A stretch of 64,000 nucleotides of DNA from Candidatus Kuenenia stuttgartensis (GCA_945891385.1 CAMDDJ010000012.1:1940-65939), one strand, 5' to 3'; shown: positions 1 to 64,000, counted from the first letter of the stretch. Notes: generated by a model from the letters alone, not told the origin. Numbers and translations: made by a program.

Positions 1-468
1 GCCGACGCCCATCTTGAGTCGCGAGAGGTGGGTCCACATCCGCTTGAGCCGCGGGAGTGAGTATTCGAGCTGGGCCAACTCCACCGCCAGCCGGGCCTCG
101 TAGGTCCGGGCCCGGGCTGCGAAGATGTCGAGAATCAGTTCCGACCGATCGATCACCTTCACGCTCAAGGCCCGTTCCAGGTTGCGGGTCTGAGCCGGCG
201 AGAGATCGTTGTCGAAGATCACGACGTCGGCGTCATGGTGCTCCACGAGGCCGGTCAGTTCCTGCACCTTGCCTTTGCCGAGGTAGGTGGTCTGGTCGGG
301 GTGATCCCGCCGCTGCACGAGTTCGGCCACCACCTCCGTACCCGCGGTGGCGGCCAGCCCCGCCAGTTCGGCGAGCGGCCGATCGGGATCGACCGGCGGC
401 TCGAGCAGCACGCCCACCAGGATTGCCCGTTCAGGCTCGGCGCGGTCGAGTCGCGAGGGGTCTCTCAT
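1..468 (-). CDS. hflX: GTPase HflX, N-terminal part (C-terminal part lies beyond window coordinate 1)
   Basis: Not in the ORF track because it is open at the window edge. My translation of the minus strand from ATG (468-466) gives MRDPSRLDRAEPERAILVGVLLE...DLSPAQTRNLERALSVKVIDRSELILDIFAARARTYEARLAVELAQLEYSLPRLKRMWTHLSR, the conserved HflX N-terminal domain. ATGA start/stop overlap with rsgA. Confidence 0.85.
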   Translation of the reverse strand, partial: MRDPSRLDRAEPERAILVGVLLEPPVDPDRPLAELAGLAATAGTEVVAELVQRRDHPDQTTYLGKGKVQELTGLVEHHDADVVIFDNDLSPAQTRNLERALSVKVIDRSELILDIFAARARTYEARLAVELAQLEYSLPRLKRMWTHLSRLKMGVG

Positions 469-1604
469 GGTTCCGCGGTGTCCCAGGTGTCTCCGCAGGT
501 CAGCTGGCAGCAGCTTTCCCAGCGGCGCGTGTCGAGCAGGCCGTCGGCCACAGCGTCTTTTACGGCGCATCCAGCTTCGTGGCTGTGGGTGCAGTCGGGG
601 AAGCGGCAGTGATTCGCCAGCGGACGCAGGTCGCGGAACGCCGCCGGCACCTCGGCCGACACCAGTTCCCACGGCTGAAATTGCCGCACGCCCGGGGTGT
701 CGACGAAGCAGCCTCCGAAGCGATGGGGAAGGAGCCGCGCGGTCGTGGTGGTGTGCTTTCCTTTCTCGTTCTCCCGGCTCACTTCTCCCACGGTGAGCCG
801 CAGGTCGGGGTCGAGCGCATTGAGCAGCGACGACTTGCCCACGCCGCTCTGACCCACCACGGCCGTCACCTTGCCGGTGAGTTCTGCGGCGAGCCGGGCC
901 AGGCCCAGGCCGCTGGTGGCCGAGGCGAGCACCACGGGATAGCCCATCCGGGCGAACACGCCGGCCAGCGGCACGACCGTCGCCGGGCTGATCAAATCGA
1001 GCTTGTTGATGCAGATCAGCGGACGGATGCCCGCCAGTTCGGCCGCCACGAGCAGCCGATCGAACAGGCCGGGCTTGAGATCGGGCAACGCGGCGCTGCC
1101 GATGATCAGGAGCTGGTCGACGTTGGCCACGATCACGTGCCGCCGGCCGCGGCTGTCGCGCGAGAGGGATGTGCGCCGCGGCTCGATCGCCTCGATGGTG
1201 CCTTCCTCCCCGGTGCCAGTGGCCTGGACCCAATCACCAGCCACGAGCGGATGTCGCTGGTCGGTGGCCAGCGTCCGCAGCACCCGCCGCAGGGTGCAGC
1301 GGATCACTCGTCCGGCTTCGTCTTGAACGAGGCTCTCAAGGCCATGGACGTGAAGCACCCGGCCCCGCCATGACCCGGCGGCGAATGGGGCGACCGAGAG
1401 GCCGTCCACTGGTCCGACGACCTCGGCCTCCACCATGACGGTCCGCTTGCGGGTCAGCGAGCCTTTGCCGGAAATCCGTTCGCCAGACACCTGGTCGGCG
1501 ACGGCATCCGGGTCGGCATCGACGGCCCTGGTCAGGTCGCCGCTCCGCCTGCGGCCCGATCGATTCTTGCGAAACTCGATCCGGAGCTTGCGAGGTCGCG
1601 GCAT
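465..1604 (-). CDS. rsgA: Ribosome small-subunit-dependent GTPase A
   Basis: 379-aa ORF with a circularly permuted GTPase (NKLDL ... GQSGVGKSSLLNAL ... DTPG) and a C-terminal zinc motif CRFPDCTHSHEAGCAV typical of RsgA/YjeQ. Confidence 0.9.
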   Translation of the reverse strand: MPRPRKLRIEFRKNRSGRRRSGDLTRAVDADPDAVADQVSGERISGKGSLTRKRTVMVEAEVVGPVDGLSVAPFAAGSWRGRVLHVHGLESLVQDEAGRVIRCTLRRVLRTLATDQRHPLVAGDWVQATGTGEEGTIEAIEPRRTSLSRDSRGRRHVIVANVDQLLIIGSAALPDLKPGLFDRLLVAAELAGIRPLICINKLDLISPATVVPLAGVFARMGYPVVLASATSGLGLARLAAELTGKVTAVVGQSGVGKSSLLNALDPDLRLTVGEVSRENEKGKHTTTTARLLPHRFGGCFVDTPGVRQFQPWELVSAEVPAAFRDLRPLANHCRFPDCTHSHEAGCAVKDAVADGLLDTRRWESCCQLTCGDTWDTAEP

Positions 1605-1621
1605 GAAGGCTCGCCAAGGCG

Positions 1622-2062
1622 TCAGGACGTGGATCGCCGCGACCGGTCGCCGGTCGATCGGGAGTCTGACGGCCGCCGCCCCTCGAGGCCAGCCGCTTCG
1701 AGCAGCGACCGGCTGAAGATACTCTCTTCTCGCGTCTTCTCCTCGGGCCGCGTCGCCGCGCCGAGCCGCGACGGATCGAAGGCGATCTCGTATTCGTGGT
1801 TCGCGATCGTGAGCTTGTCGCCGGGCTTGAGTTGCTGCTCGCTCACGCGGGTGCCGTTGACCTTCGTGCCATTGCTACTGCGAAGATCTTTGACCGACCA
1901 ATAGCCGTCACCAAGCGTCAGTTCGCAGTGGTGCCCGGACACGTTGGGAAACCGGAGCACGATGTCCGCTCCTTCCCGTCGGCCGACGATCAGGTCGGGC
2001 TTGAGCAGCGGAATCGGATCACCTCCGCCGAGCGGGAGAAGTTCGCCGTACATCAAGGTCAT
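1622..2062 (-). CDS. FHA domain-containing protein
   Basis: FHA signature: IVGRREGADIVLRFPNVSGHHCELTLGDGYWSVKDLRSSNGTKVNGTRV. The likely start is the ATG at 2062 (MTLMYGELLPLGGG); the track ORF extends to 2230. Confidence 0.8.
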   Translation of the reverse strand: MTLMYGELLPLGGGDPIPLLKPDLIVGRREGADIVLRFPNVSGHHCELTLGDGYWSVKDLRSSNGTKVNGTRVSEQQLKPGDKLTIANHEYEIAFDPSRLGAATRPEEKTREESIFSRSLLEAAGLEGRRPSDSRSTGDRSRRSTS

Positions 2063-2290
2063 TCCGTATCGGGGTCGCCACGTGGGGGGAGGGCGGCCGT
2101 CCTCGGCCCGGTACCCTTCGTCGCACACCCGCCTTCTTGGAAGGTATGCAGGGTCTGTCGGAGGGTCAAGTTGGTGGCACTGGTCGACGCCGAGCCGAGG
2201 GGACTCATCCGCGTTCGGCCATTTCTGCATGCCCGCTGCCTCCCGACGCGTGGCGGCTGCGTCGCGGCTTATACTTCGAGGCGTTGAGGA

Positions 2291-2700
2291 ACTGGAGCGG
2301 ACCGGGTGATCGCCGGCCGTGGCCTCTGGGTCGCGGCGGGAGGAAAGTCCGGGCTCCGCAGGGCAGGGTGGTGGGTAACGCCCACCGGCCGTGAGGTCAG
2401 GGAAAGTGCAACAGAGAGGAGACCGCCTCCGGGGTTCGCCCCGAAGGTAAGGGTGAAACGGTGAGGTAAGAGCTCACCAGCAGGCCGGGTGACCGGCCTG
2501 GCTCGGCAAACCCCACTCGGAGCAAGGCCAAGCAGGAAGAAGTTCGTTCCCTCGGGAACGACGCGGGGCTGCCCGTCCCGCCCCCGCTTCCGGGTCGGCC
2601 GCTCGAGGCCCCGGGCAACCGTCGGGCCCTAGAGAAATGGTCACCCCCCGGGGCCGCGAGGCCACGGGGACAAAACCCGGCTTACAGGTCCGCTCCAGTT
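2291..2700 (+). ncRNA. rnpB: Bacterial RNase P RNA, type A
   Basis: Universally conserved blocks are present: GGAGGAAAGTCCGGGCTCC, GGGTAACGCC, GGAAAGTGCAACAGAGAG, GGTAAGGGTGAAA, GGTGAGGTAAGAGCTCACCAG and ACAAAACCCGGCTTA. The P1 helix is GGAGCGGACC (2294-2303) pairing with GGTCCGCTCC (2687-2696). Track ORFs 2397-2618 and 2474-2770 fall inside it and are not genes. Confidence 0.9.
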
Positions 2701-3161
2701 TCCTCGCGGTCTCCGCCGCCGGCCATCTCTCGGTCGGCTGTTCCCGAGAGGTCCTGCTGGTCCCGCTCATCGAGCAGTTTCATCAGTTTCGAGATGCACA
2801 GGGTGTTGACGCTGACCCGCATCAGTCCCGCCTCGTTCTTCAGGGTCTCGTGAAGCGAGCGGGGCATCCGGACGGTCACGACCCGCTGGGCTTCCCGCTC
2901 GGCCGGGCGTTCCTGCTGCCGGCTCCGGAGTGCGTCGAGCATCTCCCGAATCCGGGCGTACTGCGGCGAGCACTCGAAGCGGATCAGCGACTCCGGGTCG
3001 CTGAAGGTTCGGCGCACCATCCCGTCCACGCCGAGAATCTCCCGGAAGAAGACCACCCATTCCGGATCCATGCCGTACAGCCGTTCGGCAACCTGGAGAA
3101 CGGCGGCGGCCTGGTGGGTTTCGGTGGGGTATGTCGAGGCGGACTTCGTGGTGGTGGCCAT
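2682..3161 (-). CDS. Hypothetical protein with C-terminal ribbon-helix-helix (HicB/Arc-like) DNA-binding motif
   Basis: ATG at 3161 (MATTTKSASTYP...). The C-terminal segment VTVRMPRSLHETLKNEAGLMRVSVNTLCISKL resembles the RHH/HicB-antitoxin-type fold. The 3' end overlaps the 3' end of rnpB convergently. Confidence 0.5.
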   Translation of the reverse strand: MATTTKSASTYPTETHQAAAVLQVAERLYGMDPEWVVFFREILGVDGMVRRTFSDPESLIRFECSPQYARIREMLDALRSRQQERPAEREAQRVVTVRMPRSLHETLKNEAGLMRVSVNTLCISKLMKLLDERDQQDLSGTADREMAGGGDREETGADL

Positions 3162-3513
3162 GGGAAACCTTTTCGTGACGTGGGCTTTTCGAACTGGACG
3201 ATCTCTCGCAGGCCGGCACCGTTGGGGTCTCGGCGTCTCCCGCTGCAGAACCTTGTGCCACTGGTCAAGTGACAGCATGAAGTGCTTGCTGCGCAAGGAC
3301 TTATGCCTCGCCGGCAGGGCGTGCCTCGCGAACTGGCATCCATGCTCGATTCGCAGGCAGCCTGGGGGCTGCCCGGAAAGCAGGCAGTGGCACGGATTCG
3401 CATGTACCAATTGTCCGGCTCGGAACGCCGGCCCAAACAAGATTCAAGCCACCGGGTTTTCCCAGTTTGACACGCTGTGTCTCGTCCCCTGTTCGGGCCT
3501 TCCCATCCGCCCG

Positions 3514-3636
3514 CGTCCGCCGACCCCCGAGCCTCCCGGTCAAACGAAGTTCGTCGGCTCGGGTGCGGCAAAAGTCGCGTCGCGGGCGAGGATACGCCCC
3601 GATTGCTCCGCGAGCGTTCGCCGACCCCCGAGCCTC
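3514..3636 (+). repeat. Palindromic intergenic repeat, copy 1 (1.3 units: partial 3' motif + linker + full 79-bp core at 3556-3634)
   Basis: Core: GGCTCGGGTGCGGCAAAAGTCGCGTCGCGGGCGAGGATACGCCCCGATTGCTCCGCGAGCGTTCGCCGACCCCCGAGCC. It has terminal inverted repeats (GGCTCGGG.../...CCCGAGCC) and an inner hairpin GGGCG-AGGATA-CGCCC. The same sequence recurs at 22275, 29978-30246 (reverse), 47443 and 59873. Confidence 0.85.
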
Positions 3637-3671
3637 CTTGTGCCGGGGGGCGATGGTGTGCCGCCGGCGAT

Positions 3672-4631
3672 TCAGCTGCCCGAGAAGGACGCAGCTACGA
3701 GGCTGGGCTCAAGGCTGCCGAAGCGGTGGGTCGCCCCGGTGTTGAGGTTGAGGAATTCAAGCCGGGCGGGGGCAAACAGGGCCGGGTCGATCCGGTAGAA
3801 GTCGCGGCCGGCCGCCTCGAAGATCTCGAGGAAGGAGCGGCCGGCAGCCGGGGAGTTCCCGCTGACGCCGCGCGGACCGACCGCGACCAGGCTGGCGTCG
3901 TCACCGACGACCTCGAGCCTGACGCTGCCGCCGTAGAGGATCGCGTCGTTGGTGCGGCCGATGGCTGCAAGATCGTTGCCGGCCACGGGTGGAAGGGGCG
4001 CCACCCCCGTGCCGCTGCGGATTCGAGCGAGATCGAAGCCGCAGTCGTGGAGTTTATGCAGCGCCGTCTCCAGCGATCGCGCTACGATCTGGACGGTACC
4101 GGCCCGGCTTGCCGTTCGGGCTACCACCAGGATCAGGCGGTCGGGGCTGACGCCGGCGGCCGCCGCCAGTTCGACGCAGACCTCCGGCGGCGGGAGTGTG
4201 GCGGTTTCAAGCACGCCCACGGCGACCTCGGGGTTCTCCCGCATCCCGATCGTGTCAAACAGTTCCTCCCGACCGATCGCAGCGCGGATCGGGCCGCTGG
4301 CCATCGCGAAGAACCGACCCCTCGAGACCCGCCAGCCGGCGTACTGGGAGGCTAGGCAGGCCGGGACCGGCGCGGCACTCGTCACCCCCACGCTCGGCCA
4401 TGGGCAGCCGGGCCAGGCAGGCTCGGCGGCGTCCGGGGGCCGCAGCCCGACGTCCGCCAGGCCGGCGAGAGAGGCCAGGGCCATTCCGATCCCGGCGGCG
4501 TCGCATCCGGGGGCGTGGACCCCGCAGTCGAGCACCCTCGCGCCGCCGATCGAATGGATCTGGGCGTTCAAGTCTGCCGCTTGGCGGAGGAGCTCCTCCG
4601 CGATTGTGAACGCCCGGTGATTCAGCTGCAT
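3672..4631 (-). CDS. mch: Methenyltetrahydromethanopterin cyclohydrolase
   Basis: ~320 aa. The N-terminal pattern LNHRAFTIAEELLRQAADLNAQIHSIGGARVLDCGVHAPGCDAAGIGMALASLAGLADVGL matches my recollection of the Mch family layout (LN..A...........L.......G..v.D.Gv...G...AG......CLGGLG). Start is ATG 4631, or alternatively GTG 4667. Confidence 0.75.
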   Translation of the reverse strand: MQLNHRAFTIAEELLRQAADLNAQIHSIGGARVLDCGVHAPGCDAAGIGMALASLAGLADVGLRPPDAAEPAWPGCPWPSVGVTSAAPVPACLASQYAGWRVSRGRFFAMASGPIRAAIGREELFDTIGMRENPEVAVGVLETATLPPPEVCVELAAAAGVSPDRLILVVARTASRAGTVQIVARSLETALHKLHDCGFDLARIRSGTGVAPLPPVAGNDLAAIGRTNDAILYGGSVRLEVVGDDASLVAVGPRGVSGNSPAAGRSFLEIFEAAGRDFYRIDPALFAPARLEFLNLNTGATHRFGSLEPSLVAASFSGS

Positions 4632-4730
4632 GCGAGGCCTTTTTTCGATGCCATAATGCGTCGCCACCCGTGGCAGGGCAATGATCCTGCCTGCGTTCCG
4701 CCCGTTTCATCCCCTTTCGGACCTTTCGCC

Positions 4731-5402
4731 GTGGCCAGCCTGACCGTCGAGAACTATGCGAAGACCATCTACCAGCTCACCGCGGCCCAGGATGGACGGC
4801 CCGCGAGCACCGGGCAGATTGCCACCGCTCTCGGCGTGGCTCCCGGCACGGTCACGAGCATGCTCAAGACGCTCGACGCGGCCCGGTTGGCGACCCATCG
4901 ACGGTACGGCGGGGTGGAGCTGACCCGGGCCGGGCGGATGCTGGCCCTGCGGGTGATTCGGCGGCACCGGCTGATCGAGTTGTTTCTGATGCGGACGCTC
5001 GACATGACCTGGGACGAGGTGCACGACGAAGCCGAACACATGGAGCACGCGGTCAGCGACCTGTTGGTGGAGAGGATCGACGCCTTTCTCGGGAGGCCCG
5101 AGGTCGATCCCCACGGCGACCCGATTCCGGCGGCCGATGCCCACAGCCTCTCCGCAGGTGACGATGCTGCGAGTCGGCTCCTGACCGAGTGTGACTCCGG
5201 CGAGAACTTTCGGCTCGCCCGCGTGATCGATCAGTCACCGGAATTCCTCCGGTATCTGACCGACTGCGGCCTGGCGCTGGGCACGGTCGGCGCGGTCGAG
5301 GGGCATTCCGAAGGCGCGGGGCTGATGCAGATCCGCGTGGCGGGCCGGGAGCTGTCGCTCTCACTCGATGCCGCCGGGAAGTTGGTCGTGGTCGCGGGGT
5401 GA
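4731..5402 (+). CDS. DtxR/MntR-family metal-dependent transcriptional regulator with C-terminal FeoA/SH3-like domain
   Basis: SLTVENYAKTIYQL...STGQIATALGVAPGTVTSMLKTL...LTRAGRMLALRVIRRHRLIELFL...WDEVHDEAEHMEHAVS...DPHGDPIP. The start is uncertain: GTG 4731 is preferred, ATG 4656 is possible, and track start 4515 would overlap mch. Confidence 0.8.
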   Translation: MASLTVENYAKTIYQLTAAQDGRPASTGQIATALGVAPGTVTSMLKTLDAARLATHRRYGGVELTRAGRMLALRVIRRHRLIELFLMRTLDMTWDEVHDEAEHMEHAVSDLLVERIDAFLGRPEVDPHGDPIPAADAHSLSAGDDAASRLLTECDSGENFRLARVIDQSPEFLRYLTDCGLALGTVGAVEGHSEGAGLMQIRVAGRELSLSLDAAGKLVVVAG

Positions 5403-5425
5403 GCGGACCGACTCGCTGCAGCCGG

Positions 5426-5935
5426 TCAGCCGGCGACGTCTTGTTCCCACACCCCCGACTGCCCGAGGCATTCATCCACGGCGACCCGCAGCATTCCAAG
5501 CGGGGGCAGGTCTTGGGCTTCGAGTCGTGCAAGCAGTTCCTGGCCGATCCACCGGGCGAGCCATTCGGCAGTGGTGTTGGCGATCGGGAGCAGAGCACAT
5601 TCCACGGCGGGAAACACCCAACGGCGGTCGGCGAATCGCACCGTCACTTCGTCGTTGCCGAGCGGCCCAGGCCCGGTCGAGACATCGAGGAATCGGCTCG
5701 TCGTCGGCAGGAGCATCCGGTGATCGAGCTGGCCGATGATCGCCGTAACGCAATCCCGCAGGGCGATGAAGTCGACCACCATGCCGTGCGGGTCGGGTGC
5801 TCCGGCCACGTCGATTCCCACCGTCCAATTATGGCCATGAATCGGCTCGCAGAGCTGGTCGTTCAGGGTGATGAAATGACCGGCGGAGAAGACGTGGACC
5901 GCCTTGCGGAGCGCGACCTGGAAGCGTTGAGTCAT
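5426..5935 (-). CDS. 6-pyruvoyl-tetrahydropterin synthase / QueD-family protein
   Basis: 169 aa with FSAGHFI....CEPIHGHNW.V...V....D..GMVVDF, the typical PTPS/QueD His/Cys motif arrangement. ATGA-type overlap (5932-5935) with the upstream CitG-like gene. Confidence 0.7.
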   Translation of the reverse strand: MTQRFQVALRKAVHVFSAGHFITLNDQLCEPIHGHNWTVGIDVAGAPDPHGMVVDFIALRDCVTAIIGQLDHRMLLPTTSRFLDVSTGPGPLGNDEVTVRFADRRWVFPAVECALLPIANTTAEWLARWIGQELLARLEAQDLPPLGMLRVAVDECLGQSGVWEQDVAG

Positions 5936-6870
5936 CGGGTGTTCTCTGGGAACGGCGGGGGTGTGGCGAATGGCAGCGCGGGCCGGAGGCTGCCGTCCGC
6001 GAGCAGAATATAGAGGGCGGCCGCCACGAGGTCGGCCGTGGTGCCGGGATTGAGCCGGTTTGGGCTGCGCAGAGACGAGTCGAAGGCTGCGATCTCGTCT
6101 GACCAGCCGCCGCCGGTTCGGCCGGCAACCAATCGGGCGGCACGCTGTCGAACATGCTCCGCCGCGGCGGCTCCGTGCCGCCGGGCGATCAGTGAATCAG
6201 GCTCTCGGGCGAGCTGTCGCAGAAAGGCGTCGAGGATCGCGTCATTCAGCGGGCGGCCAGCGGCCACGGCGCGGGCGAGGTCGGCGACAGGGCCGTCGAA
6301 CAGGTCGTGGAAGCCCTCCGCCCAGAGGCGGGCGATCGTATCGCGATCGGCGGCATGCCGCATGGCGGCCCGGATGTCGGGCGGGGGTGGCTCGGCCAGA
6401 TCCCAGCGGTCGCTGCGGCCCAGGCCGCCGGGCCGCGCCAGGGCGATTGCCTCCCAGATGGCGGCTGCGTCGGCTTGACCAAGCGTGGTCAATACGGCTT
6501 CCACGCTGGCCGGCGTCGGTCCGGTGCTCGCCGTCGCCAGAGGCGCGATCAGCAGCACGATGCCCAGATTGGCGTTGGAGCGGGTGACGGCAGTCCCGCT
6601 GCGAACCGCGGCGAGGACGGTTTGTCCCAGCGGTGACCGCGGAGCTGCCTCCATCGCCGGGGCGGTTGCGACCGCCGCCGCCACGAGGTCAGCGAAGGTC
6701 AAATCGGGGAACGAACGGCCCGGGGAGACGTTTCCCGGCTTGGCGGTCGCGGCTTCGAGGATGCCCGCCACCGCGGCGCACCAGCCGCAGCTCCACGGTT
6801 GGCTCCCAGCCGGAAGCCTCGCCAGGGCGGTCTGGCACGCGGTCGCGAAGTCGGGAATGTCGGGCGGCAT
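5932..6870 (-). CDS. Triphosphoribosyl-dephospho-CoA synthase (CitG/MdcB)-family protein
   Basis: AKPGNVSPGRSFPDLTFADL, NANLGIVLLIAPLA and NPGTTADLVAAALYILL resemble the CitG-family motifs (KPGLV...F.DM; NTN.G..LL..PL; TTADL). ATG at 6870 (MPPDIPDF...). Confidence 0.65.
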   Translation of the reverse strand: MPPDIPDFATACQTALARLPAGSQPWSCGWCAAVAGILEAATAKPGNVSPGRSFPDLTFADLVAAAVATAPAMEAAPRSPLGQTVLAAVRSGTAVTRSNANLGIVLLIAPLATASTGPTPASVEAVLTTLGQADAAAIWEAIALARPGGLGRSDRWDLAEPPPPDIRAAMRHAADRDTIARLWAEGFHDLFDGPVADLARAVAAGRPLNDAILDAFLRQLAREPDSLIARRHGAAAAEHVRQRAARLVAGRTGGGWSDEIAAFDSSLRSPNRLNPGTTADLVAAALYILLADGSLRPALPFATPPPFPENTR

Positions 6871-7004
6871 GCGAGGAATCTGTGAGTCTCGTGAGCGGCC
6901 GATGGTGGCCCGGGGAGCGAGGCTACACTGGGCCACCCGGGTTGGCGATCGCCGCAATGGGCGGCATCGCAAACCGGAGTGCTACCACAGTCAGAGAGAT
7001 CAGG

Positions 7005-9137
7005 ATGACGACGGCAACGGCGTTCGGGCCCGAGTGCTTCATCAATCGGGAGCTGAGTTGGCTGGAGTTCAATCTCCGCGTGCTGGAGGAGGCGGAAAAC
7101 CCCGACAATCCGTTGATGGAGCGGCTGAAATTCCTGGCCATTTTCAGCTCCAATCTCGACGAGTTCTTCATGGTTCGCGTGGCCGGGCTGCGGGAACAGG
7201 CCTTCGGCGAAAGTGCGCCGCAGGACATCTCGCCCGATGGCATGACGGCCCTGGCCCAACTCAAGGCGATCGCGACCCGGACCCAAGAACTGGTGGCCCG
7301 GCAATATCGCTGCCTGCGGGAGACGATTGGCCCGGCCCTGGAGGGTGAGGGATTTCAGTTGTTGCGATACGCCTCGCTCGTCGGCGAGCAGCGGGAGCAG
7401 GTGGATCGATTCTTTCACGAGCGGGCCCTGCCGATCCTGACGCCGATGGCGGTCGACCCGGCGCATCCCTCGCCGCGGTACCACAACCGCGGGCTGTATC
7501 TCGGTGTGATGCTCCACCGCGCCGTCGGTCTCGGCCCCAAGCAGCTGTTCGCCGTGGTGCAGGTTCCGCAGGTGCTTCCGCGGATCGTCATGCTGCCGGG
7601 CGGCGATCCGGGAAGGATTCCGTTCGTGCTGCTCGAAGATGTGATCTCGGCCCGCCTGCCCGATCTGTTCGGCGGATTCGAGGTCGATTCCTGGACGGCC
7701 TTCCGGATCACCCGCGACAGCGATCTCGAACTCCTCGAGCAGGAGTCGGACGACATGTTGAAGCTGATCGAGGATCGGCTCAAGGCGCGGCAGCGAGGCC
7801 AGGCGGTGCGGCTGGAGATCGCCGCCAGGTCGGACGAGCGGCTGGCTGCCCTGATCATCGACGAGGAAGGGCTGCAGCCGCCGGCGGAAGGGAGTGACGG
7901 CTACACGGATGTCTATCGGATCGACGGCCCGCTCGACCTGACCGCCCTCTGGGAACTCCACAAACTGCCCGGCTTCGAGCGGCTCCACGACAAGCCATTT
8001 ACGCCGCGGCAGCCCCGCGGCCTGGAGCGGCACGCCGACGACCTCTTCAAGGTGATCGCCCAGCGGGACGTGCTCCTCCACCATCCCTATGAGTCGTTCG
8101 ATCCCGTCGTCGAGTTCGTCACCAAGGCGGCCTCTGATCCGCGGGTGCTCGCGATCAAGCAGACGCTCTACCGCACGAGCGGTGACTCGCCGATTTCCCG
8201 GGCGCTGATCGCGGCGGCCGAGTCGGGCAAGCACGTGACGGCGCTCGTGGAACTCAAGGCCCGGTTCGACGAGGCCAACAACGTAAGCTGGGCCCGGCAG
8301 ATGGAGCGGGCTGGCGTGCATGTGGTGTTCGGCTTTCTCGATCTCAAGACCCACTGCAAGGTGTCGCTCGTCGTGCGGCAGGAGGGCTCCGGTCTGCGCC
8401 GCTACGTCCACCTTGGGACGGGCAACTACAACCCCACCACGGCGCTGCTCTACACCGATCTCGGCCTGTTTACGGCCGACGAAGCGATCGCGGAGGACGC
8501 TTCGGCGCTCTTCAATCTCCTGACCGGCTACTCCCAGGGGCATGCCTGGCAGCGATTGATCGTGGCACCGGACCACCTTCACCGGCGCACGCTGGAACTC
8601 ATCGAGGAACAGGCGGGCCGGGCCCGCGAGGGGCGGCCCTCTCGCATCTTCGCCAAGCTCAACTCCCTCGTCGATCACGACGTGATCGAGGCGCTCTACC
8701 GCGCCAGCCAGGCCGGTGTGCCGATCGACATCGTGCCCAGGGGAATCTGCGGGCTCCGCCCGGGTGTGCCCGGCCTCAGTGAGACGATCCGGGTGCGGAG
8801 TATCGTGGATCGGTTTCTGGAGCACAGCCGGATCTACGTCTTCGGCGCGGATGACGAAGCCAAGGTCTTTCTGTCCAGTGCCGACTGGATGCCGCGGAAC
8901 TTCTTCCGTCGGGTCGAGGTGATGTTTCCTGTGCTCGATCCGGCCTTGGTGCGGCGAATTCTCGCCGACATCCTCCCCGTCTATCTGGCCGACAACACCC
9001 GGGCCAGGGTGCTCGACGCCGCCGGTCAGTTTCACCTGCTGCACCCGGCCGAGGGAGAGCCGGCCCGCCGCTGCCAGCATGAGTTCCTGGCCGGCGACAC
9101 GACGTTTGCCGCCCCCGAATCGGTCCACCCGAGTTGA
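7005..9137 (+). CDS. ppk1: Polyphosphate kinase 1
   Basis: FINRELSWLEFNLRVLEEAENPDNPLMERLKFLAIFSSNLDEFFMVRVAGL plus two PLD-like HKD-region blocks (KTHCKVSLVVR; RFLEHSRIYVF). ATG at 7005 (MTTATAFGPECF); the track ORF carries a spurious 124-aa N-terminal extension. Confidence 0.95.
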   Translation: MTTATAFGPECFINRELSWLEFNLRVLEEAENPDNPLMERLKFLAIFSSNLDEFFMVRVAGLREQAFGESAPQDISPDGMTALAQLKAIATRTQELVARQYRCLRETIGPALEGEGFQLLRYASLVGEQREQVDRFFHERALPILTPMAVDPAHPSPRYHNRGLYLGVMLHRAVGLGPKQLFAVVQVPQVLPRIVMLPGGDPGRIPFVLLEDVISARLPDLFGGFEVDSWTAFRITRDSDLELLEQESDDMLKLIEDRLKARQRGQAVRLEIAARSDERLAALIIDEEGLQPPAEGSDGYTDVYRIDGPLDLTALWELHKLPGFERLHDKPFTPRQPRGLERHADDLFKVIAQRDVLLHHPYESFDPVVEFVTKAASDPRVLAIKQTLYRTSGDSPISRALIAAAESGKHVTALVELKARFDEANNVSWARQMERAGVHVVFGFLDLKTHCKVSLVVRQEGSGLRRYVHLGTGNYNPTTALLYTDLGLFTADEAIAEDASALFNLLTGYSQGHAWQRLIVAPDHLHRRTLELIEEQAGRAREGRPSRIFAKLNSLVDHDVIEALYRASQAGVPIDIVPRGICGLRPGVPGLSETIRVRSIVDRFLEHSRIYVFGADDEAKVFLSSADWMPRNFFRRVEVMFPVLDPALVRRILADILPVYLADNTRARVLDAAGQFHLLHPAEGEPARRCQHEFLAGDTTFAAPESVHPS

Positions 9138-9349
9138 CCTGAGGAGAGGGAGGTCGGTGCTGGCGGCATCCTCCCGGTTGACGCTTCCGTCTGGGTCGGC
9201 ATGCCTCCGTTCACGGCGTGGCCGCCCCGCCTCGGCATCCCTGGCGTGGCCTGCTCCCAGAACCCGCTCGAGGCCACCGGCAGCCCTTCCGGTCTGCTAA
9301 ACTGCCGAAGAATTGAATCACGAGTAGCGTCAGGATCTGGATCGAACCG

Positions 9350-10315
9350 ATGGCGGAGGATCATTACGAGACACTCGGCGTAGCCCGGACGGCTTCGGCT
9401 GAGGACATTCGCAAGGCCTATCGGGAACTGGCCCGGAAGTATCACCCCGATCTGCATCCCGATGACGATGCGGCGAAAGACAAGTTCAAGCGGGTTCAAA
9501 ACGCTTTCGACGTGCTGAACGACCCGAGCAAGCGGGAGATGTACGACCGTTACGGCCCCGGCTTCGAGGGCGTCGGGCCGGGCGGCCCCCAGGGGGGCTG
9601 GAGCGGGCCCTTTCCGGGTGGCGGTTCCAGCGGATTCGGGGGCGGGGGCGGTGCCGAGATCGATCTCGAGAGTCTGTTCGGCGGAGGCGGTGGCTTCGAG
9701 CAACTCTTCGGCCGAACCGCTGGTGGTGGTCGAGGCAGCCGGCGGCGGTCCGCCGCGCAGCCCGGTCAGGACATCGAGGCCCGGGTCGAGGTACCCTTTC
9801 GTTTGGCCATCGAGGGGGGCAAGACCGAACTCCGGGTCGAACGTGGGGCCGGGAAGACCGAAACGATCAGCGTCACGATTCCCCAGGGTGTGCCGGACGC
9901 CGCCCGGATGCGACTCCGCGGGCAGGGGCTGCCAGGCTCGGGGGGCGGACCGGCCGGTGACCTGCTGCTCGAAGTGCGGATCCAGCCCGATTCGGTCTTT
10001 CGGCGGTCGGGTGACACGCTCGAGCTCCATCTGCCGGTCACGCTCGCCGAGGCGATCGAGGGAGCGAAGGTCGATGTGCCGACTCCGTGGGGCACGATCG
10101 CGTTGCGGATTCCTCCCAAGACGTCGAGTGGCCGCAAGCTTCGCGCGGCAGGGATGGGAGTGCGGCACGCCAACGGGGCCAAAGGCGATCTGATCGCCGA
10201 GGTTCAGATCATGCTGCCTGAGGCGTCCGATCCAGCGGTGGCGGCCCGGCTGCTCGAGGCGGCGCGGGAGGCCCAGCGAGAAGCCTCAGACCCCCGGGCG
10301 ACGCTGCGGTGGTGA
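9350..10315 (+). CDS. J-domain co-chaperone (DnaJ/CbpA class, no zinc-finger region)
   Basis: J domain DHYETLGVARTASAEDIRKAYRELARKYHPDLHPDD, a Gly-rich linker and C-terminal DnaJ_C-like beta domains. No CxxCxGxG repeats. Confidence 0.85.
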   Translation: MAEDHYETLGVARTASAEDIRKAYRELARKYHPDLHPDDDAAKDKFKRVQNAFDVLNDPSKREMYDRYGPGFEGVGPGGPQGGWSGPFPGGGSSGFGGGGGAEIDLESLFGGGGGFEQLFGRTAGGGRGSRRRSAAQPGQDIEARVEVPFRLAIEGGKTELRVERGAGKTETISVTIPQGVPDAARMRLRGQGLPGSGGGPAGDLLLEVRIQPDSVFRRSGDTLELHLPVTLAEAIEGAKVDVPTPWGTIALRIPPKTSSGRKLRAAGMGVRHANGAKGDLIAEVQIMLPEASDPAVAARLLEAAREAQREASDPRATLRW

Positions 10316-10743
10316 GGGTGCACCGGAATGACTTTCCGCGGACGGCCCGCATCCTCAGCCCCGCCGACTTCGCCCGCGTCTACGACAGTCGGTGCAGCGC
10401 CGCCGCCGGTCCACTCGTGCTCTACGCCGCGCCGCGAGGGGAGGCCGCGGCCGACGCCCGGCTGGGCCTCTCGGTCTCACGGCGGATCGGCAATGCCGTC
10501 GTCCGAAATCGGTGGAAGCGGCGGCTGCGGGAGGCGTTTCGACTCGTGCGGTCGCGGCTCCCGGCAGGAACCGATTATGTGATCGTGGTGCGGTCTGGCG
10601 ATCCCGGCCTGGGAGCCGATGCGGCCCGCCGAACGGAGGCGGCGATCGAGTCGCTCGCCGCCCGGGTGACGGGCCGGCCTGGCTATCCCGCGCCGCCGAC
10701 AACGGGTGACGGAGGACGGCCGCGGCGAGGCCGCCGCCGATGA
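10309..10743 (+). CDS. rnpA: Ribonuclease P protein component
   Basis: FPRTARILSPADFARVY...LGLSVSRRIGNAVVRNRWKRRLREAF, the RnpA RNR motif. GTG start overlaps the stop of the DnaJ-like gene. Confidence 0.85.
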   Translation: MVRVHRNDFPRTARILSPADFARVYDSRCSAAAGPLVLYAAPRGEAAADARLGLSVSRRIGNAVVRNRWKRRLREAFRLVRSRLPAGTDYVIVVRSGDPGLGADAARRTEAAIESLAARVTGRPGYPAPPTTGDGGRPRRGRRR

Positions 10744-11012
10744 AGTCGTGGGGCGGATCCATCGTCGCGTTCTTCGCGACCGCGGGTCGGAGCGGTTCCC
10801 GGCTTGGCACCGCATTGCTCGTCGGGATGGTGCTTGTCTACCAACGAACGATCAGCCCGCTTCTGGGCAGGCACTGCCGATACACCCCGAGTTGCAGCCA
10901 CTACTTCCGCCAGGCGGTGGAACGGTACGGTCCGATCCGAGGCAGCTTCAAGGGACTCGCCCGGATCGCCCGCTGCCATCCCTGGAGTCCCGGCGGCCAT
11001 GATCCGCCCTGA
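10740..11012 (+). CDS. yidD: Membrane protein insertion efficiency factor YidD
   Basis: YQRTISPLLGRHCRYTPSCSHYFRQAVERYGPIRGSFKGLARIARCHPWSPGGHDP is the canonical YidD sequence. ATGA overlap with rnpA. Confidence 0.9.
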   Translation: MKSWGGSIVAFFATAGRSGSRLGTALLVGMVLVYQRTISPLLGRHCRYTPSCSHYFRQAVERYGPIRGSFKGLARIARCHPWSPGGHDPP

Positions 11013-11022
11013 CGCTCCGGCC

Positions 11023-11850
11023 TCACTCGGCAGACTTGGGCACCAGATCGAGCAGCCGGCCCGGCGACCCCATGATGTTGTAGCCGGCATCGACGTGGAG
11101 AATCTCGCCAGTGATCCCCAGCGACTCACGCGACAGGAGCCAGGCACCGGCTTTGCCGACTTCCTCGTGGGTGATGTTGCGGCCCATCGGCGACATGTGC
11201 TGGTAGAGCCCGAGCATGTCGTCCACGCCGGCGCCGCGGCCGGCGAGCGTCCGCAGGGGGCCGGCGCTCACGGCATTCACCCGGACGCCGGCGGGACCGA
11301 GGTCGTACGCCATGTATTTGACGCAGGCGTCGAGCGTCGCTTTGCAGACGCCCATGATGTTGTAGCCGGGGACGACCTTCTCGCCGCCGAAGTAGGTGAG
11401 CGTGAGGATCGAGGCATTCGGAGAGAGGATGTCGCGAACCAATCGGCCGACTGCCAGCAGGCTGTAGGCGCTCGTCTCCATGGCCACACGGAACCCATCG
11501 CGACTGCAATTTGTCGTTTCACCCTTGAGGTCTTCCAGCGGGGCGAAGGCGATCGAATGGACGACGAAGTCGAGCGTTCCAAACTCCTGCTTGGCCCGGT
11601 CGATCACGGCCGCGATCTGCGCGTCGTCGGAGACGTCCATCGGCACCAGGAACTTCGCGTTGGGCTCGGGATCGGTGAGTTGGGCCACCCGCCGGCGGTT
11701 CCGCTGTCGCTCGTCGTCGGGGCGGTCAGGGAGATGAGAAAAGCCGATCTGGCCCCCCTCAGCCATGGCCTCCTTGGCGATCGCCCAGGCAATCGAGTGG
11801 TCGTTGGCTACGCCCAAGACGAGCCCCTTCATTCCGTCGAACCTGCCCAT
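11023..11850 (-). CDS. fabI: Enoyl-[acyl-carrier-protein] reductase (NADH) FabI
   Basis: GMKGLVLGVANDHSIAWAIAK... SDR fold with the FabI-type Y..M...K region (SAYSLLAV...YNIMGVCKATLDA). Start taken at ATG 11850. Confidence 0.9.
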   Translation of the reverse strand: MGRFDGMKGLVLGVANDHSIAWAIAKEAMAEGGQIGFSHLPDRPDDERQRNRRRVAQLTDPEPNAKFLVPMDVSDDAQIAAVIDRAKQEFGTLDFVVHSIAFAPLEDLKGETTNCSRDGFRVAMETSAYSLLAVGRLVRDILSPNASILTLTYFGGEKVVPGYNIMGVCKATLDACVKYMAYDLGPAGVRVNAVSAGPLRTLAGRGAGVDDMLGLYQHMSPMGRNITHEEVGKAGAWLLSRESLGITGEILHVDAGYNIMGSPGRLLDLVPKSAE

Positions 11851-12099
11851 CAAAAACCGCTCCTGCACGAGAAATCGAGCCCTGGGGCGACCGCCTGCCG
11901 CATCGACAGCCTACTCGACTGCGGCGGAATGTAGCGGTTCGCCGGAAATCCCTCAACGCGGCCCGGGCCGGCGCACGATCCACCGAGTATCCGCGGAGGG
12001 GAATGGCGGCGAAATGCCGACCCGGTTCCTGCCGCCGCCGCCCGCCCCTTGCCGCCGCCCCTGGTCAGCGGTAGAAAGCGGGGCGGTGGATGCGATTCG

Positions 12100-12173
12100 G
12101 CCCCGTTAGCTCAATTGGTCAGAGCATCTGACTCTTAATCAGAGGGTTCTTGGTTCGAGTCCAAGACGGGGCA
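12100..12173 (+). tRNA. tRNA-Lys (anticodon CUU)
   Basis: The cloverleaf was read by hand. Acceptor GCCCCGT/ACGGGGC, D-arm AGCTCAATTGGTCAGAGC, anticodon stem TCTGA/TCAGA with loop CT-CTT-AA, T-arm CTTGG-TTCGAGT-CCAAG, discriminator A. No encoded CCA. Confidence 0.95.
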
Positions 12174-12178
12174 TTTTC

Positions 12179-12595
12179 TCATTCCGGCAGTCCGTCGCGT
12201 CGGATCGCGAGCCCGTATTTTGCGAACATCCCGGCCAACCGGTCGGTGTCGAAGGGCTTGACGATGAAGTCCAAGGCGCCCAGTTCGATGCACTCCGCCA
12301 ACTTTGTCCGCTGATCGACCGCCGTCACCATCACGACGCGAGCGGCGGGGAATTCGCTGCGGATCGACTGCAGGGCCGCCACCCCGTCGAGATTCGGCAT
12401 CACGATGTCGAGCGTGACGAGGTCGGGCCGCAGGTCGCGATACCGGGCCACGGCCTCGGCGCCGTCGGTCGCCTCGCCGGCCACCTCCCAGCCTGCCGCC
12501 CGGGCGACCATCCCGATCCGCATCCGCATGATCAGGGCGTCGTCCGCGATCAGCAGTCGCGGCGCTCGCGCCGACGGGTCATCGGGATCATCCAT
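12179..12595 (-). CDS. cheY: Chemotaxis response regulator CheY-like (single receiver domain)
   Basis: RLLIADDALIMRMRI...PDLVTLDIVMPNLDG...VVMVTA...DFIVKPF. ATG at 12595; located at the distal end of the che operon. Confidence 0.85.
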   Translation of the reverse strand: MDDPDDPSARAPRLLIADDALIMRMRIGMVARAAGWEVAGEATDGAEAVARYRDLRPDLVTLDIVMPNLDGVAALQSIRSEFPAARVVMVTAVDQRTKLAECIELGALDFIVKPFDTDRLAGMFAKYGLAIRRDGLPE

Positions 12596-12615
12596 CGGTC
12601 TCACCTCACTTGTCG

Positions 12616-13110
12616 TCACAGGGTTTCGATCGCCCGGCCCACCATTTCCACGGTCACCACGCCGGTCGCCACGTCGACCGCGACCCGGCGGCCAGACTCT
12701 CCGCCGCAGGCCCGGGCCGTAATCGGAATGCCGACGAGTGCGAGGGCTCGCTCCAGGGCGGCGACGTTCTGGTCGCCGATCGGCAAGCCTGCGCCGAAGG
12801 CGAACATCTTCGCCCCGCCCGCCAGCTTGGCCGTGCAGGCGACCGGCTCTCCGGCCAGCATACCGAGGAGCCGGAGCATCTCCGGCACGGCCGTGTCGGC
12901 GTATTTTCCCGGTGGGGCGTGGCGGCCGTTCGCAGCCGGAAGCATCACGTGCGCAAGGGCCGCTACCCGGCGGCGACGATCCTGAAGCACCAGGGCGACA
13001 CACGACCCGACGAAGGTCCGCAGCAGGCCCGAGTCGCGGGCCGCGCGGATCTCACCGATCGGGATCGCATCGGAGTGGAAACCGGCCATCCGGTCGGGCA
13101 GGTCCGTCAT
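12616..13110 (-). CDS. cheD: Chemoreceptor glutamine deamidase CheD
   Basis: LRTFVGSCVALVLQD...AALAHVMLP...KYADTAVPEMLRLL...AKLAGGAKMF...IGDQNV match CheD motifs, including the catalytic Cys. ATG at 13110. Confidence 0.85.
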   Translation of the reverse strand: MTDLPDRMAGFHSDAIPIGEIRAARDSGLLRTFVGSCVALVLQDRRRRVAALAHVMLPAANGRHAPPGKYADTAVPEMLRLLGMLAGEPVACTAKLAGGAKMFAFGAGLPIGDQNVAALERALALVGIPITARACGGESGRRVAVDVATGVVTVEMVGRAIETL

Positions 13111-13724
13111 GGACGGCGGTCGCTCCCCGTGGCACCGAACAGGTCCAGCACGGACTGGTCGGGCACGAACACGAGGCCGCAGCGGATCGGAACGCCGTCG
13201 AGCCGAAACGCCGACTCCGCGAGAACCACCGTCTCGGACGCGGCCGCCTGAGACACCACCGCCGCTTCCATGACCGCCGCCGGGTAGTCGTGGATGAACC
13301 AGGGAGGCGACGGCAGAATCCCGCCGGCTCGGTCGCCATGCAGTCCGGCGGCGATCGCGTTGAGGTAGCTGCAGCCGACGATGTTTGCCGTTTCGATCAC
13401 CGCCGACCGTTCCAGTTCTCCCCACTCGCGGGAGCAACCGACCGGTCGGTCCAGGATCAGGTCGGCGAGCGTCAGCCCTGCGGCGTTCGTCGCGGCGAGC
13501 ACGAGCCCGCCGCTGAGGGCTCCGGTCACCTGCATGCCGCAGCCGCAGATCGGCTCCGCGTCGGCTCCACCGAGCACGGCGACGGCGTCCGTCAGCGAGA
13601 CTCTGGCCAAACGGTCGATCAGCATGCTTGCCGGTCGACCGAGCCAGGCGGCAAGCGTCTGTGAGGCCTGGGCTGCCCCGGCGTGAAACAGGGCCGCGAG
13701 ACCATCCTGGTCGTGGGGCATCAT
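13107..13724 (-). CDS. cheC: CheC-family chemotaxis phosphatase
   Basis: 205 aa with the CheC-type motif ELERSAVIETANIVGCSYLNAIA (E..N consensus). ATGA overlaps with cheA upstream and cheD downstream. Confidence 0.7.
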   Translation of the reverse strand: MMPHDQDGLAALFHAGAAQASQTLAAWLGRPASMLIDRLARVSLTDAVAVLGGADAEPICGCGMQVTGALSGGLVLAATNAAGLTLADLILDRPVGCSREWGELERSAVIETANIVGCSYLNAIAAGLHGDRAGGILPSPPWFIHDYPAAVMEAAVVSQAAASETVVLAESAFRLDGVPIRCGLVFVPDQSVLDLFGATGSDRRP

Positions 13725-15784
13725 CGCGGTTCCTCCCCGGCGGACGTGCGGACCGCCATGTCGATCATGGCCGCCGCGTCGATCAGCAGGCAGACCTCGC
13801 CGTCACCCAGAACGCCGGCCCCGCCGAGTCCTCGAACACGGCGAAAGTTGTCGTCCAAAGGCTTGATGACGAGATCGCGGGTCCCCAGCAACGCCGGCAC
13901 GCCGATCGCCGCCACCCGGCCGCCCGCTCGGATCACGAGCACGGCCGCCTGGGGCTCATCCGGCGGTGGACCGCCCGACCAGGCGAACACCCGCCCCAGG
14001 TCCATCAGGGGCAGAAACTCGCCGCGGATGTCGCAGACCCTGCGGCCCGCCACCGAGAGCACCTGTCCGGGAGCGACCGTGACGATCTCCCGGACATGCT
14101 CCACGGGGATCGCGAAGGGCGTGTCAGCGAGCCGCACGAGCATGCACCGTGAGATGGCCAGCGTCAGTGGTAGTCGGATCCTGAAGGTCGTGCCGGCCCC
14201 GAGGGTCGATTCGACCTCGATCGAGCCGCTCAGCCCGGTGATCCGGGTCCGCACGATGTCCATGCCGACGCCCCGGCCGGAAATGTTGGAGACGGCATCG
14301 GCCGTGCTGAACCCCGGCTCCCAGATGAGTTCGATCAGCTCCCGCGGTTGCAGGGCGGCCGCCCGCTCGGCTGGTACGAGCCCGCGGGCGACAGCTCGGC
14401 CGCGAATCTTCTCCGGATCGATGCCGCCGCCGTCGTCGGCGACGGCGATCACGACCTCGTTGCCCCGGTGCGAGGCCTCCAGGCGGAGGGTGGCGATGAC
14501 CGGCTTGCCGGCGGCGGCCCGAACCTCCGCCGACTCGATCCCATGATCGATCGCATTGCGGACGAGGTGCACGAGCGGGTCGCCCAGTTCATCGACCATT
14601 CGCTTGTCGATCTCGGTCTGCTCGCCGACAACCTCCAGCACGACCTCCTTTCCCAGTTCGTACGCGATGTCGCGGACAGAGCGGCGGAAGCGGCCGAACA
14701 GCGGACCGATCGGGACCATGCGGGTGCCGAGCACTCCCCGTTGGAGATTCTCGACGACCCGCGTCAACTGATCGACCGATTCGACGAGTTCTCCATACCG
14801 TCGCTGATGCGCCTCCCACTCCGGGGTCCGAGCCGCGGGCTTGCGAAATACCGGGGCGAGGTCGGCGACGAGCTGAGCGAAGCGGGCACGGTTCACGACC
14901 AGTTCGCCCGCCAGGTCGAGCAGCACGTCGAGCCGATCGACGGCCACCCGCATCGTCTCCGCCACGGCGGCGGGCTCGGGGGCGGCGAGACTGGCGGCCA
15001 CGGAGGTTGCCCCCGCGGTCTCACCGGGCTGTGGCGGTGTCGCGGACTGGGCCGGCTCCGTCGGGTCGAGCTCAACGCTTTCGACGCCATCCGCGTCGGC
15101 CGCACTCAGGATGGCCGCGGGCGTGCTGCCGGAGCGAAGCACCACGTCGAGCACCCGTCGGTCGGGATGGGCGGCGAACTCAGCGGGCGTCGGATCGGAA
15201 CGCACCACGACGCCCAGGCCGGAGAGTCGCTTGAGCAGCAATTGGGCCTTGGCGTCGGGCAGCCCCAGGCCGGCCGCGAGGCGGATCCGCACCAGCCGCT
15301 GCCGCTCCTCACCCAGGGTCGCCTGCGGACCTGCCGGGGCCGACTCGGCCGGCGGGGCCGGGATCGGAGCCGCGGCGGCGAGTCCCTTGACGGCCTCGAT
15401 CAGCGACTCCCCGTGCTCCAACGGCGCGGCCTGTGCCAGACGCTCGTTGCAGCCGCGGAAGTAGTCGACACAGGCGAGCGCCACCTCGATCGTGCGGCGA
15501 TCGACTCCGACGGCGCCCGACCGGAGCCGTTCGAAGTGGCTCTCGAGCTGGTGGGCCACGGCGGTGATCGGATCGAAGCCGAGCATCCCTGCCGAGCCCT
15601 TGATCGAATGGACCATGCGAAAGGCGATGGCGATCTGGTCGGCTTGGGCCGGATCCTGCTCGAGCGCGAGCAGCGCCTGCACCAGCTGATCACATTGATC
15701 GCCGGTCTCGTCGATGAACACCCCGAGGAGCTCCGCCATCTCCGCCGGAGAGAAATCGTTCGTACGCTGGCCGGGGCTGGGCAT
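13721..15784 (-). CDS. cheA: Chemotaxis histidine kinase CheA
   Basis: HPt domain (HSIKGSAGMLGF), HATPase domain (HLVRNAIDHGIE, DDGGGID, GRGVGMD) and a C-terminal CheW-like domain. Confidence 0.95.
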   Translation of the reverse strand: MPSPGQRTNDFSPAEMAELLGVFIDETGDQCDQLVQALLALEQDPAQADQIAIAFRMVHSIKGSAGMLGFDPITAVAHQLESHFERLRSGAVGVDRRTIEVALACVDYFRGCNERLAQAAPLEHGESLIEAVKGLAAAAPIPAPPAESAPAGPQATLGEERQRLVRIRLAAGLGLPDAKAQLLLKRLSGLGVVVRSDPTPAEFAAHPDRRVLDVVLRSGSTPAAILSAADADGVESVELDPTEPAQSATPPQPGETAGATSVAASLAAPEPAAVAETMRVAVDRLDVLLDLAGELVVNRARFAQLVADLAPVFRKPAARTPEWEAHQRRYGELVESVDQLTRVVENLQRGVLGTRMVPIGPLFGRFRRSVRDIAYELGKEVVLEVVGEQTEIDKRMVDELGDPLVHLVRNAIDHGIESAEVRAAAGKPVIATLRLEASHRGNEVVIAVADDGGGIDPEKIRGRAVARGLVPAERAAALQPRELIELIWEPGFSTADAVSNISGRGVGMDIVRTRITGLSGSIEVESTLGAGTTFRIRLPLTLAISRCMLVRLADTPFAIPVEHVREIVTVAPGQVLSVAGRRVCDIRGEFLPLMDLGRVFAWSGGPPPDEPQAAVLVIRAGGRVAAIGVPALLGTRDLVIKPLDDNFRRVRGLGGAGVLGDGEVCLLIDAAAMIDMAVRTSAGEEPR

Positions 15785-15789
15785 CGGGA

Positions 15790-16620
15790 TCAGGGTTTCC
15801 GGTAGGCGAAAGTGGACCGACGCTCGAGTTCCGAGAGGTGCTCGGAGCCTCCATCGGTCGTGCCGACGAGCAAGTATCCCCCCGGCTCGAGCGCGGCAAT
15901 GAGGTTGGCGAGCGCCAGCCGCTTCGATTCACGGTCGAAATAGATCAACACGTTGCGGACCACGATCAGGCTGAAGGGCGGCTCAAGCATCGGATCGAGC
16001 AGGTTGTGCCGCCGAAACTCGCAGAGGCGGGCCGCGGGCGAGCGGACTTTCCACGTTCCAGCCGCCGGATCGGCGGTGAAATGCCGGGCCAGCCGCTCCG
16101 GCGACACCGCTTCGACGGCGCGGTGACCGTACGTCCCCGCCCGGGCGGTCGCCAGGGCTTCCCCGCAGAGGTCGGTGCCGAGCACGGACAGCCGCCAGCC
16201 GGCCAGACGCCCCGCCTGCTCCGTCAGGCACATGGCCAGCGAATAGGCCTCCTCACCGGTGCTGCAGGCGGCCGACCAGATGCGGAGGGTGCGGTCCCGA
16301 CGGCGGCCAGCCGCCGCGGCAGTCAGCTCGTCGAGGAACGGCCCGGCTACCCAGTCGAAATGGGCTGAGGTGCGGAAGAAGTGGGTCTCGTTGGTGGTGA
16401 TCGCGTCGACGAAGGCTTCGAGCTCGTCGCCCTCCTGGTCCGCCAGAAGCAGATCGTAGTAGGCGTCGAAGGAGTCGAGGCCGCGGGCACGCAGCCGCCG
16501 GCGGATCCGGTTCGAGAGCAGCATCACCTTGCCGTCCGCCGTCCGGATGCCGGTCCGTTCGTAGATGAAGGTGGCGAATCGCGCGAACTGCTCCGGGGAG
16601 AGCGTGATCAATCCGTTCAC
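15790..16620 (-). CDS. cheR: Protein-glutamate O-methyltransferase CheR
   Basis: TTNETHFFR, LRIWSAACSTGEEAYSLAM and VRNVLIYFD are CheR SAM-methyltransferase motifs. Confidence 0.9.
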   Translation of the reverse strand: MNGLITLSPEQFARFATFIYERTGIRTADGKVMLLSNRIRRRLRARGLDSFDAYYDLLLADQEGDELEAFVDAITTNETHFFRTSAHFDWVAGPFLDELTAAAAGRRRDRTLRIWSAACSTGEEAYSLAMCLTEQAGRLAGWRLSVLGTDLCGEALATARAGTYGHRAVEAVSPERLARHFTADPAAGTWKVRSPAARLCEFRRHNLLDPMLEPPFSLIVVRNVLIYFDRESKRLALANLIAALEPGGYLLVGTTDGGSEHLSELERRSTFAYRKP

Positions 16621-16657
16621 TGCGGCATCTCCTGGCGGTCGCCCGGCCGCACCACCC

Positions 16658-19255
16658 TCAGACCTTGAACCGCTTGACGAGATCCCGCAGGCCCTGGGCC
16701 TGCGCGCCGAGTTGTTCGGCGCTGGCCGCCATCTCTTCGGCGGCCGCGGCGTTCGACTCAGTCGTGTGCGACACGGATCGAATCGCCATCTTCACCTCGG
16801 TGGCGTTGGCAGACTGCGACTCGGTGGAGGTGGCGATGGCGGCGATGCCGGTGGCGGTCGCCTCCACGGCAGAAACGATCGCCGCCAGCGACTGCCCCAC
16901 CTTCTCCGAGAGTTGGGCGCCATGCTCGACCCGCTTGGTCGACTCATGGATCAGCACCGTAATCTCCTTGGCCGCCTCGCTCGCTCGCTCCGCGAGCTTG
17001 CGGACCTCGTCGGCCACCACCGCGAAGCCAAGGCCATGCTCGCCGGCCCGGGCCGCCTCGATCGCCGCGTTGAGGGCCAGAAGATTGGTCTGAGAAGCGA
17101 TCTCGCTGATCACCTGGATGATGTCCTCGATCTGCTCCGAGGAGCGGCGGATCGTTCGCATCGATTCGATGGCGTCGGTCACCGCCAGGCTGCCGGCCTG
17201 GGCCAGGTCGGTGGTCTTGCCGGCCTGGGCCCGCGACTGGATCGCGCTCTGCGAGATCGTCTCGATCGAGCTGACGAGCTGCTCGACGGCGGCGGTCATC
17301 TCTTCGACGCTTGCGGCCTGCGATTGGGCGCCGTCACTCAGGCTCCCGGCGCTCTCCGCAATCATTCTTGCTCCCTCGTTCTGCTGGTCGGCCGCCTCGG
17401 AAATCTGCCCGATGATGTCGCGGAGATCGCCCAGCATCCGCACCGCATTGGCCCCCAGCATCGCCATCTCGTCGTCACCGTCGATCGTCACGCCCCGGCT
17501 GAGATCACCGGCCGATGCGGCGGAGAAGACTTCCGAGAGCAGCCCGACCTTCGTCTCCAACGACTCCTTGGCCGCCTGAACCCCCGCCTGCAACTCCCGC
17601 TCACGTTCTTCGGCCCGGACCCGGTCGGTGATCACCTCCCAGGTCAGGAGTGGGCCCATGTAGCCCCCCTTCGCGTCACAGAGCGCCGACACGCTCAGAT
17701 CGAGCACCTCGTCGCCCAGCCGGCTTTGTGACCGATGGGGAAGGTTGGCCGGATCGGCCAGGAGCCGCTGCTGACGCTCGGAATCCCGGTGGAAGATGTC
17801 GATCGGCTTGCCGATCATCTCGTCGACCCGGCAAGGAAGCAGGTGCTGCAGCGTCTGCAGCGAATGACGCGAAGCGGGATTCATGTACGTGATCTTGAGA
17901 TCACGATCGGCGAGGATGAGTCGCACGGCGGCGTTTTCCACCATCTGCGAGAGCCGCTGCTGGGTCTCCTGATCGCGGGTGAGTCGCCGGGAAATCAGGA
18001 GCGAAGCCGCCACGATGCCTGCCGCGGTGAGACCGAACAGCCAGCCCGCAAACGTTCGAAGCCGATGGACCGGGGCCAGGATCTCCGCCTCGTCGACCTC
18101 GGAAATCAGGGCCCAGCGAACGGCCGTGGAGCCCTCGTCGTCGCTCTTGAAGACGTCTACAGGCGTCCACGAGGAGAGCACCCGCTGCCCGCGGTAGTCG
18201 ATGATGGCGGCGGTCCCGGAGCCCCCGGCCTCGAGGGCATCGCGGACCGGTCGGGTCGTGACTTCGAACTTCGGATTGATGATGGTCGAGGTCACGCCCA
18301 GATCGCGGGCGAATCGCGAGTTCGACCGAAACAGGTGGTCGGGGCCGATGGCGTAGGTTTCACCGGTTTCCCCGAGGCCGGTCGTCTCGCCGATGATCTT
18401 GCTCGAGGTGTCGAGCGGAATCTGGAAGGCGAGCACGCCCGTCACCTTGCCGTCTTCGAGCAGGGGCGTAGCAATGAAGCTGGCCGGGGCCATGTAGGAG
18501 GGCAGGTAGCGGTCGAATTCGCCGTAGGCGACCGTGCCGGCCCGGCCCAGACCGACCGCAGCGGCGAAGGCCTTCGCCAGATTGGTCGTGGCGAGCGGGC
18601 CGGAGGTGAGCGAGGCCCCGAAGTCGATCTCCTTGAAGACCGTGTACAGGATCTGTCCGGTCGCGGCATCGATCAGGAAGATGTCATACACGCCGTGACG
18701 CTGGAGAATCTCGCGAAACATCGGATGGAATTGACGGTGCGTCGCAGAGTAGGCCGAGCCGTCACCCGCGTCGTCGAGCAACTGCTTGGAACCGATCGGA
18801 TGTGGGTTGGTGCGGATGTAGAGATCCTGGAGCCGCACGGCCGAGTCGGGCAGGGCAGCGACGTAGGGACGCATGTCGATATCGGTCTGGTTGGCCTGCC
18901 GGTAGGCCGGGTCGAAGCTCACCGCGTAGCCTGCGGCGAGGGCGGCCCGCTCCGGCGGGGCATCGTCGGCGGGAACGATCTCGGCAATCGCAGTCCGCAG
19001 GGCCGCGACCGCCTCCTGGGGGCGGCCGCTCGCTGCGGTGGCGAGCAATTCCTCGCGGAGCGTGCCGAAATACCGCTCGACCGATTGGGCCGTGATCGTC
19101 CGCACCGCCTCGAGCCGTGAGCAGGCCTCACGGTGGAGTGACGAAGAAGCCGAGCGGTACATCGACAGGCCGAGCACGGCGAGCGGCACGAGCGACATCA
19201 CGAGCAAGGCTGTGAGAATCAGTCGCCGGAGTGAGGCGTCGGACGAGAAGTTCAT
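16658..19255 (-). CDS. Methyl-accepting chemotaxis protein (two TM helices, Cache-like periplasmic domain, cytoplasmic PAS, MA signalling domain)
   Basis: The highly conserved MCP hairpin tip is present: [38 protein letters not shown]. Periplasmic segment [24 protein letters not shown] (Cache-like). PAS-like segment [15 protein letters not shown]. Confidence 0.9.
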
Positions 19256-19779
19256 CGGGCAGTTGTTCCGTCGGAGGAGAGGCGGTCGGGAGCGGGCGGG
19301 CCGCCCGCGCGATGGACCCGCTCGAGCAGGGCGGGATCGAGCAGTTGATCGACGTCGAGCACGATGGCGATGTCGTCGCCGATGCGGGCGAAGCCGGCCA
19401 CGTAGTGCGGGCCTTCGGTGGTCACAGCGTCAGCGGCAGGCTTGAGTTGGTCGGCGGCGAGGCGGATCACGTGGGAAACGGCATCGACGGTGCAGCCGAC
19501 GGTGCGGCTCCCCACGACCACGACGATCGTCCGTGAGTCGGCGTCGATGGGGCGGGCGGGCAGCCCGAAGAGCAGCCGAAGGTCGATGACGGGGATGATC
19601 GTGCCGCGGAGATTGCTCACGCCGAGCACGTAGGCAGGAACCTCCGGTAGCCGGGTCACCCGGGCCGGTGTGATGATCTCCTGGATCCGCTCGATCTGAA
19701 AAAGATACTGCTGCGCGTCGAGTTCGAACCCGACGAATTGCGAGGCGGTGGTGGTATCGGGAGAGCGGACCGAAGGCAT
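19252..19779 (-). CDS. cheW: Chemotaxis coupling protein CheW
   Basis: [53 protein letters not shown] at 19779; the stop overlaps the mcp start. Confidence 0.85.
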
Positions 19780-19989
19780 GGCGAGACGATCCGGGAGCCG
19801 ATGGCATGTCGCATCGCCTGCGGGCACCGAGCGCAACCGCGACACCACTCAGGGTATAGTTCGTGGTTCCGTGCCATTCAAATCCTGGCCGGGTTTTGCT
19901 GCCGTTGGCTGGCTTTGGCGACCGGTCGTCCGTCACAATCGTCGGGGACGGCACCATCGCCCCCTCGTTTTGCCCCGGGCAGCACCCCG

Positions 19990-21039
19990 ATGCATCCAGC
20001 ACCGCTCAGAATCGCCGTGATCGACGACTCGGCGCTCTACCGCCAGATGCTGCTCAACGTGCTCGCCCGGGTGCCCGCCGCCGAGGTCGTGGGCACGGCG
20101 GCGACAGGGCTCGAGGGCGTGGAACTCGTCGCCCGCACGCGGCCCGACGTCGTCACGCTCGACGTGCAGATGCCCGGCATGGATGGGATCGAGGTGCTGC
20201 GGGAGTTTCGGCGCCGCGGTCTCGACGTCTGCACGATCATGGTCAGCAGCCTGACGGCCGAAGGCGCCCCGGCGACCGTCGCAGCCCTCATGGAGGGGGC
20301 GTTCGACTACGTGCTCAAGCCCGCGGGGAGCTTCGCCCATGAGAACCGTGAGCAGTTGCTGGTGGAACTGGCGGCGAAGATCGCCGCCATCCAGGCCACC
20401 CACTCCGCTCCCGCACCGGTCGCCCCGGAGCGGCATCGATCGGTTCCGCGTGGCCGCTATGCTGCGATCGCCATCGGCACGTCGACTGGTGGGCCCCAGG
20501 CGTTGCGGTGCCTCATCCCGGAGATGCCGCTCGATCTCTCGCTTCCCGTGTTCGTCGTCCAGCACATTCCGGCGGAGTTCTCCCGGAGCCTGGCGGCCCG
20601 CCTGGCCTCCATCTCCAAGATCCCCGTGGTGGAGGTCTCCGATGGCATGCCTGTGGTCGCGGGCAGGGTGCATCTGGCTGCGGGTGGCCGGCACCTGACC
20701 GTCCACCGGCGCGGCGATGCCGTCGTCTGCCGGCTCGACGACGGTCCGCCTCGCAAGGGGTGCCGTCCGTCCTTCGATCAACTGCTCGAGTCGCTCATCG
20801 AGGTGTACGACGGCCGGGTGATCGCCGCCGTGCTCACGGGCATGGGCCGCGACGGTCTCGAGGGCTGTCGCCAACTCGCGGCCCGCGGCGGACTGATCGT
20901 GGCCGAGGCGGCATCCTCCTGCGTCGTCTATGGCATGCCGAAGGCTGTGATCGACGCGGGGCTTGCCCACGAGGTCGCGCCGCTTCCGGAGGTCGCGACT
21001 CGCCTGACGCAGGCGGTGCGTGACCTGCCGCTCGACTGA
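19990..21039 (+). CDS. cheB: Chemotaxis response regulator protein-glutamate methylesterase CheB
   Basis: Receiver domain (RIAVIDDSALYR...DVVTLDVQMPGMDG) plus a methylesterase domain (IGTSTGGPQAL, VVQHIP, LTGMGRDG). ATG at 19990; divergent from cheW. Confidence 0.9.
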   Translation: MHPAPLRIAVIDDSALYRQMLLNVLARVPAAEVVGTAATGLEGVELVARTRPDVVTLDVQMPGMDGIEVLREFRRRGLDVCTIMVSSLTAEGAPATVAALMEGAFDYVLKPAGSFAHENREQLLVELAAKIAAIQATHSAPAPVAPERHRSVPRGRYAAIAIGTSTGGPQALRCLIPEMPLDLSLPVFVVQHIPAEFSRSLAARLASISKIPVVEVSDGMPVVAGRVHLAAGGRHLTVHRRGDAVVCRLDDGPPRKGCRPSFDQLLESLIEVYDGRVIAAVLTGMGRDGLEGCRQLAARGGLIVAEAASSCVVYGMPKAVIDAGLAHEVAPLPEVATRLTQAVRDLPLD

Positions 21040-21068
21040 ACGCCACTGCGCACGCAGGCCGACGCGGG

Positions 21069-21296
21069 CTACTCGTGCTCGCCGACGACGTGGGCTTCGC
21101 CGTCGCCGTCGAAATCGATGTGCAGCCGCATCGGATGGCAGCAGACCGGGCAGTCTTCGACGTAGTCCTGGTGGTCACCGGCCGAAATGTCGAGCGGCAC
21201 CACGATCTCCTCCCCACAGGAATCGCAGACATACGTCGCCTCCTGCTCGACCGCCAGGTGATGGGCCGCGAGTCTTTTTCGTCGGTGGTTGGCCAT
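21069..21296 (-). CDS. Small CPxCG-type zinc-ribbon protein (75 aa)
   Basis: YVCDSCGEE...DCPVCCHPM gives two Cys pairs (CxxC ... CPxCC), as in CPXCG-motif cysteine-rich proteins. ATG at 21296. Confidence 0.6.
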   Translation of the reverse strand: MANHRRKRLAAHHLAVEQEATYVCDSCGEEIVVPLDISAGDHQDYVEDCPVCCHPMRLHIDFDGDGEAHVVGEHE

Positions 21297-21468
21297 GATC
21301 GTTGCTCCCGCTGGGTGCACGGATCTCCCTCGATCCCCGCCGCGGATTCTACGCCGGAAGCCGCTCGCGGACACACTCCCGGCCTCGCGACTCCGCCTGA
21401 AGAACGGGTCAGGGTACGATAGGAACGACAGCAGCCCTCGCGAGACACTCCCGGACTGGAGTCCTTCG

Positions 21469-22248
21469 ATGAACAGCCTCCTGCGAAAGGTGCAGATTCC
21501 CCCCGGCTGCCGAGTGTCGGCAGCGAGCGTGTGCGGCGTGCTCGCGGTGGCCCATGCGTGCGCGATGGCCCAGCCGGTCGCCCCGCCCTCGAGCGAGCCG
21601 CCAGCGGCTGTGGCACCGCCGTCCGCTGATGACGCAGCCCGGAAGGCCAACCTGATGGCTGGTGAACGCTGGCGCCGGGCGATGTTCGAGTTCGACCAGT
21701 GGCTGGCCCGTCAGCCGGTCTACACGCCCGCCCAGGTGCGGAAGATCCGTGCTGACCTCGCCACTCGGATCGAGACGATGTCGTCCTTCGAGCTCGAGTA
21801 CCTCCTCGACACGCTCGAGGGAAAACTCGCCGTGCTCGAGAGCCCGGCGGCCGAAGAGGCCCGCGACTGGCTCGGTCGCTACCTTTCTGTGATGGCCGAC
21901 CGGAAGCGTCAGGAGGTTCTTGGGGAGGTGCCCAACGTCCTCGATATGTCGGCGAGCGAACTCGAGGCGGCGGTCCGCCGTGTCGAGGCCAAGCGGACCG
22001 CCGTCGAGCAGCAGCATCGCCGCTCGCTCGAGACCCGCGACACGACCGCCGCGCTCGTCGAGGCAACTCGTCAGCAGCAGGAGGCACGGGCCGCCGTCGC
22101 CGCGAGCCGGCCAGCTCCGGAGATCTACTCGCCCTACCGCGGAACGAGCGGTTCTGATCCGCCCTTCGCCGGGAGCTACGAGAGCCCCGCCGTAGTCGGT
22201 GCCAGTCCCTGGGGTTCCTACCTGCAGATTCCGATGACCGCGTTTTAG
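21469..22248 (+). CDS. Secreted hypothetical protein, paralog A of 47564-48298
   Basis: Signal-like N-terminus MNSLLRKVQIPPGCRVSAASVCGVLAVAHACAMA. Clearly alignable to the 47564-48298 product (KANLMAGERWRRAM../KADLMHSPRWQRAV..; MSSFELEYLLDTLEGKL/MSSYELEYLLDSISAKL; NVLDMSASEL/NILDMSAAQL; YSPYRG/HSPYRSG). Confidence 0.6.
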   Translation: MNSLLRKVQIPPGCRVSAASVCGVLAVAHACAMAQPVAPPSSEPPAAVAPPSADDAARKANLMAGERWRRAMFEFDQWLARQPVYTPAQVRKIRADLATRIETMSSFELEYLLDTLEGKLAVLESPAAEEARDWLGRYLSVMADRKRQEVLGEVPNVLDMSASELEAAVRRVEAKRTAVEQQHRRSLETRDTTAALVEATRQQQEARAAVAASRPAPEIYSPYRGTSGSDPPFAGSYESPAVVGASPWGSYLQIPMTAF

Positions 22249-22274
22249 TGCGGCTGAGAGGCGGTGGCTTCACC

Positions 22275-22352
22275 GGCTCGGGGGCGGCAAAAGTCGCGTC
22301 GCGGGCGAGGATACGCCCCGATTGCTCCGCGAGCGTTCGCCGACCTGAGCCT
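22275..22352 (+). repeat. Palindromic intergenic repeat, copy 2
   Basis: GGCTCGGGGGCGGCAAAAGTCGCGTCGCGGGCGAGGATACGCCCCGATTGCTCCGCGAGCGTTCGCCGACCTGAGCC. Starts 27 nt after the stop of the 21469-22248 gene, between convergent genes. Confidence 0.85.
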
Positions 22353-22384
22353 CTCCGCTTCCGTGTCGGTCTCTCAGATCCGCT

Positions 22385-24394
22385 CTAGCCGTCGGCGGGG
22401 GCGGCGTCGGGAGGCGGCTGCACCGGGCTCGGCCCGCTCATCGACAGCCGGAGCCGATACTCGGGGTGTTCCGGATCAGAGCGGAGAAACTGGGCGTAGA
22501 TCGGACCGTCGCCTGGCCATTCCCGCGTGCCGGTGAGCCGGGCCCGCACCCAGATCTCCCGCGAGCCGGCCACATGCTCGCCGATCTCGAAGGGGCCTCC
22601 GCCGAAGCCGCCCCGGTTGGCTTCGCGGGTCACGAGGTTCGTCCACCGCTCGCCATCCGGTGACACATCGAGCGCTGCCCGCGCGCCGGGGTCGTAGGGA
22701 AACGGGTCGCCCGTCGTCCAGACCGCCACGCCTGCGGAGAGGTTGGCCGCCCGGATCGCGAAGGGGGCGGTGAACCGCAGCACGATCGAGCCCTCCTGGC
22801 CGAGGACGGTCGGTCGGATGAACGTGGCGGCCCCCGCCGAGCGCTCCGTGTAACACTCGACGTCGGTCATCGAGACCACGTGCCGCTGCCAGTCGTCGTC
22901 GAACAGGTTGAAGCTGATGACCTGGTAGGGCGGCATCTGCCAGTCGATCCGGGCCGGTGCCGCCAGCCGGCGGCCCGACAGGTCGAGCGGACTGGTGGGT
23001 GTGCCAATGAGTTCGAGCTGGTAGCGGCCCTCGGTCGCCGTCACGCGGTCGAGACCGCGAACCTCCCACCGCTCGCGCCGGCCGACCACCTCGACACCGT
23101 CGAGCGGCACCGGCTGGCCATCCCGCATCAGCCGGAAGTCGGCCAGGGAAACCGCTTGGACCGGTTCCGAGAAGTCGACACTGACCCACTGCAGGGGTGT
23201 GGAGCGGGTGCTCGCGATATTCGGAATGCTCGCCGTAGGCCCGCGGCCGGGGGTGACAGAGGGGCGGCCTGCTGCGAGAAAGGCGAGGCTCAATCCGGCA
23301 GCCGTGACCACTGCGGCCACACCGGCCGCCACGACCGCGCGGTGCCGGCGGGCCCAGGCCCGGCAGACGGCCAGGACTCCGGGGCGACGGGCCCGAAGCG
23401 GAAGGTCCACGAGCAGGCGGCGGATGTCATCGGCCAGATCCCGGGCGTCGGCGTATCGATCGGCAGGCCGCTTGGCCAGGCACGTCGCGGCGATCGTCTC
23501 GAGTCCGGGGCCAAGCCTGCGGTCGGGGATGCTGAGTCGCCGCGGAATTTCCTCCCGCACGACCCGGGCTGTCTCGGTAAGCGAGCGGCCTGCCACGTCA
23601 TAGGGCAGCTGGCCGGTGAGCAGTTCATGCAGGATCACGCCCAAGGCGTAGACGTCGGTGCGAGGGTCGACGAGGCCTCCGTCGCACTGCTCAGGACTCA
23701 TGTATTGCCGCGTCCCGACGAATACGCCCGTCTCGGTAAACCCGCCCCCATCGTCCTCTGGCAGGCGGGCGACGCCGAAATCGATCACTTTCGGGTGGCC
23801 CGCGGCATCGACGAGGATGTTCGCCGGCTTGAGGTCGCGGTGCACGATGCCGAGGGAGTGGGCGGATCCGACGGCAGCGCAGATGTCGGCGAACATCGCC
23901 AGCCGCGGCCGCGGTCGCAGGCCAGCCCGGTCGCAGGCCAGCACGAGCGGCTCGCCGCCGGCCACGTATTCCATCACGAAATAGGGCGTGGCCTCGCCGT
24001 CGATGAGGGTGGAGCCCGCCGTGAACACCTGGGCGATGCCTGGATGCTGGAGGCGGCCGAGGAGTTCCGCCTCCCGCTGAAACCGCTGCCCCGCCACGGG
24101 CGATCCTCCGGTTGGTCGCATCACCTTGACCGCGACGAGCCGGTCGGGTGACCGTTGGCGGGCCAGGTAGACCCGGCCCATCCCACCCTGGGCCAGCAAT
24201 CGATCGATGCGAAACTCACCGAGGTCTCGACCCAGCAGCGCTGTCGTCTGGGATGCGTCGCGGTCGGGGCCCAGCCCGAAGTCCGTGGACTGCTGGGAGA
24301 GTTCAGCGTGGGTGGGTGCGGTATCGCCGTTCGGCCGGTCGGCGACCGGGCTCGGCGTTTCCTCAGCCGCAGCAGGCCGCCGCTCGTGATGCAT
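22385..24394 (-). CDS. Serine/threonine protein kinase with one TM helix and ~300-aa extracytoplasmic domain of unknown type
   Basis: Hanks kinase motifs: GGMGRVYLARQ, VAVKV, HRDLKPANILVD, DFG, SPEQ. TM helix AVVAAGVAAVVTAAGLSLAFLAA, then an uncharacterised C-terminal domain. Confidence 0.9.
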   Translation of the reverse strand: MHHERRPAAAEETPSPVADRPNGDTAPTHAELSQQSTDFGLGPDRDASQTTALLGRDLGEFRIDRLLAQGGMGRVYLARQRSPDRLVAVKVMRPTGGSPVAGQRFQREAELLGRLQHPGIAQVFTAGSTLIDGEATPYFVMEYVAGGEPLVLACDRAGLRPRPRLAMFADICAAVGSAHSLGIVHRDLKPANILVDAAGHPKVIDFGVARLPEDDGGGFTETGVFVGTRQYMSPEQCDGGLVDPRTDVYALGVILHELLTGQLPYDVAGRSLTETARVVREEIPRRLSIPDRRLGPGLETIAATCLAKRPADRYADARDLADDIRRLLVDLPLRARRPGVLAVCRAWARRHRAVVAAGVAAVVTAAGLSLAFLAAGRPSVTPGRGPTASIPNIASTRSTPLQWVSVDFSEPVQAVSLADFRLMRDGQPVPLDGVEVVGRRERWEVRGLDRVTATEGRYQLELIGTPTSPLDLSGRRLAAPARIDWQMPPYQVISFNLFDDDWQRHVVSMTDVECYTERSAGAATFIRPTVLGQEGSIVLRFTAPFAIRAANLSAGVAVWTTGDPFPYDPGARAALDVSPDGERWTNLVTREANRGGFGGGPFEIGEHVAGSREIWVRARLTGTREWPGDGPIYAQFLRSDPEHPEYRLRLSMSGPSPVQPPPDAAPADG

Positions 24395-24514
24395 GCACTC
24401 GCCTCTCCGCGACCGTGTGTCGGCCCCCTGGTTGTGGCTGCGGAGCCCAGGTGGGTTCGCCGTACCGAGGCATCCCGTATCATGCGGCCGCGGGGTCTTT
24501 CCCAGGCCGTCGAT

Positions 24515-25150
24515 TCACCCCAGACCGTGGCGCAGCGCCCAGACCGCCGCCTGCGTGCGATCGTTGACCGCGAGTTTCCGGAGCAGGTTCTGCACGTGTT
24601 CCTTCACGGTTTCCACGCTGATCTCGAGGGCGTCGCCGATCTCCTGATTCGAGAGGCCCATCGTGATCAGTCGCAGCACCTGCGTTTCCCGGGGCGTGAG
24701 CGGGATCCCGAGATTCTCCGGTGTCTCGCGGCGCGCCATCTGCCCGGCCATCCGGCGAAGTTGGCCGGCTCGGGTCGGGGGGTCGCCGGCCGCGGCGCCC
24801 TGCACGGCCGTCAGCACCTCGTCGCGGCCGGCCGTCTTGAGCAGGTAGTCATGCGCGCCAGCGGCGATCGCACGGGCGACGTAGGTGGGATTGTCGAAGG
24901 CGGAGAACATCACGACCCGCGACTGGGGCGCGGCCGCCCGGATGCTGCGAATCGCATCGAGGCCATCGTGGTCGCCGAATCGTACGTCGAGCAACACGAC
25001 ATCGGGCCTGAGCTTTTTCGCCTGCTTGACGGTTTCTTCGAGCGAGGTCGATTCGCCGCAGACCCTGACCCCGGATCCCTCGAACAGGCTGACGAGGCCT
25101 TTTCGAACGACGTCATGATCGTCGGCGATGAGCACGGCAGGGGACGGCAT
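24515..25150 (-). CDS. NarL/LuxR-family two-component response regulator
   Basis: Receiver domain (VLIADDHDVVRKGL...DVVLLDVRFGDHDG) plus a LuxR HTH (LTPRETQVLRLITMGLSNQEIGDALEISVETVKEHVQNLLRKL). ATG at 25150. Confidence 0.9.
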   Translation of the reverse strand: MPSPAVLIADDHDVVRKGLVSLFEGSGVRVCGESTSLEETVKQAKKLRPDVVLLDVRFGDHDGLDAIRSIRAAAPQSRVVMFSAFDNPTYVARAIAAGAHDYLLKTAGRDEVLTAVQGAAAGDPPTRAGQLRRMAGQMARRETPENLGIPLTPRETQVLRLITMGLSNQEIGDALEISVETVKEHVQNLLRKLAVNDRTQAAVWALRHGLG

Positions 25151-25206
25151 AGGCCGGAATCGTGGCCCCGTGAGGGGGGTGTTGTCAACCGCTGGGGGTC
25201 GAAAAT

Positions 25207-25914
25207 TTGGAAATGGTAAAAATTCTGGCGGCGGCAAACGGGGTTGTGGCGGTGGCCAAACCGGCGGGGCTGGCGACGCAGGCTGCCCCGGGCGTGCCGT
25301 CGGTAGAGGTCTGGGCCCGGCGGGAAATCACACATCCGTTCGAGTCTGGCTACCTGGGGGTGCCGCATCGGCTCGACCGCGCCGTATCAGGGGTGCTGCT
25401 GCTCGCGGTCACCCCGCGGGCCGCCCGCAAACTCTCCCGCCAGTTCGAGCGGCGGGAGGTGAAGAAGACCTACCTCGCCGTCGTGGCGGCTGCCCCGACG
25501 ACCGAGTCTGGGCAGCAGGGGCCGATCGAGTGGCGAGACACGATCGCCAAGGTCCCCGACGAACCACGGGCCGTGATCGTGGCTGAAGCCGGCGGCGGCC
25601 GCGAGGCCGTGACGATCGCCCAGGTGCGGGAACGGATTGACCTCGCAGGCGGGCCCGGGCTGGTGCTCGAACTCCAGCCACTCACCGGCCGGATGCACCA
25701 GCTCAGGCTGCAGGCCGCGGCGCGGGGCATGCCGGTCGTGGGAGATCTCCTGTACGGCGGCCCGTCGTGGCCCGGAGGCACCGTGGCGAACGCCGATCCG
25801 CGGCTGGCGCCGATCCTGCTGCACGCCTGGAAGATCGCCTATTCCGATCCCGATTCCGGTGACCCGGTCGAGATCACCGCCGACCTGCCCTTGCATTGGC
25901 CCCCGCTCACCTGA
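25207..25914 (+). CDS. RluA-family pseudouridine synthase
   Basis: VVAVAKPAGLATQ, catalytic motif HRLDRAVSGVLLLA, KKTYLAVV and TGRMHQLR. Confidence 0.85.
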   Translation: MEMVKILAAANGVVAVAKPAGLATQAAPGVPSVEVWARREITHPFESGYLGVPHRLDRAVSGVLLLAVTPRAARKLSRQFERREVKKTYLAVVAAAPTTESGQQGPIEWRDTIAKVPDEPRAVIVAEAGGGREAVTIAQVRERIDLAGGPGLVLELQPLTGRMHQLRLQAAARGMPVVGDLLYGGPSWPGGTVANADPRLAPILLHAWKIAYSDPDSGDPVEITADLPLHWPPLT

Positions 25915-28168
25915 CTCCGGCGGCGTGGTCGAGCCACTGCTGGATCCAGGGCGATGTCCAGGGATTCCAGGTTGGGAAGGCGACGGACACAGCCGAGAGG
26001 CCGAGGAGGATCAGCCCGATCGTCCGGCCGGTTCGGCTGCGGCCGAGCAGATCGGCCGCCGGGGTAGCGGCGGTAGCCCACAGCGGCGCCAGCCAGAAGG
26101 CCCAGCGAAACCCGGCGGTCATCCCGCCGTAGTTGCGGTCGGGCACAGGCCGGCCGAGGTAGAAGCCAATGACAATCAGCGATACCACCGCGATCGCGAC
26201 CGCGAAGCGGGCCTCACCACCGCTCTGCCGTTGGCGGGAGGCCAGCAGGGCCAAGCCGGGGAGCATCAGGAGCCAGACGGGAGTCAGCGAAAAGATTCCG
26301 TGGTGGCCGACGAGGACGTGCCAGGCGTAGGTGAGCGGGCTCGGCTCGCCGCGATCGATGCCGTGCGGATTCCTCCAGTAGCTCGTGAGCACTCGACCGT
26401 TCGGCAACACCACCGAATAGTCGTACCAATTCCGCGGGTTCCAGCTTCCAACCACCTCACCGGGACGGGCCGCCTCCGGTGTGGCCGGTTCGACGGCATG
26501 GGTCGGCGTTTGGTCGGGCTCCCGGAAGGCATAGGCCGGGGCGACCGTGCCATGCACCAGCCAGTTGGTGCCGAAAGCCGCCGCCGCCACGACCGCCGCG
26601 GCCGGGACCGCGTGCCGGAGCGTCCGGCCGAGATCTGCTCGGGCCAGCAGCACGAAGACGGCCGCCATCCAGGCGAGGGCGGGCAGTTCGAAGGCCGCTG
26701 CCAGCGCCGCCGCGAAACCGCCCGCTGCGAACGCCGTTCCGGCCCGTGCTCCCTGGCAGGTGATGCGGTATGCATACCCGGCGGCGGCGGCTGTCGCCGC
26801 CGCCGCCGGGAGGTGGTTGTTCAGGACGACGGCAAAAGTCGAGAGGAGCGTGCCGAAGGCGAGCACCGCCGCAGCCCAGAGCCGTCCCCAATCGGAGCCC
26901 CCCACCGCCTCCACCAGCCGGAAGGAGAAGAGCAGGAAGACCGCGAAGGGCACCAGACTCACCAGGATGAGCAGCATGCGACCGAGTTCGAAGGGATGGT
27001 CGCCGAGCGTCCAGCCCGTGGCCTTTGTGAGCAGCCATGCCGGACCGGCGGAGAGCACGGCCAGGAGCGGCGGCTTGCTCGAGTAGAGGTGGAGCTTGCC
27101 GTCCGGGCCCGGATGCACGACGGTGTCGATCGTGTCCCACCCCGGCTCGACGACAATCTCCTCGATCGCGAACGTGCCCCGCTCCACGAGCGCTCGCACG
27201 GTCGCCCATCGACTGCGGTCGTTGGCCGAGAGGAAGGGCCGCATCAGCCGCCGCTTCTCCAAGAACCGGGTTCTGGCCAGGTCGGGATCGGCGGCCGGGT
27301 CGGCCGCGAGGACTCGGGTCACGTGCTCGTCCGCGAGCCGCTGCTCGAGCCCGAGCCGATTGACGCTCGAGACCGAGCCGATCCGGCCGACGAGCCCGCC
27401 GATCGCCACGGCCGCCAGAATCCAATACACGCTCCGCCGCACCTGCCCCCGTGACTCCCGCGGGCGATCGGGCAGGTCGGCCAGGCGGGTGGCGATCCGG
27501 CCAAGGTCGGCGAGCCCACGGATGAAGCGGGCCGTGCCATATTTGGATCGGCCCCGGAGCCGCGGTCGGTGGTGCACCGGCATCTCGGTCACCCGCTGGC
27601 CCGACAGGTGCACGAGCGTGGGGATGAAGCGATGCATGTCGTGCTCGAGCACGAGGCCGCGGGCCGTGTCGCCGTCGATCAGTTTGAGGCCGCAGTTGTG
27701 GTCGTGGAGCCGCAGGCCCGTCACCCAGCCGACGAGCCGATTGAACACGGCCGACGGCAGCGTCTTGTGCCAGGGGTCGAGCCGCGGCGTCTTCCAGCCG
27801 TTGACCAGCCCCACGCCCCCGGGACCCGGCGTCAAGAGCGGGAGCATCCGGGGGATCTCGGCCGGGTCGTCCTGACCGTCGCCGTCGAGCATCGCCACGG
27901 CTCGGCCGCGGCACCGAGCGAACCCCGTCATCAACGCCGCCGACTTGCCCTGGCCGCGGTCATGGCGGATGCCCTGGATCCGTTCGTCTCCGGCGGCTGC
28001 GGCCTCGATCTCGGCCCACGAGCCGTCTGTCGAGCCGTCGTCGATGATGAGGAGTTCCCACACCAGGCCAGCCTCGTCGAGCCGTTCCCGGATCTCGCCC
28101 ACGAGGGGGCTGATGTTTCCCTCCTCGTCGCGAACCGGGACCACCAGAGACAGGTCGAGAGCGGTCAT
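25907..28168 (-). CDS. Fusion glycosyltransferase: N-terminal GT2 (polyprenyl-phosphate sugar synthase-like) + C-terminal polytopic GT-C (GT39/ArnT/PMT_2-like) domain
   Basis: N-terminal part: LSLVVPVRDEEGNI...LLIIDDGSTDGS...GQGKSAALMTGF...MLDGDGQDDP (GT2 DxD). Then TM helices and an ArnT/PMT_2-like loop RWATVRALVERGTFAIEE...LYSSKPPLLAVL, followed by more than 10 predicted TM helices. ATG at 28168. Confidence 0.75.
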   Translation of the reverse strand: MTALDLSLVVPVRDEEGNISPLVGEIRERLDEAGLVWELLIIDDGSTDGSWAEIEAAAAGDERIQGIRHDRGQGKSAALMTGFARCRGRAVAMLDGDGQDDPAEIPRMLPLLTPGPGGVGLVNGWKTPRLDPWHKTLPSAVFNRLVGWVTGLRLHDHNCGLKLIDGDTARGLVLEHDMHRFIPTLVHLSGQRVTEMPVHHRPRLRGRSKYGTARFIRGLADLGRIATRLADLPDRPRESRGQVRRSVYWILAAVAIGGLVGRIGSVSSVNRLGLEQRLADEHVTRVLAADPAADPDLARTRFLEKRRLMRPFLSANDRSRWATVRALVERGTFAIEEIVVEPGWDTIDTVVHPGPDGKLHLYSSKPPLLAVLSAGPAWLLTKATGWTLGDHPFELGRMLLILVSLVPFAVFLLFSFRLVEAVGGSDWGRLWAAAVLAFGTLLSTFAVVLNNHLPAAAATAAAAGYAYRITCQGARAGTAFAAGGFAAALAAAFELPALAWMAAVFVLLARADLGRTLRHAVPAAAVVAAAAFGTNWLVHGTVAPAYAFREPDQTPTHAVEPATPEAARPGEVVGSWNPRNWYDYSVVLPNGRVLTSYWRNPHGIDRGEPSPLTYAWHVLVGHHGIFSLTPVWLLMLPGLALLASRQRQSGGEARFAVAIAVVSLIVIGFYLGRPVPDRNYGGMTAGFRWAFWLAPLWATAATPAADLLGRSRTGRTIGLILLGLSAVSVAFPTWNPWTSPWIQQWLDHAAGVR

Positions 28169-28275
28169 GAGGCCGGGCAGACGGGGGACGTGGCAGGCGG
28201 GAATTTCGCCAGGATACCCCGCGGCATCGCCAGCCCGCCATGCCGTCTCCTTCCGGCCGCAGTACACTCGCTCGC

Positions 28276-29409
28276 ATGGATCGAACTCCGCGTGCCGACC
28301 AGACCCTGCCCACCATGGCCCGGCTGGTGTCGTTTGCCGTGCTCGTCGGACTGGTCGTGCTGTTCGGTCTTCTCTCGCTGCGGGTGATGGCCTCCTTTCT
28401 CCTGCCGCTCCTGCTGGCGGCCATGCTGGTCGTCGTCTTCGGTCCACTCCATCGCAGCCTCAAGGCGCGGCTGGGAGGGCCGGACTGGCTGGCGGCGGCC
28501 CTGACGACGATCCTCGTGCTTGCGATCGTGTTCGCGCCACTCGGCATCCTCGTGGCCCGCGCGGGCGGCGACGCGATGACGGTGCTCCGCCGGCCTGACG
28601 GGGTGCGGCTCGACCCGGACGTGCTCGACCGCCTGGTGAGGGTGGTCAACGAGGCGACGGGCCTGCATCTCACCGCAGACGGCGTCAACGCGGAACTGCG
28701 GACGCTCGCCGAGATGTGGCTCGGTCCGATTGCCGCCCGTGCGCCGGCCGTGATCGGAAAGATGCTGATCGGCCTGATCGTGACGGTAATCGGCTTCTTC
28801 TACTTCTTGGCCGATGGTCCGCGGATGCTCGCCGCCGTCACGCGCCTGATCCCACTCGATCCCCGGTATCAGTGGCAGCTGCTCCAGGAATTCACCGAGG
28901 TCAGTCGGGCGGTGGTGACCGCGACGCTCTTGGCGGCGATCGTGCAGGCGATCCTTGGTGGCATTGGGTACGCCGTCGTCGGCCTCGACAACGTCTTCCT
29001 GCTCACGCTGCTCACCTTCTTCATGGCGATGGTCCCGATCGTGGGAGCGGCGGCAGTCTGGGGTGTGGCCAGCCTCTACCTCCTGTTCTTCGAGCAGAAC
29101 ACCTGGGCCGCCGGCGGCCTGGCCGCCTGGGGCCTGCTCGTCGTCTCGTCGATCGACAACGTCATCAAACCGCTCGTCCTCCACGGGCAATCGAAACTCC
29201 ATCCCCTCCTGGCCCTCCTGAGCGTCCTGGGAGGCGTGGCGGCCCTCGGCCCGATCGGCATCCTGGTCGGGCCGATCGCGGTGGCGTTTCTCCAGGCCGC
29301 GCTCACGATGCTGGCCGTCGAACTCGACAGCCTGGAGGGCCCGAATCCTGCCTGCCGCGGCGAGTCGGCGGGCAGCTCCGACCCGCCTGCCGCGTCCGGA
29401 GTTGCATGA
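28276..29409 (+). CDS. AI-2E family transporter (PerM/YhhT-like permease)
   Basis: A polytopic protein with FFYFLADGPRM..., AIVQAILGGIGYAVVGL, MAMVPIVGAAAVW and IDNVIKPLVL....LHPLLALLSVLGGVAALGPIGILVGP, characteristic of the family. Confidence 0.85.
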   Translation: MDRTPRADQTLPTMARLVSFAVLVGLVVLFGLLSLRVMASFLLPLLLAAMLVVVFGPLHRSLKARLGGPDWLAAALTTILVLAIVFAPLGILVARAGGDAMTVLRRPDGVRLDPDVLDRLVRVVNEATGLHLTADGVNAELRTLAEMWLGPIAARAPAVIGKMLIGLIVTVIGFFYFLADGPRMLAAVTRLIPLDPRYQWQLLQEFTEVSRAVVTATLLAAIVQAILGGIGYAVVGLDNVFLLTLLTFFMAMVPIVGAAAVWGVASLYLLFFEQNTWAAGGLAAWGLLVVSSIDNVIKPLVLHGQSKLHPLLALLSVLGGVAALGPIGILVGPIAVAFLQAALTMLAVELDSLEGPNPACRGESAGSSDPPAASGVA

Positions 29410-29481
29410 GCGGCCACCCGGAGGTTGAAATCTGGCCTTGGAGGCCGTCGGCTCCCTGAACCCTTTCGAGGATGATGCACG

Positions 29482-29973
29482 ATGATCGTGGAATGCCTGC
29501 TCTCATTGGCCGCGGTGCTCCTGACCGGTATCGAAGCGGCCTATGTGCCCGTGGACGAGGGGGGCGGCGAGTATCTCGTGCGGGTCGAGCCCGACCTCGT
29601 CCAGTCGGGCAGCCCGTACCACTTCACCAGCGACGTGCCGGCCGACTCGCGGGACGTTCGACGCGTCCGCATTTATGTGGCCGATGCCTGGCCGCCCGCC
29701 GTGGAGCGATCGGTCGTCGAAGCCGCCAAGCGGCCCCGCCGTGTCGCTCCCGTGGCCGTCGCCTCGGCTCGCCCGGCTGAAGCGGCCCTGCTCGGAGCCG
29801 ACGCAGCGACGGGCATGGTCGCGGGAACTCCGGAGCGTCCCTGGGGCTGGCTGATCGGCAGTCTGATCGCGCTGTTCCTCTCGCTGGGAGCCAACGCCTA
29901 TCTCGGAATGCTCCTGGGCAGCATGCGACAGCGGTATCTCCGCGACGTGCAGCAGGTGCTTGTTCGCGCTTGA
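29482..29973 (+). CDS. Hypothetical membrane-anchored protein (N-terminal signal-like segment, C-terminal TM)
   Basis: 163-aa ORF. MIVECLLSLAAVLLTGIEAAYVP...; C-terminal WGWLIGSLIALFLSLGANAYLGMLLG. No family recognised. Confidence 0.45.
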   Translation: MIVECLLSLAAVLLTGIEAAYVPVDEGGGEYLVRVEPDLVQSGSPYHFTSDVPADSRDVRRVRIYVADAWPPAVERSVVEAAKRPRRVAPVAVASARPAEAALLGADAATGMVAGTPERPWGWLIGSLIALFLSLGANAYLGMLLGSMRQRYLRDVQQVLVRA

Positions 29974-29977
29974 TCCT

Positions 29978-30246
29978 CAGACCGCGACGCGCTTGTGCCG
30001 CCCCCGAGCCGGATCACGACCGTTTGACGGAAGGCGAGGGGTCGGCGAACGCTCGCGGAGCAATTGGGGCGTATCCTCGCCCGCGACGCGCTTGTGCCGC
30101 CCCCGAGCCGGACCATGACCGTTTGACGGAAGGCGAGGGGGTCGGCGAACGCTCGCGGAGCAATTGGGGCGTATCCTCGCCCGCGACGCGACTTTTGCCG
30201 CCCCCGAGCCGGATTATGAACGTTTGACCAGAGGCGAGGGTTCGCC
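29978..30246 (-). repeat. Tandem array (~2.7 units, period 99-100 bp) of the palindromic intergenic repeat, reverse orientation
   Basis: The string CGCGACGCG(C/A)CTT(G/T)TGCCGCCCCCGAGCCGG recurs at 29983, 30082 and 30182. Full cores lie at 30038-30109 and 30137-30210, joined by the conserved linker GGA(T/C)CA(C/T)GACCGTTTGACGGAAGGCGAGG. The array fills the whole gap between two convergent stop codons (29973 and 30247). Confidence 0.9.
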
Positions 30247-33200
30247 CTACAGCCGGTTACGGCGGGGACGGGCGGCGTGGCGGCGGGGTTGCTTGGGCAG
30301 GGCGGTCGACGGGCGGTGGGCAGCGGCCTGTCGCGCGGCCGCCCGGGGGCCGAAGAAATATTCCTCCGCCGGCCACAGGTCCGAGGTCGGCTCCGGTTCG
30401 ATCGCACGAACCGGCGGCGGCGCGACGGGAACCGGCTCCGGCTCGATGATCACGCCGGCCGGCTTCGCGGGTTTCGGTGCCGGCTTCAGCCGCCGGCCCC
30501 AGGTGGTGCCGGGATCGCTCAGCGAGCGGACATGGCCGCCCGCCTCGTGAAACATCTCGGCCACGTGCGCGTGGCAGGTGAGCACGAGCATCTGACGGTC
30601 GGCACCCTGCTCGGCCAGAAATTCCACCAAGACGCGGGCTGCCGAGCGAGCCCGGCTGTCGTCGAAATTGACCAGCGCGTCATCCATCACGAGCGGCAGC
30701 GTGACGTCGTGGCGACCGAGGTCGCGGACGAGCGCCAGCCGGAGAGCCAAGAAGACCTGCTCGCGGGTGCCCCGGCTGAGTCGCACCGGATTCCAGACCG
30801 AGCCGTCTCGCTCGTGGACATCGAGCCGAGCCTCGTCGACCGCGGTCGTGATCGAGTGGTAGCGGCCCTCGGTGAGCCGGGACAGCCAGCGGGAGGCCTC
30901 TCGAAGGACGGGCGGCTGGTGGTCGCGGGCGACGGCGGCGCGGGTCTCTTCGAGCAGGGCGTGGGCTCGCTCCAGCACCCGGCGACGAGCCTGGTGGGTC
31001 GCGATCTCGATTTCGAGCGCGGCAAGTTCCGCCTGGAGCGGCTCGGTGGAATGGTCACTGGCCGCCGCGGCCACCCTCGTCGCCGCGGCATCCCGCCGAC
31101 CGCGGGCTTCAGCCAGGGCCGCACGGTGCCGGGCCGTGACGGCGGTGGCCTCGGTCAGCCGGTCGGCCAGCGGCAGGGCCGCTGCGTCGGCAAGCCACTG
31201 CTCCACGTCGGCGGGTTCGGACGTGCGTCGGCGGGCGTCGAGCCAGGCGAGTTCGGCGGCCTCGGCCTCCGTCTTCGTGGCCTCATACTCGGGACGCCGA
31301 TCGACCTTGGCGAGGAAGTCTTCGGCCGTGGTCACGCCCCAGCGTGCGTAGAACTCGCCTACGGCCCGCTCGGCCACCTTGACCTGGCGAAGGGCCGAGC
31401 GGTGCCGGCGGCGAGCCGACTCGAGCCGCCGGGTGAGCGACTGCCGGCGACGGACGACGGCCCGGTCGGCGTCGAGTCGTTCCCGAAGCAGTCGCAGGTG
31501 GTCCAGCGGCGTCGTCTCCGGTACGAGTTCGCACTCCACCAGCAGTTCGTCGATCCGGCGACCCGCCGCCGCCAATTCCTCCCGCTTGTGCCGGGCCTCT
31601 TCAGAAAGCCGTCGTCGGTCGTCGTCGAGGGTCAGGAGGGTGTGTCGATGCGACGCGATCTGCCGAACTTCCCGCGGAGTGAGGCTGGGAGGCAGACCGC
31701 GGTGTTCGAGCGCTTTCCGCCAGCGCGCCCGAGCGGCTGTCCGATCTTCGGTGGCCCGCGCGAGGGTCTGTTCAGCGTCCGCCACCCGGCCGGCCAGGAT
31801 GTGGATCGAGCCTTCGCGGGATGCGAGCGACTCCAGCCGGTCCAATTCGGCCTGAGCCGCAGCCAGCCTTCGGTCGAGACCGAGTCCGGCGTCGATGCCG
31901 AGCCGGACGTCGAGCGCGGCGATATCGGCCGCCAGTTCGTCGCGTCTGGTGCGGGCCGCGTCGCACTGCCGCCGGGCGGCCTCGAGACTCGCCGACGCGT
32001 TGCGATCGAGCGACCAGGTCGTCACCGAGGCCACGCCCGCCCCCGCCAGGCCGAGGGCCGCCATGGCGTAGGCCATCGCGCCGGTCACCTCCCGCGGCAA
32101 GAGCGAGCCGGAGAGCAGCATCCCGGTGCCGATCACGAACAAGGCTCCGAGGCCCACGAGCCACGGGATGGGAATCAGCTGGGCTTCCATGTGTTCGGCC
32201 ATGTCCTGCTCGAGCCGTGCGACGGTGCGGTCGGCTTCGGTGAGCTGTTCACCGGCGGTCGCCCGCTTGCGGAGCATCGCCGACCGCTCGGCGGCCTGCG
32301 TGATCGCATCGTGGATCGTCACCCCGCCGAGGCTGCGGCCGGAGGAATCGACCGAGCCCTTGGCGTCGGCCAGCGACCGTTTGGCGACCTTCAGGTCTTT
32401 CAGGGCGGCTGACCGGGCTCGGCTGGCCCGGCTCCAGTCGCGGGCCCGCTTGCGAAGCGGCCCGAACGAAAGGGCGAAGCCTTCCGGCAGCAGGACGTCG
32501 GGGAGGGTGTCGAGTTCGGCGTCGGTCGGCAGCGTCACTGGGACGAGCCGCGACAAGCCTGCGATCCCCACCTGTTCGCCGAACCGTCTGGCTGCCAGGC
32601 GGGCGTGGCTCTCGGCCCGGGCTACGTCGGCGGCCAGTCGCTCGAGCCGCGGCTCTTCCTCGGCGAGGGCCGAGACGGCCGCCCGCTTCGACCAGACGGT
32701 CGACTCCGCCGGCAGATCGCGAAGCTGCCGGGCCACGCGGCTGCGGGTCTTCTTTCGGCCCCGGGCGATCCGCTCCGCCCGCTTGAGTCGGCGGGCAGCG
32801 GAACGCCAGGCATCCCGGTCGGCATGCACCAGCGGCGCTGATTCGAGCTTCACCAACCGCGCGGAGGTGTCTTTCCAGGCGAGATAGAAGGGCTCGATCG
32901 CGATCACATGCCGTACGACCTTCTCGGCATGCTCGGCCCGCTCGATGCGGCCACCGAGGGCGGCGAGTTCTGCGTCCAAGTGGGTGAGTTCAGTCCAGAG
33001 CGAGCCGGTCACGACCGCCGGGCTGCCCGCCGCGGCGAGCTGGTCGAGCACGTCGCCCCGGCGGGCCTTGAGCGCCGTGAGCGGAGAGATCTCCGGATCG
33101 ACCGAATCGAGGCGTTCGATCGCCGTCCGAATCCGGCCGAGCACCCGGCTCACCTGCGACCGATCGAGGCCGCTGGCAAGCTCGTAGAGCCGGCTGCCGC

Positions 33201-33711
33201 AGCCTTCCGGTTCGAGGGTTCGGAGTTCGTGGAGTTCGTCGAGGCCGAAGGCCATCACGCTCGTGAAGGTGACCTCGTCGATCTCGCCGACCAGGTCCTG
33301 GAGGTAGTAGCGGTGCCGCGGCCCCGCCTCGGCTGCCCCGGGCAACGGCGCGACCGCTGAGATCTCGATCAGGTCGCCATGATCGCCGCCGAGGCCGACG
33401 ATGCCGTCCGCGTAGGTTTCCTGCGAGAGCTCCGCCAGGTGCGGGCCCTCGTGCCGCCGCTCGATCGTGATCGCCGTCCGCTCGGGCGGAATCCGCACGA
33501 GCAACCGGCCGGCGCACGGCCGCCGGGGATCGAGCACGCCCCGCCGAAATTGTCCTTCGAAGCCGAAGAAGACCGCCCGCACGAACTCGAGGAGCGTCGT
33601 TTTGCCGGTTTCATTGGTGCCGTGAAGCACCTGCACACCGGGGCCGAGCCGATCGACCACAACCCGGTCGAGGCCGCCGAAACGTTCCACGTCGATGCGT
33701 TCGATGTACAT
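30247..33711 (-). CDS. SMC/Rad50-like AAA ATPase of the YhaN/SbcC type with a central transmembrane hairpin
   Basis: N-terminal Walker A (VLHGTNETGKTTLLEFVRAVFFG), very long Arg/Ala/Glu-rich coiled-coil regions and a C-terminal Walker B/D-loop (LPLVMDDALVNFDDSRA). Mid-protein hydrophobic pair IPIPWLVGLGALFVIGTGMLLSGSLL ... AMAYAMAALGLAGAGVASVTTW (~nt 32000-32180). Confidence 0.75.
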   Translation of the reverse strand: MYIERIDVERFGGLDRVVVDRLGPGVQVLHGTNETGKTTLLEFVRAVFFGFEGQFRRGVLDPRRPCAGRLLVRIPPERTAITIERRHEGPHLAELSQETYADGIVGLGGDHGDLIEISAVAPLPGAAEAGPRHRYYLQDLVGEIDEVTFTSVMAFGLDELHELRTLEPEGCGSRLYELASGLDRSQVSRVLGRIRTAIERLDSVDPEISPLTALKARRGDVLDQLAAAGSPAVVTGSLWTELTHLDAELAALGGRIERAEHAEKVVRHVIAIEPFYLAWKDTSARLVKLESAPLVHADRDAWRSAARRLKRAERIARGRKKTRSRVARQLRDLPAESTVWSKRAAVSALAEEEPRLERLAADVARAESHARLAARRFGEQVGIAGLSRLVPVTLPTDAELDTLPDVLLPEGFALSFGPLRKRARDWSRASRARSAALKDLKVAKRSLADAKGSVDSSGRSLGGVTIHDAITQAAERSAMLRKRATAGEQLTEADRTVARLEQDMAEHMEAQLIPIPWLVGLGALFVIGTGMLLSGSLLPREVTGAMAYAMAALGLAGAGVASVTTWSLDRNASASLEAARRQCDAARTRRDELAADIAALDVRLGIDAGLGLDRRLAAAQAELDRLESLASREGSIHILAGRVADAEQTLARATEDRTAARARWRKALEHRGLPPSLTPREVRQIASHRHTLLTLDDDRRRLSEEARHKREELAAAGRRIDELLVECELVPETTPLDHLRLLRERLDADRAVVRRRQSLTRRLESARRRHRSALRQVKVAERAVGEFYARWGVTTAEDFLAKVDRRPEYEATKTEAEAAELAWLDARRRTSEPADVEQWLADAAALPLADRLTEATAVTARHRAALAEARGRRDAAATRVAAAASDHSTEPLQAELAALEIEIATHQARRRVLERAHALLEETRAAVARDHQPPVLREASRWLSRLTEGRYHSITTAVDEARLDVHERDGSVWNPVRLSRGTREQVFLALRLALVRDLGRHDVTLPLVMDDALVNFDDSRARSAARVLVEFLAEQGADRQMLVLTCHAHVAEMFHEAGGHVRSLSDPGTTWGRRLKPAPKPAKPAGVIIEPEPVPVAPPPVRAIEPEPTSDLWPAEEYFFGPRAAARQAAAHRPSTALPKQPRRHAARPRRNRL

Positions 33712-33805
33712 GCCGTTGCTCGTCAGGTGAGGGCGATGCGGCCGGTGAAGATCGGGTTCCGATGAGGATCGATGAAGCGGATGCAGCGAGAGCCGGCGGG
33801 TGGGT

Positions 33806-35095
33806 TCAAGCCGACTCGATCAATTCCAGGGCCACCCAGCCGGCGGCTCGGGCGGCGGCGGGCGAAAGCGGGCTGGCAGGCGTCTGTTCGATGACCTGCA
33901 CGATGTCGGCCAAGGCCGACGTGAACGAGGTGGTCGCGCCCGGCCGGCCGCCGGATCGGGCGTGGCCTAGCGGGGCGAGTGATTCGGTCGGATCGGCCAT
34001 GAGTTCCGTGCACCAGGCCCGGAAGCCCTTGGGGTCGAACAGGTTTCGCAGTCGGGCCAGCGTCTCGTCGGCAAGCTCGCCCACCTCCACCCGCCGCGGC
34101 ACACTGGTGCCGCACTCGACGATGCACTCCACGAGCTCCAAGGGTGACTGCTCACCCGGTGCCACCTGTTCGAGGGCCGCCCAGAGCACCGTCGCGAGCT
34201 CTTCCGCGGCGCCGGTGGGGGACTCGATCCGGACCGTCCGCCAGCCGACCTGTTGGGTGGGGATATCCCGCCAGCTGGATCGCCAATCGGGATGCCAGGT
34301 CGCTTCGTGCGGTGCGTGGCTCCGGTCGATCAGCGTCAGCGTGCAGCACGCTCCGAGACTCCGCTCGTGCGGAGAGCGGGGCTGAAGTGCGGGCAGATGG
34401 TGAATGCCCGGAGGCAACGCGGCTGCCTGTCGCGACGCCCAGATCCAAAACGATCCCGGCTGCGTCCAGGCGGGCGACCCGGCCGCGGCGGCGACGAAAT
34501 CCGCGGCGGGATCTCGTTCCCCGTGCCATGGAGCATCCGTGGCGGAGAACACGGTGGACGGGTCCTGGCCGATGACAATGCGACGCCGTGCGAGGGAGCC
34601 ATCGGCATCGGCCATGGGGCCGGGGAGTGCCGCCAGCGGGCCGGCCGCCACGAGTTCGATGGCGATGCCGTGGAGTTCGAGATCGAGGGCCGCTTGAGGC
34701 GTGACGAAGCACAGCCCCGCCGGCTCACCGAGCATCCGCGAAACGTCCCGACAGGTGTCTGCGTCGGCTGTCACGTAGACGGTGCGGCAGCCGGCGGTCG
34801 CGAGGTCGGTCACGGCCGTGCGAACGGCTGCAGCCTGGGCGGGGCTCGCGCGGTGCGGGTCGAGCCAACGGCCGCAGATGACCAGGAGTGAGGCCTGACC
34901 ACGGTGGGCCACTGCGACGGCCTCAGCGAACGCATTGGCCGCCGCGCGGCCGACGATCTCCGCCACAGCGGGATGGGCCTTGTCAGGAATCGCGAGCGGG
35001 CGATCGATCGCCGGATCGAAGGCGAAGACGATATCGGCCACGACAAACACCCTCCGTGGTGCGAACCCCGACGGCAACCCGGGGAAGATGGGCAT
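33806..35095 (-). CDS. Mre11/SbcD/YhaO-like calcineurin-fold protein with degenerate metal-binding motifs (putative pseudo-nuclease)
   Basis: Position (directly upstream of the Rad50-like ATPase) and the N-terminal strand/helix pattern resemble a metallophosphoesterase. Motif I DxH reads ADIVF, motif II GDxxD reads CGRWLD and motif III GNHD reads TADAD. The homology assignment itself is tentative. Confidence 0.4.
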   Translation of the reverse strand: MPIFPGLPSGFAPRRVFVVADIVFAFDPAIDRPLAIPDKAHPAVAEIVGRAAANAFAEAVAVAHRGQASLLVICGRWLDPHRASPAQAAAVRTAVTDLATAGCRTVYVTADADTCRDVSRMLGEPAGLCFVTPQAALDLELHGIAIELVAAGPLAALPGPMADADGSLARRRIVIGQDPSTVFSATDAPWHGERDPAADFVAAAAGSPAWTQPGSFWIWASRQAAALPPGIHHLPALQPRSPHERSLGACCTLTLIDRSHAPHEATWHPDWRSSWRDIPTQQVGWRTVRIESPTGAAEELATVLWAALEQVAPGEQSPLELVECIVECGTSVPRRVEVGELADETLARLRNLFDPKGFRAWCTELMADPTESLAPLGHARSGGRPGATTSFTSALADIVQVIEQTPASPLSPAAARAAGWVALELIESA

Positions 35096-35166
35096 ACTGT
35101 ACCGTCAGATTCCCCGCCCTTGCCATGCCAAAAACCAGGCCGGGGTGGACCTGCTGCGGCCTGGTT

Positions 35167-35862
35167 TCAGCTCGTCAGCGGCGGCGGAGCCGCGGCCAGC
35201 GACTCCATCATGAGGGCCGCCTCGGCAGGGGCGTCGGCGGAGGCGATCGCGGCCCGCACCCGGCTGCGGAGGAGCACGCCCTTTTCCACGGTCGAAGCAA
35301 ACAGCCGGCAGGCGATGCGAAGTCGGTCGCCCGTGTGCACGAGTTCGATGCGCGGGGCATCGAGCGGGTGGACTGCCACGATCACCGCGTCGTTCGGTCG
35401 TGTGACGAGCAGGGCTTGTGCCTGCGGCGGCAGGATGGCGGTGTCGCCGGCCGCCTGCGGTGTCCAGACGATGCCGCGATCCGAGTTCCTTCCCCAGGCG
35501 ACCGTGCCAGTCTGGACATCGCAGACGACTGCCACCCGGGGATCGCTCTCGAGCAGCGACGTGGAGGCCGAGACCACCACTTCCCAGGCGGCGGGCGGGC
35601 CGGCAAGCCGGCGCCACATCGCCGAGGCGCGGATCTGACGCCCATCGTCGAGATCATAGACGGCCACGAGGTCGTCGCCCCGCAGCCAGGTGTCGCCAGG
35701 GGCGAGCCGATCTTCGGCAGCGAGTTCGAGGCCGAGCAGTCGATCGCCGGATGGTGACAGCCCGAGCCCCGCCGCCGGATCGGTCAGATCGATGGTGGCG
35801 TCGGCCCGACTGGCCACCGCGCCGCGCAGGTTCCAACTCGGCGAGGCATACGGCTTCTTCAT
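35167..35862 (-). CDS. Hypothetical protein (231 aa), first gene of the putative three-gene operon with 33806-35095 and 30247-33711
   Basis: ATG at 35862 (MKKPYASPSWNLRG...). Coding-like composition; no motif recognised. The track ORF extends to 36987 antisense to suhB, and that extension is spurious. Confidence 0.5.
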   Translation of the reverse strand: MKKPYASPSWNLRGAVASRADATIDLTDPAAGLGLSPSGDRLLGLELAAEDRLAPGDTWLRGDDLVAVYDLDDGRQIRASAMWRRLAGPPAAWEVVVSASTSLLESDPRVAVVCDVQTGTVAWGRNSDRGIVWTPQAAGDTAILPPQAQALLVTRPNDAVIVAVHPLDAPRIELVHTGDRLRIACRLFASTVEKGVLLRSRVRAAIASADAPAEAALMMESLAAAPPPLTS

Positions 35863-36003
35863 GCGTGGGTGAGGCTTCTGCTCGGGCTTCGCCCGCGATG
35901 GGGCAGACGGACCATGACCGCGGACGGCTTTGTCCGTCTGCCGTGAGAGCGTACGATACGGCCCGCTCCCCCACCAATCCCGCCCCGCCGAGCCGCGCAT
36001 CCG

Positions 36004-36831
36004 ATGACCATGCCTCTTGCGTCGCCGCACGCGGATCCAGTTGCGGTCTGTGAGGAAGCGGCCCGCGCTGGTGGCAGTGTGCTCCTCGACTGGCTGGGCC
36101 GATTTCGCGCGGAGAGGAAGGGGCCGCGGGATCTGGTGACCGAAGCCGACTTCGCCTCGCAGCGGGAGATTCGGCGGATCGTTGCGGCTGCCTTTCCCGA
36201 CCATGGATTCGTCGGCGAGGAGGCCGAAGGCGGTGTCGCTCAGCCGCGGGCCGGTGAGCCGGGCCATGCAGGAGCCGGACTGCGGTGGATCGTCGATCCG
36301 CTCGACGGGACGACGAACTACGTCCACGGCTTTCCTGCCTGGTGCGTCTCTGTGGCCCTCGCCCGCGACGACGACCTGGTGGCGGCGACGATCTACGACC
36401 CGCTGCGAAACGAATGCTTCACCGCAGGAGCAGGCCGGGGGGCGTTCTTGAATGGCGGGCCAATTCGCGTGCCGCCGGTCACCGACCTCGGTGAGGCGCT
36501 GGCCGCGCTCAGTTTCCCGCCCCATGTCGAGGCCGACTCGCCGGCCGTGGCGGACTTTCTCGCGGTCATTCCCCACGTGCACTCCGTGCGACGGACCGGG
36601 TCGACCGCGCTCAACCTCGCCTGGCTGGCGTGCGGGCGACTGCACGTCTTCTGGGCCCGTCGGATCGCCTGCTGGGATGCGGCGGCCGGGTTTCTGATCG
36701 TCCGCGAGGCGGGGGCTACGCTGCGGAGTTTTCACTCGTCCCAGGAGCCGGTGCCGCTCGAGGATCCGGCCTTCCTCGCGACGAGCACGCCCGAACTGTT
36801 CGCTGCCGTCCACCCCCTCCTGAACCGGTGA
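36004..36831 (+). CDS. suhB: Inositol monophosphatase family protein (SuhB-like)
   Basis: DLVTEADFASQREI, FVGEE, WIVDPLDGTTNYVHGFPAWCVSVAL and WDAAAG are IMPase motifs. Confidence 0.85.
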   Translation: MTMPLASPHADPVAVCEEAARAGGSVLLDWLGRFRAERKGPRDLVTEADFASQREIRRIVAAAFPDHGFVGEEAEGGVAQPRAGEPGHAGAGLRWIVDPLDGTTNYVHGFPAWCVSVALARDDDLVAATIYDPLRNECFTAGAGRGAFLNGGPIRVPPVTDLGEALAALSFPPHVEADSPAVADFLAVIPHVHSVRRTGSTALNLAWLACGRLHVFWARRIACWDAAAGFLIVREAGATLRSFHSSQEPVPLEDPAFLATSTPELFAAVHPLLNR

Positions 36832-36985
36832 TGGCCGGCGGCGTGGATGGTTTGTTCGGGTTGTCAGGGTTCCCCGGGCCGTGCGGGCCAGGCAAGCTGC
36901 GGCCCTTGAGGACTCTGGGCAGGAAATCGGGGTAGGCTTGCAGACTGAGGAAGATAGTCTGCAGCCTGTTCCCCCATCCGATTCC

Positions 36986-39900
36986 ATGGACCGCCCGCCC
37001 GTCCGCCGCCGCGTGCTCGTTTGCGGGGCCGCTCTTGCCCTGGCGACGCTGGCCTGGCCTCCGCTGACCCGAGCCGCCGAAGCAGGCAGCCCTGCGCCCG
37101 CGAATGGCGTGCGGGAAACCCTTCCCGAACTCTATTACCTCGAGGACGACTCCGGCCGGCTCGTGCCGGTGCCGGGATTCCGCTACCGGGATTTCATGGA
37201 ACTCTTTCGGCTCCGCGAAGGACTGGCCGGTCCGTCGCAGCCGCCGACGGCGGTCAATGAAAAGGTCTTCTATCGGATCGATGCGCGGGCCGACACCGGG
37301 TCCGAGCGGGCCTGGGCCGCGACCGTGGAATGCACCGTCCAACAGACGCGGACGGGCTGGGTGGCACTGCCCGTCGGGCTTCGCGGCCTGCTGCTCGATC
37401 AGTCTCCCGTTCACGAGGGACCCGGCCGCATGGCGGTCGATACCGACCCCGACGGGGGCATCCGGTGCTGGTTTGAACTGCCCGCCGACGCGCCGAAGGA
37501 TGTGCGGCACAAGGTCCGGTTCATCGGCCGCGTTGCCGTCGATCGCTCGACGGGCCAGGACTTCGTGGAATTCGCGATGCCGGCGGCCGTGGCCACTCGC
37601 TTGGAACTCGTGACATCCCGTCCGGCACCTGCGGTGAGTCTCGCGCCCGAGCAATCCGGGCATGTGGAGGTCACTCCCGACGAAGATGGCGGGCTCGTCG
37701 AGGTCACTGGCCTCGTGGGCGACGTGCGACTGCGGATCACCGATGCGGCGGACCATGGAACCACGGCCGCCGCCGCCCAGGTGGAGTGCGAGAGCGTGGT
37801 GCGGATCGCGGGCCGGACGGCGACTGTCACGGCCGCACTCGACCTCACCGGTCTGCCGCCTGGGAATCGTCGGCTGCGGCTGACGCTTCCGAAGGGTCTG
37901 ACCGTCCGATCGGTCAGCGCCGACGCAACCCGGGTCGAATCGTCGGCCACGGTCGATCCGCGGGTGCTCGACGTCTCGGTCATGGCTGCCGCAGACGGCC
38001 GGGCCACGATCACGGTTGAGTGCGAAGGCCCGGTGGATCCTTCCGGGCGGACCCCCCTGGAGCCGCTCGGCTTCGCCGTCGAGGGGATCGAACCCTGGCG
38101 GCAGTGGGGCCGGGCGATCCTCGTCGTCGACGGCGACCTGCAGGCCAGCTGGGACGAGGCGAGCGGACTGCGGCGGGTCGATCCCCCTGCGGCCCAGCGT
38201 GAGCCGGGTTTCGTGGCTGCGTTCGCCTACGATGCCCAACCAGCAGAACTCGAGTTGCAGATCCGCCCGCGGCGGAGCCGCCTGGTGATCGAGCCGGAGT
38301 ACCGCTACGACGTTTCGGCGAGCCGCGTCTCGATCGACGGCAGCCTGCGTGTGGCGGTCCGGGGCGCGCCGATCAACGGCATCGCGGTGGCCCTCGATCC
38401 CTCATGGAACCTCGACGACGTCGGGCCGGCCGGGATCGTCGATGCCGCTGCGGCGCGGGTCGATGGCGGGCTCGTCACCATTCCGTTTCTCCAGCCCCTG
38501 GCGGGGGACGCCATCATTGAGTTCAGGGCGATCCGCGGAATCCCGGCCGACGACCGGGACGTCGCGTGGGAATTTCCAGGGCCACGGGCCGATCTGGTCG
38601 GGCCGGCCACCGTCGTGATCACGGCCGACACCGACATCGAACTCGCGCCCGATGCCGAGGCGAGTCAGGGGCTGGTTCGGCAGACTTCCTCGTCGATTCC
38701 TTCGGCCGACGTCGGTCGTATTCCCCTGGTCTACCGGCTCGACTCACCCGAGGGACGGTTCGTGGCGGCGCGCCGGTTTCTGCCGCGGCGGGTGGAGGCG
38801 ACCGTGGCCACGCGGGTCACGATCGACGATCAACGGGCCGACGTGGAGGAATTGATTCGGCTCAACGTGATGCACGTGCCGCTCGAGTTCGTGGAACTCG
38901 CCGTTCCCGAGACGGCGATCGGCAGCGGGAGTTTCGAGATTCGGCAGGGTCCGGAGTTGCTCGAGGCCGTGGAGCTCAACCGCTTGCCCGAGGGCGATGT
39001 TCCCGGCCTTCAGCTGGTGAGTCTGCGGGCGCTGCTCCCCGTGCCTCTGCTCGGAGAGGGAGAGGTGGTGGTGAGATATTCGCTCCCGCTCCCAGAGCTG
39101 CCTCGTGAGGCGACGCTGGCCTTCGATCTGCCGCTCGCGCTGCCGGCGTCCGACGGCTTCTCCCGTCAGACTGCGGTGGTGACGGATGCCGGCGGGCTCA
39201 CCATTGGAGTCCGCGGCGAAGCCTGGCGACGGGATGTGACGGGCCGTCCAGGCGGGCAGCGGTCGTGGTCGGCGTCGAAGCCCCAGCACATCCTGCCGTT
39301 GTCCCTTACCGAGCGGATCCGCGAGGCGACCAGCGGGACGATCGTCGAGGCTGCCTGGCTGCAGACGAGGCTCTACCCGCGGACACGCGAAGATACGACC
39401 ACGCTGCTGGTCTCGATCCCGCCGGGTCCGTTTGCGATCGATCTTGGGATCCCGGATCTGTCGCCGGCCGCCTGCGACGTGCGGGTGGATGGCACCGCGG
39501 TCTCGGCAGAATGGCAGGGACAGGGCCGGATTGTGATTGACCTCGCCGGTGATGGCGATGCCGACCTCGTCGGCCTGCGGCTGGTCGAGATTCGCACGAC
39601 GTCGCCCTGGGGCGGCACCGCAGCAGGCCTGGGCCTCCCCTGGCCTCTGCCACTCATCCCCCCTGGATTCGCCGCGGACGTCCGGGAGCGGCGGTTCTCC
39701 TGGGAGGTGATCACCCCCGAAGATGATTTCGTGCTCGACGCGAAGGCGGAATGGACGAGCCAGCAACAGTGGACCTGGCAAGGTTTTGGCTGGCGTCAGG
39801 AGACCGTCGCGTCCCAGGCCAGCCTTGCGGATTGGGTGCGGCGGGGACTGCCCGCCGACTTCGCCGACCTGCGGTTGCTCGCCTTGGATCAGCGGCCGGC

Positions 39901-40324
39901 TGGCCGCCGCGCCGTGTATCAGGGCGTCGGATCCCCGGGCCGTGCCACCCTCTGGGTCGTGCCCACCTGGACGATCGTGCTGTTCGCTTCGGGGCCGATC
40001 CTCGCCTTCGGGCTCGGCTCACTGTCCCGGCCGGCCTGGCGGAAGCCCGGCGTCCTGCTCGGCCTCGCCCTGGGAGCCGTGCTGGCCGCCGTCGCCGCAC
40101 CCGGGTTTGCGGTTCTTGTCGCACAGGCCTCGGTTCCAGGTGTCATCCTCATGATGATCGCCGCCGGTTTGCATCGGCTGGCCACCTGGGACGCGGGACC
40201 GCGGCTGGCCGGCCCCCCTCCGGCCTCATCGAGTTCTCTGACTCGCACCGCAGCGCCGACGGTATCGCTGTTGGTAGCTCCGTCCGCTGCCGCGGCCGAT
40301 GCGAAAGGCAGGGATCAGCCATGA
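36986..40324 (+). CDS. Giant exported hypothetical protein 1 (1112 aa): signal-like N-terminus, long ectodomain, C-terminal multi-TM anchor
   Basis: ATG at 36986: MDRPPVRRRVLVCGAALALATLAWPPLTRAAEA. C-terminal hydrophobic cluster WVVPTWTIVLFASGPILAFGLGSL / VLLGLALGAVLAAVAAPGFAVLVAQ / VPGVILMMIAAGL. No known family signature seen. Confidence 0.7.
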   Translation: MDRPPVRRRVLVCGAALALATLAWPPLTRAAEAGSPAPANGVRETLPELYYLEDDSGRLVPVPGFRYRDFMELFRLREGLAGPSQPPTAVNEKVFYRIDARADTGSERAWAATVECTVQQTRTGWVALPVGLRGLLLDQSPVHEGPGRMAVDTDPDGGIRCWFELPADAPKDVRHKVRFIGRVAVDRSTGQDFVEFAMPAAVATRLELVTSRPAPAVSLAPEQSGHVEVTPDEDGGLVEVTGLVGDVRLRITDAADHGTTAAAAQVECESVVRIAGRTATVTAALDLTGLPPGNRRLRLTLPKGLTVRSVSADATRVESSATVDPRVLDVSVMAAADGRATITVECEGPVDPSGRTPLEPLGFAVEGIEPWRQWGRAILVVDGDLQASWDEASGLRRVDPPAAQREPGFVAAFAYDAQPAELELQIRPRRSRLVIEPEYRYDVSASRVSIDGSLRVAVRGAPINGIAVALDPSWNLDDVGPAGIVDAAAARVDGGLVTIPFLQPLAGDAIIEFRAIRGIPADDRDVAWEFPGPRADLVGPATVVITADTDIELAPDAEASQGLVRQTSSSIPSADVGRIPLVYRLDSPEGRFVAARRFLPRRVEATVATRVTIDDQRADVEELIRLNVMHVPLEFVELAVPETAIGSGSFEIRQGPELLEAVELNRLPEGDVPGLQLVSLRALLPVPLLGEGEVVVRYSLPLPELPREATLAFDLPLALPASDGFSRQTAVVTDAGGLTIGVRGEAWRRDVTGRPGGQRSWSASKPQHILPLSLTERIREATSGTIVEAAWLQTRLYPRTREDTTTLLVSIPPGPFAIDLGIPDLSPAACDVRVDGTAVSAEWQGQGRIVIDLAGDGDADLVGLRLVEIRTTSPWGGTAAGLGLPWPLPLIPPGFAADVRERRFSWEVITPEDDFVLDAKAEWTSQQQWTWQGFGWRQETVASQASLADWVRRGLPADFADLRLLALDQRPAGRRAVYQGVGSPGRATLWVVPTWTIVLFASGPILAFGLGSLSRPAWRKPGVLLGLALGAVLAAVAAPGFAVLVAQASVPGVILMMIAAGLHRLATWDAGPRLAGPPPASSSSLTRTAAPTVSLLVAPSAAAADAKGRDQP

Positions 40325-43300
40325 TCCCCAGGACGTTGGCTTGGGGCATCCTCGCCGCCGTTCTTGTGGCCGCCGGTTCGCGCGGAGCCAGGGGCGTCGA
40401 TCCCCGGCCGCTCTCGGTCAATGCCGGCGGCGGCGGTGAGCCAGCCATCACGGGCGGCGACGAAAGCCCGGCGGTGGCCCCGGCCACGACCGCGATCGAG
40501 TTCGTGCGTGTCAATGCCGCCGCCGCCACGATCGACGAACTGCCGCTTGACGCGGGCCGTTCCATTCCGATGCCACTGGCGGAATTCAATGCCGCCCTGG
40601 CGGCGATCGGCGCGGGCCCTGGCGGCAGGTTTCAGCCGTCGGCCACCAACGCCAGCTACGACCTCACCACCGCCCCGGACGGCGGTCTCGTCGGTGAGCT
40701 CTCGTTCGAGGTGGGCGATCTCCAGGGGGCGGTGCGGACGGCGATGCCGTTGGGGAAGCTTTCCGCCGAGCGTTGTGAGGTGCGCACCTCGGCAGGCACC
40801 GGCGAGGCGGCTGTGTTCGGCCTGTCGGATGGTCGGGTGGCGGTGCGACTCGTCGGTCCTGGAAGCTATCGCTGCACCATCCGATTGCCGCCGCTCGACG
40901 CGGGGCACGTGAATCGGTTGCCGCTGGTGCCGGCGCTGGTCACGACGATCACCCTCCGGCTGCCGGCCGGCGTGCGGCCCGTCGTGCTCGGTGACCTGGC
41001 GGCATCGGCGCTGGTCGAGCCTCTGGTGACCGGCGACGGGGGCTGGCGAATCGTCGTGGCCGCTGCCGAGGAGTTGCCGCTCACCATTCAGGATGCCCGG
41101 CGGCCTCCGCCCTCCGTCACCTGCTGGAGCCACATCTCTCTGCGGGGCAGACAGGCCGACGTGGCGACGCGGATCGTGCCCCTCGCCGCCTGGACCGCGG
41201 CCGAGTTGGAACTCACGGGTGATCCTGCCATCGTGACCACGGGCGTCAGGGATGATTCAGGGCGAGACGTGCCCTGGGCCGGCGGTCCGGGTGATCTCCG
41301 GATCTCGATCCCGGAGCGGCTGATCGGCAGCCTGACACCGGTGGTCGTGACGGGGATCGTGCCCATCACCGAAGCGGCACGTCAGCCCTTGCCCGACTGG
41401 CGGCCGCTCCGATCCCGCTGGGCGGGCGCGGGCACGCATGTCGTGACCGATGCCGCCTTCGCCCTGGAGGCGCTCGAACTCGATCAGTGCCTCGTGGTGA
41501 CGCCGGCGGATGCGGCGGCCTGGCCGGTACCGACCACACCCGGCGACGCCCGGCCCTTCGACTCGCTTGCGGGCGGCTGCCGGCTGTTTCTCGAGCACCA
41601 GTCTCCATCGGCCACCGCCCGGATCGCCGTCGGGCCGCGGACACCCTCGTTCGACACGGCCCGGGTCACGACGGTCGATGTCTCACCCGGAACGGTGTTG
41701 GGCCGCGCGGCCTGCGATGTGCGGGTGGTGGCCGGCGAGGTGTTCTCCCTCACCGCGACGGTAGCGCCGGGTTGGTTTATCGACTCGGTGGAGGCAGTCG
41801 ACTGGCAACGGCCGCCTCGGGGGCGACAGGCCAAGGAGCCGATCGACTCCGCCCTCGAGTGGCGGGTCGTCCGTTCCTCCGTCGGCAATGAACTGCGGAT
41901 CGGCCTGGCCGCCGCCGTCTCTTCGGCTCGGCCGCTCGGCCTTCTGATCACCGGGCATCGCCCCGGCGTGCCGCTGGGCTCGCGGTTCTCGCTCGCCGAA
42001 CTCGACATGGTGCGGTTGCCCGGCGAGTCGCCCGAGTTGTCCCTGCTCGAGTTCCGCGTCGGGCCGATGGCCGTGGTCGAGACGGAGGGGGAGCCGTTGC
42101 CCGTCGAACCGGCCACGGGGCGGCTCGCCCCGTTGGCGGCCGAGTCGGCGGCTCGCGCGCGGGTTCCGGCCGGCGATCAGGCCCCGCCGATCGTGGCGCG
42201 GCTCGTCCGTCGCCGCCCACCGGTCGCTGCCGAGGTCCGGGTGGGCCTCGTGGCCCGCGACGAACGGGTTGCCGAGACCTTCAGCTTCACCTGCCATCCG
42301 GTGGCGGGCGAAATCGATGCCGTCGTCGTCCACTTCTCCGAACCGATGCCGACAGGACTGGAATGGACGCTCGTCGAACCGGCGACCGGTTCGCTGGCGG
42401 CTCGTCGGCTCGATCCCGGTGAGGCCGCCATGGGGGCGGCGATGCCCGATCTCGGTGTGGCCGAATCCTGGCTCATCGACGTGCGTCCGGCCACCGCGGA
42501 AAGCGTGCAGTTCACAGCCGCGCGGACTGTCGCCATGGAGGCGGCCGTGCCTGTTCCACTCGCCTGGGTCGAGGGAGCGGAGCAGCCTGGCGGCCGAGTG
42601 ACGATCAGCGGCGAGGCCGGGCAGCGGCCGGAAATCATGAATCGAAGGCTGCGGGAAGTGCCGCCGACCGCCCATGATGGCGGGCCGGCCTCGGTCACCC
42701 TCGCCTATGGCGGCCCCGAGAGTGTGGCGGCTGCGGCCGGTGCGGCGGCGGACCTGCGGCCCCCGGCGCCGGCGACAGGAGCGCGGGCGTGGGCATGGCG
42801 GGAATCGATCACCTGCCAGTGCCACGATTCGGGCACGCTCGAGTGGGAGAGTCGGCTCGACATCGAGAATCAGGGCCGTTCAACCGTGAGCCTGACGGTG
42901 CCGGACGGCCTTCGGTTGGAGTCGGTCAGCGTGGCCGGCAGCGGGGTCGCCGCCTCGGAATTCGGCCAGTCTGGAGGCACGCTGGTCGTGCCGCTCCCCT
43001 CCGACCGCGGACGTGTGTCCCTGGTGATCAGCGGCACGGGAACACGCGATGCTCGGTTCGGCTGGTGGTCGCTCGGTGCGATCGCCTGCGGCGTCGATCT
43101 CCCGATTTTGAACCGCGACGCCCGGTTGGTTCTGCCGCCGGGGCTCGCACTGGTCGGTGGCCCCGGTCAGCCGCGCCGCTCGTGGCCCGAGCGGCTCTTC
43201 CTGGCGGCGGCGCACGACGGCGGCACGCCCTCTGTGGCTCGCAGCTTCGACATCACCTCGTCGCTGCGGGCCGGCGTGACCAACGCGACCGTGGTGCGTC

Positions 43301-46176
43301 GGCGGCTGCTCGCGTCGGTCTCGCTGCTCGCCGGCGGACTGGCGATTCTTGCCGGATGGACATTGATCGGCTTCCGACCGGTGGCGGCGATCGCGGTCTG
43401 CGGTGCGGCGGGCCTGCTGGCCTTGTGGCTGGCGGCACCGTGGGACGGAATCGCCCGAATGGTCTGGTGGGGAAGCATCGTCGGCATCTGGGCCGCGGCC
43501 CGACGGGGTGGAACTCGAGGCGTTGCGGTACCCGGCTGGTGTGCCCGGCGACTGATCGTCATCGGCTGCGCGTGCCTCGGCGGAGACGCGGTCGGGGGCG
43601 AGGCCGAGCCGGCGGGGAATCCTCCGCTGCGGGTCATTGTTTCCGAGGAGCCCGGCGGCGGGATGGCGCTCGTGCCCGAAGTGCTGTTTCGTCGGCTCGC
43701 TGTCGCGGAAGCGGCCTTGGCGGTGCCGGCGGTTCGCGTCATGCACGCCGAGGTCTGCATTCAACCGGGTGGAGACGCCTGGCACGTGCGGCTTGTGATC
43801 GATGCCGACCGCGGTGGAACGCTCCGCCTCCCGACCGATCGCGGAAGTCGGTGGATGTCCGACAGCGGCCAGACCACCGAGGGATCGGTCACGGTCGAGA
43901 TCGGTGCGAACCATCTGCACCTGTTCTCGCCGGAAGGCGGTCGGGCCGAGATCGCCCTGCGGTATGAGCCGGAGTTCGTCGGGGACGGGGCGGTCGAAGC
44001 GGCTGTGATGCCGCTGCCGCCGGCGGCGGCGGCGAGTGTCGTTGTTCCCGACCGCGCCGGGGGCGAGACCGATCCCGGCTGGCAGTGCGACCGCTCCGAA
44101 GCGGAAGGCCCCTGGCGGCCGGCCACCTGGACCGGAGACGCATTCGACGTGTCGCGTGCGACACGAATCAGGATCGTGAGGCCGGTCGTGTCCACCGATC
44201 TGCTCGTGGCCCACGTCCGGGCCGCCGAAAGCGTCAACGACGTTTCGTGGAGATCCACCGAATGCCGGGTTGATGCCAGCTTCACCGTCGGGGGAGAGGC
44301 GGAGGTCGTCCGCCGTCTCGTCCTGCGGGCGGATGCCGGTCTTCAGCCGGTCGTCGGCGTGGCCGGCTTCGTGTCGCTCGGGCACGGCCGATACCAGGTC
44401 GACGTGATCCAGCCCGCTCGAGGGCAGCGCGTGGTGACAGCCTCGTTTCGCATGCCGCTCAACGATCCGGTGGGGGTCTTCGAACTGCCCGGAGTCTGGC
44501 TCGAGGGAGTCGGTACCGACCAGCGGACCGTGCGGCTTCGGCCCGAACCGGGCCTGGAAGCCTCTCCGGAACTGCCCCGCGGGCTGACGCTCGTGCGACC
44601 GCGTGCCGAGGATGGCCCCCCTTCGGCGGCGATCTGGCGGAGCGAGGTGGTGGCGGAAGGAGCCGACGCCAGTCCCGAGGCCGCCGCCCGGCCCCGGATC
44701 GCGGTTCGGCGGCGGCCAGTGTCGCCGCGTGGCAGTCAGTCGCTCCTGGTCACGATGGCTGCGGACCGAACGACCCTCCAACTCGACGTCGAATTGGAGG
44801 CAGTGACGTTGCCACTCGTCCTGATCCCGCTCGAGCTGCCCGACGACGCCCGGATCGATCGGCTCGTGGTGACCCGCCGCAGCGACGGCGGCGAGGCCTT
44901 GGAGCCTGCCGCGATCGACACCGTCTGGTCGCGTTCAGCCGCGGGCCGGCTGGCGGTCGTCCTGCAGCGGCCCGATACGGGCTTATTCCGCCTCCGGCTC
45001 GCTGCCCGGATCCCAGGGCCTCCGCTTGGCAGCGGTCGCATGCCGCTCGCTCGTGCCGACCTCGACGGGAGCCTGCCGCTCGCCGTCAGCTGGCGCGGGT
45101 TGTCGGGGCTGACCATCGGGCTTCCCGATCAGGTGGCGGCCGTCGGCGAGCCACGGAAGGAGTGGCTCGAGATTCCCGCCGGTGAGCCTGGGCCGGCCTA
45201 CGAACTGAGTCGTGACTCCGGGGAGGATGTGGCGGAAGCCGCCGGGGTCGACGACGTGCCGGCCGTGGCCGTCGATGTCGGTGTTGCTCTCACCGACGTC
45301 CACCTGGCGATCGATCATCGAGGGCGTAGTTGGGGGCTCGCCCGGTTCGACCTGGTTGCGGCGGAGCCCACGCTCCTGCTGGAACTTCCCTCGGGTCTTC
45401 GACTGTTCGACGTGCGGGTCGATGGCCGCGAGGTGACGGCGACGCCACGGGCCGATTCGAACTGGGAGGTGAGGCTTCACGACGTCACTTGGCCGCGGAC
45501 GCTGGTCGCCCTGTTCGCCGGCAGCGTGACTGGGCCACTCTCCGAGGGCAAGCCGATCCGGCTCGTGCCTCCGCGGATCATCGGGCTGCCGTCTGCCGAC
45601 GTGATGTGGTCGCTCGACGTTCCTCCGGGATACTCGCTGAGGCTTGGTGATTCCGCGATGCCGCTCGGCCCCGGGGCCTGGCAGGTCGGCGCAGAGCGAA
45701 GCCGGGAGTGGTATGGCGAGGCCTTCCAGGCCGCGATCGCGGCGGTCGGTCCACAAGAACGACAGTGGCTCGAGTCGTTCGCCATGGCCCGCCGCGCGGG
45801 GACCGCTCCGGCCGGCGAGGCGGCCTGGTATGAGGCGTGGGCCGCCACGGCCGCAGCGGCCAGCGGGCAGACGCGGCTCGATGCCGGGCACTCGGGAGTG
45901 GTGACGGTTCGCCCAGTCCCGGTGCCGGATGCGACGACGGCGGCACGCGGCCTGGCGTCGCTGGTGCTCGTGTTCGTGGTAGCCGCGGCCTGGGCCGGGG
46001 GCCGTCGGGTGTCGGCGGCCGGCTGGCAGGCCGTCGCCCGATGGTGGTGGGCTGGTTGTGGATTGGCCTGGGTGGCGTTGTTCCAGCCGCTGATCCCGGG
46101 CTTGATCATGCTCTGCTTCGGTATGTGGATCGCGTTCCGAGGCGGGGAACGTGCCGAGCCCGACCCCACGGCCTGA
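40321..46176 (+). CDS. Giant exported hypothetical protein 2 (1951 aa): two tandem modules, each ending in a multi-TM cluster
   Basis: ATG at 40321 overlaps the stop of the previous gene (ATGA). Signal peptide MIPRTLAWGILAAVLVAAGSRGARG. Mid-protein TM cluster (~43300-43510) followed by a lipobox-like RRLIVIGCACLGG. C-terminal TM cluster LASLVLVFVVAAAWAG / WWWAGCGLAWVALFQPLIPGLIMLCFGMWIAF. The track ORF start at 39751 is a spurious extension. Confidence 0.7.
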   Translation: MIPRTLAWGILAAVLVAAGSRGARGVDPRPLSVNAGGGGEPAITGGDESPAVAPATTAIEFVRVNAAAATIDELPLDAGRSIPMPLAEFNAALAAIGAGPGGRFQPSATNASYDLTTAPDGGLVGELSFEVGDLQGAVRTAMPLGKLSAERCEVRTSAGTGEAAVFGLSDGRVAVRLVGPGSYRCTIRLPPLDAGHVNRLPLVPALVTTITLRLPAGVRPVVLGDLAASALVEPLVTGDGGWRIVVAAAEELPLTIQDARRPPPSVTCWSHISLRGRQADVATRIVPLAAWTAAELELTGDPAIVTTGVRDDSGRDVPWAGGPGDLRISIPERLIGSLTPVVVTGIVPITEAARQPLPDWRPLRSRWAGAGTHVVTDAAFALEALELDQCLVVTPADAAAWPVPTTPGDARPFDSLAGGCRLFLEHQSPSATARIAVGPRTPSFDTARVTTVDVSPGTVLGRAACDVRVVAGEVFSLTATVAPGWFIDSVEAVDWQRPPRGRQAKEPIDSALEWRVVRSSVGNELRIGLAAAVSSARPLGLLITGHRPGVPLGSRFSLAELDMVRLPGESPELSLLEFRVGPMAVVETEGEPLPVEPATGRLAPLAAESAARARVPAGDQAPPIVARLVRRRPPVAAEVRVGLVARDERVAETFSFTCHPVAGEIDAVVVHFSEPMPTGLEWTLVEPATGSLAARRLDPGEAAMGAAMPDLGVAESWLIDVRPATAESVQFTAARTVAMEAAVPVPLAWVEGAEQPGGRVTISGEAGQRPEIMNRRLREVPPTAHDGGPASVTLAYGGPESVAAAAGAAADLRPPAPATGARAWAWRESITCQCHDSGTLEWESRLDIENQGRSTVSLTVPDGLRLESVSVAGSGVAASEFGQSGGTLVVPLPSDRGRVSLVISGTGTRDARFGWWSLGAIACGVDLPILNRDARLVLPPGLALVGGPGQPRRSWPERLFLAAAHDGGTPSVARSFDITSSLRAGVTNATVVRRRLLASVSLLAGGLAILAGWTLIGFRPVAAIAVCGAAGLLALWLAAPWDGIARMVWWGSIVGIWAAARRGGTRGVAVPGWCARRLIVIGCACLGGDAVGGEAEPAGNPPLRVIVSEEPGGGMALVPEVLFRRLAVAEAALAVPAVRVMHAEVCIQPGGDAWHVRLVIDADRGGTLRLPTDRGSRWMSDSGQTTEGSVTVEIGANHLHLFSPEGGRAEIALRYEPEFVGDGAVEAAVMPLPPAAAASVVVPDRAGGETDPGWQCDRSEAEGPWRPATWTGDAFDVSRATRIRIVRPVVSTDLLVAHVRAAESVNDVSWRSTECRVDASFTVGGEAEVVRRLVLRADAGLQPVVGVAGFVSLGHGRYQVDVIQPARGQRVVTASFRMPLNDPVGVFELPGVWLEGVGTDQRTVRLRPEPGLEASPELPRGLTLVRPRAEDGPPSAAIWRSEVVAEGADASPEAAARPRIAVRRRPVSPRGSQSLLVTMAADRTTLQLDVELEAVTLPLVLIPLELPDDARIDRLVVTRRSDGGEALEPAAIDTVWSRSAAGRLAVVLQRPDTGLFRLRLAARIPGPPLGSGRMPLARADLDGSLPLAVSWRGLSGLTIGLPDQVAAVGEPRKEWLEIPAGEPGPAYELSRDSGEDVAEAAGVDDVPAVAVDVGVALTDVHLAIDHRGRSWGLARFDLVAAEPTLLLELPSGLRLFDVRVDGREVTATPRADSNWEVRLHDVTWPRTLVALFAGSVTGPLSEGKPIRLVPPRIIGLPSADVMWSLDVPPGYSLRLGDSAMPLGPGAWQVGAERSREWYGEAFQAAIAAVGPQERQWLESFAMARRAGTAPAGEAAWYEAWAATAAAASGQTRLDAGHSGVVTVRPVPVPDATTAARGLASLVLVFVVAAAWAGGRRVSAAGWQAVARWWWAGCGLAWVALFQPLIPGLIMLCFGMWIAFRGGERAEPDPTA

Positions 46177-46320
46177 TCCAACGCCGGCGGCCGGCCTTGC
46201 GAACCCACCGTGGCAGGCTGGCAAGCCTGGTCGACCAGGCAAACCGCAAACCGCTCTGGTTCACGGGTCTGGCCGCAGCTACCGTTCCGCCCCGCTCGAC
46301 GACGGTCGCCCTGGGTTGAA

Positions 46321-46341
46321 TTCCGGCTGAAACAGCCGGAA
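46321..46341 (+). terminator. Stem-loop downstream of the giant-protein genes (possible terminator or RNA-processing hairpin)
   Basis: TTCCGGCTG-AAA-CAGCCGGAA is a perfect 9-bp stem, 145 nt after the stop at 46176. There is no U-tract, so function is uncertain. Confidence 0.25.
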
Positions 46342-46416
46342 CCAGCGCACGGCAAGGGTTCGGAATGGATTCCGGGCCGCTCACGCCGTCAGACCGCAAG
46401 GAGGCTTGTCAGGGAC

Positions 46417-47409
46417 ATGCTGTCGCGACTCGACCGTGGATGGAACACGCGACCGGCCGGGCTCGGAACCGCCCGATGGGTCGCAGCCCTGGCCTGTGGG
46501 ATGGCGGTCATTGGCTGGTTGCTTGCCGGCAGTACGAGCCTTGCCGCCGGCTACCGCACGGCCAACTTCGTCGTCGAGGCCCCGACCGCAGAACTTGCCC
46601 GGAAGATCGGCGATGCCGCCGAGCAGTATCGCCACACGCTCGCCGTGGAGTGGACCGGCGGGCCGCTGCCCCGCTGGAGCCGGCCCTGCCCGATCACCGC
46701 CCAGGTAGCGCCCCATCTTGGCGCCGGCGGTGCGACCAGTTTCGTGTTCGACAAGGGCGAGGTCTTCAACTGGACGATGACGATCCAGGGCAGCGAGGAG
46801 CGGATCCTCGATTCCGTGCTGCCGCACGAGATCACCCATACCGTTTTCGCGAGTTATTTCCGTCAGCCGCTGCCCCGCTGGGCCGACGAAGGAGCCTGCA
46901 CCACCGTCGAGCATCCGGTGGAGCGGGCCCGGCAGCATCGGATGCTGATCGAGTTTCTCACCACCGGCCGCGGCATCGCCTTCCCCGACATGTTCGCGAT
47001 GCGGGAGTATCCGGCCGATGTCCTGCCCCTCTACTCCCAGGGCTACTCGCTCGCTCGGTATCTGATCGAGCGAGGTGGCCGACACAAATACGTCGCGTTT
47101 GTCCGCGACGGCCTGGCCCGCGACGACTGGGGCGGTGCCTTGGCCAAGCACTACGGCGTGGGTGACATCCCGCAGTTGCAGCATGTCTGGCTCGACTGGG
47201 TCAAGCAGGGCTGCCCGGCGCCGCCGGCTTCGCTGGCGGCCGCCCCGACCCCGCCGGCCAATGCCTGGACGCCGACGGCCCGTGGCCAGAGCCCCGATGG
47301 CCAGAGCCCCGATGGCCAGCCGATGGCCTGGGCCGGTGCCGACGGTCGACCCGTCGCCACCAGCGCGGCCCGCACGAGCATCTACGCCCGCGGCGGCCTG
47401 ACCCGCTGA
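46417..47409 (+). CDS. Membrane-anchored zincin-like protein (HExxH; peptidase-MA-like domain)
   Basis: AAGGAGG SD at 46397-46403, ATG at 46417. N-terminal TM WVAALACGMAVIGWLLAG. HEITHTVF...PLPRWADEGACTTVE matches the HExxH + downstream Glu arrangement of Peptidase_MA_2-type domains. The C-terminal tail has a GQSPD tandem repeat. Confidence 0.6.
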   Translation: MLSRLDRGWNTRPAGLGTARWVAALACGMAVIGWLLAGSTSLAAGYRTANFVVEAPTAELARKIGDAAEQYRHTLAVEWTGGPLPRWSRPCPITAQVAPHLGAGGATSFVFDKGEVFNWTMTIQGSEERILDSVLPHEITHTVFASYFRQPLPRWADEGACTTVEHPVERARQHRMLIEFLTTGRGIAFPDMFAMREYPADVLPLYSQGYSLARYLIERGGRHKYVAFVRDGLARDDWGGALAKHYGVGDIPQLQHVWLDWVKQGCPAPPASLAAAPTPPANAWTPTARGQSPDGQSPDGQPMAWAGADGRPVATSAARTSIYARGGLTR

Positions 47410-47442
47410 CGCAGATCCTGGCATCGGACAGCCAACTTCACC

Positions 47443-47523
47443 GGCTCGGGGGAGGCAAAAGTCGCGTCGCGGGCGAGGATACGCCCCAATTGCTCCGCGA
47501 GCGTTCGCCGACCCCCTCGCCTT
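47443..47523 (+). repeat. Palindromic intergenic repeat, copy 4
   Basis: GGCTCGGGGGAGGCAAAAGTCGCGTCGCGGGCGAGGATACGCCCCAATTGCTCCGCGAGCGTTCGCCGACCCCCTCGCC, between convergent stops at 47409 and 47564. Confidence 0.85.
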
Positions 47524-47563
47524 CGTCTGGTGAGCTGCAGGAAGCGGCGACTGGCGTCTCGGG

Positions 47564-48298
47564 TCAGAGCGTGATGAAGGCGCCCATCGGGCCGACGCCG
47601 ATCGACGAGCGGCGCGGCGGTACATCGGAGAACGGCGGCGACCCGCCGCCGGAGCGGTACGGCGAATGGGCCGGGGCGGCCCGGGCCCGAGCCGCGGCCT
47701 CGCGGGACGCCGCGGAGGTGGCCTGGCGACCGGCCGCGGCCCGATCCACCATCGCGGCCTGCCGCGACTCCACCCCCTGCTGCCGCTGCTGCAGGGCGGC
47801 CCGCTGGGACTCGATCCGCTGGATCTCCTGCCAGAGTTGGGCGGCCGACATGTCGAGGATGTTGGGAACGTTTCGCAGCGCCTGGGCCCGGCGGCCGTCC
47901 GACATCGCGGAGAGATACTCGCCCAGCCAGGCCTTCGCGTCTCGCGCCTCGGGAGTGTCGAGCAGCTGGAGCTTGGCCGAGATCGAGTCGAGCAGATACT
48001 CGAGTTCATACGACGACATCGCGGCGACCCGGTCGTTGAATTGCACCTTGATCGACTGGACCTGGGCCGGCGAATAGAGCGTCTGGGTGGCCAGCCAGCT
48101 GCCGAGTTCCGAGACGGCCCGCTGCCACCTGGGGCTGTGCATCAGGTCGGCCTTGCGGGCCAGGTCACCGTCGTCGTCGGTGGCGGCCGGGGCGGCACCG
48201 AGGGCCGGCGAGATGGTCGCGATCATGATCGTGGCCGAGCCCAGCCAGCAGGCCAGGGCCAGGGCGGTCAGTTCCAGCCGAACACGCGAGATGATCAT
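47564..48298 (-). CDS. Secreted hypothetical protein, paralog B of 21469-22248
   Basis: ATG at 48298. Signal/TM segment MIISRVRLELTALALACWLGSATIMIATISPALGA. Alignable over most of its length with the 21469-22248 product. ATGA overlap with the upstream NTF2-like gene. Confidence 0.6.
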   Translation of the reverse strand: MIISRVRLELTALALACWLGSATIMIATISPALGAAPAATDDDGDLARKADLMHSPRWQRAVSELGSWLATQTLYSPAQVQSIKVQFNDRVAAMSSYELEYLLDSISAKLQLLDTPEARDAKAWLGEYLSAMSDGRRAQALRNVPNILDMSAAQLWQEIQRIESQRAALQQRQQGVESRQAAMVDRAAAGRQATSAASREAAARARAAPAHSPYRSGGGSPPFSDVPPRRSSIGVGPMGAFITL

Positions 48299-49308
48299 TC
48301 TGCATTCCCCTTCGACGTGCGGATCCAGGTGGCCTTCGTCGGCCGACCGTCGTCGGTTTCGAGCGCGTCCGGCAGCATCCGCCAGACGCACCGATCGCTT
48401 CCGTCATAACTGTAGATGTTGACGGCCGTTTCCTGCCGGCCGGTGGGCAGCACGGCGGTTCGCACGGCAACCCAGGAATCACCGTCGCGAAACCAGGTCG
48501 CCTCGCCGCGGCTCCCGTCCGACGAGAAACTCCAGGACCGAATCCGGCGGACGAGCGGATCCCAGCCGATCCGCTGGTGAACCTCCACGAAACCAGCCTC
48601 GCCGGCGACAGGCACCCGGGCATCGCGAACCAGAAACGATTCGCCCGCATCCCAGCGGACCTTCATCTCCATCGCGGGGGCGTTGGGTTGTTCGGCATCG
48701 CCAGCGGCGTCGACCACGAGCTTCCAATCACCGACCATCCAGCCGAGGTCGGCGAGCATGTCGACGTCGGCGGGCAGTGGCCGCTCGGCCTCGCGGAGGC
48801 TGGTCAGCTTCCAGGCTCCATCCTGCCGCGCCCAGACGGCGGAGAACCAGCCTTCGATCGGGGTCTCCATGCCGGGCAGGATCGCGTCGACGGTGCCGTC
48901 CTCGACCGCAACGTCGGGTGTGATGAACCGCACCCGCGACTCGCCGAAGCGAAACTCGGGCCGCGGCCCCGCGGTCGGTGTTCCCCCGGCCGGCGAACCG
49001 GTGAGCGCGGCTGGGTCGTTGGCCAGAAACTGGTTCCCCCAGCCATCGACGATGTCACCGTCGGCGGTCCATGCGGCTCGGATGGCGGCTTCATCGCCCG
49101 TGGCGAGCGCCGCACGATAGGCGGTGGCCGCTGCCCGGATCGCGGCCACATCGGCGGGGCCGCCTCCGGTCGGGGCGGCGTCGGCAACGGCCGCCGACAG
49201 GAGTCCGGCGACTGTCACAACGGCCGGGATGAGGCCGCCGAGCCTGACCCGGGAACCACCGCGAACACAGGATCCGCGGAGATCTGCCGCGGCGGAGAAA
49301 ACCGGCAT
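48295..49308 (-). CDS. Secreted protein with two NTF2-like (SnoaL/DUF4440-type) domains
   Basis: Signal-like N-terminus, then VAAIRAAATAYRAALATGDEAAIRAAWTADGDIVDGWGNQF (a DUF4440/SgcJ-like opening helix pattern) and a second similar half (LGWMVGDWKL...). Assignment is by pattern only. Confidence 0.5.
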   Translation of the reverse strand: MPVFSAAADLRGSCVRGGSRVRLGGLIPAVVTVAGLLSAAVADAAPTGGGPADVAAIRAAATAYRAALATGDEAAIRAAWTADGDIVDGWGNQFLANDPAALTGSPAGGTPTAGPRPEFRFGESRVRFITPDVAVEDGTVDAILPGMETPIEGWFSAVWARQDGAWKLTSLREAERPLPADVDMLADLGWMVGDWKLVVDAAGDAEQPNAPAMEMKVRWDAGESFLVRDARVPVAGEAGFVEVHQRIGWDPLVRRIRSWSFSSDGSRGEATWFRDGDSWVAVRTAVLPTGRQETAVNIYSYDGSDRCVWRMLPDALETDDGRPTKATWIRTSKGNAE

Positions 49309-49406
49309 GGATGAATCCTCGCAAGGCCCGACAGCCCATCGACCGAGCGGCCGAGACTAACGTGGCCGCCCGCCGCTGTCCAATCAACCGGTCGAAGCCC
49401 CGAGGG

Positions 49407-50366
49407 CTACGGCTTGATGCCGGTCACCAGCAGTGTGATGTGATAGAAGACCGGCGCCGCGAAGCACATCGAATCGATCCGGTCGAGCACACCGCCGTGG
49501 CCGACCACGAGCGTGCCGTAATCCTTGACGCCTCGGTCGCGCTTGATGGCCGACATCGTCATGCCGCCGGCGAAGCCCATCACGGCGACCACGAAGCCGG
49601 CCAGTGTCGCTTGCCAGAGTTGGAAGGGGGGCGCAGCCCACCACATCGCCGCCGCCAGCAGCGCCGTGCTCGTCGCGCTCCCCAGCAGTCCTTCCCAGGT
49701 GCGGTTGGAACTCACCGCCGCCGCCACGAGCCGCTGGCCGAGCATCTGGCTCCAGACGTATTGCATGCAGTCGGCGAACTGCACGAGCAGGATCAGGAAG
49801 AACAGGAGCCGGAAGTTGCCGCCGGGGCTGTCGTGGCTGCCGGGCAGCGGAAGTTGGAGGAGGGCCGGGGCGAACGACAGGCAGTAGACGCACACGACGA
49901 GCCCGGCCTGGATCTTTGCGGTCCGTTCCAGGAATCGCTTGTAGTCACCGGCGAAGGCCACGCGGGCGAGCACGAACAGCGTGGCATAGACCGGCAGGAA
50001 GACGCTGAACACGTCGTATCGATTGAACGCCACGAGCACATAGTGAATCGGCGTGAAGGCGAAGAACACCCAGAATAGCGCGCGGTGGTCGCCCTTGCGG
50101 GTGGGCGTGAGCGTGATGAACTCCCGCAACGCCCAGAACGAGACCAGGCCGAAGAGCACCACCGTGGCGGTCGTGCCAAACCAGAAGGCGGCCGCCAGCA
50201 CGGTGCAGAGGATCCACCAGCCACGGAGGCGGCGGTTGAAGGTCTTGATCGCGGCCGGGTCGAGACCGCGGTCGGGGTGGCGGCGGAGAAATTGCCCCAC
50301 CGCCGTCGCAGCCGTCAGCAGGGCGAGCACGCCGGCGACGAGGGCGATCGTACGGTGGTCGGTCAT
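49407..50366 (-). CDS. cdsA: Phosphatidate cytidylyltransferase
   Basis: Polytopic protein. The C-terminal CdsA signature is present: SAIKRDRGVKDYGTLVVGHGGVLDRIDSMCFAAPVFYH. Confidence 0.85.
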   Translation of the reverse strand: MTDHRTIALVAGVLALLTAATAVGQFLRRHPDRGLDPAAIKTFNRRLRGWWILCTVLAAAFWFGTTATVVLFGLVSFWALREFITLTPTRKGDHRALFWVFFAFTPIHYVLVAFNRYDVFSVFLPVYATLFVLARVAFAGDYKRFLERTAKIQAGLVVCVYCLSFAPALLQLPLPGSHDSPGGNFRLLFFLILLVQFADCMQYVWSQMLGQRLVAAAVSSNRTWEGLLGSATSTALLAAAMWWAAPPFQLWQATLAGFVVAVMGFAGGMTMSAIKRDRGVKDYGTLVVGHGGVLDRIDSMCFAAPVFYHITLLVTGIKP

Positions 50367-50411
50367 GGCCTGGCCCGGGATGCGCGGGCCTGGTTCCCAG
50401 GGTTCGCGGTG

Positions 50412-51122
50412 CTATTCCTTGAGGGCCAACACCGCCCGGCGGGCCCGTTCCAAGAAATCGAGTTTCGCCTCGCCCCGCTCCAGCCACAAGGGCGGCCCGA
50501 AACTGATGCAGGAGAGCAGGGGAACCGGCAGGAACTCGCCGCGGGGCAGCACGCGGTTGAGGTTGTCGATGTGCACCGGGATCAATTCGAGTTCCGGCCT
50601 CTTCTTGGCCAGGTAATAGAGACCACTTTTGAACTCGCCGATCTCGCCCGTCACGCTCCGGCTGCCCTCCGGGAACACGATGAGGGAATGACTCGGACCC
50701 GCCTCGCGGAGCATGAGATCGACCGGGCTCTGGTGCACTTTGATATCGGTGCGGTCGATCAGAATGGCGTCGAACACCTCCTGGGCCAGCCACCGCCGGA
50801 CGATGCCGCGCGACCAGTAATCCTTGGCCGCCACCGGCCGGGTCACCTCTCGAACGCTCTGCGGCAGAGACGCCCAGATCACGAGCGCGTCGAGGTGGCT
50901 CGTGTGATTGGCGAAGTAGACCCGCTGGCAGGTGTCGGGCTGGCTGGCGATCCAGCGAACGCTCGCCCCGGCGAGCAGCCGGGCCAGAGCGGCCAGCCCC
51001 AGGCCGGCCGCGCGGCAGACCGCCGACCGCTGCCGGGGGACCGGTGCCGGAGGCTGGCGTTCGCGGATGTCGGCTGGCGAGAGCATCGCTGCATCATCGA
51101 TCGTCGCGGGCGGCATGGTCAA
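50412..51122 (-). CDS. plsC: 1-acyl-sn-glycerol-3-phosphate acyltransferase
   Basis: HXXXXD motif (NHTSHLDALV) and FPEGSRS motif. Overlaps the upstream MBL gene's stop (51119-51122). Confidence 0.85.
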   Translation of the reverse strand: MTMPPATIDDAAMLSPADIRERQPPAPVPRQRSAVCRAAGLGLAALARLLAGASVRWIASQPDTCQRVYFANHTSHLDALVIWASLPQSVREVTRPVAAKDYWSRGIVRRWLAQEVFDAILIDRTDIKVHQSPVDLMLREAGPSHSLIVFPEGSRSVTGEIGEFKSGLYYLAKKRPELELIPVHIDNLNRVLPRGEFLPVPLLSCISFGPPLWLERGEAKLDFLERARRAVLALKE

Positions 51123-51814
51123 TCCGTCACGGCGGGAACGAACGGGTTGTGCCGCCGCTCATGGGTGACGGTCGTGGGCTCGCCGTGACCGGGGTAGACG
51201 ATCGTTTCCGGCGGCAGCGGATAAAGCTGGCTCCGGATGCCGGCGGCGAGGGCCGCGAAGTCGCCGTCGGGGAAGTCGGTGCGGCCGATCCCTTCGCGAA
51301 ACAGCACGTCCCCGCCAAAGACCAGCGGCGGCGCCGAGCCCTCCAGCAGAAACACGACATGCCCCGCCGAGTGGCCGGGGATCGCCCGGACCTCGAAGTC
51401 GAGGCCGGCAGCGCTGAAGCGGTCGCCATGATCGAGCAGCCGGTCAGCGGGCGGGCTGGTCAAGGCGAGGCCGAAGGGTGCGGAGAGGTTGGCCTTGGGA
51501 TCGCCCAGCTTGGCGGCCTCCAGGCGGCCCACCAGGATCGGCAGGTCGGGCCAGCGGTTCTTGAGGAAGCCGTTGCCTGCGATGTGGTCGGAGTGGCCGT
51601 GGGTCAGCAGAATCGCCGCGGGAGCGAGGCCGTGCGACTCGATCCAGGCGACGATCGCGTCCGGCTCGAAGCCGGGGTCGACAACCACGCATTCGGTCCC
51701 CTCGGCCCGTCGGCAGACGTAGGAGTGCTGCCCAAACGGCAACGACTCCACCCGGGCGACCTCGAAGCCGGCGGCGGAAGGGATGATCTCGGCGGTCGCC
51801 ATCGGGGCTTTCAA
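51119..51814 (-). CDS. MBL-fold metallo-hydrolase (glyoxalase II-like)
   Basis: LLTHGHSDHIAG (HxHxDH), GHSAGH and GDVLF.....GRTD, typical of the hydroxyacylglutathione hydrolase family. Confidence 0.85.
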   Translation of the reverse strand: MKAPMATAEIIPSAAGFEVARVESLPFGQHSYVCRRAEGTECVVVDPGFEPDAIVAWIESHGLAPAAILLTHGHSDHIAGNGFLKNRWPDLPILVGRLEAAKLGDPKANLSAPFGLALTSPPADRLLDHGDRFSAAGLDFEVRAIPGHSAGHVVFLLEGSAPPLVFGGDVLFREGIGRTDFPDGDFAALAAGIRSQLYPLPPETIVYPGHGEPTTVTHERRHNPFVPAVTD

Positions 51815-52077
51815 CAGGCGGGTGGGCTGGGGACTCTTACCCCGTCATGCAGCATGGTCGGAAGTGGGCGGCCCGGCAAGGATCCCGGTCCAGGCCGGCC
51901 GATCCTGGGTTTTCGAGCGGCGTTCGCTGGTTGAAGTGGGCTGGCGGCGCCGAACCTGGCCTCGCTAGACTCCCGCCGACTCGGGCCGAGCGGTACGGAT
52001 GTGCCGGTCGTGCGGAGTCTGCGTCTCCGGCCTCATGGCGTTCGGAGACAAAGGGCGATATAAGCCGGCGAGTGGCC

Positions 52078-53076
52078 ATGGAGGGCTACGGCATCACAGG
52101 CGACAGGCAAGGGTCCATGGAGGGATCGATGGGCAATTCGGCATCCCGGCATCACGCGGTTCCTGCGGCCCACTCGCGGTGGGCGATCCTCCGGCTGGTC
52201 GCGGCGGCTGCCGTTCCGCTCATCGGCTGCCTCGCCGGGCCGGTCGTCGCCCAGGATGCGCCGGCCGCCGGTCCTCAAGTCTCCGGTTCTCAAGGCCCCG
52301 GGTTGATGCCCCATGGCGACGTCGCCCAGGGCAATGTCGGCGCCGGAGATGCCACGGCCGCCGTGGCCGGTGCCCATCCGCTCGAGCCCGCGCTCGAACT
52401 GGCGCAGCGGGGCCTCGCCCAGCTTCGGACCACGATCAAGGACTACTCCTGCACCGTCGTCAAGCGGGAGCGAATCGATGGCAAACTGGGCGAGCACGAG
52501 TACATCTTCGCCAAGGTCCGGCACGAGCCCTTCAGCGTCTACCTCTATTTCCTCGCGCCCGAAGCGGTGAAGGGGCAGGAGGTGATCTATGTTGAAGGCC
52601 GCAACGACGGCAACATGCTCGCCCATGCCGGCAGCGGTGTGCGGGCGATGGTGGGCACCGTGTCGCTCAAGCCCAACGGGTCGTTGGCGATGCAGGGCAA
52701 TCGGTATGCGATCACCGAGATCGGCGTGGAGAATCTCGCTCGCCGGCTCGTCGAAGTGGCCGAGCACGACAAGCAGTTCGGCGAGTGCGAGGTGAACTTC
52801 TACCCCAACGCCAAGGTGAACGGCCGGATCTGCACCTGCGTGCAGGTGGTGCATCCGGTGCCCCGACGGAATTTCCGCTTCCATCTGGCCCGGGTCTTCA
52901 TCGACGACGAACTGCTGGTCCCGATCCGCTACGAGGCCTACGACTGGCCGCACGAAGAAGGTGGGCAGCCGGTGCTCATGGAGGAGTACACCTACATGAA
53001 CGTGAAGATCAACAACGGCTTTACCGACGCCGACTTCGATCCCAAGAACACGGCCTACAAGTTCAACGCCAAGTAG
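52078..53076 (+). CDS. Secreted hypothetical protein (possibly DUF1571-like)
   Basis: Signal segment WAILRLVAAAAVPLIGCLAGPVVAQ. The core IKDYSCTVVKRERIDGKLGEHEYIFAKVRHEPFSVYLYF is reminiscent, from memory, of DUF1571 proteins. Start is 52078 or 52117. Confidence 0.45.
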   Translation: MEGYGITGDRQGSMEGSMGNSASRHHAVPAAHSRWAILRLVAAAAVPLIGCLAGPVVAQDAPAAGPQVSGSQGPGLMPHGDVAQGNVGAGDATAAVAGAHPLEPALELAQRGLAQLRTTIKDYSCTVVKRERIDGKLGEHEYIFAKVRHEPFSVYLYFLAPEAVKGQEVIYVEGRNDGNMLAHAGSGVRAMVGTVSLKPNGSLAMQGNRYAITEIGVENLARRLVEVAEHDKQFGECEVNFYPNAKVNGRICTCVQVVHPVPRRNFRFHLARVFIDDELLVPIRYEAYDWPHEEGGQPVLMEEYTYMNVKINNGFTDADFDPKNTAYKFNAK

Positions 53077-53135
53077 GGTCGCGTCCGGACCGAGTTTGAC
53101 CGCCACGGACGAGGGTTGTACGGAAAAGCCGTACC

Positions 53136-53621
53136 ATGCCTGAGGCGTGGTGGTTGAAAGTGGGCTGCCTCTCCCCCGCTGAACTGGCGGCCCTTTGTCA
53201 GGGCGAGGTGACGGGGGACGATCGCGACCGGCTGCCGGCCCTGGCCGTCGGAGGCACCGCTTACCACGTCGGGCAGCTCCGTCGGGCCAACGACCGGGTG
53301 TCGCTCAGGCTCGAACGCTTCGATGAATCCCAGGCGGCAGCCGATGCGACGCTCTCGCTGGCGGAGCACGTCGACACAGCAGCCCCCGCCGTCCACCAGC
53401 ATACGATCCTGCTGGCTCGGGCTCTCACCGCTCGCTCCGAGCGGCTCATCGCCGCCGGCGACCCGGATGCGGCTCGGCGATCCTGGAACGAATCATGGCT
53501 CTCACCGAGCCCTGGCTGGGGAAGGAAGGAGCAGCGGTCTACCGACGCCGCTTTCTTCTTCGACTGGGCTCGGCAGCGGATCGCCAGCCTGCAGGAAGGT
53601 GGCACGGTGCCGGGCGGGTGA
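53136..53621 (+). CDS. Hypothetical protein (161 aa)
   Basis: ATG-initiated ORF with coding-like composition; no motif recognised. Confidence 0.4.
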   Translation: MPEAWWLKVGCLSPAELAALCQGEVTGDDRDRLPALAVGGTAYHVGQLRRANDRVSLRLERFDESQAAADATLSLAEHVDTAAPAVHQHTILLARALTARSERLIAAGDPDAARRSWNESWLSPSPGWGRKEQRSTDAAFFFDWARQRIASLQEGGTVPGG

Positions 53622-53762
53622 GATCGGTGCTGAAGCGCCCCCCGGTCGCCTGGGGCGAGCTCGTCGAGGTCCACGACGATCGCGACGGCCTTCAAGCGTC
53701 GCCCGACGAGCTGCCTGTGATCGACATCAACACCGCAGCCCATGAGGTTGCCCGCTGCAGCA

Positions 53763-54323
53763 TCAGAGGCTGTTTCGCATCTGAAGCAACCGCTCGATGA
53801 TCTCGGGTTCCTCCTTGAGTTCAACGAGTGGCTGGAGCTGCGTCAAAATGTAGGCCCAGTCAAGCCGGTCGCCCTGGCGGATCATGATGCCCTCAAGGTC
53901 CACCCAGTCCTTGGGGCGGGCCGCGAATGCCTTCATCACGATCAAATCCTCAGCCGAGGCAGTGAGCAGAAAAACCTCCGGGGCAAACTCGTAGAGGCTC
54001 GCTCGGTCGACAGCGGATTCCTCGAATGGCATCCCGCCCAGGGCGATGTCGATCCCCACGCCGGAAGCGGCTTGTACGAGCACGACTCTGTGCTGCACCG
54101 CGAACACGACCGGATCGGGGACCCGCGGCTCGTACCAGTTCAAAATCTCACGGATGATCGGCTCCTCGCCACCAAAACCCGTGAGGAGCGTGATATCGAC
54201 GTCGATCGTCTCCCGTGGCTCACCCCATCGCTGGAGGGCCAAGCCGCCAATGAGGCAAAACCGCCAACCACGCTCTTGGAGCCTTTTTTGGAGTTCAGCC
54301 GCAGCGCGATAGACCTCAAGCAT
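53763..54323 (-). CDS. Nucleotidyltransferase-fold protein (AbiEii/DUF6036-like; putative toxin-type component)
   Basis: FCLIGGLALQRWGEPRETIDVDITLL matches the GG.A....G..R.T.D(I/L)D NTase motif. Visibly less GC-rich than its surroundings. 8-nt overlap with the upstream small ORF. Confidence 0.55.
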   Translation of the reverse strand: MLEVYRAAAELQKRLQERGWRFCLIGGLALQRWGEPRETIDVDITLLTGFGGEEPIIREILNWYEPRVPDPVVFAVQHRVVLVQAASGVGIDIALGGMPFEESAVDRASLYEFAPEVFLLTASAEDLIVMKAFAARPKDWVDLEGIMIRQGDRLDWAYILTQLQPLVELKEEPEIIERLLQMRNSL

Positions 54324-54579
54324 CGCGGCGAGCCTTCATGAACCACCGCTGCTGCTCGACGAGCCCGGAAGATGGTCTCGGCTTTCGCGGCTCTTGCCGA
54401 TAATTAGCCGGACCAGTGAGGAGCGCCAAGGCTTTCTTGCCGTCGAGCGCGCGAAGTTCCTCACGACGAACACGTGCCAGCGCCGCGCCAGCCGATCGCC
54501 ACGTCTGCATCCATTGCTGTGCGTGCTCAACCATCGATGACCATCTTTCGAAGGGAATCCTAATACGGCGCGATCGCAT
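54316..54579 (-). CDS. Small hypothetical protein (87 aa or shorter), putative partner/antitoxin of the nucleotidyltransferase
   Basis: Position and overlap only. Sequence ...MVEHAQQWMQTWRSAGAALARVRREELRALDGKKALALLTG... has no recognised motif. Confidence 0.35.
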   Translation of the reverse strand: MRSRRIRIPFERWSSMVEHAQQWMQTWRSAGAALARVRREELRALDGKKALALLTGPANYRQEPRKPRPSSGLVEQQRWFMKARRDA

Positions 54580-54616
54580 CGATCCCGCGGGCGACCCTCA
54601 CTCGATTCTATCGTAC

Positions 54617-54820
54617 ATGGGGGCTGCCGACGGCAGCCGGTTTACGGTGGGCAGCCAGATGTGGGAGATCGACTACAACTCGACAACGGCCGGGCTCATC
54701 TTCACGACCAACTATGTCGGCAGCAATTTCGTGACGGTCACGGCCGTTCCCGAGCCGGCCGGGCTCGCGGTCGTCGCCGCGGCCGCGGGGCTGGCCGCGA
54801 TCCGCCGCCGTCGCGTCTGA
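54617..54820 (+). CDS. Short PEP-CTERM-tailed protein (67 aa), possibly a 3' remnant of a longer gene
   Basis: The C-terminus VTAVPEPAGLAVVAAAAGLAAIRRRRV is a textbook PEP-CTERM sorting signal (VPEP + TM + Arg cluster). Only ~40 residues precede it and no signal peptide is present. Confidence 0.5.
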   Translation: MGAADGSRFTVGSQMWEIDYNSTTAGLIFTTNYVGSNFVTVTAVPEPAGLAVVAAAAGLAAIRRRRV

Positions 54821-54985
54821 GCCGCAGCCCGATTGATCCGCATCCGGACCATACCCGACATCACCGTACGCTCCGTCTGGTTCAGGCCCCAGCAGCGTGC
54901 CAGCGGGAATCCCTCCCGCTGAATTCGCTGCGGTTCCCGCTTTGCGGCCAACCGCCGCTTGAAGTGGCGACGCCATTCCCCGGGT

Positions 54986-58969
<3,984 letters not shown>

Positions 58970-58996
58970 GGATCACCCTCCGGCCTCCATGCTACA

Positions 58997-59722
58997 TCAT
59001 TGGGGCGGCATCAGGTTCGGCCAGGCGGTCGAAAGCCGATCGACCGGCGGCAGTTCGAGCCGTGTTCCCGGCACGAGCGAAATCCGCGGATCGCGGGCTC
59101 GATTCCAGGCAAACAGGCAGCGGTAGAGCCGGCCGTCGCCGTAGGTGCGTTCCGCGAGCGACCACCACGAGTCGCCGGGTCTGGTGACGTATTCGCCCGC
59201 ATGAGACAGCTGCGGCTGCTCGAAGCGTGTGGATGGCGACCGCTCCGCAGCCGGCGGTGCCGCGTCGACGAATGCCGGGGGCGGCTCTTCACGAACGAGG
59301 GCCGCAACGGGATCCGGCTCAGCGAGCGGCTGCGAGGGCTCCACGGCCGCGGGCGGCAGGAAATCGGCTGGAGCGTCGAGCGGCGCGGCGGCGACCATGT
59401 CGAAGGATGCCGGTGACACGAAGCGATCGCGGACCGGTGTCGGCTCCGGCAACGCCGCTTCGACTGGCGGCTGCGAGCCGGCGGTGAAGCGGCTGGTGGG
59501 CAGTGGGGTCACGTCAGCCGGTTCGAACTCGCCTCCTGGCGGCAGCGACAGGGCGGGCGGCTCGACGAGATCCTGCACCTCCGTCACGGCCGACGCGGCA
59601 TGGATGTCGGGGCCCGCGCCCGCAGGCGGCCGCGGCACGAACAGCTTCATCGACACCACGCCCGCCAGCACGCCGGTGAGCAGGCCGAGCACTGCGAGGA
59701 GCAGTTTGGCTTCGCGACCCAT
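58997..59722 (-). CDS. Membrane-anchored LysM domain protein
   Basis: ATG at 59722. TM helix KLLLAVLGLLTGVLAGVVSM, a Pro/Ala-rich linker and a C-terminal LysM (YVTRPGDSWWSLAERTYGDGRLYRCLFAWNR...LVPGTRLELP). Confidence 0.75.
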   Translation of the reverse strand: MGREAKLLLAVLGLLTGVLAGVVSMKLFVPRPPAGAGPDIHAASAVTEVQDLVEPPALSLPPGGEFEPADVTPLPTSRFTAGSQPPVEAALPEPTPVRDRFVSPASFDMVAAAPLDAPADFLPPAAVEPSQPLAEPDPVAALVREEPPPAFVDAAPPAAERSPSTRFEQPQLSHAGEYVTRPGDSWWSLAERTYGDGRLYRCLFAWNRARDPRISLVPGTRLELPPVDRLSTAWPNLMPPQ

Positions 59723-59872
59723 GGAGGCTGCCGACGGGAGGGAACGAAACGGCCGAAGAACGGCCGGGATTGTGAAAAAACCTGCCGCCCGGGGCCAGAC
59801 CGGCTCGATCGGTTCGCGGCCTGCCGAAAGCCCGTGCCTTGCCCAGCCGCCACCGGTCGATCGCATCACGCC

Positions 59873-59951
59873 GGCTCGGGGGCGGCAAAAGTCGCGTCGC
59901 GGGCGAGGATACGCCCCCATTGCTCCGCGAGCGTTCGCCGACCCCCGAGCC
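59873..59951 (+). repeat. Palindromic intergenic repeat, copy 5
   Basis: GGCTCGGGGGCGGCAAAAGTCGCGTCGCGGGCGAGGATACGCCCCCATTGCTCCGCGAGCGTTCGCCGACCCCCGAGCC. On the plus strand it ends 4 nt before the rsmH stop codon (59955), so it lies immediately downstream of rsmH. Confidence 0.85.
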
Positions 59952-59954
59952 TAC

Positions 59955-60863
59955 CTACCCTGCCGCGGCAGGGGTTGCGGCGACGAGGCTGGCCACTCGA
60001 AGCTTGGCCGACCGGCTGCGGGGGTTTCGCGCGATCTCTTCGTCGGTCGCCTCCACGGGGCCGCGGGTGAGCGGCTCCCAGACCTGCCGGTTGCGAAACG
60101 CCTCTTTGGCGAGCCGGTCCTCCAGCGAGTGAAACGAAATCACGGCCAGCCGGCCGCCAGGATTGAGCCGCGTCGGAATGCGTTCCAGGGCGATCCGCAG
60201 GCTCTTGAGTTCCTCGTTGACGGCGATCCGCAACGCCTGGAAGGTGCGGGTGGCCGGATGGATCCGCGGCGGCGGGTGCTGGCGGGGGATGGCGCTCACG
60301 ACGAGTCGGGCGAAGTCGCGGGCCGAACGGATCGGCTCCTTCTCCCGGGCGGTGGCGATCCGCCGCGCGATCCGCCTGCTAAACCGCTCTTCGCCGAACT
60401 CGTAGATGATGTCGGCGAGCGTCTCGGGTCGCATCCGGTTGACCAGCCGCCAGGCGGGCTCGCCTTCGGTGGGATCGAACCGCAGGTCGAGCGGCCCCTC
60501 CGAGTCGAAGGAAAACCCGCGGTTGTGGTCGGCCAGTTGGTCGCTCGACAGGCCGACGTCGAGCAGCACGCGATCGACCCGGTCGATCGCCAACGCGTCG
60601 AGCACCTCGGGGATGTCGCGGAAGTTGGCCTGGGCAAACCGCACCGGCAGGCCGGCCAGCTCCGTCGCGCCCCGCTCGATCGCCAGCGGATCGCGGTCGA
60701 TCCCGATCACCAGGCCGTCGGGGCCGACCGCATCGGCAAAGAGCCGGGTGTGGCCGCCGCCGCCGAGCGTGCCATCCACGACCCGCATCCCGGGGCGAAT
60801 GTCGAGGAATCGCATCACTTCCGCGGCGAGAACGGGCGTATGGATGCTGGCTCCGGCAGACAT
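59955..60863 (-). CDS. rsmH: 16S rRNA (cytosine1402-N4)-methyltransferase
   Basis: HTPVLAAEVMRFL, DGTLGGGGH, DLGLSS-like (DVGLSSDQL) and ISFHSLEDR are RsmH/MraW motifs. Confidence 0.95.
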   Translation of the reverse strand: MSAGASIHTPVLAAEVMRFLDIRPGMRVVDGTLGGGGHTRLFADAVGPDGLVIGIDRDPLAIERGATELAGLPVRFAQANFRDIPEVLDALAIDRVDRVLLDVGLSSDQLADHNRGFSFDSEGPLDLRFDPTEGEPAWRLVNRMRPETLADIIYEFGEERFSRRIARRIATAREKEPIRSARDFARLVVSAIPRQHPPPRIHPATRTFQALRIAVNEELKSLRIALERIPTRLNPGGRLAVISFHSLEDRLAKEAFRNRQVWEPLTRGPVEATDEEIARNPRSRSAKLRVASLVAATPAAAG

Positions 60864-61030
60864 GTCGGTATCGTACCGCGGGGGCCTGGGCTCTGTCGCG
60901 CGACCGGCGATTGCGGCCCTGATTGCTGTCGGTTCCTGTGATCCCTATCCTTGCGTAAGGTGCTCGGGCGTCAGGCGCTCGCCGCGTCGGCTTTCGCCCA
61001 TGTCTGCACCGCGTCGCCGAGTTCTTTGCC

Positions 61031-64000
61031 ATGGACGTCCTTCGCGTCCTGCTCTGCGTGGGCCTAGGACTCCTGCTCTGGCGGTGGCAGATCCGCGGGA
61101 TGCGGCCGATCCGTGATGCCTTCACGTGGGGGGTCGACCATCCGTTTCATTTCCTCCTGACCGCCGGGCTAACGCTCGTGATCTGGGGGGTGGTGGGCGC
61201 CGGATTCGGCCTGCAGGGGCTGTTCCTGGGTGAGGATCCCCTCACCCAGGTGTTGCTCGGCGCGACGGTGATGATGCTGATCGCGGCGATCATCATGCAC
61301 TCGGTCGCCATCCACACCTCGCGGCGGGGCTGGTGGGCGACCCTCCGCTCGGTCGCTGCCTTGCTCCGCGGGGTCAACAAGGTCGGGAATCCCGCCCGGC
61401 CGGTGCAGGGAATCCTCGCCAACGGGCTGTTGGACCAGTTGACCCCAGCCGACATCGACTCGCTCGAGCGGGCCGCGCGATTGTCCGAGGGGCCTGACTC
61501 GGGCCGTGCCCTGCCTGCCGCGCTGCGTGGAGAGCTCGAGAGCGAGTTCTTCCGGATCCTCTTCGCACCGGCGATCCTCCTCGGCAAGGAATCCGGGTTC
61601 GTCTTTCTCGTAGGAGTCGTGCCGGCCCTCGTGATGCCGCTCGTAGCCGGTGACCTGCCAGGCTGGCGTGAGCGACTTCCGTGGCTGGTGGGGGTCTGCC
61701 TGGGGGCCGTCCTCAGCGTCATCCTCGGCTGTTGGACAACCGCCTGGATCGCCGCGGCCGCAGGCTGGCAGGAACGACATGAGGCGTTGCTTCGCGCGCT
61801 CCGTCGCTGGGCCGCCGAATTGCTGCCGCCGGACAGTGCGGCCGCTCCGGCAGCGCGGGCGGCGGTGCCTGTCTGGTATGTCCTGCTGGCCTGTTTCTTC
61901 GCGATCCACGCGATCGTAACCCTCGCCCTGCCCGACTTCGTGACCGCCCGCTGGATCGACTGGCCGGAGCGGACGATCGTCACGACGACGGCGCACGGCG
62001 GCCCGAGCGTCGTCGAGCGGATTCGGCAGGCGCCGTGGCTCCCGCTGGGCGTCATCGGGGGCGAGGCGGTCGCAGCAGCGCTGCTCGTCGCCGGGCTGGC
62101 GCGCTTTCCAGGGTTGATCTGGCCGGATGCCATGGCGGCCCTCGCCACCCGCACCCGCACGATGCTCGGACGCGGAGTCGGGCTCGTCCTGCACGGGCTC
62201 GAGTCGGTCTGGCTGCGGCGGCTTGCCCTGCTGGCCGCGGTGGCCTTGGCGGTTTTGTCGCTGGCCATCACGATCGGACTGGCGCCGGAGTCGACGCGAT
62301 CAGTGTGGCTCGGGCTGCGGGGCTACGCCTCCCTGGGCGCCGTGCTCGTCTGCTGGCTCGGGATCTTCTGGCTGGCGACGCACGCCGCGGCGGGGACCGG
62401 CCTGCGGACGCCCCGAGAGCAGTGGGCGGCGGTCCTTGGCCTCGCCACGCTCGGGGGGCTGCATCTCTTAGAAACTCCGGCTTGGATCACGGCGCCGCTG
62501 GCGATTCTGGCCGTGGCGGTGTCGGGGTCGCGGACGGTGGCCGGACTGGGTCCTGCGGCCGCCGCCGCCCGGCTGCGACCGGCATTCGCCCTGGGCATCA
62601 CCGCGGTGGGAACGGCAACGCTCATCGCAGCGTCGCGATTGGGAGCCGTCGCCGAGGCGACCGGGGTTTGGCTCGGGCTCGCGGTCTTGGTCCTCGGTTC
62701 CACGGCCTTGTCGCGGGTGGCAGCGCGGGAGCCGGCGATGCTCTATCCCGCGACCGTGCTCCTCGGATACGCCGCCTTCGCCCTGCCGTACGCGGGGCTC
62801 GACGAGCGGTGGCAGTCGGCGATGCCGGCGGCAGGTTCGCTCGCCTGCGTGGTCGCGCTCGTCGCGGCGGTGTATTCCCTGATCCGTTTCCTGCAGCCCC
62901 GCGGAGTGCTCGTGACGACCCTCGGCCTCGGGGCCCTCACGCTCCTGCTCAACGGCACCGCCCTGTTCATCGCCCCGAACGAGTTCAAGGGGGGCTTTCC
63001 CGGCATGGGGCCCTATTACCAGCTGCCTGTCTATCTCGACTCCCGCGATTACTTCCGTGAGACCACCCCCACCACCGCGAAATTGCGAAACCGAGCGGTC
63101 ACCGAAGACTTCGACCGCCTGGCGGGGCAGGGTGCGAGCGAGCGGCTGGCGACGGTGTTCTTCACGATGCAGCCGCTCCAGCCCACGGCAGCTGGCGGCC
63201 AGACGATTTCGCTGGACGTCGAAGACCCGCGCCGGAGGCTCCGAGCCGTTCCGGGGGACGGCATTCGCCTCGCCGCCGAGGAATGGTTCACGGTCCGCAT
63301 CGACGGCGACGACTGCGTGGCCTTGGCCGAAGAGCCATTTTACAGGCGGATTTTTCCCTGGTTTCGCTACGAGCTCCTCCACACGATCCGCGACGGCATC
63401 ATTCGCGGCCCTGCGATTCCGCTGGTGGACGCCGACGCGCCGCCGGTGCTGGAGCGACCGGGCGTGGAGCCACCGACGCGGTATCGCTTCGTGCGCGATG
63501 GTGATCCTGCTGATAAAGAGGTCGAACTGGGCCTGCGGCTCGAGGGGCTCGCGGCGGTCTATCGCAAGGCCGACGCCGACTACGCGCTGATCGCGTTCAA
63601 CTGGACCGGTCGCGTGACCTCGGTCCGACACGATTCGGGGCGAGACGTCTATCGCGTGGTGTTCGAGATCCCGGCCGGCTCCAGCCCGTTGGATGCCGCG
63701 CAGCTTCAGACGATGGCCTCGTGGATGGAGCGGTGCCATCTCGACACCCTGCGGCCCTCGCAATCCATCACCGCCGTCGCCGCCGACCGGTTGGCCGGGC
63801 CGGTCGCCGCCGCCGCTGCGGGAGCGGGAGACTGTCTGGTGCTTGACGACGTCCGCGCCGAGGCGGCCGTGCCGGCAGGGGTGTTTCTCGCGCGAGCGGC
63901 CGACCCCGCCGGCTACGATCCCGCCTTCCGTCCCTTCTGGCCGACGATGTCGTCCATGCGGCGGGCGATCGACGCGGCCAGAGGGCCTACTCCGCCGCCG
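61031..64000 (+). CDS. Large polytopic membrane protein of unknown function (>989 aa, open at window end)
   Basis: Not in the ORF track because it has no stop in the window. I read the frame from ATG 61031 (MDVLRVLLCVGLGLLLWRW...) to 64000 without a stop. It has about 15 hydrophobic helices up to ~nt 62990, then a soluble domain (…FRETTPTTAKLRNRAVTEDFDRL…RYRFVRDGDPADKEVELGLRLEG…). Track ORFs 61147-62271(-), 62035-63060(+) and 62468-63763(-) are Arg/Pro-rich shadow frames. Confidence 0.65.
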   Translation, partial: MDVLRVLLCVGLGLLLWRWQIRGMRPIRDAFTWGVDHPFHFLLTAGLTLVIWGVVGAGFGLQGLFLGEDPLTQVLLGATVMMLIAAIIMHSVAIHTSRRGWWATLRSVAALLRGVNKVGNPARPVQGILANGLLDQLTPADIDSLERAARLSEGPDSGRALPAALRGELESEFFRILFAPAILLGKESGFVFLVGVVPALVMPLVAGDLPGWRERLPWLVGVCLGAVLSVILGCWTTAWIAAAAGWQERHEALLRALRRWAAELLPPDSAAAPAARAAVPVWYVLLACFFAIHAIVTLALPDFVTARWIDWPERTIVTTTAHGGPSVVERIRQAPWLPLGVIGGEAVAAALLVAGLARFPGLIWPDAMAALATRTRTMLGRGVGLVLHGLESVWLRRLALLAAVALAVLSLAITIGLAPESTRSVWLGLRGYASLGAVLVCWLGIFWLATHAAAGTGLRTPREQWAAVLGLATLGGLHLLETPAWITAPLAILAVAVSGSRTVAGLGPAAAAARLRPAFALGITAVGTATLIAASRLGAVAEATGVWLGLAVLVLGSTALSRVAAREPAMLYPATVLLGYAAFALPYAGLDERWQSAMPAAGSLACVVALVAAVYSLIRFLQPRGVLVTTLGLGALTLLLNGTALFIAPNEFKGGFPGMGPYYQLPVYLDSRDYFRETTPTTAKLRNRAVTEDFDRLAGQGASERLATVFFTMQPLQPTAAGGQTISLDVEDPRRRLRAVPGDGIRLAAEEWFTVRIDGDDCVALAEEPFYRRIFPWFRYELLHTIRDGIIRGPAIPLVDADAPPVLERPGVEPPTRYRFVRDGDPADKEVELGLRLEGLAAVYRKADADYALIAFNWTGRVTSVRHDSGRDVYRVVFEIPAGSSPLDAAQLQTMASWMERCHLDTLRPSQSITAVAADRLAGPVAAAAAGAGDCLVLDDVRAEAAVPAGVFLARAADPAGYDPAFRPFWPTMSSMRRAIDAARGPTPPP

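Follow-up and report, generated by a model that had tools for sequence, protein, structure and literature searches.

The closest described relatives of the repeat analyzed here are the TA-ended bacterial MITEs, the REP/REPIN sequences with the BIMEs, and the hairpins of class 3 TnpA-Y1 genes. The TA-ended MITEs that have been reviewed include ERIC/IRU, Correia (NEMIS), and RUP, and RUP has been proposed to be moved by IS630-Spn1 (PMC2229807). In Pseudomonas fluorescens, REPINs have been seen to form tandem clusters that take in the flanking sequence (PMC3116915). Class 3 TnpA-Y1 occurs mainly in Planctomycetes; on the flanks of its genes there are hairpins whose consensus is CnGAGCCG..., with CnGA as the 5' foot (Quentin et al. 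2018, PMC6006769), and these hairpins have also been reported at high copy number in some hosts (PMC6006769). The locus studied here is an array with a period of about 100 bp that lies between two convergent genes in a window of 64,000 nucleotides (the whole stretch of DNA that was analyzed). With a probability of roughly 0.55, we consider this array to be the product of local amplification of one member of a MITE-like family, whose small palindromic elements are mobile and non-coding and occur in GC-rich freshwater Planctomycetota. The family is an undescribed addition to the known class of small palindromic mobile repeats.

Like the TA-ended MITEs, the element is 100-180 bp in size, non-coding, and TA-ended in its terminal inverted repeats, with dispersed intergenic copies near gene ends; it is also conserved across related genera, and the whole of it makes one long hairpin when transcribed. 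Unlike ERIC, Correia, and RUP, which are A+T-rich, it has about 70% G+C, it shares no sequence similarity with them, and no partner IS was found for it. Its ends, unlike theirs, sit on and rebuild TAG stops, and its inner hairpin can be amplified alone, giving arrays of direct tandem units, and is found in copies lacking the outer repeats as well. In common with REP/REPIN sequences and BIMEs, these are high-copy extragenic palindromes at gene 3' ends whose hairpin is kept by compensatory change and, as with REPINs, they form ordered tandem clusters of near-identical units plus flanking sequence (PMC3116915) and break short-read assemblies. On the other hand, REP/REPIN sequences consist of two REPs of 20-40 nt, whereas the present unit is one 79-nt hairpin with no 5' GT[AG]G, its long forms are TA-ended, and no RAYT was found in the available DNA around the copies; in contrast to BIMEs, the array units are all in direct orientation and have one linker type.

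A first-pass annotation of the window had described a 2.7-unit tandem array exactly filling the gap between the convergent genes, and this array is real: TRF places it at 29973-30240 with a period of 100, 92% matches, and a score of 448, and the string said to recur in it does so, starting at 29983, 30082, and 30182. Its place between the genes stands as well, except that the left edge lies directly behind the TGA stop (29971-29973) of the upstream ORF (29482-29973), which encodes a 163-aa protein, and not about 5 nt away from it. The right edge is, as proposed, the stop of the 30247-33711 gene, the array ending in CTA (30247-30249), which is the TAG stop of that minus-strand gene. The division of each unit into a core of about 79 bp and a linker of about 20 bp holds for the full units (77 and 79 nt, with linkers of 22 nt), but the true unit is larger than 79 nt, including a conserved 3' tail and, in the copy at 22248-22385, outer inverted repeats as well (Table 1). 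In full unit 1 (30033-30109), the left end GGCGAGGGG pairs as tandem G.A with the right end CGAGCC. With up to 1 mismatch allowed, the 14-mer GCCGCCCCCGAGCC occurs 8 times in the window, where 0.56 would be expected, and none of 100 shuffles gave as many. The left end of the array is without a TA or a terminal repeat, and this counts against the MITE reading.

Table 1. Features of the array and of the other copies in the window (positions counted from the first letter of the window)
Feature	Position	Strand	Description
5'-truncated first unit	29974-30010	+	begins in apical loop (ATCCTC); right arm CGCGACGCGCTTGTGCCGCCCCCGAGCC
Tail/linker 1	30011-30032	+	GGATCACGACCGTTTGACGGAA, 22 nt
Full hairpin unit 1	30033-30109	+	77 nt; CM 78 bits
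Tail/linker 2	30110-30131	+	GGACCATGACCGTTTGACGGAA, 22 nt
Full hairpin unit 2	30132-30210	+	79 nt; CM 104 bits
Tail/linker 3	30211-30232	+	GGATTATGAACGTTTGACCAGA, 22 nt
Fourth-unit start	30233-30240	+	first 8 nt, GGCGAGGG
TTCGCC-CTA	30241-30249	+	resembles family right terminal repeat ...GCGCTC-TA
Core 3556-3634	3507-3634	-	tail 3534-3555 (GACGAACTTCGTTTGACCGGGA); first 27 nt of second unit at 3507-3533
Degenerate copy	9093-9160	+	right half 9093-9121, tail 9122-9142, left half 9143-9160
Long-form copy 22248-22385	22246-22387	-	core 22275-22351; TA at 22246-47 and 22386-87
Single copy, GGCGAG variant	47443-47521	-	between convergent genes 46417-47409(+) and 47564-48298(-)
Core 59873-59951 plus short tail 59857-59872	59857-59951	-	tail GGCGT+GATGCGATCGA resembles terminal repeat

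Single copies of the same element had been claimed at four other loci; all four are there, and a sixth, degenerate locus (9093-9160) had escaped notice. The four further full copies, detected by blastn and the covariance model, share 95-99% identity and are without exception on the minus strand; the covariance model gives a total of 6 matches in the window. The copy at 3507-3634 follows the TGA stop of gene 3672-4667(-) at a distance of 37 nt, the core at 59873-59951 is separated by 3 nt from the TAG stop of gene 59955-60863(-), and one MAG locus (L059) carries a copy within the same flanks as the window copy at 47443-47521. The long-form copy at 22248-22385 has outer inverted repeats (TAGAGCGGATCTGAGAG at 22371-22387 and CTCTCAGCCGCACTA at 22246-22260) and folds end to end, and both of the TAs bordering it belong to TAG stops of the convergent genes 21289-22248(+) and 22385-24394(-). 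The degenerate copy encodes the last ~14 codons and the TGA stop (9135-9137) of gene 6882-9137, and this TGA falls within the tail motif GTTGAC. The perfect 10-nt ends GGCTCGGGGG/CCCCCGAGCC that had been ascribed to the core are present in the copies at 3556-3634 and 59873-59951; the end of the copy at 22275-22351 reads GGCTCAGG, and that of the array units and of the copy at 47443-47521 reads GGCGAGGGG(G), which leads to two G.A mismatches.

An exact 20-mer from the core centre is present at no fewer than 66 loci in at least 10 MAGs among species-representative genomes, and an exact 20-mer from the right arm in at least 120 metagenome contigs, lake metagenomes included; because the loci were picked by these 20-mers, conservation of the centre segment in the genome set and of the right-arm segment in the metagenome set is by construction. 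The covariance model built from 72 copies (R1) has 101 and 109 matches in the two locus sets, that is, more than 200 in ~1.4 Mb of loci. These dispersed copies, together with the covariation described below, support the proposal of a genome-wide REP/BIME-like or MITE-like family or structured RNA motif. As to REP/BIME versus MITE, the full-length form shows MITE hallmarks, whereas the 5' GT[AG]G and a BIME-like alternation were not seen. All loci have 60-74% G+C (the window, 69%), for which reason the MAG labels "Candidatus Kuenenia" and "Chitinophagaceae" are taken as mislabels; further host MAGs are labelled Planctomycetota or Pirellulales, and the window carries the planctomycete markers MCH and DUF1571 amid ordinary housekeeping and chemotaxis genes. 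The core is ~92% identical across genomes whose orthologous proteins share 46-86% identity. The family was also thought to be undescribed, and no match to a known family was found. Rfam gave none at the gathering score for the window, at E<=10 for 29900-30320, or at E<=1 for three long-form loci; a plasmid collection searched with the long-form copy gave no match; and the literature searched on planctomycete REP, MITE, and REPIN sequences yielded general surveys only, none describing the family.

Many members are rods of 158-182 nt with TA-ended terminal inverted repeats of 10-15 nt, mostly in CTAG. The long form is laid out as C-TA-GAGCGCATC, ~40 nt, the core, GG(C/T)GATACAC..., and GATGCGCTC-TA-G. 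There are 13 TAGAGCGCAT(C)/(G)ATGCGCTCTA end pairs lying 158-182 nt apart, 12 of which match the core probe, and the thirteenth (L163) reads as a diverged opposite-strand copy. Both ends were found in 34 of the 153 non-redundant clusters and one end in 48, compared with 1.1% and 16% at random positions. Outside the TA, C prevails on the left and G on the right, and because these outside bases are not complementary in every copy, the TA marks the boundary of the element. The long form folds end to end at -85 kcal/mol (z = -4.2) and, as in MITEs, the units are small (79-182 nt) and non-coding. In genomes of the window type (MAGs CAYVNX and JBJOHE and the window itself), most copies are short and inverted repeats in their flanks are at chance level; movement of the short form is unexplained by a mechanism based on terminal repeats, which counts against the MITE reading. 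A search of ~1.4 Mb of window and loci for an autonomous IS with these ends gave only chance-level pairs 0.4-3.5 kb apart.

Presence and absence at orthologous intergenic sites, another MITE trait, was observed. For example, the 22248-22385 site is empty in two relatives with an 86%-identical marker protein (L201/L202), in which the same genes are 15 nt apart and the site reads TTT-TGA-15 nt-TCA, with the gene ends at the same codon positions as in the window. The comparison of window positions 22246-22387 with this empty site would fit a TA duplication, the relative being diverged, with TGA stops, and not isogenic. The array site is empty in L071-73, where the same convergent pair, with a 90%-identical upstream protein, has a 123-nt spacer that in L071 holds an ordinary small hairpin and then CCCTTTCG; L077-79 are likewise without the element, and ~8 more orthologous pairs differ in size by 120-200 nt. 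Copies in L035 and L048 lie downstream of the same gene (86% DNA identity) in opposite orientation and at different distances, and thus point to independent insertions. Differences in copy number between assemblies (L074/75 versus L076) are unreliable because the array is collapsed in L067, a locus with the identical 163-aa protein and 100%-identical flanks whose array reads half-unit, tail, half-unit. Many copies sit at contig ends, and two of the three public short-read contigs encoding the 163-aa protein end 80-135 nt past the gene, inside the array; the third (L067) crosses the collapsed array and ends ~200 nt past the gene.

The copies are almost wholly intergenic, in agreement with the first-pass annotation, and no copy is internal to a gene called with confidence, genes being called by a third-position G+C heuristic; where copies seem to overlap an ORF, they do so at its 5' end, which amounts to start-codon over-extension by the caller, 9093-9142 being the exception. 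Among the 55 classifiable clusters of the first locus set, the context is convergent in 24, tandem in 24, and divergent in 7, which differs (chi-square P = 1e-5) from background values of 18.5% convergent, 62% tandem, and 19% divergent. The distance from stop to core has a sharp peak on each side, with 27 of 71 distances at 48-51 nt and 18 of 57 at 25-28 nt; both peaks equal the outer-arm lengths, so that the flanking stop is the TAG/CTA in which the element terminates. Stops beside copies are TAG in 62 of 128 cases versus 29% in the background (P = 6e-6), and in the window 4 of the 8 TAG stops touch a copy compared with 2 of the 34 TGA stops (P = 0.008). The window holds 6 CTAG against 182 expected (30-fold depleted) and 468 TA against 1519 (3-fold). 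With respect to the gene reading into the copy, the larger set gave 46 sense-only and 32 antisense-only cases (P = 0.14), and the sense bias of an early count by eye (17:6) was dropped.

The mechanism and the function of the element are matters that we infer. The element would be moved in trans by a DDE transposase of the kind found in IS630/Tc1-mariner, with duplication of the TA. TA ends and a preference for CTAG are traits of IS630/Tc1-mariner and give a lead in this direction. Because TA, and especially CTAG, is extremely rare in the genome, TAG stops would be among the few targets available; and because the first base of the element is G and the last is C, an insertion at the TA within a TAG would restore TAG at the left border and CTA at the right one. 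With the stop codon rebuilt on either strand, insertions into TAG would be harmless or neutral, and this would explain how single copies and the array come to fill gaps between convergent genes exactly. The hairpin with its 22-nt tail would then be duplicated in tandem in place, by slippage or unequal exchange, which would account for the 100-bp period, the alike linkers within an array, and the truncated units at both ends.

At ~10 loci in two MAGs there are arrays with a period of 96-103. Their linkers are near-identical within an array and differ between arrays, with a loose common pattern (GGYG...CA...GTTGAC..nGA), and this likeness within but not between arrays argues for growth by local duplication and not by repeated independent insertion. 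The arrays usually open with a 5'-truncated unit and close with a 3'-truncated unit, abutting the stops of the neighbouring genes. In "single" copies, the right flank often has a complete tail of the linker type and then the degenerate beginning of a next unit, so that the repeating unit is the hairpin plus the tail, ~100 nt in all. A CRISPR was rejected, given a repeat of 79 nt, "spacers" of 22 nt that are near-identical to each other, and dispersed single copies, and the integron attC and BIME readings were ruled out on anatomy. The TTGAC of the tail was also considered as a promoter and discarded, there being no properly spaced -10-like box and no promoter-like site in 21000-31000.

The core of 79 nt is a conserved hairpin with three helices and constitutes the inner part of the larger dispersed element. 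Structure-preserving covariation, the criterion proposed at the outset for a structured motif, is strong, 19 of the 30 pairs in the 101-match alignment having double changes. In the 72-copy alignment, 92.9% of cells pair and 9 cells carry a double change, against 1.8 +/- 1.3 after shuffling; in the 101-match alignment, which was fitted to the model structure and in which counts are of sequences and not of events, there are 99 such cells against 29.6 +/- 3.2 after shuffling (0 of 500 shuffles reach 99), and controls with slid partners gave 3-10. Subfamily structure inflates counts of covarying cells, and palindromes may stay complementary without RNA function. A perfect-ended copy folds at -58 kcal/mol (z = -5.1), and copies with the left end GGCGAG for GGCTCG fold worse (z = -1.9 for array unit 1, -2.7 for the copy at 47443-47521). 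In the metagenome set, which is anchored on the right arm, the arms are conserved and the centre is variable with the fold kept; the apical stem-loop may read GGGGCG-TATCCT-CGCCC, GGGCCG-CCG-CGGCCC, GTGGCCGC-T-GCGGCCAC, or ATGGCCG-CTT-CGGCCAT, among others, and an optional module of 21-27 nt contains a CCGC-GAA-GCGG mini-hairpin with the compensatory variants TTGC-GAC-GCAA and GTCGC-AAA-GCGAC. Two sites alternate between Watson-Crick pairing and tandem G.A in the context CGAG/CGAG, in which tandem G.A would be stable. The switch at the outer end is between GGCTCG and GGCGAG, facing CGAGCC, and the one in the inner stem is between CGCG/CGCG and CGAG/CGAG, both sides changing together; the pair neighbouring the switch site goes from G-C to C-G in 25 of 78 sequences. 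Non-canonical pairs favour the "top" strand, with 274 G.A/A.G against 0 C.T/T.C and 99 G.T against 16 A.C; these, too, are counts of sequences, and a few fixed positions dominate the asymmetry. An interior hairpin conserved by covariation and a one-strand bias are not needed by a cut-and-paste MITE.

That no transposase or partner was found in the available DNA, the short forms, and the strand-specific constraint on the hairpin make a REP-like single-strand mechanism a serious rival, all the more so given the CnGA-footed hairpins beside planctomycetal class 3 HUH-Y1 genes (PMC6006769). The repeat would then be a REP/REPIN-type element moved as single-stranded DNA by an HUH-Y1 enzyme (RAYT or class 3 TnpA-Y1), which we judge to be unlikely. 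The enzyme would recognise the folded hairpin together with a short 5' foot and insert beside nGA; as nGA is also the end of the tail, one insertion after another would produce head-to-tail arrays with a fixed period of 100 nt. Compensatory changes that keep the hairpin paired, the preference for one strand (G.A 274 versus C.T 0, G.T 99 versus A.C 16), the short forms without outer inverted repeats, and the existence of tandem REPIN clusters in other bacteria (PMC3116915) are all in line with such movement, and at the foot the A at -1 is conserved (1.9 bits), -2 and -3 are G/A, and array tails end in (C/G)nGA. However, there is no GT[AG]G, the foot being (C/G)(G/C)(G/A)A before a 79-nt hairpin, and CnGA proper, as read from the foot columns of the alignment, is present in only ~1/5 of copies. 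The right end of the element, CCGAGCCGG, recalls the class 3 hairpin consensus CnGAGCCG, but this likeness ends at 8-9 nt. With the class 3 hairpins the repeat further shares a host among the Planctomycetes, a short purine-ending foot (CnGA, in part of the copies) before a G+C-rich hairpin, and the string C-n-G-A-G-C-C-G; the published ones (GCCGCGACCGTnAGGGAGCGG), on the other hand, are 26-30 nt long with a different stem and loop, the matching string here is the outer end of the right arm and not a foot before its own hairpin, and no class 3 TnpA-Y1 gene was seen near the copies. Single-strand movement also leaves the TA-ended terminal repeats of the long forms and their stop-codon register unexplained. 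For Y1/RAYT proteins, phmmer gave nothing better than E = 0.1 among six-frame ORFs of 474 kb and 822 kb (~8 kb per copy), the queries being E. coli RayT (L070:1638-2135) and two consensus probes, a set with low sensitivity for class 3. Seven ORFs with an HuH...Y...Q pattern were read by eye as large metabolic enzymes.

Another explanation is that the hairpin is primarily a strand-specific RNA module used by the host at gene 3' ends (a putative U-tract-independent terminator, 3'-end stabiliser, or protein-binding RNA), with the repeats held by selection and transposition serving only for spread; this seems to us distinctly unlikely. It would account for the double changes (19 of 30 pairs, and 99 cells versus 29.6 +/- 3.2 shuffled), for an apical hairpin swapped for other sequences that still pair, for the optional mini-hairpin with its compensatory variants, and for a core that is ~92% identical where orthologous proteins are 46-86% identical. 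Copies always adjoin gene 3' ends, the empty site in L071 has an ordinary small hairpin and CCCTTTCG in their place, and the genome shows no excess of canonical terminators. Against this, the orientation bias is not significant (46 versus 32, P = 0.14), copies come and go between close relatives, there is no Rfam match, and the copies have no U run longer than 4 and are not flagged by a terminator scan; moreover, palindromes, as noted, can stay complementary without RNA function, and subfamily structure inflates the number of covarying cells. An intrinsic terminator in the classical sense was rejected, the only candidate U tract being CUUUUG, within the 3' arm, and the scan of 21000-31000 flagging no copy. 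A DNA architectural site in the manner of BIMEs, in which gyrase, IHF, or some other nucleoid protein would bind the clustered palindromes between convergent units, we hold to be very improbable: copies are enriched between convergent genes, and the two CGAG/CGAG sites and the tail motif (G)TTGAC may be candidate protein sites, but neither alternating orientation nor BIME-type linker motifs are present, and mismatches that favour one strand speak for a fold of single strands and not for a site in duplex DNA.

Beyond its part in the element, the conserved inner hairpin may have become a strand-specific structured module that the host uses at gene ends, a candidate U-tract-independent and possibly bidirectional terminator or 3'-end protector for GC-rich planctomycetes, in which canonical terminators are lacking, that would be spread by transposition and dosed by tandem amplification; we put this forward tentatively and think it rather unlikely. 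The features of the hairpin in that case would be the two tandem G.A motifs in their CGAG/CGAG context, a fixed G.U pair, the swappable apical stem-loop, and the optional GNA-triloop mini-hairpin. Its covariation and its preference for one strand single it out as a candidate for the recruitment of an element to transcript 3'-end formation without classical terminators. In a genome of 69% G+C, TA and CTAG are scarce enough for stop codons to serve as landing pads, and an element that begins with G and ends with C could occupy a TAG without harm to either neighbour gene. The repeats are also abundant enough to break and collapse short-read assemblies, and so affect the quality of MAGs. Families of such repeats have been studied thoroughly in proteobacteria and scarcely at all in Planctomycetota, hosts that are mostly uncultured.

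Contigs of 63-72% G+C that carry the planctomycete repeat, a palindromic element with a 79-nt hairpin core and a ~22-nt tail, sit in MAGs titled "Candidatus Kuenenia" or "Chitinophagaceae" (loci L001-L066; records CAYVNX01, CAZONY01, CAMDDA01, CAMCYH01, CAMCPF01, JAYQOK01, and CAYZFV01), and these titles are probably wrong, or the bins contaminated. The 163-aa protein encoded beside the tandem array has more than 500 homologues, of which the few with an organism name all come from Planctomycetota/Pirellulales MAGs. Within the window, positions 13107-21039 hold chemotaxis genes (two CheW, CheR, CheB, an MCP, and response regulators), and genes for polyphosphate kinase, MraW, RsgA, and methenyl-H4MPT cyclohydrolase (MCH) lie outside this interval; an Rfam scan of the window gave no matches beyond the RNase P RNA and the tRNA.

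Features of the window and of related loci
Feature	Location	Strand	Remark
Bacterial RNase P RNA class A	window 2294-2700	+	Rfam match, 269 bits
tRNA	window 12100-12173	+	Rfam match
CheB methylesterase	window 19990-21039		position from comparison with L067
163-aa protein gene	window 29482-29973	+	adjoins array; no Pfam match
1154-aa protein gene	window 30247-33711	-	adjoins array; orthologues with weak SMC_N/AAA_27 matches
Longer-period tandem duplication	L059 5900-6260		period 200 nt
Longer-period tandem duplication	L036 2820-3043		period 136 nt
Longer-period tandem duplication	L098 11859-12078		period 136 nt

Across the whole window, TA occurs 468 times against 1519 expected, CTAG 6 times against ~182, and TTAA once against 36, and by our own gene calls the stop codons comprise 34 TGA, 8 TAG, and a single TAA. 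One of the TGA stops, that of gene 6882-9137 (9135-9137), is itself repeat-encoded and lies within the tail motif GTTGAC. At its 3' end this gene runs into a degenerate element copy at 9093-9160, in which a right half is followed by the tail and then by a left half, and the C-terminal ~14 residues of the gene product (...GDTTFAAPESVHPS*) are likewise encoded by this copy.

The element core also varies: two loci (L125 7303-7407 and L155 6975-7058) are near-identical apart from a 21-nt insertion (AATCTGAAAGACCGCGAAGCG), which forms an extra GAA-triloop mini-hairpin on the 3' side of the core, a module found in ~20 other copies with compensatory stem variants.

The array at window 29974-30249 is shorter by exactly two units in the short-read contig L067 (10493-10575), where the 163-aa protein and the flanks are 100% identical to those of the window and the array linker differs by one base; this difference may reflect either assembly collapse or true copy-number variation. 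The unit of the longer-period duplications consists of the element plus 57-120 nt of flanking DNA, which in L059 includes a second perfect 12-bp hairpin unrelated to the element (GTGGACAAAGCC...GGCTTTGTCCAC). In a further locus, L174 (~2640-2760), two directly adjoining head-to-tail elements have one CTAG in common (...GCGAC-CTAG-CCCGCAATCGG...), an arrangement that would be expected if the terminal TA of one element had served as the insertion site for the other.
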